49,616 bases of DNA, from the NCBI GenBank assembly GCA_965649055.1, contig CBFGJG010000011.1, forward strand, positions 1-49,616, given 5' to 3'. The stretch's first letter is position 1. Every line of letters begins with the position of its first letter. This DNA is from a candidate division WOR-3 bacterium. Its GTDB lineage: Bacteria; Hydrothermota; UBA3072; B12-G15. The notes under the pieces are model-generated. The model saw nothing but the letters and a program-made list of their open reading frames with translations, searched no databases and had not been told where the DNA came from. Made by a program: the position numbers and the translations under genes. This document shows, piece after piece, positions 1-49,616 of this stretch.

Positions 1-18
1 TTGATAGGGGAATAGTAA

Positions 19-744
19 ATGGAAGAAAAAGATAGAAACAATAAGAAAAAAACAGAAAAGCACTATTTAGGACACAGAAAAAGATTAAGAGAAAGATTTA
101 ATTTTATTGGTTCGCATAGTCTTCAGGAATATGAAATAGTTGAATTACTCTTAACATATGTGTTACCACAGAAAGATGTAAAGCCAATTGCAAAGGAACT
201 TCTAAATAAATTTGGCTCAATTAAAGGTATTTTTGATGCTTCTGATGAGGAACTTCATTCTATACCTTTTATTAAACAAAAATTTACAACCCTAATAAAA
301 CTAATAAAAGAGACTAATACTATATACAGAAAGCAAAAGGCGATTGAAAAACCATTTTCTGAAAGTTTTGAAGAAATTGCCAAATATTGTATTGAAAAAA
401 TTGGAGATAAAAAAGAAGAAGAATTCCATGTAATATATCTGGATAGTAGCGCAAAAATTCTACAAGACAACTTTTTCCCAGCGAAGGAATTTTACTTTTC
501 AGGAACCATAGATAAAACAGTTGTTTATCCAAGAAAAATAATTGAAGAAGGTATAAAACACAATGCGTACGGAATTATTATTGTGCACAACCATCCTAAT
601 GGTAAATTAGAACCATCAGAATATGATAAAAACCTAACAAAAGCCATTGATATAGCTCTTAAGTCTATTGGTATGATCCTTTTCGACCATCTTATTGTAA
701 CTTCAACCGGTTATTTAAGTTTCAAAAAGGAAAAATTAATATGA
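19..744 (+). CDS. radC: RadC-family JAB/MPN domain protein
   Basis: N-terminal GHRKRLRERF and ELLLTY motifs, an HhH-like region, GTIDKTVVYPR, and the JAB motif HNHPNG..PSEYD followed by DHLIV. Confidence 0.93.
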   Translation: MEEKDRNNKKKTEKHYLGHRKRLRERFNFIGSHSLQEYEIVELLLTYVLPQKDVKPIAKELLNKFGSIKGIFDASDEELHSIPFIKQKFTTLIKLIKETNTIYRKQKAIEKPFSESFEEIAKYCIEKIGDKKEEEFHVIYLDSSAKILQDNFFPAKEFYFSGTIDKTVVYPRKIIEEGIKHNAYGIIIVHNHPNGKLEPSEYDKNLTKAIDIALKSIGMILFDHLIVTSTGYLSFKKEKLI

Positions 745-3572
745 ATATTATTGAAAAAATAAAAGAAGTTATTCCGACTTTGAACGATGACCAGTTAGAT
801 GCCATAACATCTATCGAAGGACCTGTTTTAATTATTGCAGGTCCAGGAACTGGTAAGACTCTTACTATTGTTGCAAGAACACTTTATCTTCTGGTTACTA
901 ATAAGGCACAACCTGATGAAATTGTTCTTACTACATTCACAGAGAAAGCAGCTTTTGAATTAAGGGATAGGGTTAGTAATTTAGCAAGTAAGATTGGTTA
1001 TAAAAATAATCTACATCAATTAAAAGTTGGAACAATTCATAGTTTATGCAATGATTTCATAAATAAGTTTCTAAATTATACACCACTTAAAAAAGGGTAT
1101 GCGGTTCTTGATGAATTAACACAACTATTTTTTATTTATGAAAATTTTGATGAAATAACTACCCAAATTAATGGAATGTTTTTGGGAAAGTGGAAAAGAA
1201 AATGGGATACTATAGATAATATTTGCAGTTTTTTTAATAAAATAACAGAAGAGATGATAGAATTAGACCTTTTATCTTCAAGTTCTGATGATTTTCTCAA
1301 ATTGCTCTCTTATTCTTACAAAAAATATCAGAATAAACTATTTGAGAAAAACAAAGTGGACTTTTCACATCTACAAAAGATTTTCTTTGACCTTTTACAA
1401 AATCCTGAACTTTATTCGAAGATTAAACAGAAGATAAAATATATAATGGTTGATGAGTATCAAGATACAAACTATATACAGGAACAAATACTTTTAACCC
1501 TGGCGAGTCCTGAAAACAATATTTGTGTTGTAGGTGATGAAGACCAGGCTCTTTATAGGTTCAGAGGCGCAACTGTTAGGAACATACTTGAATTTCCAAA
1601 AAATTTTAGGAATTGTAAACAGATAAAGTTAACAACAAACTACAGAAGTCACAAAGATATAATTGAAAGATACAACAAGTTTATAACTTCAATTAACTGG
1701 AATGGATTTCGTTATCAAAAAGAGATAAAACCAAATCCTGAAGAAAAGTTTCCTGATTATCCAACAGTTTTTTTAATTTGGGGCGAGAATAAAAAGGATG
1801 AAGCGGAAAGATTTGTTATGTTATTAAAATTCTTAAAAGAGAATAAAATAATTCAGGATTGGTCCGATATTGCATTACTCCTTAAAAGTGTAAGACCAGA
1901 ACATAGCAGTCATTATATAGAAGCATTGAATAAAAACAATATTCCATATTTTGCTCCAAGAGCCAAGAGATTTTTCGATAATGACGAAATAAAATTACTC
2001 TCAGCATGTTATGTGATAATTTTGGGATTTTATGAAAATTTAAATGATTATCCTAATAAAGAATATATTGAAGATGCAATAGCACTTCTTGGTAGTGTAA
2101 TAATCAAATATCCTTCATTAAAGGATTATCTTCAAAGAAAGAGAAGACAAATAGAAAATCTTAAAAAGGGCTCTCTTGATTTGACTATTCTTGATTATTT
2201 TTACCAGCTACTTGCCTATGAACCATTTTCATCATTCTTGAGAAACAGAAATAATGCCTACAGTCTTTCTATTTTTTCAAATCTCATAAAAGTATTCCAA
2301 GATTATTACAATATTTCGCTTGTTACTTCAATTAACAAAGAATACATAAAATTTTATCTTTTTGGGAGTTTCTTTAATTTTCTTCTTGAAATTGGTGTTG
2401 ATGAATATGAAGACCCGGATAATCCTATTCCAAAAGGCTTTGTTCAGATTATGACAATTCACCAATCAAAAGGTTTAGAATTCCCTGTTGTTATTGTTGG
2501 TTCTATTGATAAAAGGTTTCATGTTCAAAAAGATGTTGACAAATATCTTTTACCATTTTCAAAAAGAGGAACTTTTGAAACGGAAAAACAGATGACTGAA
2601 TTTGATAGATTAAGACACTACTATGTGGCATTTTCAAGGGCTCAAAAAATTCTTGTTCTAACCACTCCTGATATTCCACAGGATTGGTTTTCACCAATAC
2701 TTGATGGCCTTGCCCAGTATCCATATATTGAAAGTGAAAAATTGAAAGCACAAAGGTTTTCTTCCAAACCGCTTTTTGTTCCTAAAAAATCATACTCTCT
2801 TTCACAAGTTAATGTTTATGAAAACTGTCCACAACAGTACTTATTTTACAAAGAATATCAATTCCAACCTTCCCGTTCTTCACAAATCTTTTTCGGTTCA
2901 CTTGTCCATAATACAATTGAAGATATACATCGAGCAGTCCTTGACGGAAGAAAAAATATAACTACTCAGGAAATTGAAGAATTGCTTGAAAAAAATTTTA
3001 AGGCACTAATTCTTGCTGGATTAAGACCTATTGACATAACACGAAAGGAATCTGCTCTAAAACATGTGTTAAACTACTTTAGGCAAAACAAAGATTTTTT
3101 AGAAAAAATCAAAGAAACAGAAGTAGATGTATCAGTTGAAAAAGAAGATTATATTATTTCCGGAAAGATAGACTTGCTATTAGGTGATGAGGGAAAACTC
3201 GAAATCCTTGATTTTAAGACACAGCAGAAACCATCTTACAATGATCCAATTATTGACAATTATTACAAGCAGCTCAATCTTTATGCTTACATAATTAAGG
3301 AAAGATACGAAAAACCAGTTGGAAAAATGTATATCTACTGGACTTCCGAAGAGAAAAGAAAGGATGCTTTGATGGAGTTAAGATATTCAGAAGAAGAAGT
3401 AGAAAAAGCAGGTTTGTATTTTGACGAAGTTGTTAAAAAAATACAAAAAGAAAATTTTAATGTTGAAAAACAACCTGATACAGAAAAAATATGTAAAGAG
3501 TGTGATTTTAGGTTTTATTGTTCACAAAATGGAATAATTAAATTTAAAACAAAAGAATTAGAGGAGGAATAA
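741..3572 (+). CDS. UvrD/REP (SF1A) DNA helicase fused to a C-terminal RecB-like PD-(D/E)XK nuclease
   Basis: AGPGTGKT, TFTEKAA, VDEYQD, VGDEDQALYRFRGA, NYRS, TIHQSKGLEF, YVAFSRA. C-terminal GKIDLL..ILDFKT..QLNLY, with CPQQY and CKECDFRFYC cysteines (AddB/Cas4-like Fe-S staple). ATGA overlap with radC. Confidence 0.92.
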   Translation: MNIIEKIKEVIPTLNDDQLDAITSIEGPVLIIAGPGTGKTLTIVARTLYLLVTNKAQPDEIVLTTFTEKAAFELRDRVSNLASKIGYKNNLHQLKVGTIHSLCNDFINKFLNYTPLKKGYAVLDELTQLFFIYENFDEITTQINGMFLGKWKRKWDTIDNICSFFNKITEEMIELDLLSSSSDDFLKLLSYSYKKYQNKLFEKNKVDFSHLQKIFFDLLQNPELYSKIKQKIKYIMVDEYQDTNYIQEQILLTLASPENNICVVGDEDQALYRFRGATVRNILEFPKNFRNCKQIKLTTNYRSHKDIIERYNKFITSINWNGFRYQKEIKPNPEEKFPDYPTVFLIWGENKKDEAERFVMLLKFLKENKIIQDWSDIALLLKSVRPEHSSHYIEALNKNNIPYFAPRAKRFFDNDEIKLLSACYVIILGFYENLNDYPNKEYIEDAIALLGSVIIKYPSLKDYLQRKRRQIENLKKGSLDLTILDYFYQLLAYEPFSSFLRNRNNAYSLSIFSNLIKVFQDYYNISLVTSINKEYIKFYLFGSFFNFLLEIGVDEYEDPDNPIPKGFVQIMTIHQSKGLEFPVVIVGSIDKRFHVQKDVDKYLLPFSKRGTFETEKQMTEFDRLRHYYVAFSRAQKILVLTTPDIPQDWFSPILDGLAQYPYIESEKLKAQRFSSKPLFVPKKSYSLSQVNVYENCPQQYLFYKEYQFQPSRSSQIFFGSLVHNTIEDIHRAVLDGRKNITTQEIEELLEKNFKALILAGLRPIDITRKESALKHVLNYFRQNKDFLEKIKETEVDVSVEKEDYIISGKIDLLLGDEGKLEILDFKTQQKPSYNDPIIDNYYKQLNLYAYIIKERYEKPVGKMYIYWTSEEKRKDALMELRYSEEEVEKAGLYFDEVVKKIQKENFNVEKQPDTEKICKECDFRFYCSQNGIIKFKTKELEEE

Positions 3573-3574
3573 AT

Positions 3575-5494
3575 ATGCCAAAGATTGATGTAAAAAAAAC
3601 AGAACTTGTATGGTTGGGAAAATATGACGAAAAAGGTAAACTTAACCCTGTTGAAAAACCGGGTCCTTATCCATTTCAGATTGTCGAAGTTATAAACAAA
3701 CCAAGGACAGGGAAAGAACAACCACAAACCTTGTCATTATTTGATTATTATACAGGTAAAGAAGGAAATAGTTTTGAAGAAGGCTGGAGAAACAAACTAA
3801 TCTGGGGTGATAACAAACTTATAATGTCTTCCCTACTTGAAAAATTTGCGGGAAAAATAAATCTCATTTACATTGACCCACCTTTTGCAACAGGAGCTGA
3901 TTTTAAATTCAAAATTCAAATTGGAGAAGAAGCACAAGAAATTACAAAAGAACATTCAATAATTGAAGAAAAGGCATACAGAGACACCTGGGGTATAGGC
4001 CTTGATTCCTATCTTCAAATGATGTATGAAAGGCTTGTATTAATGAAGGAACTTCTTGCTGAAAACGGCTCTATTTATGTACATTGTGATGACAGAGTAG
4101 GCCATTATCTAAAAATAATAATGGATGAAATATTTGGATATGAGAATTTCTTAAATCAAATTATATGGAAGTATACAAGGAGACTTGGTGCGGAGAAAAA
4201 ATATCCTTCTAAATATGATATTATTTTATTTTATCGTAAATCAGAAAATGTTCTTATAAATCCTATATTTAAAAGATTCAACGAGTTAAGTTCGGATGAA
4301 AAAGACAAGATTCTTCGCTGGTACAAAGAGAAAGATGAAAAAGGATTATATCAAGTGGTTAGAACATTTACCGCAGAAATTAGAAAGATTTATTTAGACA
4401 AAGAAAAGGCACTTCAAATAGATGATGTATGGAGTGGGCTTGAGTTAGAACCACCAAATATTTTTGGACCCGCAAGAACCGAATGGCTAAATTTTCAAAC
4501 CCAAAAACCCGAAGCCTTGTTGAAGCGTATAATCCTTGCTTCTTCTAATCCTGGTGACCTTGTTGCTGACTTCTTCTGTGGTTCAGGAACTACTTTAGCA
4601 GTTGCAGAAAAACTTGGAAGGCGATGGATTGGTTGCGATTTGTCCCGTTATGCTATTCACATCACAAGGAAGCGTCTTCTTGAGATTGAAAACTCAAAAG
4701 ACCTTGAAAATGAAGGGCAAAAATACGGCAAAAAAGCAAAACCCTTTGAAATCTTAAATCTCGGTAAATACGAACGTCAATTATGGCAGGTTAAAACGTT
4801 TACAGGTAAAGATGAAAAGCAGGCACTTTTTGAATACCTTGCCTTTATCTTAAAACTCTATGGTGCTGAGCCCATTTCAGGCTTTACTCACATCCATGGC
4901 AAAAAATCAAATGCCCTTGTTTATGTAGGTGCAGTTGACTCTCCTGTTACGATTCAGGAAGTTACTGATGCAATAAAAGAATGCAAGGCACAAGGACAAA
5001 AGGAACTCCATATACTTGGCTGGGAATGGGAAATGGGACTAAATGATGCAATTGAAGAAATTGCGAAAAACGAAGGGATTAAATTAAAATTGAGAATCAT
5101 TCCTATGGATGTATTAGACGAAGAAGCTGTAAAACGTAAAGATATCCAATTTTTTGAACTTGCACATTTTAAGATTGAAATAAAGACTAAAGGAAAGAAA
5201 GTTGAAGTTGATTTGAATGACTTTGTTATCCCACATACTGACCTAATTCCAGAAGAAGTAAGAGGAAAAATCAAAAAATGGACAGACTGGATTGACTACT
5301 GGGCAGTTGATTTTGATTTTAAGAACGACACTTTCAATAACGGTTGGACTTCTTACAGAACAAAAAAAGAAAGAACCTTGAATCTAAAAGCTACTCACAC
5401 TTATGAAAAATCTGGAAAATATAAAATCTTTGTTAAAGTGATTGACATTTTTGGTATAGATACATCACAAATTTTTGATGTGGAGGTAAAGTAA
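3575..5494 (+). CDS. mod: Type III-like R-M DNA methyltransferase (beta-class N6/N4 MTase) with a long C-terminal extension
   Basis: IYIDPPF catalytic motif precedes the DFFCGSGTT SAM-binding motif. TQKPEALL. Co-operonic with res. Confidence 0.9.
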   Translation: MPKIDVKKTELVWLGKYDEKGKLNPVEKPGPYPFQIVEVINKPRTGKEQPQTLSLFDYYTGKEGNSFEEGWRNKLIWGDNKLIMSSLLEKFAGKINLIYIDPPFATGADFKFKIQIGEEAQEITKEHSIIEEKAYRDTWGIGLDSYLQMMYERLVLMKELLAENGSIYVHCDDRVGHYLKIIMDEIFGYENFLNQIIWKYTRRLGAEKKYPSKYDIILFYRKSENVLINPIFKRFNELSSDEKDKILRWYKEKDEKGLYQVVRTFTAEIRKIYLDKEKALQIDDVWSGLELEPPNIFGPARTEWLNFQTQKPEALLKRIILASSNPGDLVADFFCGSGTTLAVAEKLGRRWIGCDLSRYAIHITRKRLLEIENSKDLENEGQKYGKKAKPFEILNLGKYERQLWQVKTFTGKDEKQALFEYLAFILKLYGAEPISGFTHIHGKKSNALVYVGAVDSPVTIQEVTDAIKECKAQGQKELHILGWEWEMGLNDAIEEIAKNEGIKLKLRIIPMDVLDEEAVKRKDIQFFELAHFKIEIKTKGKKVEVDLNDFVIPHTDLIPEEVRGKIKKWTDWIDYWAVDFDFKNDTFNNGWTSYRTKKERTLNLKATHTYEKSGKYKIFVKVIDIFGIDTSQIFDVEVK

Positions 5495-5496
5495 TT

Positions 5497-6777
5497 ATGG
5501 ATAAATCATCAAAAAAATTTGACATTCCCTGTTTTATTATGATTTGCACTGATAAAACAGAACAAGAATGTTTGTATAAAGGACTATTTGGAGATCTAGA
5601 GTCGAGGATGCAGTATTTAACAACAATAAAAGAAGGTGATATAGGTTTTCTATTAAATTTATCAAAAGATGAGCTTTTGGGAATATTTTTAGCTGAAAGT
5701 AAAGCCAAACTTAATATTGATGAAAAGGCATGGGGTGGAAAATTTCCAGCACAAATTAAAGTTAAACCTATTGGAAATATTCAAAGAATTCCAGGAGCTA
5801 CAAGTAAATTAGAAGAAATTATAAAAATGTCACCTATCAGAAGCGGTAAAAGAGCCCCTGCCCAAAATGCTTATGGACCAGATATTACTAATAAAATTCT
5901 CTCATTTTTTAATATACCTGATAATTTAGAAGAAAATAAAGAACCTGAGATTGGAACAATTTCTGAGTATACATTAGATGATGACGTTGCAGGTTTAAAT
6001 GAAATTAAAGAATTTGTAAAAAGCAGAATCATTGCACCTTTTGAGGATATAGAATTAGCTTATACTTTAAAGCTCAAAATAGGAGGTGGAATATTACTTG
6101 TTGGACCACCCGGGACTGGGAAAACACTTATAGCAATGGCAGTTGCAAAAAGTATTGATGCAAAGTTTATAGAGGTTAGTCCTTCTGTAATTATGGGTTA
6201 TCCAGGTGAGGCAGAAAAAAGAATAGAGAATATTTTTTCTGCCTTGGAAAAAGAACCAAGAGCAGTTGTATTTCTTGATGAAGCTGAATGGATTTTAAAT
6301 AAGAGAATGGATCAGACTTCAACTGTGATGCAAAGAATTACACCTGTTCTTTTATCTCAGTTAAGCAGAATTTTTAAAGAAAAAACAAGACCTATAATTT
6401 TTATTGCTGCTACAAATAAACCCGAAAAGATAGATTCAGCTTTTCTTCGTCCTGGAAGATTTGACCGAATTTTTTATGTTGGGCTACCAGATGAAGAAGC
6501 AAGAGCAGCAATGATTAAAATGAAGCTTAGAGGAAGAAATAACGAAATTACCGATGAAGATATTAATGAATTATCATTAAAATTAGCTGGTTATTCAGGT
6601 GCAGACATTGAATATATAATTGAAGAGGCTGCTTATCTTGCTTTTAAAAGAAAAGGTAATATAATTAAGAATGATATTTTAGAATCTATTGAAAGAACTA
6701 CTCCTTCAGTGCAATCCGATGAAGTTAAAAATATTGAAGATTGGTTTAAAAGCCGAGGTTTAAAATATAATGGATAA
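5497..6777 (+). CDS. N-terminal DCD-like (PUA/EVE-related) domain fused to a classical-clade AAA+ ATPase (CDC48/Vps4-like)
   Basis: [35 protein letters not shown] (second region of homology), GYSGADI lid. The N-terminal ~100 aa (IMIC..T..ECL..GLFG..IKEGD..FL.N....L.GIF.A....NID..AW..KFPAQI) resembles the DCD pattern as I recall it. Confidence 0.85.
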
Positions 6778-6794
6778 AAAAAGGAGAAATTATT

Positions 6795-9515
6795 ATGAGT
6801 AATCCACCAAAAACCTGGGTTCAATACGATAAAACCCTGCCCTACATAGAAGACAGGGACCCTTCGAAGAAACCAGTTGCTCACCTTGTAAAAGAAGGAA
6901 CAAATTCTTATAAAGTCGTTGAGGGAAGAAGACCAAGTAAAATGCTTCTTGTAAACAAATTAAGAGAAGATGTTGATAATTGGAGAGACAACGATTATCC
7001 AGGAATAACAAACACCACGAGGGAACTTTTATATTTCTGGTTTTTTAATGATCATAAATTAAACGGTGAGTTGTTTAGATACTGGTTCTGCCAGCGGGAA
7101 GCAGTTGAAACACTGATTTACCTTTTTGAAGTAAAAAAATATGACGATTTAAAACCTGTAATTGAAAACTATTCTGAGAATTTTAGAAAAGATTTATTTA
7201 AAAATGCAGTAGAAATAGTGGAAGACACGCAAGGGAATAGAAAACTTATCCGCTATTTTCCCGAACTACAACAGGAAGGTGAACAAGACCTACCTGAAAG
7301 GGGATTATTAAGATATGCCTTCAAAATGGCAACCGGGTCAGGAAAAACTTATGCAATGGCTTTGCTTATCGTCTGGTCTTATTTCAACAGATTAAAAGAA
7401 AAAGATAAGCGATACCCTGACAATTTCCTAATAATTGCACCAAACGTAATTGTTTATGAAAGGCTTGCTAAGGATTTTGCTAATAATAAAATATTTTATA
7501 CTATTCCTTTAATTCCACCTTCTTGGAGAATACACTGGAACATTAAAGTTACCTTAAGGGATGATGATTCACCATTAAATCCTTCTGGAAACTTAATAGT
7601 TAACAATATACAACAATTGTATGAGTCAAGAAGACAAAAATTTGTTGCCAAAAATATAGTTGATGATATTCTTGGAAGAATTCCACAGAAAGACTTGACG
7701 AAATCCCCTGAAATCCTGATTGATAAATTAAGGAATCTTGATAATATGATGGTTATAAATGATGAGGCGCATCATGTTCATGAAGAAGAATTGAAGTGGC
7801 ACCAGACATTAATGGGAATTCACAATTCATTACCTAACGGCATAAATCTATGGCTTGACTTTTCCGCGACCCCAAAAACACAAACGGGAACCTACTATCC
7901 CTGGATAATTGTTGATTATCCTCTGGCACAGGCAGTGGAAGACAGAATTGTAAAGGCACCTTTAATTGTTCATCGTATTGATAAAAAAGATCCAGAAAAT
8001 GTAAATAAAAATAATGTTATTCAAAAATATGGTGACTGGATAACCGCTGCAATTCAGAGATGGCAAGAGCACTATAAAACATATTCTTCTGTTGGTAAAA
8101 AGCCTGTTTTGTTCATAATGGCAGAAAAAAATGAGTATGCTGATAAGATTGCAGAAACGATAAGAAAAAGAAAAGACCTTGGATTAAAAAATCCTGAAGA
8201 AGAAGTAATGGTAATCCACGTTAAATCAAAGGAAGGAGAATCTGCTGAAACTGAAATAAAAATTAAAGAAAATGACCTTCCGGTTTTAAGAAAACTTGCT
8301 CGTGAAATCGATGAGCCGGAAAACAAAGTAAAGATTATTGTAAGTAATATGATGTTAAGGGAAGGCTGGGATGTTCAAAATGTAACAGTGATACTTGGTT
8401 TGAGGCCTTTCACTTCAAAAGCACAAATTTTACCAGAACAAGCTGTAGGAAGAGGTTTAAGGTTAATGAGCAAAATTAGCCCCGACCATACACAAACTCT
8501 TGAAGTAATGGGCACTGAAGCATTCGAAGAATTTGTAAAAGAACTTGAAAAAGAAGGTGTTGGCATCAATACAGTAAGGACTTTTCCGCCTAAATCTATT
8601 AAGATTACAGCAGAAAAGGATAGACTTAAATATGATATAGAAATACCATGTGCAGAACCAAGATGGATAAGACAATATAAAAAAATTGAAGAGTTAGACC
8701 CTTTAAAATTACCTTCGCTCTATACTTCAGATAAACTTAACCAAGAAAGAAAGATTTTGTTACAAATGGAATTCCCAGTTACAGAAACAGAGATTCATAA
8801 AGCAGCAATTGAAGTAAGTATCTTACCCACGGGAAGAGAAATTATATCATATATTACAAATGAAATTCGAAAAAGGGCAAGGATTTTATGCGATTTTAAT
8901 CTTCTTTATCCAATAGTAGAGAAATATATCCTCAAAAGATGCTTCGAAAAAGAATTAAATGATATTGAAGATGAAATTTTAAGAAAAAATTTGGATGATA
9001 TCTCTGTTCGAGATGCAATAATTGACATACTTGCAAAAGAAATAGGAAAAATTTCCGCTGAAGAAAAAGAGCTTATAATAAAAACCGGTTCGATAAAGTT
9101 ATCTGATTTTGAGCCATTTCTTTGGCGTAGAAAACATCTAAGATGTAAAAAGACAGTTTTTAACTTTGTTGCAGTCTACAACGATTTTGAGGCTGAATTT
9201 GCAGAATTTCTTGATAAATCTCCTGATATTGACCGCTTTGCGGCTTTTGCAGATAAATTTTCTATTGACTACCTTAGCTCAAGAGGAGCAATAAGGCTAT
9301 ACTATCCTGATTTTGTGGCAGTTCAAAAAATTAAGAATAAAGAATTTTTTTACATAATTGAGACAAAAGGTAGAGAATATGAAGACACAGACAAAAAGGA
9401 CCAAACAATTAAAAAATGGTGTGAAGATGTAAGTAAACAGACTAAAAATCAGTGGAAATATTTAAAGGTTTCCCAACAATTTTTAAAGGCTTTAAAGGGA
9501 CCTTTACCGATTTGA
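6795..9515 (+). CDS. res: Type III restriction endonuclease Res subunit (SF2 helicase plus PD-(D/E)XK nuclease)
   Basis: KMATGSGKT, NDEAHH, DFSATP, LREGWDV, EQAVGRGLR. C-terminal YYPDFV..IIETKG. AGGAG Shine-Dalgarno upstream. Confidence 0.9.
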   Translation: MSNPPKTWVQYDKTLPYIEDRDPSKKPVAHLVKEGTNSYKVVEGRRPSKMLLVNKLREDVDNWRDNDYPGITNTTRELLYFWFFNDHKLNGELFRYWFCQREAVETLIYLFEVKKYDDLKPVIENYSENFRKDLFKNAVEIVEDTQGNRKLIRYFPELQQEGEQDLPERGLLRYAFKMATGSGKTYAMALLIVWSYFNRLKEKDKRYPDNFLIIAPNVIVYERLAKDFANNKIFYTIPLIPPSWRIHWNIKVTLRDDDSPLNPSGNLIVNNIQQLYESRRQKFVAKNIVDDILGRIPQKDLTKSPEILIDKLRNLDNMMVINDEAHHVHEEELKWHQTLMGIHNSLPNGINLWLDFSATPKTQTGTYYPWIIVDYPLAQAVEDRIVKAPLIVHRIDKKDPENVNKNNVIQKYGDWITAAIQRWQEHYKTYSSVGKKPVLFIMAEKNEYADKIAETIRKRKDLGLKNPEEEVMVIHVKSKEGESAETEIKIKENDLPVLRKLAREIDEPENKVKIIVSNMMLREGWDVQNVTVILGLRPFTSKAQILPEQAVGRGLRLMSKISPDHTQTLEVMGTEAFEEFVKELEKEGVGINTVRTFPPKSIKITAEKDRLKYDIEIPCAEPRWIRQYKKIEELDPLKLPSLYTSDKLNQERKILLQMEFPVTETEIHKAAIEVSILPTGREIISYITNEIRKRARILCDFNLLYPIVEKYILKRCFEKELNDIEDEILRKNLDDISVRDAIIDILAKEIGKISAEEKELIIKTGSIKLSDFEPFLWRRKHLRCKKTVFNFVAVYNDFEAEFAEFLDKSPDIDRFAAFADKFSIDYLSSRGAIRLYYPDFVAVQKIKNKEFFYIIETKGREYEDTDKKDQTIKKWCEDVSKQTKNQWKYLKVSQQFLKALKGPLPI

Positions 9516-9528
9516 CCAAATCAAAACC

Positions 9529-9556
9529 GGTGTCAGGTCTTGACATTTGACATTTT
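9529..9556 (+). repeat. End motif A, copy 1 (GGTGTCAGGTCTTGACATTTGACATTTT)
   Basis: Near-identical copies at 10039(+), 10193-10217(-), 33279-33308(-) and 37607(+). Confidence 0.9.
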
Positions 9557-9564
9557 TCAAAATC

Positions 9565-9596
9565 GGGGTCAGTCATAAACTTTCAACTTTTCTTGT
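9565..9596 (+). repeat. End motif B, copy 1 (GGGGTCAGTCATAAACTTTCAACTTTTCTTGT)
   Basis: 22-bp exact reverse-complement match (9575-9596) to 41084-41105, which is also flanked by GGTCA. Confidence 0.85.
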
Positions 9597-9606
9597 AGAA
9601 AAGAAC

Positions 9607-10025
9607 GGGATTGCCACGTCGCTACGCGACTCGCAATGACGACAGAGAAGAAGAAAGGATGGGATTGCCACGTCGCTACGCGACTCGCAATGACAAATAA
9701 AGGAAGAAAAGATGGGATTCCCACGAGTTTGATAAGACAAGCAAGATGCAGGCAAACTCTCGGAATGACACATTATAGAAGTCATTACGAGCATTGGGAA
9801 TGCTTACATAATCACTATGCCCAATGCGTGGTAATCCCGGGTGTTAAAAAAGTAGTAAACATAAGATTCCCACGACCTTGATAAGACAAGCGAAGAGCAG
9901 ACAAGCCCTCGGAATGACAAGTGAAAGGAGTCATTACGAGAATTGAGAATTATTACATAATTTCTATACTCAATTCGTGGTATTCTCAGTTGTTAAAAAG
10001 AAACTAAAAAAGATGAGATTACCAC
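9607..10025. repeat. Cluster of REP-like hairpins (BIME-like): GGGATTNCCACG-[stem-loop]-CTCGN'AATGAC, six complete copies and one partial
   Basis: Units at 9607-9640 and 9661-9694 (identical 34-mers), 9714-9769, 9781-9838(-), 9864-9918, 9930-9987(-), and partial 10015-10025. Confidence 0.85.
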
Positions 10026-10037
10026 AGGCTTATTATT

Positions 10038-10217
10038 TGGTGTCAGGTCTTGACATCTGACATTTTTTACAGTCTAAAACCTGCGACTACCATTAAATAG
10101 AACCTAAAACAGAAATATCATCCTCACTTAATCCATTTCATTCAAGTTAATGTAAATGAAGGGGATAAAATATCTATGGTTATCTTTATTTTTGTCAAAT
10201 GTCAAGACCTGACACCA
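10038..10217. mobile_element. MITE-like 180-bp element bounded by inverted copies of motif A
   Basis: TGGTGTCAGGTCTTGACATCTGACA at 10038-10062 and TGTCAAATGTCAAGACCTGACACCA at 10193-10217 (24/25 inverted match). No ORF inside and no clear target-site duplication. Confidence 0.55.
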
Positions 10218-10227
10218 TTAAAATTAC

Positions 10228-10255
10228 TTGACTTTAAATTGAATGATTATAAAAT
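10228..10255 (+). promoter_or_regulatory. Sigma70-type promoter TTGACT-N16-TAAAAT
   Basis: Lies upstream of a GGAGG Shine-Dalgarno and the ATG at 10276. Confidence 0.55.
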
Positions 10256-10275
10256 TGTTAAAAATGGAGGTATTT

Positions 10276-11694
10276 ATGAAAAATATTCTTTTTTTATCCT
10301 TGTTTTTATTTCTCCTTTCAGGCTGTGGAAGAAAAGAAAAGTATGATTACGACTATGAATTCAATGAATACGAAGATATTATAATACCGAATTCCGGTAA
10401 TGCCCAAAACTGGGTTTATATCATAGGTGGTAATATTACCGGTGATTTTTATGTCTCACCTAATGGAAATGACAATAACAATGGTTCTTTTGATTCTCCC
10501 TGGAAATCTATAAGTTATGCTGCACAACAACTTTCGCCAGGTGATACACTTGTTGTTCTTCCGGATTCAGGAAGGACAAGACCTATAATCGCTTGCGGAA
10601 ATAACCTTTTGACTGCAATTGATTTGTCAGGAAAACAATATGTATGGATTGAAAATCTTGAGATAACACACAATGAAAACCAGAGGGGAAGCGGAAAATA
10701 TTTTAGAGACGGAATTGAGATACTCGGTCAGCCTGCAAAGAATATCGTTCTTAAAAAGATTTATATTCATCATATAGATGAATTCGGCATGAACTTTCAG
10801 GATGTAGAATCTTTAAAAATTCTGAATTGCAGGATTGAATATTGTGGTTTTGGTTCATTAGGTGGACCAGCAGGTGAAACAGGTGGATGGAGATATGTTG
10901 AAATCATAGGTTGCACTCTATCTTATAGCGGACATTATTATCAGGGGACTGATGGAACTAACAGGCCTTATGACAGACCTGATGGATTTGGTATAGAGAC
11001 ATCAACAGGACCTATCTTAATTGAAAAGACAATTGCATCTCATAATTATGGAGATGGTCTTGATTCCAAAGCAGAAAATACAACGATTAAGGAATGTATA
11101 GTTTCTAACAATTCCTGTGATGGTGTTAAATTATGGGGTGATAATAGTAAGGTTATAAATACACTTATATACGGTAGGGGTGATGGGAATAATGAAATAA
11201 CACCCTGGTCTCCCCTGCTCATACATTGTGAGAAAACAAATGCAAGGTTTGATATAATAAATGTAACTATTGATGATTATCTTGGTAATAATTATCTTTT
11301 CTATGCACAATACGATTCAGGTTTACCACCCGTCCAGATATTTGTGAAGAATACAATCTTCTGTGCAAGGGGCCAAAACTCACCTGTATGGATAAGAGGA
11401 AACTGCACAATTTCTTTTATGAATAATTTATTCTACCTTCCAAACAACGAGAATGTTCTTATTTATGGTGATTCTGTCTGGACATCTTCAAATATAGAAA
11501 ATTTCGGGACAAATAACCTTTATGGTAATCCTATGTTCATATCGCCTGCTTGGGGTAGTGAAGGTGATTATCATCTACAAAATGGCAGTAAGGCGATAGA
11601 TAATGGGACTTCTATTGATGCACCATCAGTAGACCTTGATGGAAATCCGAGACCAAACGGTTCTGGATATGATATTGGCTGCTATGAAAAATAG
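10276..11694 (+). CDS. Lipoprotein with a right-handed beta-helix (pectin-lyase-like/DUF1565-type) domain
   Basis: Start moved from 10243 to the ATG after GGAGG. Lipobox LSGC. YVSPNGND..GS...PWKSI motif, PbH1-like repeats, and C-terminal DYHLQNGSKAIDNG..DLDGNPR..YDIGCYE. Confidence 0.8.
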   Translation: MKNILFLSLFLFLLSGCGRKEKYDYDYEFNEYEDIIIPNSGNAQNWVYIIGGNITGDFYVSPNGNDNNNGSFDSPWKSISYAAQQLSPGDTLVVLPDSGRTRPIIACGNNLLTAIDLSGKQYVWIENLEITHNENQRGSGKYFRDGIEILGQPAKNIVLKKIYIHHIDEFGMNFQDVESLKILNCRIEYCGFGSLGGPAGETGGWRYVEIIGCTLSYSGHYYQGTDGTNRPYDRPDGFGIETSTGPILIEKTIASHNYGDGLDSKAENTTIKECIVSNNSCDGVKLWGDNSKVINTLIYGRGDGNNEITPWSPLLIHCEKTNARFDIINVTIDDYLGNNYLFYAQYDSGLPPVQIFVKNTIFCARGQNSPVWIRGNCTISFMNNLFYLPNNENVLIYGDSVWTSSNIENFGTNNLYGNPMFISPAWGSEGDYHLQNGSKAIDNGTSIDAPSVDLDGNPRPNGSGYDIGCYEK

Positions 11695-11738
11695 AAAGAC
11701 TAATTTAATTAAGGCTTAACCAAGATATAACAAAATAG

Positions 11739-11766
11739 TTGATATATTAAATTTATTCAATATAAT
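11739..11766 (+). promoter_or_regulatory. Promoter TTGATA-N16-TATAAT, 6 nt before the ATG (leaderless)
   Basis: No Shine-Dalgarno between the -10 box and the ATG at 11773. Confidence 0.65.
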
Positions 11767-11772
11767 TAAATT

Positions 11773-13752
11773 ATGATATTTCTGTTGTTCTTTAGAGTTG
11801 GACTTGTCTTAAGTGGTGGTTTTGCACATGGGCTTGCACATATAGGTGTCCTTAAAGTCTTTGAAGAATACAATATTCCAATTGATGAGATAGGTGGAAC
11901 AAGTATGGGTGCAATTATTGGTGCGTTGTATGCCTGCGGCTATAATCCTTCTGAAATAGAAAGTATTGCGAGAAACTTTGATTTTAACGAGGTCTTCAGT
12001 GAAAGAAAAGAATTTGTTCCTTTATTTGAAAAAAGAGGATTTTCAGAAAACATTGCAGAATATTCTCTTTCTATGAGATTCCTTAAACCTGAGATTCCTT
12101 CAGGTATAAATGAAGGATACAAGGTTTTAAATTTCTTAACCTGTCTTTATTTTCCGTTCCATACTATATCGGATTTCGATAGCCTTTTTATCCCGTATTT
12201 CTGCAACGCAGTTGATATTAAAACCAAAAATAATATAATATTCAAGAACGGGAATATAGTTGATGCTATAAGGTCTTCTATGTCTGTTCCAGGTGTTTTT
12301 TCACCATACAAGATAGGTGATTCTGTTCTTGTAGATGGAATGATTATCAATGATTGCCCTGTTTATGAGATGAGAAAAAGAACCGATATCGTTATTGCCG
12401 TTATTTTACTTTATAAACATAGAAAAGATATAAAATCACCTGTTGATGAGATAGCTGAATCTTATATAATAAAAAATAATGTCGAAAAATTAAGGCTCGT
12501 TGAAGATGTAGATATAGTTATACCAGTATATCTTAACCCATTAACATCAACAGATTTCAGTTATATAGATGAATATATAAAAGAGGGTGAAAAAGCAGCT
12601 AAAGAAAAGATAGTTGAAATCCTTAATCTTTTAGATTACAAAAATGTTCCATTGAGTGAAAAATGGGATTTAAATAAGAAAAGAATGAATTTTAAATCAA
12701 AGTTTAAAAGAAGATATGTTGTGAAAAATATAACTTACGAGAATACATCTATCTCCAAAAGTGTCCTTGAAAGATGGAATAATATAAAGATTCACAGTCT
12801 TGCAGGTAAAGATGAATTTTATGAAAGTTTTGAAGGATTTTATAATAAAGGTATATTCAAAGGGGTTGAGTTAAAAACAAAGATAGAAAATGATAGCCTT
12901 CTATTAGATTACAATTTCAAAGAGACATCTCCATTTTTCTTAAAAACAGGATTAGGTTATGAAACAAGTGGAAAAACCTTGATAACATTGTCCTATGGCT
13001 TCAGGAATTTAGGAATTTTATACAAGGGAATAACATTTGGTGGTTCTTTTGGTCATATAAATTCAATCTTCCTGAATGGTTCACTTGAAGAGATATATCC
13101 CAAGAGTGCTGCAATCTCTCTGTCTTTGTTCTACAAAGATTTTTCTTTCTACGAACCTTATCACACATTTTACATAGAAGGAACAACAAGTATATCTTTG
13201 TCAAACAGCGATTTTTTGATGTTTTCTGTAATTAAGAAATTAAACAAAAGGTCCATTGAATACGATTTATCTTTTAAGAAAATAATGATAAGAAGAAATC
13301 CGTTTGATGAAGGTATCTATTATAATTTTTCATTTAAATCAAGCCTTAGGGATTATTCCGACGATTATTTTCAAAGATTCAAGGGATTTTTAACAGCAAA
13401 TAAAAGAATGGGTAATTTCTTCATCAATTCCGGATTAACGATTTATTATACTTCAGGTATTATTCCGATTGATGAAAAAATGTTTATATATGATATGTAT
13501 CCAGAAAGGGAAATATATGATGCAAAAAGTGTTTATAATTTGTCAATAAAAACAGGATATCTATTCTTAAACAGGGAAATATTAGGAATAAATGTCAAGT
13601 CAGCCATATCATTGAAGACGATATTCACTTTCAAAGATAGTGAATTTATGAATATCAAAATTATACCAGGTTTAGAAGTCTATCCTTTGTATGTAAGGCT
13701 TCTTTATACAGATAAAATCTTCTATATATCTTTCGGTAAATTATTCAACTGA
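11773..13752 (+). CDS. Patatin-like phospholipase with a POTRA-like linker and probable C-terminal beta-barrel (PlpD-like)
   Basis: LSGGFAHGLAHIGV glycine-rich loop, GTSMG nucleophile, SMSVPGVF, LVDG. Aromatic-rich amphipathic strands at the C-terminus. Confidence 0.82.
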   Translation: MIFLLFFRVGLVLSGGFAHGLAHIGVLKVFEEYNIPIDEIGGTSMGAIIGALYACGYNPSEIESIARNFDFNEVFSERKEFVPLFEKRGFSENIAEYSLSMRFLKPEIPSGINEGYKVLNFLTCLYFPFHTISDFDSLFIPYFCNAVDIKTKNNIIFKNGNIVDAIRSSMSVPGVFSPYKIGDSVLVDGMIINDCPVYEMRKRTDIVIAVILLYKHRKDIKSPVDEIAESYIIKNNVEKLRLVEDVDIVIPVYLNPLTSTDFSYIDEYIKEGEKAAKEKIVEILNLLDYKNVPLSEKWDLNKKRMNFKSKFKRRYVVKNITYENTSISKSVLERWNNIKIHSLAGKDEFYESFEGFYNKGIFKGVELKTKIENDSLLLDYNFKETSPFFLKTGLGYETSGKTLITLSYGFRNLGILYKGITFGGSFGHINSIFLNGSLEEIYPKSAAISLSLFYKDFSFYEPYHTFYIEGTTSISLSNSDFLMFSVIKKLNKRSIEYDLSFKKIMIRRNPFDEGIYYNFSFKSSLRDYSDDYFQRFKGFLTANKRMGNFFINSGLTIYYTSGIIPIDEKMFIYDMYPEREIYDAKSVYNLSIKTGYLFLNREILGINVKSAISLKTIFTFKDSEFMNIKIIPGLEVYPLYVRLLYTDKIFYISFGKLFN

Positions 13753-16700
13753 TTATCTTATAAATACCACCTTCTCAATATGGATTTTTCTACCTGTTTC
13801 CACTTTTATAAAATATATCCCTTTTGGAAGTATTTTGTTTTTTTCATCTTCACCCGACCATTTAATCTTCCCTTTATCTTTTTTTATTTTCTTCACAATC
13901 CTACCCGTTATATCAAAAATAACGATTGATTTTATATCCTTTCCTTCTATTGTAAGAAAATCCGTAAATACATTAGGATAAACCTTCACCATTAAATCCT
14001 TTTCTGTTATGCCAACATACCTTGAAAGATTCCCAACTTCAAGTGATAATAAAGCAGGTTGTATCTTTTTATAAGTATTATATAAATTCGCCCTTACCCT
14101 TATTACACTATATAAGTTAGGTGGAACATTAGATAAAGAAATGGTATCATAGATAGAATTCGAATAGAATCCATTTAAATTCCCCGGAAGATACATATCA
14201 GGTATAAAATACCAGTTATTCCCATCTTTATATTCAACAAATAATAATACTGAATCATCAGGATGTGCTTTCTTAACAACAATATCACCCCACTCTTCCC
14301 TATCATAAATCTTTTTCAGGTCATCAAAACTTACTTCCTTAAATAAAACCTCTCCAGAGAGAATTGTAAGAACTTCTTTTTTAATCACTGAAATATTATC
14401 AACTGCACAAGCCCATCCCCATTCTTGAGATGTCTCGGTGTAATACCATTCAATCTGTATAGATTCACAGGGGAAAAAAGAAGATAAATCAATTGTCTCT
14501 GTTCCTGAACCATCAGAATTGTATTCCCTGATCTGTGTCCATCCAGACCATACATTATTAAATGTCCTCACACGAACCCTGAAATAATCATATGAAGAGT
14601 AATCATTGTATCCATAAGAGTATTTAAGTTGAAGACTTAAAGGAGAACCTGTAATCAAGAAAGAAGGTGATATAAGCCCTTCTTCTATACTTTGCGGTGC
14701 AGAGCTACCAGCATCATCGTCTGAATAAAATGCATATTTTGTTCCATAATTAGGTGGTGTATAAGTTGAAAGAGCTGTTGTTGTTCCTACAACCCACTTG
14801 TATGCATCATTATTACTATTCACAATTGTCCAACCTGAAGGCATACCTGATTCAAAATCCTCAAAGAGTAATGTATCATAAATAGTATCACCAGGTGGAT
14901 AAAGAATAATGCTATCACCATTTACATAGACACTTGTCATTGAATTCTGTAAGAAATGTTCCCTTTTACACTGAAACCAGGAGCAGGTATTCATAGGAAT
15001 ATCATTACTTGTGGTAAAAGTTCTTATATTTGAAAAACCACCCCAAAGGTTAGAACCTGAATCCTTTGCACGAACCTTAAACCAGTATGTCTTGTATTCA
15101 AGGGGCTCTGTGAATGTATAATCTGCTGTATCTCCACTTGTGAAGAAATCGGTCAGGATTGTTTCCGGTAAAGTGAATGAATAATTATCATCTATCAGGA
15201 TTCCATATTGTATATCATCATTCTGCGGGTCTTCTGAATAGAATGAAAAAACAGGGTTCAAATCAGGTATCCTTGCAAAATTAAATGGTTTTATAATAAC
15301 AGGTGTTGTTGCCAAACCTGTATTTTGTATGTAAACCTTCTTTAAATTTGAATACTCACCCCATCCCATAACATCGTTATATCCACGGACATAATAATAA
15401 TATTCCCCTATATTATGACCGCTTATCTCAAAGAATGTATCTTGTATTGTTGAAGATATTGTCTCAACATTGTTAAAATAAGATACAGGATAAATATCAT
15501 CAACATAGAATCCACCATTTAAAGTATTCCCATCTGTCATTGACCTGAATCTGAAATAAACCGATTTACCAGTCCATTTTGATAAAGAATATGCCTTCAT
15601 TATCCATCCACCTGATGAACCTGTAAACCTTGTTGTATCAAGATTGAACCACTCAAGCCTGTTCTCTGAAATTTCAACTACTGCAACATCATAATTCGTT
15701 TCAAGATTATAATAACACCAGAATACCAATGAATCATCTGATTTAACAATATAAGGATATTTTGTTACAGCAGCAGAATTCATATTATTTGTATTCCCAG
15801 AAAATAAACTATTACTACCTGAATGTGCCTGTGCTGTTGATATTGAAAATCCATTTAAAACCCAATTGGAAGAACCTGATTCAAGGTTATCTGTAATAAT
15901 ATTTAAACCTGAGAATTCCACAAGTTCCCATTTTGAAGGTGTATTGTATTCATCATATTCTGGAATCCAGTTTATCGTAAATGTCTCGGGAACCGTATCA
16001 TTCAAAACAACCTCCGGTGGTGGAACTGCTGGTTTGGAAAGTAAAACCACTGAATCTGCATACTGGCATAAATATTTTATCGCCTTAAAATTCTGTCTTA
16101 CAATATTATCAAGGTCTGATGCAGGTTGATAGAATGCAGTCCCTACCTCTGTTACAAAAGATAGATTCGGAATTCCTTTTACCCATTTATTGTATGAATA
16201 AATCCATTCAATACTTGAACCTGAAACAGGATATATAGTTGAATAAATCTGCCCTCTTCCATAAACCCCACCACTAAGTCTTGAAACCATATCTGCAATT
16301 CTATTTCCGAACCTCGAAAACAATTCGTTATCAGGTGTAGGGGAACCTGTCCACCCCCAAGGCCAGAACAATGCTTCATAATAACTATGATATGACATAT
16401 TCACATTTATTTCCCTTTCCTTTACAAACAATGTTAATGCCTTTGTCTCATCACCTGAATTTTCATACGCACCGCAAAAAAGATCTCCCGAAGGATAATG
16501 TGTTGCCTGATCTTCATCCACTGCACCCCAATCTCCTTCTATATCACCTGAACATCCTGGATAATTCCTGTTGCAATCTGTCCCGATTGAACCACCAAAT
16601 GGTTCCCTGTTTTTTCTCCAAGAGTACTGAGATGGATAATCATATAGATATCCATCAACATTTATAAGTGGAAAGAAATACATCTCCCTTGAATTCACCA

Positions 16701-17226
16701 TATCTGTAAATTCCTGAATAACACCATAGGATTTAACTATAGAATCTATAGCAAATAAAACTACTTCAATAGTAGCCCATTCCCTTGAATGGTGAAGACC
16801 ATCTACAAGGATACCGGGTTCTGTAGGGTCTTCAAAATAAGGGTCATCTGATATTTTTAAACCATAAATCCAGTTCCCCTGATATGTAGGAATAGGAAGG
16901 GATTCAAGTTTGCAGATAGAAGGGTAATTATTAGCATAATTTCTTAAAATCTGATTAACTTCACTATAAGAATGGTAAGAGCCTTTAACAAACCTTTTCA
17001 TCTCTTTTAGACTCTCAACTATAATCTCATACTTTAATCCACTCCTTCTTATTTTTGTATAGATTTCATCGTCTGCAACGATGTCAAAATATTCAGCCGG
17101 TCTTGCAGAAGCGATATCAAGTAAAGGTTTTTCTTGGATCCTTGAGAGTTCAGACCTTGTTCTTGCATAAACCCGGATAATCATATCCTTTTCACCTGAT
17201 AAGAGAAAAATGATCAAAAAAAACAT
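13753..17226 (-). CDS. Secreted M14 zinc carboxypeptidase (carboxypeptidase T-like) with jelly-roll and Fn3-like modules and a T9SS-type CTD
   Basis: HHSREW, NVDG, WRKNR, DCNRNY, HSY, YPVSGSS, FVTEVG. CTD VYPN..IFDITGRIV..WSGED..LPKGIYFIK..KVV. AGGAGG Shine-Dalgarno. Confidence 0.9.
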   Translation of the reverse strand: MFFLIIFLLSGEKDMIIRVYARTRSELSRIQEKPLLDIASARPAEYFDIVADDEIYTKIRRSGLKYEIIVESLKEMKRFVKGSYHSYSEVNQILRNYANNYPSICKLESLPIPTYQGNWIYGLKISDDPYFEDPTEPGILVDGLHHSREWATIEVVLFAIDSIVKSYGVIQEFTDMVNSREMYFFPLINVDGYLYDYPSQYSWRKNREPFGGSIGTDCNRNYPGCSGDIEGDWGAVDEDQATHYPSGDLFCGAYENSGDETKALTLFVKEREINVNMSYHSYYEALFWPWGWTGSPTPDNELFSRFGNRIADMVSRLSGGVYGRGQIYSTIYPVSGSSIEWIYSYNKWVKGIPNLSFVTEVGTAFYQPASDLDNIVRQNFKAIKYLCQYADSVVLLSKPAVPPPEVVLNDTVPETFTINWIPEYDEYNTPSKWELVEFSGLNIITDNLESGSSNWVLNGFSISTAQAHSGSNSLFSGNTNNMNSAAVTKYPYIVKSDDSLVFWCYYNLETNYDVAVVEISENRLEWFNLDTTRFTGSSGGWIMKAYSLSKWTGKSVYFRFRSMTDGNTLNGGFYVDDIYPVSYFNNVETISSTIQDTFFEISGHNIGEYYYYVRGYNDVMGWGEYSNLKKVYIQNTGLATTPVIIKPFNFARIPDLNPVFSFYSEDPQNDDIQYGILIDDNYSFTLPETILTDFFTSGDTADYTFTEPLEYKTYWFKVRAKDSGSNLWGGFSNIRTFTTSNDIPMNTCSWFQCKREHFLQNSMTSVYVNGDSIILYPPGDTIYDTLLFEDFESGMPSGWTIVNSNNDAYKWVVGTTTALSTYTPPNYGTKYAFYSDDDAGSSAPQSIEEGLISPSFLITGSPLSLQLKYSYGYNDYSSYDYFRVRVRTFNNVWSGWTQIREYNSDGSGTETIDLSSFFPCESIQIEWYYTETSQEWGWACAVDNISVIKKEVLTILSGEVLFKEVSFDDLKKIYDREEWGDIVVKKAHPDDSVLLFVEYKDGNNWYFIPDMYLPGNLNGFYSNSIYDTISLSNVPPNLYSVIRVRANLYNTYKKIQPALLSLEVGNLSRYVGITEKDLMVKVYPNVFTDFLTIEGKDIKSIVIFDITGRIVKKIKKDKGKIKWSGEDEKNKILPKGIYFIKVETGRKIHIEKVVFIR

Positions 17227-17235
17227 AAATCCTCC

Positions 17236-17769
17236 TTATGATTTTTTTAATCTATTAACCTTTCCATAAACATCTTTACCAAAATGATAAAGTAAAGGTG
17301 GATTTACCCACATTTCATCGAAATATTCTTCTTCTACTTCTGTAATAAGAATCCTGCCATTGAAAAGATAATGGTCTCCTGCTTCAAAATATGAGTACAG
17401 TTCACATTCTATATATCCGGCACAATCCTTTATTCTCGGTGTCTTTATCTTTTTTGCCTTATCAATCTCAATTTTGAATTCTTTAATCTTATCGGTTTTC
17501 CACCCAGAGACAGAACCGCAGGATTTTGCCAATTCTATTTGTTTTTCCGATGGAATGTTCGCAACGAATTCCTTTGTTTTTATTATATTATCAGTTGTCT
17601 TATGTCTTTTCTGTAATGCGACTGTTATCAAAGGCGGTTCAATTGAAACAGGCATAATCCAGGCTACTGTGCATACATTTGGTTTATTTTTCTCATCAAT
17701 TGATGTTATCAAAGCAACGAGTTTAGGATGCAAAATCCTGTATGGATATTTTTCTATTACTTTTAACAT
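17236..17769 (-). CDS. Flavin reductase family protein (DIM6/NTAB, flavoredoxin-like)
   Basis: NVCTVAW..PVSIEPPL, EFVANIP, CGSVSG..DK, IEC..AGDH. Start moved from 17808 to the ATG after AAGGAG. Confidence 0.88.
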   Translation of the reverse strand: MLKVIEKYPYRILHPKLVALITSIDEKNKPNVCTVAWIMPVSIEPPLITVALQKRHKTTDNIIKTKEFVANIPSEKQIELAKSCGSVSGWKTDKIKEFKIEIDKAKKIKTPRIKDCAGYIECELYSYFEAGDHYLFNGRILITEVEEEYFDEMWVNPPLLYHFGKDVYGKVNRLKKS

Positions 17770-17787
17770 ATGAACTCCTTTTTTTAA

Positions 17788-17815
17788 ATCGTAAAAAAAA
17801 TAAACCAATCGTCAA
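17788..17815 (-). promoter_or_regulatory. Promoter TTGACG-N16-TACGAT
   Basis: Read on the minus strand, upstream of the flavin reductase Shine-Dalgarno. Confidence 0.6.
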
Positions 17816-18003
17816 GGAATATTTTTTAAAATTTTGCGTATAAATAGAATGATGAAAAAATTTAATATTTTTAGAAGAATATATGTAATGATAAAGAGGT
17901 TAAAGTTTGTTTAAGATTAACATCGCTATAATTTTATAGCGATGTTAGGATTATATTTTGAAAAATTATTATAAGAACAAATTTAAAAAAAAGGAGGTAA
18001 AAA

Positions 18004-20316
18004 GTGAAAAAAATAATGATTGTTTTAATGGTTGTTCTTATAATAATTACAGGCTGTTCAAAAGATAATGAACCACCTGTGGTTTCAATCACAAACCCGC
18101 AGGATAATTCAATTTTAAATGGTATTGTTGAGATAATTATCAATGCCACTGATAATAAAAATGTTTCTGAAGTTGAAATTTATATTGACGACTCTCTTGT
18201 TTTATCTGACAATTCCTCCCCATATTCATATTTATGGAATACTACCGTTTATGACGATAATACACAACATAAAATATTTGCTAAAGCATACGATGAAAAT
18301 GATAATCTTGGAATATCAGATACAGTAAATGTAACAATCCTTAATCCACCAGTTCCTTCAAAACCAACAGGTCCGGTAACAGGTCTTGTTAATACATCCT
18401 ATGATTTTTCATCTGTTGCATTGGACCCAAGAAATGATAGTGTTTCCATAAGATTTTACTGGGGAAATGGTGATACATCAAACTGGAGTTCCTTTTTTGC
18501 ATCGGGTGATACAATAAAAATGAACTATTCCTGGTCCATTCCTGATACATATTTTGTAAAATGTCAGGCTAAAGATAAAAACAATGCGATATCATCCTGG
18601 TCAGATAGTGCTATGATTATTATCCAGCAATCTTCTACAAATAACCCACCTGTTCCTCAAACACCCACAGGTCCGACAACAGGCTATGTTAATACCTCAT
18701 ACTCTTTCACCTCAACAGCACAGGACCCCGAAGGTGATAGTATCTCTTTAAGATTTTCATGGGGTGATGGTGATACATCAAACTGGAGTTCTTTTGTTCC
18801 TAATAATTCAAATGTTAGTTTGAACCACACATGGACAAACACGGGCTATTATGATATAAAGGTTCAGGCTAAAGATAAAAATGGCGCAATCTCTGGTTGG
18901 TCAGGTTCTTTAACGATACAGATTCAATCACAAACTAATTCTCCGCCAAATAAACCAAGCATTTACGGTTCAACAGATTGTTTTTTGAATTACACATATC
19001 AATATTCATTTTCTGCACATGACCCTGATGGTGATAGTGTATCTATTATGATTTCATGGGGAAATGGAGATACTACTTTCTGGACACCTTTTATTCCAAG
19101 CGATTCAGTGATTACATTTAATAGGGTCTGGAGTAATACAGGGAATTATCCAATATATGCACAGGCAAAGGATAAAAATGGTAATATATCAGGATGGAGT
19201 GATAAACCTTTATCTGTAAGTGTAATGAATGTTACACCAGGACAGAAAAAATGGTCAAAAAAAATTTCTAACGCCCTTTATGGAATAGCAATTGATAATG
19301 ATGGAACATTGTATATTGGAGGATATGAAACCCTCTATGCAGTCACGCAAAATGGAAGTATAAAATGGCGTCATGGTAATTTTATCTGGTGGGGTCTTCA
19401 AACCCCTGCTATTGGTCCTGATGGAACTATTTACATTTCCTGTTATCATACTCTTTATGCAGTAAATCCTGATGGAACAAGGAAATGGTCTTTCTTTGGA
19501 ACACCTCACGGGATTTCGGATTTAGCAATAGGGCAGGATGGGACAATATATGTGAACTATGATGGGGCAAGTATGTATGCCGTGAATCCAGATGGTTCAA
19601 CAAAATGGGTATTTAACATCCAAAGCGATGATATATTACCACCTGTTATCGGCTCTGACGGAACAATCTACACTGGAGACCCTAACGATTCTGTTTATGC
19701 TGTGAATCCTGATGGAACAAAGAAATGGGCATATGGGGGGATTTATGCAGATATTTATAATATTATAATTGCGGATGATGGAACTGTCTATTATAATAGC
19801 GGGTATAGTTCCGTTATGTTTCATTTTGTAGCATTAACACCAAATGGAACGTTCAAGTGGAAAAGATTTTCTGTTTTAAATCCTTCCATTGGTCCTGATG
19901 GAACCATATATTGTTATATTGAAAATAGCACTTGCGATTCTCTCGCTGCTATAAATCCAGATGGAACATTAAAATGGAGCACCCCTGTACCATCGGGATA
20001 CTGGATAAACACTCATTCGCCAAATCCTCTTGTGGGAAATGACGGAATGATATACTTCATTGTCTCAAGTAGCAGTTCGGATAAACTTTTAGCAGTAAAC
20101 CCGAATGGAACTATCAACTGGACATATAATATTTCTGGAGATTGCTTTAATTCACCTATAATCGCCCCTGATGAACTGGGAAATGGTGTTTTATATGTTA
20201 CTTCTAATGATGGAATGATTTATGCGATATTCTGCTCAAGCACAGATATTCCTAATTCTCAATGGCCCACATACCAGCATGACAAGAAAAGAACAGGAAG
20301 GAAAACAGGACCATAA
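18004..20316 (+). CDS. Surface lipoprotein: Ig-like domain, three PKD-like repeats and a PQQ-like beta-propeller
   Basis: GTG start after AGGAGG. Lipobox ITGC. Three copies of DP.GDS.S.RF.WG.GDTS.W..QAKDKNG.IS.WS. Repeated IG.DGTIY..LYAVNPDGT.KW. Confidence 0.85.
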   Translation: MKKIMIVLMVVLIIITGCSKDNEPPVVSITNPQDNSILNGIVEIIINATDNKNVSEVEIYIDDSLVLSDNSSPYSYLWNTTVYDDNTQHKIFAKAYDENDNLGISDTVNVTILNPPVPSKPTGPVTGLVNTSYDFSSVALDPRNDSVSIRFYWGNGDTSNWSSFFASGDTIKMNYSWSIPDTYFVKCQAKDKNNAISSWSDSAMIIIQQSSTNNPPVPQTPTGPTTGYVNTSYSFTSTAQDPEGDSISLRFSWGDGDTSNWSSFVPNNSNVSLNHTWTNTGYYDIKVQAKDKNGAISGWSGSLTIQIQSQTNSPPNKPSIYGSTDCFLNYTYQYSFSAHDPDGDSVSIMISWGNGDTTFWTPFIPSDSVITFNRVWSNTGNYPIYAQAKDKNGNISGWSDKPLSVSVMNVTPGQKKWSKKISNALYGIAIDNDGTLYIGGYETLYAVTQNGSIKWRHGNFIWWGLQTPAIGPDGTIYISCYHTLYAVNPDGTRKWSFFGTPHGISDLAIGQDGTIYVNYDGASMYAVNPDGSTKWVFNIQSDDILPPVIGSDGTIYTGDPNDSVYAVNPDGTKKWAYGGIYADIYNIIIADDGTVYYNSGYSSVMFHFVALTPNGTFKWKRFSVLNPSIGPDGTIYCYIENSTCDSLAAINPDGTLKWSTPVPSGYWINTHSPNPLVGNDGMIYFIVSSSSSDKLLAVNPNGTINWTYNISGDCFNSPIIAPDELGNGVLYVTSNDGMIYAIFCSSTDIPNSQWPTYQHDKKRTGRKTGP

Positions 20317-20326
20317 ATTTAATATT

Positions 20327-20358
20327 AAGGCACCGCTATTAAAGCGGTGCCTTTGTTC
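20327..20358 (+). terminator. Intrinsic terminator
   Basis: AAGGCACCGCT-ATTAA-AGCGGTGCCTT, a perfect 11-bp stem 10 bp after the stop, followed by a T-rich tail. Confidence 0.75.
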
Positions 20359-20432
20359 ATAATCTGAAAACTTTTAATAAAATTATTTTTGACTTTTTAT
20401 AATAAAATGTATAATTATAAAAAGGAGATGAT

Positions 20433-20945
20433 ATGAAAGTATTAAAAATAACTTTTTTGGTTGTAATTATTTTACTTTTTCTTTTTGGTTTTCTCTTCTC
20501 TATCTATCTTTACAAACATAGACAGGGTGTTATAGAAACAACGGAGATTAAGAAGGAAGAAGCAAAATATAAAATATTAATAGGTTCTCAGGGTAGTGTG
20601 TTTAAAAATGCACTTCTGGATACATTGAAAAATGAAATAATAAAAAATAATGTGAACCTGAAAATCGTTGATGTTACAAAACTAAAGGATGAGAATCCGG
20701 AAGATTGTGATGCAATTATATTAATACATACCACTGAAAAATGGCAACTCCAGCCGGATGTTAAGAAGTTTCTTGATAGGACGAAGGATTTAAATAAGGT
20801 TATGCTTATAACAACCTCAGGTGATGGAAAATGGAAGACAAAAGATTACAATGTGGATATAATAACCTCCGCATCTGAATTTACAGAGATACCTGTAATA
20901 AAAGAAAAAGTTATAAAATTTATAGAAGTAAGATTTCCCAAATAG
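20433..20945 (+). CDS. Membrane-anchored hypothetical protein, probably flavodoxin-like fold
   Basis: N-terminal TM helix followed by an alternating alpha/beta pattern (KILIGSQGSVFK..DAIILIHT..LITTSGDG). AGGAG Shine-Dalgarno. Confidence 0.6.
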   Translation: MKVLKITFLVVIILLFLFGFLFSIYLYKHRQGVIETTEIKKEEAKYKILIGSQGSVFKNALLDTLKNEIIKNNVNLKIVDVTKLKDENPEDCDAIILIHTTEKWQLQPDVKKFLDRTKDLNKVMLITTSGDGKWKTKDYNVDIITSASEFTEIPVIKEKVIKFIEVRFPK

Positions 20946-20947
20946 AA

Positions 20948-22351
20948 CTAAAAATTAATCTCAAGATTTAATCTATAACCCTTAAAAGAAGTTTCATACC
21001 TGCATATACCACCTGAACAAACCAAACCACCTTTTGTGTTGAGATATTTTATTGAGAAAACCTTCTTCCCATTATCTTTTCTTACACCAATCCCTGTCTC
21101 CCACCAGAAATCCTTATTTTCATATTCAGGAACTTTTTCTGTTGACTTTGTTATATTTCCAATAATAAAAAAATCCATTATATTTATCTCTGTTTCCTCA
21201 AAAAACTCAATATAAGAAAAATCTCCACCAGTATAAACATTTGAATATCTATCAAAACCTGCTTTAAAATCAAGCGAGAAAAGACCATATTCAAAAGATG
21301 AAATTCCAATATCAAAACCATATAATTTCTTATGTTCAATATTGTATTCAAGCCCTTTTTCCTTCCTGTATCTTCCGGTAATATCAAGAGAGAAATCCTC
21401 AAATTCATAATTTATATCAGTAGAAAAGTCGTTTAAAAACTGATTTTCATTATAAGAATACGAAAAGTCATTATCTATCTCAATCATATCAGATGGGGAT
21501 AAATTAATCCCTATTTCAAATCCCCTCTCTTTATATCCTTCGTTTAACAATCTCTCTATCTTATTAACAGGTGGTGGTAAGTTTAAACCTGAATTCATTT
21601 TGTTGTAATCCTTGAATCCTATATTTGAACCAAAATTAGGTATATTAAAAGAGAAGGAAAGATAAACCCCAGTTCCATTAACATCTTCAGTTCCCATCCA
21701 GCCAAAAACAGGGTTGTATTCACCATAAGTATGCCTTGAAACAAATTCTCCATAAATATCAAAATTTGAAAATCTAAAAGATGAGAAAATACCATATATA
21801 TCCTGGACTATTAAACCAAAAGAATTTAAAAAATTTTTACCTGCAGCATTCTGAACAAGGTATCCAGCACCAATTGAAAGTCTATTTAATGGTCTAAATG
21901 TTATTTCAACACCTGACAATTTCGATAAAGTATCAATGATATTATCTTTCTTTACAAAACCAGAAAATAATCTTGACTCAAAGATAAATTCTTTAATATA
22001 AAAGTAAACACCGGTTAAAGACCTATCTATCTTCACTTTTTCATCATCAACAGTCGAAAAAATAATACCCCTACCAAAAGAAAAATAATTATCACCTATG
22101 CTCATAGAAAAATCTTTTGTTTTTAATGAGAAAAACAGTCTGTTAATTCCAAAGTATGTAAGTGTGTCGTAATCCAATTCATTATCACAGGTGAATCTAC
22201 AACCTATATTGAATTGATAGTCCTTAAAATTTTCAGATAAAGAAAGAGCAAAGATGTTTCTTCCAGAGAAATAATTTAATGTATCAATTTTTATATTAAA
22301 AAGAAACCCGTTTGAACCATTTATATATATAGAAAATAGTAATAAATACAT
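20948..22351 (-). CDS. Outer-membrane beta-barrel protein, DUF6029-like
   Basis: IGDNYFSFGRGII, amphipathic strands, C-terminal GGLVCSGGICRY motif and a terminal Phe. Last gene of the Omp28/TlpA operon. Confidence 0.7.
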   Translation of the reverse strand: MYLLLFSIYINGSNGFLFNIKIDTLNYFSGRNIFALSLSENFKDYQFNIGCRFTCDNELDYDTLTYFGINRLFFSLKTKDFSMSIGDNYFSFGRGIIFSTVDDEKVKIDRSLTGVYFYIKEFIFESRLFSGFVKKDNIIDTLSKLSGVEITFRPLNRLSIGAGYLVQNAAGKNFLNSFGLIVQDIYGIFSSFRFSNFDIYGEFVSRHTYGEYNPVFGWMGTEDVNGTGVYLSFSFNIPNFGSNIGFKDYNKMNSGLNLPPPVNKIERLLNEGYKERGFEIGINLSPSDMIEIDNDFSYSYNENQFLNDFSTDINYEFEDFSLDITGRYRKEKGLEYNIEHKKLYGFDIGISSFEYGLFSLDFKAGFDRYSNVYTGGDFSYIEFFEETEINIMDFFIIGNITKSTEKVPEYENKDFWWETGIGVRKDNGKKVFSIKYLNTKGGLVCSGGICRYETSFKGYRLNLEINF

Positions 22352-23437
22352 TTACTTTGTTACCTCAACATAAATTCTTAATTCTTTTGTAATCGAAGGA
22401 AATGTTTTTGATGATACAATAAGTGTAGTGTAATTTAATCCAAAATTCTGGGGAATTATATGGATTTCAAAATTTGAAATTGTATCACCCGGTTTTAAGA
22501 AAATATTTAATGGTAATGGATAACAGGATGTTGAATCACATAGACTCCTTGATAAATCCTGTGGATTTGATAATGAATCCGGAAGGTCCATTATAACTGT
22601 ATCTGATGTATTACCGGTATTTATAATTTTTAATGGAAAAACAGATGTCTTCCCTATCTTTCCGGACAATATTGTATCTGTTGTTGTAACGTTAAAATCA
22701 AAATGAGAACCATCCTGGACTTTCATCTCCTTAGATTGAATAACCTCCTTTGTTGAATAATCCTGTAGAATACAGGAAATACTCAAATTTTCTTTCTTCC
22801 ATAAAGTATCAAGTGGTATATTACCAATGATATTTATAGTATCGTTAACCGAGTTTAAATCCTGGACTATAATCCTTCTTACAATAAAATTATGGACTGT
22901 TTTTCCATTTGAAGCATTGTAGAGTATTGAATCTTCTTTTAATATTATTAACAATTTTGGCTCTGTGAATGTGTCATTATCCACGGGATATATGTCAATT
23001 TTGTAATCTATTTTATTAATATTTAATAAGGCTTCAAGCTCTATAAATACAGGGCTTTTTAAATTCACCCTTTCCCTTATTTTGTCTTTATATGTTTTAT
23101 AAATATCACCTGAAACACCTGTAATTTTTGTTATTCCATCAATAATAACCGTTGGGAGAGCCGAAACTGAATAAAAATTACCTCTTTCATTACTTCCCGG
23201 AAATGCGAATGTATCACCTGTCCCGATATGGAATTTTAAAACATTCAGAGTATCTTTAAATTCTTCCTTCAATAGAGAAATCACACTTTCAGCAACAGGA
23301 CAATACGTGCAGGAAGTGGAAGTAAAAATCTCAACTGAAACATTCCTTTGAACAGTGAAATTATTATCAGGAACTGGAAGATCTTTTCCGCAGGTTATAA
23401 ACAAAAAAAAGAGGATAATTAAAAATTTTTTATTCAT
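22352..23437 (-). CDS. Omp28-related thioredoxin-fold lipoprotein
   Basis: Lipobox ITC. VEIFTSTSCTYCP, LPTVIIDG, HNFIVR. Start moved from 23446. Confidence 0.8.
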   Translation of the reverse strand: MNKKFLIILFFLFITCGKDLPVPDNNFTVQRNVSVEIFTSTSCTYCPVAESVISLLKEEFKDTLNVLKFHIGTGDTFAFPGSNERGNFYSVSALPTVIIDGITKITGVSGDIYKTYKDKIRERVNLKSPVFIELEALLNINKIDYKIDIYPVDNDTFTEPKLLIILKEDSILYNASNGKTVHNFIVRRIIVQDLNSVNDTINIIGNIPLDTLWKKENLSISCILQDYSTKEVIQSKEMKVQDGSHFDFNVTTTDTILSGKIGKTSVFPLKIINTGNTSDTVIMDLPDSLSNPQDLSRSLCDSTSCYPLPLNIFLKPGDTISNFEIHIIPQNFGLNYTTLIVSSKTFPSITKELRIYVEVTK

Positions 23438-23882
23438 CTTTCTCACCGCTTATAATTTTCTTTATTTCTTCTTTAATCTCTTCTTCATCACCTTTTTTGT
23501 ATCCTATATGTTTATAGATAACATCTCCATTTCTATCAAAAATCAATGTCGCCGGAATACTTGATAAACCAAGAGATTTCAGGATTTCTTTATCGGTGTC
23601 AAAAAATACAGGAAAAGTATAATTTTTCCCATTTATGAAACTTTCTATCTTATCCTTCATCCTTATATCATCAACTGTTATCGTAATAATAAATATTCCA
23701 CTGTCAGAATAATCTTCATAAAACTTCTGAATATATCTTAATTCTTTCTTACAGGGTTTGCACCAGGTTGCCCAGAAAGAGACAAGAACTGGATTTTCTT
23801 TATAAAATTCGGAAAGGGATAAAGTGCTATCATTTAAATCAGTCAATCTGAAATCGTATGAAAGAATGAATAATAGAATCAT
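23430..23882 (-). CDS. TlpA/ResA-family thiol-disulfide oxidoreductase
   Basis: VLVSFWATWCKPCKKE, IPATLIFDRNG, HIGYKKGDE. Confidence 0.9.
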   Translation of the reverse strand: MILLFILSYDFRLTDLNDSTLSLSEFYKENPVLVSFWATWCKPCKKELRYIQKFYEDYSDSGIFIITITVDDIRMKDKIESFINGKNYTFPVFFDTDKEILKSLGLSSIPATLIFDRNGDVIYKHIGYKKGDEEEIKEEIKKIISGEKDE

Positions 23883-25741
23883 CTTATCACCAGAACCTTT
23901 TTAATCTCTTTCTTACCTGAAAGGTCAAACTGGATAAAATATATACCATTTTTTATTTTATCTCCAAGTTCAAGATAGTGATTGCCCTTTCCATATCTCT
24001 CATTTTTTTCCATTATTTTCTTACCAGAGATATCAAAAATCTTTATTTTTATAAATGTTTCTTTATTTAAAGAAAATTTTACCAGACTTTCACCATATAT
24101 AATATTTTCAAAATTATCAAATTTGATAATCTCTTCAATGCCAGTGGATGTATATGTGAGTAAACGGACATCATCAACATACTGCCAGGTATTATCACCA
24201 TAACCATCTTCCCTTGTAAGAAATCTTATTCTTATGGTCTGACCCAAATAAGATGAAAGGTCAAATACTAAATTTTTCCATTCAAAATCATTAGTACAGG
24301 TATGATACAATGTCTGAAGGATAGAATTACCTGTATTTAATATCTCAAGATTCTGCCAGTTGTAGGTTATTACATCTTCAGTAAATCTTTTAACCCAACA
24401 ATTCAACAGGACTTTTTCTACATCTGATGGAATAGTTATTTCTCTGTACATCCAGTCATCTCCATTAGGTTCTGTTCCCGGCGGAGCTACACCAACAAGT
24501 GCACTGTAAGAACCTGAATGTGATTCTGATGAACTCCAGTATACATGATTTAAACCTCCTATGACCCATCCTGAAAGACCTGTTTCAAAACCTTCATCAA
24601 AAAAATATGAAGGTGTTCCTGCATAATAGGAAATAGTATCATATTTTGAGACATAATGATTAGTGATTGAACTTAATGCCTGTGTCTTTATTATAAATTT
24701 TAATTGATAACCTTCAGGAGTAGCACCTGATATTTGGAATAAAAATGGTGATGACTCATTTGAAATTATTCCTCCCTGCAATACACTATCAAACAGACAT
24801 TCACCATTTAATATTGAAACATAAGGGTCAGTGGAGATTAACTCCATCTTTACATTATTCCCTTTTGCACCAAAATTCATTAAATAAACAATCAATCCAC
24901 CTGTCTCACCGGGATCTATAAAACCATTATTATTCCCTTTTCCTGAAAATTCGAATATTGTATCAGCAGTCTTTTCAAACATTGGGGAAAAGAATAATTT
25001 TGCTCCCTGATAAATTGGTTTCCTTCTTATGTTACCCTGAGAGACAACATTATCTGTCTGAATGAATGAAACTATTCCAATCTTATCGGGATTCCAGTTT
25101 GAACTTATGGTGAATGGGATAGAACCATAAACACTATCAGGTGGTGAAACAAGGTTTACAGAAATACCAAGTGTATCAGGAATCATATCCCTCATCGCCT
25201 GATGATGAACCGGGTCACCATTGGGTCCTGTGTAATAAACATAAGATTCTGTTATTGCTGTCCTTAACCTTAGATTTGTTTGTGGAACATTATCTGTTGC
25301 CTTCGCTTTATAATAGATTGTTCCGGTCCTTGTCAGGGTATCATATTCAACTTCTAATGAAATTTCAATGGGTGAAGGATTTGATAACTGATTCAGTATT
25401 CTTGTCTCATATCCGGAAACATAACCATTAGGAACATCAACAGTATCACCATCGACAACAAGGTGTGGGACATAATTGAAATTAAAATAATATCTCCTTC
25501 TTGCAAGGTTCTCCTGTGTATTTGCAAGATAAAATGGGTCTGAAGATGATGGCCAGTTCATATGGAATCTTATTATTGCAAGATTGTTAAAGTAAATCTT
25601 TGAAAGCCAAGTAAGTTGCGCATTAGCACTAACACAAGGTCCACATCCTGTATTCGTGAATAATTCTGCTACAACAATCCTTTCACTTCCATAAGCAAAA
25701 AATGAAAAAATAATAATTAAAAACAATAGCAGATTTCTCAT
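23879..25741 (-). CDS. Omp28-related protein with additional jelly-roll module and T9SS-type CTD
   Basis: Signal peptide. VAELFTNTGCGPC, HMNWPSSSDPF, VPHLVVDG, HHQAMRDM. CTD IFDISGKKI..NGIYFI..KKV. Start moved from 25774 to the ATG after GGAGG. Confidence 0.82.
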   Translation of the reverse strand: MRNLLLFLIIIFSFFAYGSERIVVAELFTNTGCGPCVSANAQLTWLSKIYFNNLAIIRFHMNWPSSSDPFYLANTQENLARRRYYFNFNYVPHLVVDGDTVDVPNGYVSGYETRILNQLSNPSPIEISLEVEYDTLTRTGTIYYKAKATDNVPQTNLRLRTAITESYVYYTGPNGDPVHHQAMRDMIPDTLGISVNLVSPPDSVYGSIPFTISSNWNPDKIGIVSFIQTDNVVSQGNIRRKPIYQGAKLFFSPMFEKTADTIFEFSGKGNNNGFIDPGETGGLIVYLMNFGAKGNNVKMELISTDPYVSILNGECLFDSVLQGGIISNESSPFLFQISGATPEGYQLKFIIKTQALSSITNHYVSKYDTISYYAGTPSYFFDEGFETGLSGWVIGGLNHVYWSSSESHSGSYSALVGVAPPGTEPNGDDWMYREITIPSDVEKVLLNCWVKRFTEDVITYNWQNLEILNTGNSILQTLYHTCTNDFEWKNLVFDLSSYLGQTIRIRFLTREDGYGDNTWQYVDDVRLLTYTSTGIEEIIKFDNFENIIYGESLVKFSLNKETFIKIKIFDISGKKIMEKNERYGKGNHYLELGDKIKNGIYFIQFDLSGKKEIKKVLVIR

Positions 25742-25763
25742 ATAACCTCCAATTTTTGACTTA

Positions 25764-25791
25764 AAAATACACATAACTTCATTTTTGTCAA
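25764..25791 (-). promoter_or_regulatory. Promoter TTGACA-N16-TATTTT for the Omp28 operon
   Basis: Minus strand, divergent from the promoter at 25841. Confidence 0.5.
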
Positions 25792-25840
25792 ATATTTTTT
25801 AATTTTAATAATTTCCTGAAAAATTAATAATGGTGGAGAC

Positions 25841-25868
25841 TTGACAGAAAAAATTTTTAGTTTAATAT
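25841..25868 (+). promoter_or_regulatory. Promoter TTGACA-N16-TAATAT, 6 nt before the ATG (leaderless)
   Basis: No Shine-Dalgarno before the ATG at 25875. Confidence 0.6.
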
Positions 25869-25874
25869 AATTAT

Positions 25875-27035
25875 ATGAAGTTTTTGCTTATATTATCAGG
25901 TTTTTCTTTATTACACCTTAAATCAAGGCAGGATACTATTTTGCAATGTTATATCTATGGTTATTCTTACGATGTAAATAATGATGGATACAATTCTTTT
26001 ATATACTCTTATTTTTCTAATTATAATCCAAATTCAAGTTATCCGGTAATGGTAGGTATAGACCAGGATTGGTCTGATGAATGGTCAAGAGGGCATATGC
26101 AGTGGGATATATCCTGTATCCCGGATTCGAATACAATCCTTTCTGTAGGTGTAAGATTTCTTGTTGCTTATCAGAATCAGTGGAATGATGAATGGGATGG
26201 TAATGGAACATGGATTGAATTAAGGGATATGATACAGAATCAATACCCCTGGACACCATCCCATGGTGATTATATTTCAAACACACTATACAACGATGCA
26301 GGTAACGGTAATAAATATGCTGATTCTTTATATATTTATATGCATCCAACATATAATGTTTACTACCCATCTGATACAACATTCATTATGCTTTCAAGTT
26401 CTGCTGTATCGGATTTACAGAGTGCCCTTCAAAGAAACTGGTTCGGGATAGGAATACACAGGATAGGTGAGAATGGTGATGGTGGTCCAAATCCAGATGT
26501 CGATGAGGGTGTAAATCTTTTTGCAAGTGCATCTTATCTTTATATATCATCTTTACCGCCTGATAATATAATACTTTCTGATGCAGATGTATTTCCTGAT
26601 ACCGGTTATTCAGGTTCTGAATTCTCTTTCACCATTCATTACTATGATGCCTGGGGATACGAACCTTGTTCGGTTGTATGTTTTATTGATGACACGACAA
26701 GGATTAAACTTAACCTGCTTTCTGGATATAATTACAATGGCGTATATGGTAAAAAGATTTCTATCAATGAACCCGGTATGCATAAATATTATTTTTATAC
26801 AGTTAATACAAACGAGACTGTGAAATACTTTCCTCAAGATGCACCGTTAGTTCAGATTAGTGGTCCTTTTGTTCTACCATCAGGGATAAATGAAAATAAT
26901 CTTGATAAATTTGATAGAAGAATTATAATAGATATTACAGGTAGGATTATGGATTATGATATAGATAAACTCCCAACAGGAATTTATTTCATTAAAGAGA
27001 AGGATAAGATTAAAAGAATAAATATAATAAAATAG
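25875..27035 (+). CDS. Secreted hypothetical protein with a short T9SS-like CTD
   Basis: Hydrophobic N-terminus. C-terminal DITGRI..LPTGIYFIK..KR. Confidence 0.65.
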   Translation: MKFLLILSGFSLLHLKSRQDTILQCYIYGYSYDVNNDGYNSFIYSYFSNYNPNSSYPVMVGIDQDWSDEWSRGHMQWDISCIPDSNTILSVGVRFLVAYQNQWNDEWDGNGTWIELRDMIQNQYPWTPSHGDYISNTLYNDAGNGNKYADSLYIYMHPTYNVYYPSDTTFIMLSSSAVSDLQSALQRNWFGIGIHRIGENGDGGPNPDVDEGVNLFASASYLYISSLPPDNIILSDADVFPDTGYSGSEFSFTIHYYDAWGYEPCSVVCFIDDTTRIKLNLLSGYNYNGVYGKKISINEPGMHKYYFYTVNTNETVKYFPQDAPLVQISGPFVLPSGINENNLDKFDRRIIIDITGRIMDYDIDKLPTGIYFIKEKDKIKRINIIK

Positions 27036-27044
27036 GAGGTTTTT

Positions 27045-30000
27045 ATGAAAAGGTTTTTACTTCTTATTTTATTCATTTCAATCTTTGCATTTCCTTTTTC
27101 AACAGGAGATACACTAAGCTTCACAATAGGTAATACACAGATTATCGCAGTTATAGAAGGAATAAATGGTGATACAATAAAACTTGATGGTAATGTTCAG
27201 AATATAAATTTTGGTGAGATAAGGGTTGACGACTTAAAGATTTCGTTCTCAAACTTTGTTCAGGGAAATCTCCTTGTTTACTCATATGGTTCTGTATCCT
27301 ATCTTGGTCCAAATCCACTTGTAATTGGTGGAGTGAATGTTTACAATATCCAATGCCATCTTGACAACACAGGTTTCTGGGCAACAGGTGATATTGATGT
27401 TAATGGTGAATATCTAACAATTTATTTCTATTACGGAACAGATGGATTCATATATGGTGAAGCAACATTCCCAACAATAGAGATAGCTGGACTTACAATA
27501 AGCAACCTAAATATCACACTTTCAACAAACGGGATAACCGGTGGTGGCTATTTTGATTATTATGGGAATAACCTTTATGTAAATCTTGCTGTTGATACAA
27601 ACAAAAATGTCTATCTATATATAGATAAATGTAATATAACAGTTGGTGATGTTTCTATATATGATTTCAACGGAATTTTCACACCATATGGATTGAGTGG
27701 CTCAGGAACAATTATTATACAGGGAAACTATCTTACCTTTAATTTTGCCCTTGATGGTTCAAGTTATAATATAAACATAACTGATGGTTTTTTGAATATT
27801 CACAATGTAAATATATATGATATTTCAGGAACTATAAACAACTCTGGATTTTCAGGCTCTGGAACAATACACTATCTTGATGCTATAATACATCTATCTT
27901 TCTATTCAATCGGAGGAGAAATTCAGATATCTGTGACTGATTCAGAGATTTTGTTATCAAATATATTAATACAGAATCTCAACCTGACATTCAATTCTAA
28001 CAATGGTCTTTCAGGCTCTGGAAAGGTTTATATAAACAATATTGTCTATCCAGTAAATGGATTAATCACTGTTTACTTCTCAACAGATTTAAATGGTTAT
28101 ATCTCCTGTGGTATATCAAATGGTTATCTTATGTTGAATAATGGTTATATAATAGAGAACCTTTCTGCATTCATTGATAATAATGGCTTCTGGGGTAATG
28201 GAACATTCTTTGATGGTGAGAATGATGTCTCCGTTTATTTCAGGTCAAATGTGAATGGTGAAATATACTGGTACATCTACGGAAACTCTATAACTATCGG
28301 AAATATTATTCTACATCATTACTATGTTGATATAAATGGAAATGCCTATGCATGGTGGATTATATCACCGGAAGATTCAATTTTCTTTTCTATTTCACAA
28401 AATCATCAATCTGCAACAATTGTTTATCCTTGCACGCTAAATTTAGGTGGTGTTAAAGTTTATAATGTGACAGGAACAATTTATAATGACCCTGATTTTG
28501 CATTTGAAGGAACAGGTTTTATAAAAATAGGTGATGGCGATTTCTCTTTAACTATACCAATTATGATTACATCAAATTCATATGGTAAACTTGAAGGAAG
28601 ATACAATGGAACTATAACATTACATAATCCAGAATATATTATTGTTAATATTTATGGTGTTGAGATAACGATAACAGAGGATGGAATTGTAGGTAAAGGT
28701 CATCTGTTAATCGAAGGTATTGAAGCAGATGTATTTTTCACTGTAAATGCTAATGGTGCCTTATACGCCAATATTCAGAATGGATTTATCGACATGGGAT
28801 ACTTCAGGTTAGAAGATATTTATATAAATACATCACCATTTGAAGCAGCTGGTTTTATTTACATACCATCTCTTTCAGGTGGTATTGCATTTGAACTTGT
28901 TCCTGATGGTGATGGTGATTTAATTCTAAATATCCCTGGCTTTGAGTTCACAATAAATGGATTCACGGTCTCAGGAAGTTTCCATTATGAAGATTCATCC
29001 CTTGTTATAACTGGAAGTATTTTGATACCAAATGGTGGATATGGAAGTGTTGATTATCTGAAAATCAGTGAAAATGGTGTTGATACAGCGCATATAACAT
29101 TATCAAATATATCTGTATCAGGTTATACATTGATAAACGCAACAGGGATTTTATCCAACAATCCAAAAAGTTTAATCATTTCAGGTTCATTTGATTTATC
29201 AACAACAGGGATTATTGACACAGTTTATTTCTCAGGGCTCGTTATTCTACCTGATGGTAAGATTGCATCTTGTTCAGGTATAGGTTTAACAGGTGTACAT
29301 ATTGCAGGTTTTGAATTCTCAGGTTATCTGGGAATAAAAGATAATTATATTGTTATATACAATGCAAGTGCAAACCTGACATCTGTTGGTGCAGGGATTA
29401 TTTCTATAAACAACCTTATTTTTGACAGGGAAGGCAATTTTATTTCTGTATCTTCTTTCGGAATTGATAATATCAATGTAGGTATTTTTCACGGTGGTGG
29501 ATGGGCTTTCTTTGTGCCTGAAGGAGTAGAACTCTCAGGAAAAGTAATTGTTGATAACATCGGTTATTTTAGTGCCATAGGATTGCTGATTGACAATAAT
29601 GGAAATGTTATATCACTAAAAAAAGGTGAGGCAAATATAACAATAGGTGAATATGGTTTTTATGGTGCAGTTGGGATTCCATCTTCTGACAGGATTTACA
29701 TTGCGGGTTCAATCACATTACCAGAATTCATAAATGGTTCGGCAGGTGGAAGCATATTATTACAAAGGGTTCAAGATGGTCAGGGTATACTTGGTCTTGG
29801 ATACAATGTCCTTGCAGGTTCTCTGAGTATACCTTCATTTGATATATCAGGCTATCAATTTGGTGGCGGTTCATTTGCATTTGATTCTGCTGGTATAAAA
29901 GGTAATGCGACAATATATATACCAAACTTTGCAGGATTTGAATTAACATTCTTTGTTGAATGGGATGGAACTTTCCACTACGCAGAAATATTTGCTTCCG

Positions 30001-32561
30001 GTCTTAATATACCTATAGGTTCAACAGGTTTACTTTTAACAGGTGCAGGTGGTGGTCTTTACTACTTTGGTGATTACAATATCTGGGAAGTTATGTTGAC
30101 CGGTGAAATAAAAGATGCAACACACACACTTTCTTTAATAGCAACGATTGAAGTGAATACTGCTGGTGTTATTTCAGGTGTTGGACACCTTGGAATTTAT
30201 GGGTATGTATTTGGTTCAGCAGGTTTCGGTATAGATGTTCCAAATGATTCTTTAACTGCATCTGCATGGATTGGCGAGGACCCGAACGAAGGTATTGAAT
30301 ACTGGGGTTGTCAGATTGTTGGGTGCGCAAGTGTATATTACAACTGGGCAAATGTTGAAGCAAGAGGTTTAGGAAATCTTGATATATCAATCTGGTTCAT
30401 ACAGCTTGGTGCTGATATGGGATTTGCATACAATACTAATTTCCCATATGTTTACGGTCCTTACTATATGGAAAGATTATATAACCATGGTGTAGGTGCA
30501 GCAGGTATACTGAACAATTATCTTTACGGTGTAAATGTCCAGTGGAACGGAAATGGATTCGATTGGGATACATGGAGTGGTTCGCTCGGTTCTTCACCAG
30601 GTAATGCACCTTATGAAAAGGATATTCTAATACTTGGTCCATACCCTGACGAAGGAATAAATTTTGATTATGTTGGTGGTGAAGAATACATTTTACCTTA
30701 TGATAGTTACGAAGCAGTTGGCGGAAAGGTTTGGTTTGGTGCTCAGGGTGATGAAACCGGATATGTTAATTTGATTCCTTATTTTCCTTACACCACAAAT
30801 GGTGTTTCATATGCGAATCTTTATGTTCATTACAATGATACTACACCAGCATATTTAAAATTAGGTATCGCAGGTGAATACAAGATTTTCCTGAATGGTT
30901 CATTCATATACAATGGTTCTAATGTTTACGCACAGCCAGACCAGCACACAATCTCAATCCCTCTTCAGAATGGCTGGAATAGATTGATGTTAAAGATAAG
31001 GAAGATAAGTTCAAACTGGGGTTTCTATTTAAGAATAACAGATGCACAAGGTAATAAGATTCCTCTCCTAACAACACAACCAGATGCACCTGATGAAGAC
31101 TTCTTACTCCATGATAGATGTTATACTTTCAGGTCTTTCCACTGGCAGAAAATAGGAAATGTTTATATAACAAATGGAACTATGGCAATTGCTGCGAATG
31201 GCGGAAAACTTTATCAAAATACTGTAAGGGAAAAAAGAACATACGAAAGGAACGATTATCCTACGATTAAGTGTGAATTTAAGTTAACCGGTGTTTCTTT
31301 GAATGACTCTACAATAATTGCTGTTGATGGATACGATGACCAGGGAAATTATCAGTTATTTGGAGTTCTGTACTATTATGAGCAGAAAAAAGATGGGAAT
31401 ACTGTCCTTGTTGGGAAATCAAAAGATAAAACTTTTGATATAAATGTTGGCGAGTGGTATACACAGGAACTTATATTCACACCTGAAAATATAGAATGTT
31501 ATATTTACAGGGCTGGTGAGACAAGGCCTGTATTCCCGATATTTGTTGATACAAATTCCTATAACTGGAATCCTTCATTCTTTGCGACTGCGGGTGGTAG
31601 TGATAATATACTTTATCTTGATAATATAGTTGTTAAAAAGACCTGGGAAAATGATTATTCATTCAATATTGAATCACCCCATCCATACCCAAACAACGCA
31701 AATCTTGAATGGGAGATTTACAGGAAAGATGCAACAGGTTTAAGATTCCATTTTGAGAATCTCGTTCTTGAACCATATTACGATTCCTTAATCATAATGG
31801 ATGGAAATGGTATAGTATGGCAGGTTTTGAATGGAAATGTCGGAAGGACAACATCAGTAAAGGTTCCCGGAAAATATGCAAAAATTTTATTAAGGAGCGA
31901 TAACTCCAATAATTACTATGGATTTAAGATTGATTTCGCACAGAAACTCAAAGAATATCCTGTTTATATCTCCGAAGTTTCAAACATAAGCACACCACAT
32001 CCATATCAAAACAATATGAATGTCATATACACGATATCCAGACCAAATGCAAGGGCTATAAAAATATGTTTCTCGAATTTCCAGGTAGAAAAAAATCATG
32101 ATTATGTTTACCTCTATGACAAAAACAATGTTCTATATGCAACATACACAGGTGACCTTGGAAATTTTGAATCTGTTGCAATACCAGGTGATATTGTTTA
32201 TGTCAGATTTGTTTCTGATAATGCAATAAATGGATATGGTTTTGATATAAAGAAGTTTGAATATATAGGTGAAGATTGGACGGATGTTGATGTTCCTGTG
32301 GTTAGAAAAGATTATATAAAACCAATAATAAATATTTCTGATGATGAAATAAAATTTGAATTTGGTCTGAAGGAGAAAAAAGACATAAATATAATGCTTA
32401 TTGATATTGCCGGAAGGGTTTTAAGACAAGAAATTATAAGAGATGTCTCAGGTATAATTAAAAAGAATATAAAGATAGATGACCTGCCAAAAGGAACTTA
32501 TTTTGTTCTTTTCAGGATAGACAGAGAGATTTTCAGGGAAAAAATTGTAAAAATAAAATAG
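27045..32561 (+). CDS. Giant secreted beta-rich protein with two CUB-like domains and a T9SS-type CTD
   Basis: Signal peptide. About 1150 aa of Gly/Ile/Asn-rich beta repeats, a jelly-roll module (LQNGWNRLMLKI..WGFYLRITD), two CUB-like repeats (SPHPYPNN..F..LE..YD..SD.S...YGF), and CTD DIAGRVL..LPKGTYF..KIVK. Confidence 0.8.
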   Translation: MKRFLLLILFISIFAFPFSTGDTLSFTIGNTQIIAVIEGINGDTIKLDGNVQNINFGEIRVDDLKISFSNFVQGNLLVYSYGSVSYLGPNPLVIGGVNVYNIQCHLDNTGFWATGDIDVNGEYLTIYFYYGTDGFIYGEATFPTIEIAGLTISNLNITLSTNGITGGGYFDYYGNNLYVNLAVDTNKNVYLYIDKCNITVGDVSIYDFNGIFTPYGLSGSGTIIIQGNYLTFNFALDGSSYNINITDGFLNIHNVNIYDISGTINNSGFSGSGTIHYLDAIIHLSFYSIGGEIQISVTDSEILLSNILIQNLNLTFNSNNGLSGSGKVYINNIVYPVNGLITVYFSTDLNGYISCGISNGYLMLNNGYIIENLSAFIDNNGFWGNGTFFDGENDVSVYFRSNVNGEIYWYIYGNSITIGNIILHHYYVDINGNAYAWWIISPEDSIFFSISQNHQSATIVYPCTLNLGGVKVYNVTGTIYNDPDFAFEGTGFIKIGDGDFSLTIPIMITSNSYGKLEGRYNGTITLHNPEYIIVNIYGVEITITEDGIVGKGHLLIEGIEADVFFTVNANGALYANIQNGFIDMGYFRLEDIYINTSPFEAAGFIYIPSLSGGIAFELVPDGDGDLILNIPGFEFTINGFTVSGSFHYEDSSLVITGSILIPNGGYGSVDYLKISENGVDTAHITLSNISVSGYTLINATGILSNNPKSLIISGSFDLSTTGIIDTVYFSGLVILPDGKIASCSGIGLTGVHIAGFEFSGYLGIKDNYIVIYNASANLTSVGAGIISINNLIFDREGNFISVSSFGIDNINVGIFHGGGWAFFVPEGVELSGKVIVDNIGYFSAIGLLIDNNGNVISLKKGEANITIGEYGFYGAVGIPSSDRIYIAGSITLPEFINGSAGGSILLQRVQDGQGILGLGYNVLAGSLSIPSFDISGYQFGGGSFAFDSAGIKGNATIYIPNFAGFELTFFVEWDGTFHYAEIFASGLNIPIGSTGLLLTGAGGGLYYFGDYNIWEVMLTGEIKDATHTLSLIATIEVNTAGVISGVGHLGIYGYVFGSAGFGIDVPNDSLTASAWIGEDPNEGIEYWGCQIVGCASVYYNWANVEARGLGNLDISIWFIQLGADMGFAYNTNFPYVYGPYYMERLYNHGVGAAGILNNYLYGVNVQWNGNGFDWDTWSGSLGSSPGNAPYEKDILILGPYPDEGINFDYVGGEEYILPYDSYEAVGGKVWFGAQGDETGYVNLIPYFPYTTNGVSYANLYVHYNDTTPAYLKLGIAGEYKIFLNGSFIYNGSNVYAQPDQHTISIPLQNGWNRLMLKIRKISSNWGFYLRITDAQGNKIPLLTTQPDAPDEDFLLHDRCYTFRSFHWQKIGNVYITNGTMAIAANGGKLYQNTVREKRTYERNDYPTIKCEFKLTGVSLNDSTIIAVDGYDDQGNYQLFGVLYYYEQKKDGNTVLVGKSKDKTFDINVGEWYTQELIFTPENIECYIYRAGETRPVFPIFVDTNSYNWNPSFFATAGGSDNILYLDNIVVKKTWENDYSFNIESPHPYPNNANLEWEIYRKDATGLRFHFENLVLEPYYDSLIIMDGNGIVWQVLNGNVGRTTSVKVPGKYAKILLRSDNSNNYYGFKIDFAQKLKEYPVYISEVSNISTPHPYQNNMNVIYTISRPNARAIKICFSNFQVEKNHDYVYLYDKNNVLYATYTGDLGNFESVAIPGDIVYVRFVSDNAINGYGFDIKKFEYIGEDWTDVDVPVVRKDYIKPIINISDDEIKFEFGLKEKKDINIMLIDIAGRVLRQEIIRDVSGIIKKNIKIDDLPKGTYFVLFRIDREIFREKIVKIK

Positions 32562-32573
32562 GAGGTGAATTAA

Positions 32574-33179
32574 ATGAAAAAGGTTCTTTTAACTATTCTT
32601 CTCTCATTAATTCTTAATGCTTTTGAGGTATACGATTTTTACTCCATTGGCAAAACAGGAGAGTTTAAGTTTATTTTAAAAAAATATGAGGAAGATAAAT
32701 TAGTTCAAACCGACAGCTTTACTATAATAGTATCAAATGTTGAAGATGGAAGACTAATACAGTTAAAAAAGAAAGGAAAGATAGATGTTGAGTTTGTTGT
32801 TGATCAGTATAATATTCCTGTTGCCGGATACGCGTTCATTAAAGATAAGAGAATTAAGATTAAGGATGAAAATATAAAAAGAAGGAACGAAACAAAGTTA
32901 ATCTCAAAGAAAGATGCAACGATTGAAATAAACGGTAAAAAATATTCTGCTACAAAATATACCTATAAAGAAGAATCATCACATTCACTTGCGAATGGTA
33001 ATCTATTCCTTTTAACAGAGATAGAAACAACTTATGAAATATACAAAGACATTCATGGAATACCCATAAAGATAGAAGAGACCAAAATAATAAAAGAGAA
33101 AACAAAAAACATTTTAGAACCAAAAAAGATAATTAAGGAAACAAAAAAGTTTCTGAAGGAAATAGTTGAAATAGAATAA
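32574..33179 (+). CDS. Exported hypothetical protein
   Basis: GGAGG Shine-Dalgarno, signal peptide ending LNA, co-operonic with the giant protein. Confidence 0.65.
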   Translation: MKKVLLTILLSLILNAFEVYDFYSIGKTGEFKFILKKYEEDKLVQTDSFTIIVSNVEDGRLIQLKKKGKIDVEFVVDQYNIPVAGYAFIKDKRIKIKDENIKRRNETKLISKKDATIEINGKKYSATKYTYKEESSHSLANGNLFLLTEIETTYEIYKDIHGIPIKIEETKIIKEKTKNILEPKKIIKETKKFLKEIVEIE

Positions 33180-33278
33180 TACTGAAAGTGTTAGATTTAT
33201 TTAAATATTTATTATAAATTAAATTATAAATTTTATATTTTTATATTGTTAAAACCAATGATTAAAGGTAAAAGTTTT

Positions 33279-33308
33279 AAAAATGTCAAATGTCAAGACC
33301 TGACACCA
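33279..33308 (-). repeat. End motif A copy overlapping the lipS1 stop codon
   Basis: Reverse complement reads TGGTGTCAGGTCTTGACATTTGACATTTTT and encodes VSGLDI-stop. Confidence 0.9.
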
Positions 33309-34170
33309 CGGAACAGCAGGTGTAATTTTTAATTATTTCAATTCCATTTTTCTTCGCAAAATTCAAACATTTTTCTGATGGTATTGCTACTCTGTCTATA
33401 AGTCCTAAATTTAATAGCCTCTCTTCAAGTTCAAACCTGTATTTCCCTCTTGGTTTTGCACAACCCAATGAGATTATTTTAAACTTTTCTTTAGCCTTAT
33501 AAAATAAATCTATAACTTCATCAATGGGTGGTGGTTCAACTTTTAAAAATTTGGGCATAACTACAACCATAACAACAATCTCGGGATTGTATCTTTCAAG
33601 TATCTTTATTGCTTCATACTCACCTTTTATCTTTCCCCAATGGATTCCAACAACAATATGTGGAACGATCTGAGGGCCAAATGTAAACAGGTTATCAAGT
33701 GTTTCAAGATAACTTCTGTAATCTTCTAAATTGTATATTTCCTTTAATGTTTCCTCATCTCCTATTATATCTATCAATCCCTGTTTAAAATTTGCATCTT
33801 TTAATCCTTTTGAAACTTCTTTACTGACATTCATCCCGGTATGTGCTGTTAAATATAAGGGAGTATGAAATTCTTTAAGAAAAGGAAGGAATCTTTCCCA
33901 GGGTAATCTGCCATATTTATCGCATCCACCACTTATCAATGCACCTATATTCTCCTTTTCTATTTTTTTAAGTGTATCTATTAAAATCTCTGTTTCTGAA
34001 CAATCTATCATATTCTGTAGTAAAGAACCTTTACAGTGAAGACACATAAGTTCACAATTTTTCCCAGTTATTGAAATAGCAGGATATCTGCCTATCTCAT
34101 TATTACAATGTATCATTCCCGGGTAAAAGCAATCCAGGACTTTTCCACTGCTTCCTTCAGGTTTCCCCAA
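33286..34170 (-). CDS. lipS1: Radical SAM lipoyl synthase subunit, LipS1-type (Thermococcus nomenclature)
   Basis: SITGKNCELMCLHC (CxxxCxxC), LISGG, VPHIVVG, LGCAKP (GC(M/A)R-like) and a C-terminal TCCS. Start uncertain because of a 58-bp overlap with the upstream gene. Confidence 0.75.
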   Translation of the reverse strand: MGKPEGSSGKVLDCFYPGMIHCNNEIGRYPAISITGKNCELMCLHCKGSLLQNMIDCSETEILIDTLKKIEKENIGALISGGCDKYGRLPWERFLPFLKEFHTPLYLTAHTGMNVSKEVSKGLKDANFKQGLIDIIGDEETLKEIYNLEDYRSYLETLDNLFTFGPQIVPHIVVGIHWGKIKGEYEAIKILERYNPEIVVMVVVMPKFLKVEPPPIDEVIDLFYKAKEKFKIISLGCAKPRGKYRFELEERLLNLGLIDRVAIPSEKCLNFAKKNGIEIIKNYTCCSVVSGLDI

Positions 34171-35066
34171 TTCTCCTCCATTATTTTTCTTCTATAAAGC
34201 CTTCTTTCAAAAAATCTACCATAAATTTTTTTTATTTTTGCCTCATAATCAGAATACCTTATTATTCCTTTTATTAAATCAGAAGAAAGTTTACCGGTAT
34301 CCCATGCATAAATTATTCCTGCACCTGTTATTGGATCAACAAAACCACCTGCATCACCAATTAGTAGTATATTATCTTTTAATACTGCACTAAATCCTGA
34401 AACAGGGATAAGACCACAGGACCATAATATAATATCACCATAAATAAAACCCATTTTTTTTAAATATTCAATCCATTCATTTAAAGGCTTCCTCATATCT
34501 CCTATCATTCCAATCCCTACGTTACAGACTTCACCCTTCGGGAAACACCATGCATAACCATATTTTATATCTTCTTTAAAGAAAATTATAGTATCTTGAA
34601 AATGTTTCCTTGATTTAATCTTAAGATTCAAAGCAGGTAATGTCTTCATATCATATCCAAAAGATTTTCTAACAACTGAATCAGGTCCATCAGCACCTAT
34701 AATCCACTCTGCCTTGTATTGATTTTTATCTGTTATAACAATATTTCTTTCTATCATTTTTACCTTTTCACCAAGATGAACCTCGCAACTTAAAGATTTA
34801 AGAATATTACCCTGCCATCTTTCCCTGTCTATTATCTTTCCTTTGAATGGCCTGATTATCTCACCACCAGGATAAATCGTTATCATATTTTCTGTTTTTA
34901 TAATCGTTTCAGCATTAAAATCCAAAGGGACCCATTCACCGCACGGAATCCTCTTATATGGATTCTTCTTCTTTTCAATCAAAAGAACCTCTAAATCCTT
35001 TAGATTCAGTGCACAGGAAAGACCTGCAGGACCTGCACCAACAATTATTACATCGTATAATTCCAC
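34113..35066 (-). CDS. lipT: FAD-dependent oxidoreductase, geranylgeranyl-reductase family (LipT-like by context)
   Basis: VGAGPAG, PCGE, IGADG, YAWCFPK, LIGDAGG..DPITGAGI. Located between lipS2 and lipS1. Confidence 0.7.
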   Translation of the reverse strand: MELYDVIIVGAGPAGLSCALNLKDLEVLLIEKKKNPYKRIPCGEWVPLDFNAETIIKTENMITIYPGGEIIRPFKGKIIDRERWQGNILKSLSCEVHLGEKVKMIERNIVITDKNQYKAEWIIGADGPDSVVRKSFGYDMKTLPALNLKIKSRKHFQDTIIFFKEDIKYGYAWCFPKGEVCNVGIGMIGDMRKPLNEWIEYLKKMGFIYGDIILWSCGLIPVSGFSAVLKDNILLIGDAGGFVDPITGAGIIYAWDTGKLSSDLIKGIIRYSDYEAKIKKIYGRFFERRLYRRKIMEENWGNLKEAVEKSWIAFTRE

Positions 35067-36070
35067 AATTCTTCCATTATTTTATCTAAGTCTTCTTTTT
35101 CCGGTAGAACAGGAAAATTTCTCAATTCTTCCGATGGTCTTTCATTTGCAAATGGTCTATTACAGGCAACTTTACCATCTTTTCCGGTGCATCCGGAAGT
35201 CATAAATGGCTCTCCTTTATGAACAAAATCTTCTATCCTTAATCCAAAATCCAAAACCCTTCCTTTTTCATCAAATTTCATCTTTTCTATTCTTGTAATA
35301 TCATTATCTATTAAATATCTTCCCAATTGTATTCTTCTGTATTTCGGGATAGATGGCCTTATGTGGTTTTGCAGTAATGAAAATTCTTCGGGGAAGAATG
35401 AGAAAAGATGTGTTTCACCACCTATATCTTTAATATCCTGTATTGCCCTTAACATCTCAAATTCTGTTTCTCCAAGACCCACTATAAAATGGCTTCCAAC
35501 ATTCCCTTTACCAAAATATCTTATTCCTTCATTGAAACATTCCCAGTATCTTTCCCATTTATGTGGACCATTCACACCTTTTCCTCTGAATTTCTCAAAG
35601 ATTTCTTCGGTTGCTGCATCTATTGCTATCCCTACCTTATCAGCACCTGCATCTTTGAATATTCTAAAATCATCTTCTATAACAACAGTAGGTGATATTA
35701 AAAGGGATATGGGGACATCCGATTCCTTTCTTATATTTTTTGTGATTTCAATCGTATCATCAACTGCTTTTCTTCTTGTTATCATAGATATACAGACCCT
35801 TTTTACTTCCTTATTTTTCTTAATCCTTTCAATAATCTCTTCTGTTTTATATAAAGGCCAAGAAACCCTTATAAATGATTTTTCTTCGTATTCACCCGGT
35901 CTTACTTTTGAAAGACCACAATAAGCACAATTGGCTGTGCATCCATCTTTATAGGTTATAAGTAAGTTTACACAGTATAGTTTTGCATCCCTTAAAAATT
36001 TACCATTTTTAAAACCAAGTGTTATAGAAGCGGCAAGGCTTGTCCTTAAATATTCAGGACTTTCCATCAT
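35048..36070 (-). CDS. lipS2: Radical SAM lipoyl synthase subunit, LipS2-type
   Basis: GCTANCAYC, RVSWP, HFIVGLGETE, and TSGC(x7)ACNRP resembling the TxGCPxC(N/D)RP motif. Confidence 0.78.
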   Translation of the reverse strand: MMESPEYLRTSLAASITLGFKNGKFLRDAKLYCVNLLITYKDGCTANCAYCGLSKVRPGEYEEKSFIRVSWPLYKTEEIIERIKKNKEVKRVCISMITRRKAVDDTIEITKNIRKESDVPISLLISPTVVIEDDFRIFKDAGADKVGIAIDAATEEIFEKFRGKGVNGPHKWERYWECFNEGIRYFGKGNVGSHFIVGLGETEFEMLRAIQDIKDIGGETHLFSFFPEEFSLLQNHIRPSIPKYRRIQLGRYLIDNDITRIEKMKFDEKGRVLDFGLRIEDFVHKGEPFMTSGCTGKDGKVACNRPFANERPSEELRNFPVLPEKEDLDKIMEELWNYTM

Positions 36071-36078
36071 TTCTCCTT

Positions 36079-37530
36079 TCAGATTTTAAATCTATTTCCA
36101 CCCTGTCTTTTAGCAGCATAACATTTTTTATCAGCAGAACTTATTAATTCGTCAAGGGTTTTCCCATCAACATTTAAAAAACTAATTCCTATAGAAACAC
36201 CGAGTGATTTAAGCCCTTTTATTTTTCTAACATTATTAATAATTTTCATAGCCTTTTCTTTAACATCATTTTTATCATCAAAAATAAAACCACATACAAA
36301 TTCATCTCCACCATATCTTCCACAGATCCCATTTTTAAATTTTATAAATATGCTTCCGAATTTTTTTAACACCATATCACCTTTAAGATGACCGTATTTA
36401 TCATTAAATTTCTTAAAATTATCAATATCAATAAAGAAAAGACAAAAATTATTCTTTTCATGATTACATCTTTCAATTGTCTTTTCAATCTCCTCCTCTA
36501 ATGTCCTTCTATTAAGAAGACCTGTTAATGAATCTAACCTTGATAATCTTCTTGTTTCTTCAAAAAGTCTTTTGTTTTCTATAGAGATAGCAATTAATGC
36601 AGCAAATGATTCTATAAGATTCCTTGTTGTCTCAGGGAAATCATCAATTTTTTTACTTTCAATATCAATTACACCAATCATTTTATCTTTTATCTTTAAT
36701 GGAACCACAAATTCTGATTTTACCCCATCAATACCTGCATAATAATTCGGGTCCTTTGATGTATCCGCACAATAATATGGAAGTCCGCTATGAACAACAT
36801 AATTTATTATGCTCTTTTTATCAAGAGAAAATTTAAATCCCTTCATATCTCTGTGCTCTTCCACAGTATATTCAAGAATCGCAAATTTTCTATCCTTACT
36901 CAGTAAAAATATTGCAATTATTTCATAACCGAATTTATTTCTTATCTCTTCGAATAGTCTCATAATGAATCTTTCAGTATCCATCTCTTCTATCATAACC
37001 TTTGATATCTCATAGGATATTTTTAAATCTGATATCAATTTATTCAGAATCCCCATAACATTTACCTCTGAAATAATCCTTGAGAAGATTATTGATAATG
37101 CTTTAAGATTACTAATCTCCTCATTAGAAAAATCTTTTTTACCTATAAATAGTATTCCAAAAACAGAACCCTTTAAACTGAATGGAAGAATAAGTATCTT
37201 GGAAAAAATTATATTTTCATCAAATAGTTCCTCTTTTTTTATCTCTTCACTTCTATATATTAAAACTTCCTTATTTCTTATGACTTCTAAGATAATCCTT
37301 GAATCTAATTTTACCCCCTTTTCCCTCTGAATGAATTGTTCCTTATCAGGATAAAATTCATATACAATCTTATTTGGATTGTTTTTTAAAGGTAAAAAAA
37401 TCAAAAATTCAGGTTCAAATAGTTTAGATATCAGCAAGAAAACTTCCTTTATAACCTCATGTTGAGTATTCAAAAAGTGAATCTTATCAAAGTAATCAGC
37501 AATTATCTTTAAAACTTCTCTCGATTCCAT
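36079..37530 (-). CDS. GAF-GAF-GGDEF diguanylate cyclase
   Basis: DSLTGLLNRR, DIDNFKKFNDKYGHLKGD, RYGGDEF. GAF domain with SEFVVPL..IGVIDIES. Confidence 0.92.
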   Translation of the reverse strand: MESREVLKIIADYFDKIHFLNTQHEVIKEVFLLISKLFEPEFLIFLPLKNNPNKIVYEFYPDKEQFIQREKGVKLDSRIILEVIRNKEVLIYRSEEIKKEELFDENIIFSKILILPFSLKGSVFGILFIGKKDFSNEEISNLKALSIIFSRIISEVNVMGILNKLISDLKISYEISKVMIEEMDTERFIMRLFEEIRNKFGYEIIAIFLLSKDRKFAILEYTVEEHRDMKGFKFSLDKKSIINYVVHSGLPYYCADTSKDPNYYAGIDGVKSEFVVPLKIKDKMIGVIDIESKKIDDFPETTRNLIESFAALIAISIENKRLFEETRRLSRLDSLTGLLNRRTLEEEIEKTIERCNHEKNNFCLFFIDIDNFKKFNDKYGHLKGDMVLKKFGSIFIKFKNGICGRYGGDEFVCGFIFDDKNDVKEKAMKIINNVRKIKGLKSLGVSIGISFLNVDGKTLDELISSADKKCYAAKRQGGNRFKI

Positions 37531-37536
37531 ATTTTT

Positions 37537-37564
37537 ATAATAGATAAATTTTTAAATTTTTCAA
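37537..37564 (-). promoter_or_regulatory. Promoter TTGAAA-N16-TATTAT, 6 nt before the ATG (leaderless)
   Basis: Minus strand. No Shine-Dalgarno before the ATG at 37530. Confidence 0.6.
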
Positions 37565-37580
37565 GTTTTTTTAGATAACC

Positions 37581-37603
37581 GGGGTCAGTCTTCTCATTTC
37601 TCA
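37581..37603 (+). repeat. End motif C, copy 1 (GGGGTCAGTCTTCTCATTTCTCA)
   Basis: 22-bp exact reverse-complement match to 47250-47271. Confidence 0.85.
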
Positions 37604-37606
37604 TTA

Positions 37607-37631
37607 TGGTGTCAGGTCTTGACTTTTGACA
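37607..37631 (+). repeat. End motif A copy (TGGTGTCAGGTCTTGACTTTTGACA)
   Basis: One mismatch to the motif A consensus. Lies in tandem with motif C. Confidence 0.88.
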
Positions 37632-37714
37632 AACATATATTTACACTCATATACTATTTATAAGTTTTTTTAAATATGACTTGACTTTTAATAAATTATG
37701 TAAAAAATAATTTT

Positions 37715-38656
37715 ATGCACATTGAAATATACAATGATAAATATGAAGAGATATGGGAAGACTTTGTTGAAAAAAGTTCAAATGGAACAATATTCCATAA
37801 AAGAAAATTTCTTTCTTATCATCCACCTAAAAGATTTATTGAAAATAGTCTTATATTTAAAAATGTTAATAATATTATCTCTGTCTTTCCTGCCGTTAAT
37901 TACAACGGCTTTCTATCATCACATAAAGGTGCTTCTTATGGTGGTTTTGTATTCAAGGAAAATATTACATTAAAAGAAGCTTATGAGATTGTTGATGCTT
38001 TATTGAATTATGCAAAAGAATCTGGATTTAAAGGTATTGAAATAACTTTTCCACCAATGATATACTATACAAGACCAAACAATTATTTTGAGTTTGTTCT
38101 AACAAAAAAGGGATTTAAATTTAGAAAAAGAGAATTGAGTTCATTTATTCCTGTTTTGGAAGAACCTTTTGATATATTTAAACAGGAAGCAAGGACTGCT
38201 ACAAGAAAGTCTATAAAATCAGATGTAAATGTAATTTTATCTGAAGATTTTAAGACATTTTACAAAATCCTTGAAAAAAATCTATCAATGAGGCACAATG
38301 TAAAACCAACTCATACTCTTGAAGAGCTTTTAAAATTAAAGAAATTGTTCCCTGATAAGATATGGCTTAATGCTTCATTTTATAAAGGGAAAATGATTGC
38401 AGGAACTGTTATATTTGAGACAAATTCAAGGGTTGCACTTGCATTTTATATCTCACATGACGAAGAATTTAAAAATTTAAGGCCTGTTAATATACTTTTT
38501 TATGAAACATTAAAATTATGTTATCTTAAAGGATTTAAATATCTTGACCTCGGAACATTCACACTGAATATGGAACCAAATTTTGGTCTTTGCAGGTTTA
38601 AAGAAAGTTTAGGTGGAAGGGGAATATTCAGAGATACCTATTTTTTTGAATTCTGA
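37715..38656 (+). CDS. GNAT/FemAB-like acyltransferase
   Basis: WEDFV..NGTIFHKRKFLSYH, SHKGASYGG, PTHTLEEL, LDLGT..NFGLCRFKESLGG. Confidence 0.8.
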   Translation: MHIEIYNDKYEEIWEDFVEKSSNGTIFHKRKFLSYHPPKRFIENSLIFKNVNNIISVFPAVNYNGFLSSHKGASYGGFVFKENITLKEAYEIVDALLNYAKESGFKGIEITFPPMIYYTRPNNYFEFVLTKKGFKFRKRELSSFIPVLEEPFDIFKQEARTATRKSIKSDVNVILSEDFKTFYKILEKNLSMRHNVKPTHTLEELLKLKKLFPDKIWLNASFYKGKMIAGTVIFETNSRVALAFYISHDEEFKNLRPVNILFYETLKLCYLKGFKYLDLGTFTLNMEPNFGLCRFKESLGGRGIFRDTYFFEF

Positions 38657-40029
38657 TGGGAAAGGTTAGAAATCTTTTCAAACATACATTTGTTTATAGC
38701 ATAGGATTATTATTAAAAAAGGCAATTGGATTTTTCTTAATACCAATTTACACAAAGGCATTACCACCATCTGATTATGGAATCTTATCATTATGTTATC
38801 TATTCATAGCGTTTTTTGTTTTAATATTCTCTTTAGGTTTAAATGATGCATTCTTTAAATTCTTTACGAAAGACAAAAAAGAGAAAGAGAGCGTTAGCAC
38901 ATTAACAATATTCAGATTCATTTATTCCACACCCTTTCTTGTTTTACTCATATTTTTTGCAAAGCCCATTTCTTTCTTGTTATTAAGAAAGGAATACCCT
39001 GTTTATATAATTTTTTCACTCTTGATTGTCTATATTGAAGATTTTTCAACATTCTTCACACTTATATTAAGGGCTGAAGAAAGGTCAATTATATTTGTAA
39101 TATTAAATTCAATAAGATTTATTGTAAATATGGTTTTAAATATATTTTTTGTTGTAAAATTAAAAATAGGTGTGATGGGAATTTTATTAGGTGATTTAAT
39201 ATCACTTCTCCTGCTTCAGTTTATGACAATACCATATGTGTATAAATTTTTCAGTCCTCAATTTGATAAAAAATTATTAAAAGATATGATATTTTATGGT
39301 TTTCCTTTACTTCCCCTTCTTTTACTTATGATGCTCCTTGATTTCTCAGACAGATACATAATAAATTTCTTCTGGGGAAATGCACTCGCCGGTATATACT
39401 CACTTGGTTATCAATTCGGGACTATAATCCAACTATTCATATATGGTTTCAGATTTGCGTGGGCACCATTCTTTTTCAAAAACCCTGATGAAAAAGAAAT
39501 ATTTTCAAAGGTTGCACTTTTATTCTTAAGGATTGGCCTTTTAATATGGTGCGGAGTTGTTTATTTTACAGATGAAATATTCGGATTATTTGTTGATAAA
39601 AATTATCATGATGCAAAAATAATTGTTCCAATTGTAGGTCTTGGTTATGTATTTTATGGTATTCAGCAGATTTTTATAACACCATTTTATATCCATTCAA
39701 GGACTTTCAATATTACAATAATATCTACCATAGGTTTCTTAACTAATCTTATTCTTAATCTAATCTTCATACCAAAATATGGAATGATTGCAGCAGCGTC
39801 CACTACCCTATTTTCTTTCTTTATTACCTGTTTAATATCACTTTACTGGGGGAATAAGATACAAAAAATTCCTTACAGGCTAAAAAACATAGGATTTGAC
39901 ATATTGATCCCTGTTGTAATATTTTTTATCACAATGAATTCTATATTTATTTATAGAATTTTAGGTTTTATATTAATATCAGTTTTATTTATATTTGAGA
40001 CATATTATGAAAGAAGAAATAATAAATAA
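38656..40029 (+). CDS. wzx: Wzx-type oligosaccharide flippase (MOP/PST family)
   Basis: About 12 TM segments. FFLIPIYT..L.PSDYG, YGFPL, SDRYII, AGIYSLGY, LIFIPKYGMIAAA. Confidence 0.85.
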   Translation: MGKVRNLFKHTFVYSIGLLLKKAIGFFLIPIYTKALPPSDYGILSLCYLFIAFFVLIFSLGLNDAFFKFFTKDKKEKESVSTLTIFRFIYSTPFLVLLIFFAKPISFLLLRKEYPVYIIFSLLIVYIEDFSTFFTLILRAEERSIIFVILNSIRFIVNMVLNIFFVVKLKIGVMGILLGDLISLLLLQFMTIPYVYKFFSPQFDKKLLKDMIFYGFPLLPLLLLMMLLDFSDRYIINFFWGNALAGIYSLGYQFGTIIQLFIYGFRFAWAPFFFKNPDEKEIFSKVALLFLRIGLLIWCGVVYFTDEIFGLFVDKNYHDAKIIVPIVGLGYVFYGIQQIFITPFYIHSRTFNITIISTIGFLTNLILNLIFIPKYGMIAAASTTLFSFFITCLISLYWGNKIQKIPYRLKNIGFDILIPVVIFFITMNSIFIYRILGFILISVLFIFETYYERRNNK

Positions 40030-41062
40030 GACATTTTTTATCTCAGGTAAAATCTTTGAAGAAATATCATTCAATCTTTACAATTTTGTTGATTTTTCTC
40101 TACCACCAAGGGCAATACAGATATACCCTTCAGAAAAATGTAATCTGAATTGTTCTATGTGTTTTATAAGGACAATTAAAAAAAAATTTGAAGAACTTGA
40201 TTTTGAAATAGTAAAAAAACTCATAAAGGAAGTAAATTTCTTTAAACCACTTTTGAGCCTATCAGGTGGGGAACCTACAATCTATAAGTATTTCTTCGAA
40301 ACAGTTGAGATAATAAAGAAAAATTTATTTGATCTCACAATTGTTACAAATGGAGTAAAACTTTTTGATATAGCAGAATTCCTTGTTGAAATGAATGTAA
40401 ATAAATTGAAGATATCAATAGATGGGCCACCTGAAATTCACAATAGAATAAGGGGGAAGAATGTTTTTGAAAGGATAGAAAGCGGGATAAAAAAGATAAA
40501 TGAATTGAAGATATTAAAAAAGAGAAAATATCCTGAACTTATCCTTCATTCAGTATTAAACAAGGAATCAGATATAGATTTTATTATCAATTTTGCAAAG
40601 AATCACAATTTTAAAAATATAGTATTTATTCCTGTGTTATTTTTAAGTAAAGATGATATTGATAATTTTCAAATTGAAACAGGATTTTATCCACATTACT
40701 GGCTCGGTTCTGATTTTGATATAAAAGAATTCATAATTGATGAAGAAATGATAGATAAGATAAAAAGATATAATTTTAAGACAAGTTTTGTTCCAAATGT
40801 TCATAGGAATCTAAAAGAATATTTTGGGAGGGATAAAGGATATATTGATAGTTTCAAAGGAAGATGCCGTTCAATATTTAATTCAGTAACGATAAAACCA
40901 GATGGGAATCTTGAATTATGCCCCGACTATGTTTTAGGGAATCTGAAAGATGAAAGATTTTTTAAGATATGGAACAACAAAACCGCAAAGAAGATAAGAA
41001 GATTGATAAAATCAAAGAAATCATTATCTGTATGTAAAGGATGCTGTGCTTACTATGTATAG
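40007..41062 (+). CDS. Radical SAM protein with a SPASM/twitch domain
   Basis: CNLNCSMC, SGGEP, TNG, ISIDG..HNRIRG. C-terminal C..IKPDG...CP..LGNL..WN..CKGCC. Start moved from 39995. Confidence 0.88.
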   Translation: MKEEIINKTFFISGKIFEEISFNLYNFVDFSLPPRAIQIYPSEKCNLNCSMCFIRTIKKKFEELDFEIVKKLIKEVNFFKPLLSLSGGEPTIYKYFFETVEIIKKNLFDLTIVTNGVKLFDIAEFLVEMNVNKLKISIDGPPEIHNRIRGKNVFERIESGIKKINELKILKKRKYPELILHSVLNKESDIDFIINFAKNHNFKNIVFIPVLFLSKDDIDNFQIETGFYPHYWLGSDFDIKEFIIDEEMIDKIKRYNFKTSFVPNVHRNLKEYFGRDKGYIDSFKGRCRSIFNSVTIKPDGNLELCPDYVLGNLKDERFFKIWNNKTAKKIRRLIKSKKSLSVCKGCCAYYV

Positions 41063-41083
41063 ATTTTCTCTTAAAAATTTATC

Positions 41084-41110
41084 ACAAGAAAAGTTGAAAG
41101 TTTATTGACC
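41084..41110 (-). repeat. End motif B copy, 4 bp after the stop of the hdrA-like gene
   Basis: Reverse complement reads GGTCAATAAACTTTCAACTTTTCTTGT. Confidence 0.8.
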
Positions 41111-41114
41111 ACAA

Positions 41115-44100
41115 TCAATCTGTTAATGCTTTTATCTCTGAAACTATCTCTTCGTTTGTGAATCCAAGAAGGTCTATTGCATTACATCTGCATGCTGCTG
41201 TGCAGAGACCACATCCTTTACATAGAACTTTATTCACATCACTCTTCTGAACAATCCTTCCTGCGATTTTTTTCTCAACAAGTTGTATTGCCTTATATGG
41301 ACAAACATTCACACAATCACCACAACCTGTGCATTTTGCTTCATTCACATAGGATGTTATTCCTGATGTCTCAATCCCATCTTTAGAAAGAACAACAAAT
41401 GCCCTTGATGCAGCTGCAAATGCCTGAATTATTGATTCTTCTATACCTTTTGGTGAATGTGCAAGGCCTGCAAGGAATACACCATCAGTTGCAAAATCAA
41501 CAGGTCTAAGTTTCACATGTGCTTCAAGGAAGTATTTATCCTGATTCAACGGAACCTTAAACAATTTTGAAAGCTTCTCATTATTTTCTTTATCAGGAAT
41601 AATTCCATTAGAAAGGACTAAATAATCCGGCTCAAATATTATCTCATCACCCAATATATCATCCTTTACCTTAACAACTACTTTACTATTTTCCAGAGAA
41701 ACTACTGGTTTTTCATCCTCTTTAAACCTTATAAATACAACTCCTTTCTCCCTTGCCTTCCTGTATTCAAGTTCCTTGTATCCATAAGTTCTCAGATCCC
41801 TGAAAAGAACATAAACATCAGTATCAGGGAATTTCTCTTTTAAAAGTATTGAATTTTTTACTGCCTCTGAACAGCATACCCTTGAACACCAAGGATGTTC
41901 TTCATCCCTTGAACCTACGCATTGTATCATAACAACGCTCTTTGGATTTTCCATCTTTCCTTTTAATATATTTTCTTCAAGTTCAAACTGGGTTAAGATG
42001 TTCTGAGACTTTCCATAATTATATTCTTTTGGTATATATTCTCTTGCACCTGTTGCTATAACAACAACTCCGTGCTCTATCTCTTCTTCATATCCGTTAC
42101 TTCCTATTGTTGTCTTGAAATTACCAACGAATCCTTCGCTCCTTAATACATCAAAACCTGTTTTAACCTTAATCAATGGATTTTCCCTTATCTCTTTCTC
42201 AAGACTTTCAAGATAATTTTCTACATCAAGACCTTCAAGTGTCTTTGAAAATTTCCTCGCATTACCACCAAGTTTTTCTTCCTTTTCAACAAGGACTGTC
42301 TCTATCCCACCCCTTGCAAATAATAATGCTGCATTCATCCCTGTGATTCCACCACCTATAACAAGTGCTTTTTTATTTATGGGGATTATCTTGGTCTCAA
42401 GCGGTTCAAGCAGATTTGCCTTATATACTGCTGATTTAACAAGGTCTTTTGCCTTCTCTGTCGCAGCATTCTTATCTGTCTGGTGAACCCAGGAATCCTG
42501 GTCCCTTATATTTGCCATTGAGAAAAGGTATCTATTAAGACCTGCTTCTCTTATCGTTTCCTGGAACAATGGTTCATGTGTTCTTGGTGTGCAGGATGCA
42601 ACAACTATTCTATTTAGATTAAATTCTTCTATTTTTTTCTTTATCAAATCCTGTGAATCCTGTGAACAGGTATACAGGTTTTCAGTTGCATAAACTACAT
42701 TGGGAAGATTCTTTGAAAATTCAACAACCTCTTTAACATTCACATAAGCACCTATATTTATTCCGCAATGGCAAACAAATACACCTATTCTTGGTTTTTC
42801 ATTCAAGATATATTTCTCTTCAGGATATTCTTTTATCCTGACATCACTTCCCCTTGCCTCAGCAAGTAATGCCTGAACAAATCCTGCAGCAGCAGAACCC
42901 TGTGCTACAGTCTCAGGAATATCCTTTGGGCCTTGAGCAGCACCACAAACATATACACCATCCCTTGTTGTCTTAACAGGATTCTCATTAGGTGTTTTTA
43001 CAAATCCGAGTTCATTAAGCTCAATTCCCAATGCCTTTGAAATATCAGAAAGGTTCTCATTAGGATGTAAACCAACAGAAAGGACAACAAGGTCAAATGT
43101 CTCTTTAACAAGTTTTCCATCCTGTTCATACGTTATAATCAAATCCTTTGTTTTTTCGTCTTCAACAACGGATGATGGTCTTGCCCTTATATATCTTACA
43201 CCGTGATTTTTCTCCGCATTCTCAACATACCTATCAAAATCCTTACCAAATGAACGGATATCCATAAAGAATATTGTAGGTTTCACGGAATGGTCATGTT
43301 CTTTAGCGACAACGGTCTGTTTAACTGCATAGGTGCAACATACAGATGAACAGAAAGGATAATCTTTTTCCCTTGAACCAACACATTGAATCCACGCTAT
43401 CTTCTCAGGATGTTTATCATCTGAAAGCCTTCTTATATGTCCTGAAAATGGGCCTGATGCAGAAAGTATTCTTTCGAATTGCAAAGATGTAACAACATTT
43501 GCATATTTTTTGAATCCGTATTCTTTTATATTTTCAGGTGAAAAATCCTTAAATCCAGGTGCAACAACAACTGCACCAACATCAAGTTTAAGAACCTCTT
43601 CTTTCTGTGAATGGTCTATTGCATCAGCAGGGCATGCTGCTTCACATATCTTACAGGCATCATTTTTAAAGAACATACAATAATTCGGGTCTATTTTGGG
43701 TTTACTTGGAACTGCCTGTAAGAATGGTATGAATATAGGATTTCTATTGCTCAGGTTTCTTTCAAATTCAGATGGTATTGGTATAGGTTCTCTTCCAGAA
43801 ATCTTTTTAATTGTAATAGCACCTGTAGGGCATATATCTGCACATGCACCACATGTTACACAGACTTCTGAAAATATCTCAAACGGGGTTGTAAGTTCCC
43901 TTCTATAACCTCTGTTTTTAAATCCTATCGCACCTATCTTCATCCTTTCATGACACATCCTTACGCAGAGACCGCAAAGGATACATTTATTTGGGTCATA
44001 AAAGTAATTTTTCTCTTTATATTCGTGTTTTTTTAATTTTAATTCTTTAACACCATATTGTTCTGCCAAACTTCTTATCTCTTCTGATTCAGGTGCCCTT

Positions 44101-44378
44101 GTAAGGAGCATTTCGAGAATCAACTTCCTTGCCCTTTTTACAGGTTCTGAATCTGTCCTTACCTCACCTTCCCAGGCAGGATAGGTGCAGGCAGTCTTTA
44201 AAGAAGATTTTCCCTTCCATATTGTTTCGACAACACAGACCCTGCAAGAACCATATGCAGAAAGATAAGGACTGTGACATAATGTAGGGATATAAATCCC
44301 ATTCTCCCTTGCAATATCAAGTATTGTCCTTTTTGGATCTGGTTTAAATATCTTACCATCAATTATCAAATCTGTCAT
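41115..44378 (-). CDS. hdrA: NuoG/HydA-type N-terminal Fe-S domain fused to the C-terminal remainder of a tandem (HdrL-like) HdrA
   Basis: [17 protein letters not shown] (2Fe-2S) and [11 protein letters not shown] / CVTCGAC..CP. Then [66 protein letters not shown] and a C-terminal 2x[4Fe-4S] domain. Confidence 0.88.
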
Positions 44379-46222
44379 ATAACCTCTATTGCTCCAAATT
44401 GACAGCTATCATAACATATTCCGCATTTAATACAACTTTCCTGATTAATGGAATGTGGTTTCTTCTGTTCACCTGTAATAACCTTCTGTGGACATCTTAA
44501 AGCGCATAATGTGCAACCGGTGCATTTATCTTCTATTATTCTATATTTGATAAGTGGTTTACAAACTTTTGCAGGGCATCTTTTTTCTTTTATATGTGCT
44601 TCATATTCTTCCCTAAAGAAATTTATAGTTGAAAGGACTGGATTAGGTGCAGATGTTCCGAGCGCACAAAGAGAACATTCTCTCATTACCCAGCCTAATT
44701 CCTCAAGTAATTCTATATCACCTTCTTTTCCTTCCCCTTTTGTAATCCTCTCAAGTATTTCTGACATCTGTATCAATCCTTCCCTGCAGGGTGTGCATTT
44801 ACCACATGATTCATCCTTTAAAAAATTTGTGAAATACTTTGCTATATCAACCATACAATTATCTTCATCCATCACTATCATTCCACCAGAACCCATCATA
44901 GAACCAACCTTTGTGAGTTCATCATAATCTACCGGAAGGTCAAGAAGGCTTTCAGGAATAACACCACCAGATGGACCACCTGTCTGGACTGCCTTAAATT
45001 TCTTGTTATTCTTTATACCGCCACCTATGTCAAAAATAATCTTTCTCAATGACATTCCCATTGGAACTTCCACAAGCCCTGTATTATTAACCTTTCCAAC
45101 AAGTGAGAATATCTTTGTTCCTTTGCTTCCTGCAGTCCCCATAGATGCAAACCATTCCCAACCATTATTTATTATTTTAGGAACACATGCCCATGTTTCA
45201 ACATTGTTCAATGTTGTTGGTCTTTCCCATAATCCTTTCTCAACTGTGTGAACATGTTTTGCCCTTGGTTCTCCAACTTTACCTTCTATGGAAGCCATAA
45301 GTGCTGTTGATTCACCACACACAAATGCACCACCACCACGATTAACCTTCACATCAAATCTGAATCCTGTTCCAAGGATATTATCGCCAAGCAATCCATA
45401 TTCCCTTGCTTTTTCTATAGCATGACTGAAAAATTTAACGGCAAGTGGATATTCCTGTCTCACATAAATGTATCCATAATTTGAACCAATTGCATATGCA
45501 CCTATTATCATTCCTTCAAGGACAGAATGTGGATTACCTTCAAGTAATGCCCTGTCCATAAAAGCACCAGGATCACCTTCATCTGCATTACAAATAACAT
45601 ATTTTATTTCTCCCTCCGCCTTCCTGCAGGACTCCCATTTTTTCCCAGTTGGAAATCCACCTCCACCCCTTCCTCTTAATCCAGATTTTTTTATTATCTC
45701 AATTATTTCTTCGGGTTTCAGTTGGAATGCTTTTGGTAAAGCTGTGTAACCATCATTAGCAATGTAATCTTCAATGCTATCAGGTGATATACTGACGTTT
45801 GCATCAAGAAGAATTCTTTTCTGCATTTTATAGAAAGGTATCTCTTCTGTGTATATTTTCTTTTCATCTGTCTCTGGGTCTTTATACAAAAGTCTATCTA
45901 TTATCTTTTTATTAATTATTGTTTCCTGGACTATTTCCTTAACATCTTTTACTTTCACAAGCTGGTATTGTATATTTTCAGGCATTTTTATAACCACAAC
46001 ACCTTTTTCACATAAACCAAGACAACCTGTTTTTAATAATTTAACCTCTAAATCAAGACCTTTTTTCAAGATTTCCTCTTTAAATGCGTTTGAAACATCA
46101 AAAGCACCCCTTGCTATACAGCCAGGACCATTACATACAGCTATATAATTCTGCTCTTTTTCCTTTTTTTCTTTAAGTCTTTTCCTTAAAATTTCAAGTT
46201 CTTCAACTGTTTTAAGGCGCAT
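44375..46222 (-). CDS. nuoF: NuoF/HydB-like FMN- and NAD(H)-binding subunit with extra Fe-S domains
   Basis: [56 protein letters not shown]-terminal CNGPGC..CLGLC and C-terminal 2x[4Fe-4S]. Start moved from 46243. Confidence 0.92.
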
Positions 46223-47096
46223 TGTTTTTCCTGTATGATTCAATTACCCTTGCAAGTTTTGATGTTGTTACTGAATGATAATCATTATCAATCATTATCA
46301 CAGGTGCAAGCGCACAAGTTCCTAAGCAGTTGACGGTTTCAACAGTAAATTCAAAATCTTCTGTGGTTTCTCCTGCTTTTATTCCAAGCTCTCTTTCAAT
46401 CTCATCCAGTATTTTAGGTGCTCCCCTTGAATGACAGGCCGTTCCCATACATACCCTTATCAAATGTCTACCTCTTGGTTTCATTGTAAACGCAGTATAA
46501 AATGTTACCACATGATATATATGTGATAATGGAATCTCAATGACATTACTTAAATATTTAACAATATTTTCAGGGATGTAATTGAATTCTGTATTTATAT
46601 CGTGCAAAATCTCTATAAGCATTTCTTTACCGATTTTCTCATTGGATGAATATTTGGCAAATATTTTTTTTAATCTTTCTATCTCATCTTTTGTAAGATT
46701 ATTTATATATTCAGTTTTTTTTTGAATCTGTGGTGCATAATTCACAGGACAGGCTTCAATACAATCACCACATCCTTTACATTTATCAAGGTCCACATAT
46801 CTTGGATGTTTTTTAACCTCTGCAATCAGATTTCCAGGTTCACCTTTTAATGAAGATATTTCAGCATTAGTGATAAGTTCTATATTAAGATGTCTACCTG
46901 CCTCAACCATCTTTGGTGAAAGGATACATGTTGAGCAATCATTTGTAGGGAATGTCTTATCAAGTTGAGCCATTACACCACCTATAGATGGTGATTTTTC
47001 TACAAGATAAACATAGAAACCACTTGATGCAAGATCAAGCGAAGTCTGAATTCCACCAATTCCACCACCTAATACAAGAACCTTACCACTTTTCAT
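46212..47096 (-). CDS. HdrA N-terminal FAD-binding fragment fused to a NuoE/HydC 2Fe-2S domain
   Basis: [40 protein letters not shown]...CP, followed by [27 protein letters not shown]. Start moved from 47120. Confidence 0.88.
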
Positions 47097-47102
47097 ATTG
47101 TT

Positions 47103-47130
47103 AAAATAATTATACTTCAAAAACTGTCAA
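47103..47130 (-). promoter_or_regulatory. Promoter TTGACA-N16-TATTTT, 6 nt before the ATG (leaderless)
   Basis: Minus strand, upstream of the ATG at 47096, no Shine-Dalgarno. Confidence 0.55.
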
Positions 47131-47249
47131 GAAAATTTTTTAAAAAATTTTGTAAAAGATTATTAACATTCTTTTAAGTAATGAATTAAAATCTTAAAAT
47201 ATTTCCTATGAAAGCTGTGAAATCAAATATTTTTAATATAGAACAAATT

Positions 47250-47271
47250 TGAGAAATGAGAAGACTGACCC
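47250..47271 (-). repeat. End motif C copy, 3 bp after the stop of the upstream CTD protein
   Basis: Reverse complement reads GGGTCAGTCTTCTCATTTCTCA. Confidence 0.85.
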
Positions 47272-47274
47272 TAA

Positions 47275-49389
47275 CTACCTTATTATAAAAAACTTTTTAG
47301 ACACTTTTATTCCACCATCTATATACACATTGAAAAAATATATTCCATTAGGTTTATTTGCTGTCGTAAATTCAATTATTCTTAAGCCTTTGTATCTCCC
47401 ATCATAGATATTTTCTATCTTCCTTCCTACTATGTCAAATACTGAAACATTTAAGTGTGATTCTTCTGGAAGATAAATCTTTAATAATATCTTATCACCT
47501 CTTATCTCAGGCTCTGAAATATTTAGAACATCAATCTCTTCTCCCTTATCACCAACATAATCTGCCCCAAGCCAGTTAAGATATAAATCATTTAAAGAAT
47601 CTGATGCTATATTATCCCAAAAATAAAGTGAATGAATTGGGGATTGTATCCAGTCTGAATTGAATATCTGGAATATAACCTTCCCTGCACCCTTCTTCCC
47701 TGCATTATCCCTTCTTATTGATAAAACACTGTCATTTCTTTTCATATCCGGGTACGCATCTATAAATGAATCAATATACCCTGCCCATTCATTAGAACTC
47801 TTTCCAGAAACAGCACCATGTAAAATTGTCCCAGGAATTTGATATGAAACACCATTGAAGAGCTCTCCCAAAATAGAATCTGATGCTTCTCCTGATACAA
47901 AAAATGAATCCTTCTTAAATGTTCCATCATCTGTCCCTTTTGTTATCCCAATATATTCCTTCAAAAATCCTTCATCTATTGTATGTGAACCATAATCAGA
48001 AAATATTGAGCAGGAAACACCAAAGAATCCATCCTGGTCAGAAAGCCAAAAACCACCACCATTATCAAGCAATCTCTTTATATAAACGGTATCCCCTTCC
48101 CTTATTATACCTGAACCATAATTGTTATATGAAAGTTCTATCTCACCAAAACCCTTCCATACAACAATATTCTTTCCTCCTCCATTTATATAAAAATCAA
48201 ATACAGATGAATCAGGTGCTCCACCTTCTCTTGATATATCCCATACATCAAGATTATAATTCTTCTCAATGTACTCCGAAAATATTGCAGTCTTATTCCC
48301 TTTAACATAAAGTCCATTACCTGATTTCCCTTTTTTTATAATATAAGAAATATATTCAGTTGACTTAGGATGGTCTCTATTCCATGCCTCCAATCTATAA
48401 GTAACTGTATCATATACATTCACACCAGGTAGCATCCCTTTCCATACACTCTCTATCGTATCCCCATATTCAAATGTCATCTGAACCTTATTTGTGGGAC
48501 CTTTGTTTACAAAATAATATATAAATGCAGAATCAATGCCAAAAGGTGAACCAAGGTCCTGAACATATAGATAAACCTTTCTCGGACCAATCGTATATGA
48601 ATTTGGTAATTTATCAGGCAAGAGAATCATTGTTGTATCAGGAATCTGATTCCAAAAAACATAGGCGGTTATCTTAAATTCCAATTTGTAATTATCTGTT
48701 GTAAAATAATATGAATACCATTTCCCCCATGAGTGTCTGTATCTATAAGAATGGGAATATTTGCCTAATACATTACCATACTCATAACCAAACATCTCAT
48801 CTGTTGATATTATTGCCATATTGTTCACACCATTTACATATCCACATAAAAATTCTCTTTTTGGTGGTATTTTAACATTTGCATATATTGTATCCCAAAC
48901 AAAATTAGGTCTTCCATAACTTACAAATGTCTTTAATATTGTATCAATCGGTGAAATAAAGGGTGCGGATGAAGCCTCCTCATAACCTGGAAATGTATCC
49001 CAATCAATATCATTCCTTGCAAGAGCAACAAATGGATAATAGATAGAATCAATACATCCTGTTGTTGTGTTGTAGTGTTGAATTATAAATTTATGTAAAG
49101 AACAGGGAACACCTCCGGGAATGGTAAACCTTGTTAATTGTGTGTCTTCAACAGGTCTTGGCATGTAATAACCTATTTGAATATTATAATGATAATACAA
49201 TGAATCATAACCAAAAACCCATTTTATATCATTCTTTTTATTCACAGGAACATATTTTATTATACTCTTCCTTCCAACTATCTCTATTCTCTTTCCTTCA
49301 TTCCCAGGTTCTAACTTAAACAAAAGTCTTTCTGAAAATAAATCTATAACCATAAAAAACAACATTACAAGAAACATTCTTCTTATCAT
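47275..49389 (-). CDS. Secreted hypothetical protein with a T9SS-type CTD
   Basis: AGGAGG Shine-Dalgarno, signal peptide, Ig-like segment, LLDNGGGFWLSDQD (GATase-like module by inference), and CTD VFDIVGRKI..NGIYF..KK. Confidence 0.72.
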   Translation of the reverse strand: MIRRMFLVMLFFMVIDLFSERLLFKLEPGNEGKRIEIVGRKSIIKYVPVNKKNDIKWVFGYDSLYYHYNIQIGYYMPRPVEDTQLTRFTIPGGVPCSLHKFIIQHYNTTTGCIDSIYYPFVALARNDIDWDTFPGYEEASSAPFISPIDTILKTFVSYGRPNFVWDTIYANVKIPPKREFLCGYVNGVNNMAIISTDEMFGYEYGNVLGKYSHSYRYRHSWGKWYSYYFTTDNYKLEFKITAYVFWNQIPDTTMILLPDKLPNSYTIGPRKVYLYVQDLGSPFGIDSAFIYYFVNKGPTNKVQMTFEYGDTIESVWKGMLPGVNVYDTVTYRLEAWNRDHPKSTEYISYIIKKGKSGNGLYVKGNKTAIFSEYIEKNYNLDVWDISREGGAPDSSVFDFYINGGGKNIVVWKGFGEIELSYNNYGSGIIREGDTVYIKRLLDNGGGFWLSDQDGFFGVSCSIFSDYGSHTIDEGFLKEYIGITKGTDDGTFKKDSFFVSGEASDSILGELFNGVSYQIPGTILHGAVSGKSSNEWAGYIDSFIDAYPDMKRNDSVLSIRRDNAGKKGAGKVIFQIFNSDWIQSPIHSLYFWDNIASDSLNDLYLNWLGADYVGDKGEEIDVLNISEPEIRGDKILLKIYLPEESHLNVSVFDIVGRKIENIYDGRYKGLRIIEFTTANKPNGIYFFNVYIDGGIKVSKKFFIIR

Positions 49390-49461
49390 AAAGACCTCCT
49401 ATTATAATTTTATAAAATTTATTGTTCTGTCAATAGAAAGGAAATTTTTTCTTGCCTAAAT

Positions 49462-49616
49462 TTACCTTATATTCAAAACCTTCCCTTTAAAATTCGTTCC
49501 TTCAATATTCACATTATAAAAATATATCCCGTTGGGCAATCCTGAAAGATTTATCCTATTTCCTCCTTTCATCATCTTGTTCTCAATTGGAACAGATACA
49601 CATCTCCCTGTTATGT
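49462..49616 (-). CDS. 3' end of another T9SS-CTD protein (truncated by the window edge, not in the ORF track)
   Basis: Hand translation gives ITGRCVSVPIENKMMKGGNRINLSGLPNGIYFYNVNIEGTNFKGKVLNIR-stop. Confidence 0.8.
   Translation of the reverse strand, partial: ITGRCVSVPIENKMMKGGNRINLSGLPNGIYFYNVNIEGTNFKGKVLNIR

Follow-up and report, generated by a model that had tools for sequence, protein, structure and literature searches.

The window analysed here, a stretch of 49,616 nucleotides from a candidate division WOR-3 bacterium, carries a minus-strand cassette of three overlapping genes in which a tandem ("type II") HdrA is interrupted by the genes of another redox module. At the level of the encoded sequences, the inserted module is a complete one of the HydBC/Bfu type, consisting of a NuoE-like subunit, a HydB-like NuoF and a short BfuA-like part, with sites for NAD(H), FMN and ferredoxin. 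HdrA is broken within its inserted ferredoxin domain, after the first cluster motif and before the second, and as encoded each half of this small 2x[4Fe-4S] domain is covalently fused to one end of the Bfu module. Because the module is spliced into this domain at the gene level, HdrA unit 1 would be built from two polypeptides. Domain mapping against solved HdrA and Hyd structures therefore agrees with the original prediction, which had placed a NuoE-NuoF-NuoG(N) module within the ferredoxin insertion domain of a split HdrA. All of its statements about the cassette sequence were checked and were borne out, with two corrections.

The genes lie at 46212-47096, then 44375-46222, then 41115-44378, with overlaps of 11 and 4 bases. 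The first of these joins the ATG of gene 2 with the end of gene 1, and in the second the ATG of gene 3 overlaps the gene 2 stop codon (ATGA). The open reading frame of gene 1 spans 46212-47120 with a TTG at 47120, but translation probably begins at the ATG at 47096, for a product of 294 residues (P0005). Gene 1 residue numbers used here are those of P0001, in which residues 9-128 correspond to 46737-47096. The frame of gene 2 spans 44375-46243, with a likely ATG at 46222. As one part of a joint explanation that we judge rather probable, the three genes would be translationally coupled and would encode the core of a redox enzyme with two modules.

Gene 1 fuses the N-terminal part of an HdrA FAD domain to a NuoE/HydC/BfuC subunit. 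The first piece of HdrA unit 1 (46737-47096, P0001 residues 9-128) is thioredoxin-reductase-like, and its residues 13-128 align to residues 145-260 of the solved HdrA 5odc_A (E 4e-40). It contains the GxGxxG FAD fold, Cys62-x-x-Cys65 and the first CX2CX2CX3CP motif (C114, C117, C120, C124). The remainder (46212-46694, P0001 residues 143-302) is a thioredoxin-like [2Fe-2S] domain of the NuoE/HydC/BfuC type (PF01257, E 1e-47). Residues 147-297 match HydC 8a6t_C (E 7e-43), and the cysteines C224, C229, C265 and C269 are invariant in the gene 1 alignment (A1). Gene 1 had been described as the HdrA N-terminus followed by NuoE. The NuoE assignment and the first ferredoxin motif stand. However, the HdrA portion is the N-terminal part of the FAD domain; gene 1 lacks the canonical HdrA N-terminal domain, which is found within gene 3 instead (residues 527-660).

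Gene 2 (44375-46222, minus strand) encodes a HydB/BfuB-type NuoF. Its alignment with bifurcating HydB/BfuB chains runs from end to end (7t2r_B, 799 bits, residues 33-619 against 7-594; also 8a6t_B), in line with its earlier reading as a full HydB-like NuoF. At its N-terminus is a thioredoxin-like [2Fe-2S] domain and at its C-terminus a 2x[4Fe-4S] ferredoxin domain; it also has an FMN/NADH site, a [4Fe-4S] site and a His/Cys hinge. Complex I NuoF chains cover residues 155-553 only, and the two terminal cluster domains are the extra ones of bifurcating HydB.

Gene 3 (41115-44378, minus strand, 1087 residues) begins with a BfuA/HydA/NuoG-type N-terminus (43803-44378, residues 1-192) that matches 9mqx_A, 8a6t_A and 7t2r_A. 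The best match of residues 3-191 among HydA/NuoG-type N-termini is 9mqx_A (E 7e-38). The ligands of a [2Fe-2S] site (C34, C45, C48, C64) and of a 2x[4Fe-4S] domain (C132, C135, C138, C142; C173, C176, C179, C183) are invariant in the gene 3 alignment (A2), and no His-ligated cluster motif was seen when this N-terminus was read by eye. The second piece of HdrA unit 1 follows (42849-43787, residues 198-510; 198-453 match 5odc 257-511), with the second ferredoxin motif (C234, C242, C245, C249) and a flavin-adjacent four-Cys cluster (C332, C343, C347, C348). Lys353 and Glu302 align to Lys409 and Glu356 of 5odc, and all these residues of the second piece are invariant in A2. Next come an HdrA N-terminal-type domain (42399-42800, residues 527-660; 527-758 align to 5odc 2-234), the FAD domain of HdrA unit 2 (41370-42377, residues 668-1003) and a C-terminal 2x[4Fe-4S] ferredoxin domain (41130-41354, residues 1009-1083; 946-1083 align to 5odc 514-647). 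The 9mqx_A and 5odc matches bear out the proposed order of a NuoG/HydA N-terminus, a resumed HdrA and a second HdrA unit. As had also been stated, no H-cluster or molybdopterin domain was found in gene 3 by Pfam.

Unit 2 keeps GxGxxG, C820, C831, C835, C836 and K841; it has no Cys at the positions of the Cys-x-x-Cys pair and no inserted ferredoxin domain. The notion of tandem HdrA flavins is thus right in that there are two HdrA units. However, since the flavin-adjacent Cys-x-x-Cys is kept in unit 1 only, the two flavins are probably not equivalent. The retention of the Lys and the four-Cys cluster means that unit 2 may be more than a mere scaffold.

The break points are complementary on the solved HdrA (145-260 in gene 1, 257-511 in gene 3), and on the NCBIfam HdrA2 profile gene 1 covers positions 140-261 and gene 3 covers 254-562. 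Co-folding of the two HdrA pieces scored 0.92 in all three runs, compared with 0.00 for the best of three controls. The partner pLDDT was 89 and at least 93% of contacts agreed between runs. Contacts included Rossmann strand pairing (gene 3 residues 269-273 with gene 1 residues 14-17) and motif-to-motif contacts (gene 3 residues 245 and 253 with gene 1 residues 109-120). Of solved complexes, 116 of 157 reached the calibration mark, as did 2 of 215 mismatched pairs. The multimer prediction is consistent with the proposal that one FAD domain is reassembled from two polypeptides, although such a pass is expected for the halves of a known fold and may reflect likeness to solved single-chain HdrA. 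No variation was seen among 34 gene 1 and 35 gene 3 sequences in the FAD fold, Cys62/Cys65, the two ferredoxin motifs, the four-Cys cluster or Lys353.

What if the arrangement is an artefact, either a chimeric assembly or a broken hdrA in which an unrelated nuoEF operon has landed? The genome was binned from a metagenome and has 85 contigs, and the public contigs carrying the stretch are short and shallow and so give no proof of continuity. However, where contigs of run X1 match parts of the operon along its length, each match differs in 0 to 2 letters. The frames are open, start and stop codons overlap, the cofactor residues are all invariant and the GC3 of the cassette (0.17-0.28) is native, lying inside the genome range (0.241 +/- 0.033). 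A survey of other genomes found the same architecture. The order and break point repeat in 16 of 77 fetched genome loci, which are independent and come from many phyla (hosts include Thermoplasmata, Spirochaetes, Eubacteriales, Desulfobacterales, Acidobacteriaceae, Cloacimonadota and Dehalococcoidia), and within the phylum of the window 18 of 201 genomes have the fused gene 1. The best 120 gene 1 homologues all span 86-98% of gene 1, and 113 of the best 119 gene 3 homologues have the same fusion. An artefact is thus refuted as far as sequence can show, and we consider it extremely improbable. The split design appears to be widespread in uncultured anaerobes, and no published description of the HdrA split was found in the literature searched.

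In all 12 other split loci with downstream DNA present, mvhD directly follows gene 3. hdrC and hdrB, and mvhGA or flxCBA, often adjoin, with mvhGA within 7 of the 16 split loci. The window cassette stands alone, without these neighbours. The genes on either side of it are unrelated, so the stated lack of hdrBC and mvhD holds for the operon. However, a search elsewhere in the genome located CCG-domain (HdrB-like) genes on contigs C3, C43, C25 and C9 and mvhD on C3, C43 and C25. Which of these might supply partners? The HdrA part of the cassette is orthologous to unsplit tandem HdrAs of sister genera (63-70% identity). These relatives are six HdrAs with a GltD-type NAD(P)H domain in the same loop, about 25 residues away, and the alignment is almost gapless (the best pair has no gaps). 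Two of the six come from genomes of the window's family, where the GltD-insert hdrA is followed by mvhD-flxCBA-hdrA'-hdrCB, a run that is collinear with contig C3 at 54-76% identity. Given this sister operon with its C3 counterpart and the 12 loci with mvhD, more subunits are likely and the proposed three-subunit complex is not supported in that form. The partners are most probably the C3 products, on the basis of orthology with the sister genera and not of adjacency; the flanks of the cassette are not syntenic with the sister genera. The solitary cassette, and the orthology of its HdrA part to unsplit GltD-insert HdrAs, are what is new for this window.

Of the known systems, class II benzoyl-CoA reductase comes closest, with the BamEFGHI section of the Bam[(BC)2DEFGHI]2 complex of Geobacter metallireducens (bioRxiv 10.64898/2026.04.10.717634). 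As described there, BamGHI supplies a fused HdrA dimer (BamE) with electrons from NADH and reduced ferredoxin, and the first FAD domain of this dimer alone bifurcates; BamI feeds the C-terminal ferredoxin domain and the MvhD-type adaptor BamF, and the inserted domain is the low-potential output. The cassette likewise joins a HydBC-type NADH/ferredoxin module to a fused HdrA dimer, and its first FAD domain alone keeps the full set of bifurcation hallmarks, which in BamE (Lys near N5, Cys-x-x-Cys pair) are confined to the first. However, its HydBC-type genes are inside hdrA, with fusions to either half of the inserted ferredoxin domain, whereas in the reductase the C-terminal ferredoxin domain is the docking site of BamI and the inserted domain of BamE feeds BamBC. 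An unsplit Bam-like order (tandem hdrA, mvhD, nuoE, nuoF, bfuA) occurs in two fetched loci (L051 and L088). No tungsten AOR-type gene (BamB) was found in the 93.8%-complete genome, and no BamD- or HdrD-like gene is in the operon.

The Bfu family includes HydABC, NiFe-HydABCSL, NfnABC and WorABCSL (Schut et al., 2022, PMC9304861), and its BfuB and BfuC cofactor sites are all present in the cassette. The BfuA part resembles "Type 2" Bfu in lacking the His-ligated cluster motif, and its best solved match is WorA (9mqx_A). In the available portion of PMC9304861, HdrA is listed in Bam-Bfu only and no member has BfuC and BfuA fused to halves of another flavoprotein. Among the HdrAs of methane-metabolising archaea, type II has two FAD domains, the class to which gene 1 plus gene 3 would belong, and type III has a GltD insert in the same ferredoxin domain as that split here, proposed to turn a ferredoxin site into an NADH port (PMC12054007). 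Unlike type III, the cassette insert is three subunits and not one domain, the polypeptide is broken, and the insert enters about 25 residues upstream of where GltD does. Nuo has 0 occurrences in the accessible text of PMC12054007. MvhAGD-HdrABC and FlxABCD-HdrABC, both represented by loci in this genome (C43 and C3), share the HdrA fold and cofactor set, but there HdrA is one chain, with separate subunits and MvhD/FlxD as the port of entry for NAD(P)H or H2. Their low-potential partner is free ferredoxin.

We infer the function and electron direction of the cassette by analogy with BamGHI. The Bfu module would jointly oxidize (confurcate) NADH and reduced ferredoxin and pass electrons into HdrA via the ferredoxin arm. 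Both ferredoxin-domain clusters would bridge the two chains, forming a wire from the BfuA clusters to the unit 1 flavin, which alone appears to keep every hallmark of a bifurcating HdrA flavin and would deliver electrons to MvhD- and HdrCB-type partners. Unit 2 might be a scaffold or relay, like the second FAD domain of BamE. This explanation, taken whole, is the one we favor, with some confidence. However, by gene topology the Bfu module sits on the output arm of the inserted domain, so the opposite direction fits equally well. The same module would then replace free ferredoxin as acceptor of the low-potential electron. A donor entering via MvhD (H2 via Mvh, NAD(P)H via Flx) would be bifurcated at unit 1, the high-potential electron going to HdrCB and the low-potential one through the rebuilt ferredoxin domain to BfuA, where a second bifurcation would reduce NAD+ and ferredoxin. 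The split domain is described as the low-potential exit in methanogen HdrA (PMC13518236) and in BamE (10.64898/2026.04.10.717634), and the frequency of mvhD and mvhGA at split loci means that a separate mid-potential donor is usually encoded alongside. Nevertheless, BamGHI, the only studied HdrA-attached HydBC module, is described as an input (10.64898/2026.04.10.717634), the GltD insert, which sits at almost this position, has been proposed to be an NADH input (PMC12054007), and spending part of a low-potential electron on NAD+ looks wasteful. This reversal is a tentative option, and on the whole an unlikely one.

Perhaps the three proteins are self-sufficient without MvhD or HdrCB, for example as an NADH/ferredoxin-linked reductase with a third substrate at the HdrA flavins or the C-terminal ferredoxin domain. 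This would suit an operon of only three genes that holds the sole NuoF-type flavoprotein gene found in the genome (tblastn included). However, the constant mvhD of the other loci and the sister-genus orthologue at the head of its operon argue against it, and the flavin-adjacent cluster, which feeds HdrC in known enzymes, is fully conserved. We regard such an enzyme as improbable. Input through the Bfu module into an HdrA with further partners is the preferred reading.

A conserved Cys was also said to be replaced, and D628 (codon 42495-42497), in a ten-residue motif of the HdrA N-terminal-type domain, is indeed such a replacement: when the HdrA part was aligned in 122 rows, Cys occupied this column in 107 of the 113 other proteins of the split type. 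The importance attached to it is not upheld. The change is probably not significant, because Asp is common to the whole clade (three window-type and six GltD-type proteins) and the solved HdrA 8rvu_a likewise reads REHDSWVH; it seems to be a clade marker. The four other cysteines of the domain (C536, C538, C571 and C596) are invariant.

The cassette lies on the minus strand at 41115-47096. Its first gene (protein P0001) occupies an ORF at 46212-47120, with a likely ATG start at 47096 that yields the 294-aa form on record. Gene 2 (P0002; ORF 44375-46243, minus strand) probably begins with the ATG at 46222, the point from which it aligns to solved HydB, and gene 3 (P0003; ORF 41115-44378, minus strand) with the ATG at 44378. 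The gene 2 ATG is 11 bases within the end of gene 1, and the gene 3 ATG overlaps the gene 2 stop codon (ATGA). The existing product names, "NAD(P)H-dependent oxidoreductase subunit E" for gene 1 and "FAD-dependent oxidoreductase" for gene 3, hide the link between the two. Both neighbours are unrelated: downstream is a convergent radical-SAM/SPASM gene, and upstream, beyond a 155-base gap, is a 704-aa protein with no Pfam match. The total GC of the cassette exceeds that of its neighbours. A foreign origin on compositional grounds was nevertheless rejected, because GC3 is ordinary for the genome despite the raised total.

A domain map was built by comparison to solved structures and to Pfam and NCBIfam profiles. 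Residues 13-128 of gene 1 align to residues 145-260 of the solved HdrA 5odc_A, a stretch with the FAD fold and the Cys-x-x-Cys pair as well as the first ferredoxin motif (CX2CX2CX3CP). Residues 198-453 of gene 3 match HdrA 257-511. Gene 1 therefore ends HdrA at 260 and gene 3 resumes it at 257, which places the break inside the inserted ferredoxin domain, after its first cluster motif and before its second, just where the original prediction had put it. One detail of that prediction needs amending. Gene 1 does carry HdrA sequence up to the first ferredoxin motif, but it begins with the start of the FAD domain and not with the HdrA N-terminal domain. Further along gene 3, residues 527-758 match HdrA 2-234 and residues 946-1083 match HdrA 514-647.

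There are thus two HdrA FAD units, unit 1 divided between genes 1 and 3, and unit 2 within gene 3. The FAD domain of unit 1 is represented by G18-G23 of gene 1 (GxGxxG) and by C332, C343, C347, C348, K353 and E302 of gene 3. Unit 2 keeps C820, C831, C835, C836 and K841, and the FAD-domain residues of both units are invariant in 35/35 sequences. Indeed, all unit 1 cofactor residues are invariant across 34 gene 1 and 35 gene 3 sequences: both ferredoxin motifs, Cys62/Cys65, the flavin-adjacent four-Cys cluster, Lys353 and Glu302. By manual count on the alignment, the last two line up with Lys409 and Glu356 of 5odc. The Cys-x-x-Cys/Sec pair (Cys194 and Cys/Sec197 of solved HdrA) is reported to sit between the flavin and the N-terminal-domain cluster (PMC13518236). 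It is found in unit 1 only, as the invariant gene 1 residues C62 and C65; the corresponding stretch of unit 2, LEGLDVENY, has no Cys. Several hdrA-like matches in relatives from the same phylum (G027, G028, G029 and G160) have in-frame TGA codons in the N-terminal part of the FAD domain. One possible reading is a selenocysteine in the Cys-x-x-Cys pair. The window gene 1 has Cys at both positions.

The ferredoxin domain does not have its two motifs in one chain. Motif 1 is in gene 1 (C114-C124) and motif 2 is in gene 3 (C234, C242, C245 and C249, spaced CX7CX2CX3CP), and the domain is predicted to re-form across the two chains. The original prediction supposed that one FAD domain is reassembled from two polypeptides, and in multimer prediction the unit 1 pieces do co-fold. 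The score was 0.92 in 3/3 runs, with a partner pLDDT of 89 and 0.00 for the best of three controls, and the predicted contacts are those of the Rossmann sheet and the two-cluster ferredoxin. This is what one would expect of two halves of a fold whose solved form is a single chain, and it indicates likeness, not binding. By sequence criteria the cassette is a tandem HdrA in every respect except that its ferredoxin domain is in two chains.

The other component is a Bfu (HydABC-type) module. In the comparison with solved structures, residues 147-297 of gene 1 align to the HydC chain 8a6t_C (E 7e-43), and residues 151-296 match PF01257 (E 1e-47), as befits a BfuC (HydC/NuoE) [2Fe-2S] subunit. C224, C229, C265 and C269 are invariant in the 34-sequence alignment. 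Gene 2 is an end-to-end HydB/BfuB match (best 7t2r_B, 799 bits), with the alignment reaching residue 619 of 622. Complex I NuoF chains match residues 155-553 only, and they lack the N-terminal [2Fe-2S] and C-terminal 2x[4Fe-4S] domains, both of which gene 2 has. The N-terminal thioredoxin-like [2Fe-2S] domain of BfuB corresponds to residues 27-107, a weak match to PF01257 in which the four Cys line up with 7t2r_B and 8a6t_B. Also present are the BfuB FMN/NADH site, [4Fe-4S] site, His/Cys hinge and C-terminal 2x[4Fe-4S] domain (PF01512, E 9e-45; PF10589, E 4e-33). In the alignment to solved HydB, [13 protein letters not shown] is kept, as are both CX2CX2CX3C motifs. BfuA carries [2Fe-2S] and [4Fe-4S] clusters that lead to a third-substrate module. 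Its counterpart is the HydA/NuoG-type N-terminus of gene 3, residues 3-191, which match 9mqx_A, 8a6t_A and 7t2r_A, the best being the 247-aa WorA (9mqx_A). The Cys residues of this N-terminus are invariant in a 35-sequence alignment, and no His-ligated cluster motif was seen on reading it. The third-substrate module attached to it is HdrA. The cassette has every feature by which a Bfu module is recognized in sequence, and bifurcating or confurcating activity coupled to NAD(H) and ferredoxin is predicted.

Flavin-based electron bifurcation enables anaerobes to live close to the thermodynamic limit. HydBC/Bfu and HdrA are unrelated bifurcating machines. Only a single enzyme is reported to contain both, in a 2026 preprint on benzene-ring reduction in which their coexistence is called previously unreported (10.64898/2026.04.10.717634). 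That enzyme is the benzoyl-CoA reductase of class II (BCRII), and its BamEFGHI part is the closest known system to the cassette. Nevertheless, gene content indicates that the cassette is not a BCRII member, because BamB (with BamC), the tungsten AOR-type catalytic subunit, is missing and the gene-level wiring differs. No AOR-type gene (PF01314) was found in the 93.8%-complete assembly. BCRII has a separate, unsplit BamE, a fused HdrA dimer, and separate BamF, G, H and I genes, whereas here HdrA is in two pieces, joined to the G- and I-type subunits, with no mvhD in the operon. The wiring is probably physically different as well. A further contrast is with HdrABC complexes, in which hdrB and hdrC are encoded with hdrA; neither was found within or adjoining the three-gene operon when it and its flanking genes were checked.

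The original prediction allowed that the architecture might already be characterised. No description of the HdrA split was found in the full-text literature searched, in which reviews are incompletely covered. In the nearest mention, units of nuoEFG-mvhD and nuoGEF-mvhD-hdrA are listed in Desulfotignum phosphitoxidans, with no fusions noted (PMC4046663). The cassette joins HydBC/Bfu to HdrA differently and more intimately than BCRII, with one flavin domain and one ferredoxin domain divided between polypeptides.

It is clear that the architecture is not unique to the window. A survey of other genomes, suggested at the outset, scanned one genome per species and gave 77 loci. A NuoE-like match was present in 20, and the split order (a gene 1-type fusion, nuoF and a bfuA-hdrA fusion) in 16 of these 20. 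Record titles place the split-order loci in Thermoplasmata and another archaeon, Spirochaetes, Eubacteriales, Desulfobacterales, Acidobacteriaceae, Cloacimonadota and Dehalococcoidia. Two loci (L013 and L020) have a single HdrA that is split, not a tandem, and two (L051 and L088) are unsplit with a Bam-like order; the remaining 57 of the 77 are ordinary hdrA genes. Within the window's phylum, which protein names among the closest matches suggest to be WOR-3, the fused gene 1 occurs in 18 of 201 genomes and 16 of 90 genera, and in 0 of the 3 other genomes of the window genome's own family. On the sequence record, the split is not an assembly artefact. Public Logan contigs of 100-420 bases at depth ~3-5, all out of a single hot-spring study, match the operon in pieces along its length, none of them spanning the whole stretch. 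Relatives are the probable source of their listed joints, whose sides are 20-32 letters long at 90% likeness. No RNA run was listed as containing the sequence; the sole RNA run of that study had almost none of the sampled words, with one 65-base piece placed at ~91% likeness, and carries no information on expression.

The split loci may also indicate what the cassette works with. Directly 3' of gene 3 is mvhD in all 12 of the other split loci whose DNA extends past gene 3. Upstream, hdrC and hdrB directly precede the cassette in at least 6 of 16 split loci, mvhGA is within the locus in 7 of 16, and an flxCBA-like trio follows mvhD in four. The window cassette is an orphan that lacks the mvhD and hdrCB neighbours seen elsewhere. 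As the original prediction advised, these were sought in the rest of the genome, and hdrC-hdrB pairs are present on three other contigs (C3, C43 and C25), with mvhD at the C43 and C25 loci and in the C3 run. The cassette holds the only NuoF-type gene in the 93.8%-complete assembly, which has only one NuoE, one NuoF and one BfuA. No [FeFe] hydrogenase gene was found in it, and there are two [NiFe] large subunits.

Each of the three contigs has its own peculiarity. At C3:11405-13217, a tandem hdrA' and hdrC are separated by a gene for a DNA methylase and an ORF of 291 aa. In two genomes of sister genera in the same family (G001 and G002), hdrA' is followed directly by hdrC with no intervening genes, and it seems that a restriction-modification pair landed inside the C3 redox operon. 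At C25:20027-28597, a third Hdr locus has hdrC, hdrB and a single 1120-aa HdrA of "type III", containing a GltD insert, together with mvhD and genes putatively named, from a reading of the sequence, as a 242-aa iron-sulfur protein, a 560-aa flavoprotein and an FrhB-like protein. At C43:13615-15644, a tandem hdrA cut by the contig end is beside mvhD-mvhG-mvhA-protease-hdrC-hdrB. Could this be a second cassette? The orthologues of this hdrA in G001 and G002, at 72-74% identity, speak against it, since they are intact ORFs of 1047-1048 aa with the same mvhDGA-hdrCB genes after them. The assembly also has a single NuoE, NuoF and BfuA, and the idea was dropped. The C43 hdrA pairs in the tree with a split-type protein, P0148 (SH-aLRT 99), a hint that split and unsplit states have changed more than once.

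The nearest relatives of the HdrA part are unsplit. Residues 242-1086 of gene 3 share 63-70% identity with six tandem HdrAs, which are 1474-1483 aa long. The best pair is gapless, and in all six a GltD-type NAD(P)H domain is inserted into that same ferredoxin domain. No other split-type protein among the top hits exceeds 56% identity. FastTree unites three window-type proteins with the GltD-type ones (support 1.0; nine rows, six GltD-type), as does IQ-TREE on a selection of 34 of the 122 rows (SH-aLRT 100; eight GltD-type among eleven rows). It is uncertain if the window clade lies within the GltD group (supports 0.90 and 83). The tree sequences are top hits to gene 3, so insert states are unevenly sampled. 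Asp628 of gene 3 is common to exactly the window-type and GltD-type clade and a single protein outside it; the column is Cys in 107 of the 113 other split-type proteins. The original prediction had noted the replaced Cys, which is probably not significant. Loss of a cluster ligand was rejected as its explanation, since the Asp is clade-wide and is also found in the solved HdrA 8rvu_a at the same position. The residue marks the clade.

Two of the GltD-type proteins are those of G001 and G002. In both, the GltD-type gene is followed by mvhD-flxC-flxB-flxA-hdrA'-hdrC, with hdrB next, as seen in G002. The run after the GltD-type gene is collinear with C3 (54-76% identity), where the leading gene is missing. 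A Bfu module might have replaced a GltD domain in place. Synteny gives no support for this because no ORF flanking the window cassette matched those flanking the GltD-type gene in G001 and G002. The Bfu split comes directly after ferredoxin motif 1 (after CPVNY) and the GltD insert ~25 residues later (after QAVPS), and as aligned the two inserts share no boundaries.

How might such a complex work? The cluster motifs of the three proteins number three [2Fe-2S] and about twelve [4Fe-4S], or roughly 50 Fe, for a complex that would carry about 1 FMN and 2 FAD. The parts list and gene topology show both ends of the Bfu module tethered to the two halves of one small ferredoxin domain. Once rebuilt, this domain would act as a wire that links the clusters of BfuA to the flavin of unit 1. 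Bifurcation would take place at unit 1, with unit 2 serving as scaffold or relay in the manner of BamE, where the Cys-x-x-Cys pair and Lys are reported to mark a single bifurcating flavin (10.64898/2026.04.10.717634). Most likely the direction is Bam-like, with NADH and reduced ferredoxin jointly serving as input and electrons leaving to HdrCB- and MvhD-linked partners. The main rival keeps the same parts and reverses the polarity, because in solved systems the inserted ferredoxin domain is described as the low-potential exit (PMC13518236; 10.64898/2026.04.10.717634). However, the only studied HydBC module on an HdrA, BamGHI, is reported to work as an NADH plus reduced-ferredoxin input (10.64898/2026.04.10.717634), and the GltD insert is likewise read as an NADH input elsewhere (PMC12054007). 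For these two reasons the Bam-like direction is favoured.

A bolder proposal, which we regard as unlikely, is that the loop of the ferredoxin domain between the two HdrA cluster motifs is a plug-in socket for NAD(P)H modules. These modules would change over short evolutionary time, such that within one family orthologous tandem HdrAs carry either a single-domain GltD/NfnB-type or a three-subunit HydBC/Bfu module ~25 residues apart, and the Bfu-plugged form would run two different bifurcation sites in series through the low-potential arm of HdrA. If so, this would be a widespread, general-purpose double-bifurcation engine of which BCRII is one specialised case, and it would give the window organism its sole NuoF-type connection between NADH and ferredoxin pools.

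The cassette is present in many phyla that do not degrade aromatics. It bears on serial bifurcation as a general strategy, on electron direction and on the substrates of bacterial HdrBC-type partners, questions for which the family-level exchange of GltD-type and Bfu-type inserts is a natural experiment. Its interest for specialists is real.

The rest of the window has features of its own. A defence-type gene run at 19-9515 (plus strand) encodes a RadC-like JAB protein, a UvrD helicase fused to a PD-(D/E)XK nuclease, an N6/N4 DNA methylase, an AAA ATPase with a DCD domain and a type III restriction res-type helicase. Large secreted proteins are encoded on the minus strand at 13753-17226, 23879-25774 and 47275-49389, among them an M14 carboxypeptidase that ends in a Por/T9SS C-terminal sorting domain and an Omp28-like protein that shares this tail; the gene at 47275-49389 encodes the 704-aa protein next to the cassette. 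Finally, an 1838-aa ORF at 27045-32561 (plus strand) has one CUB domain near its C-terminus as its only Pfam match.
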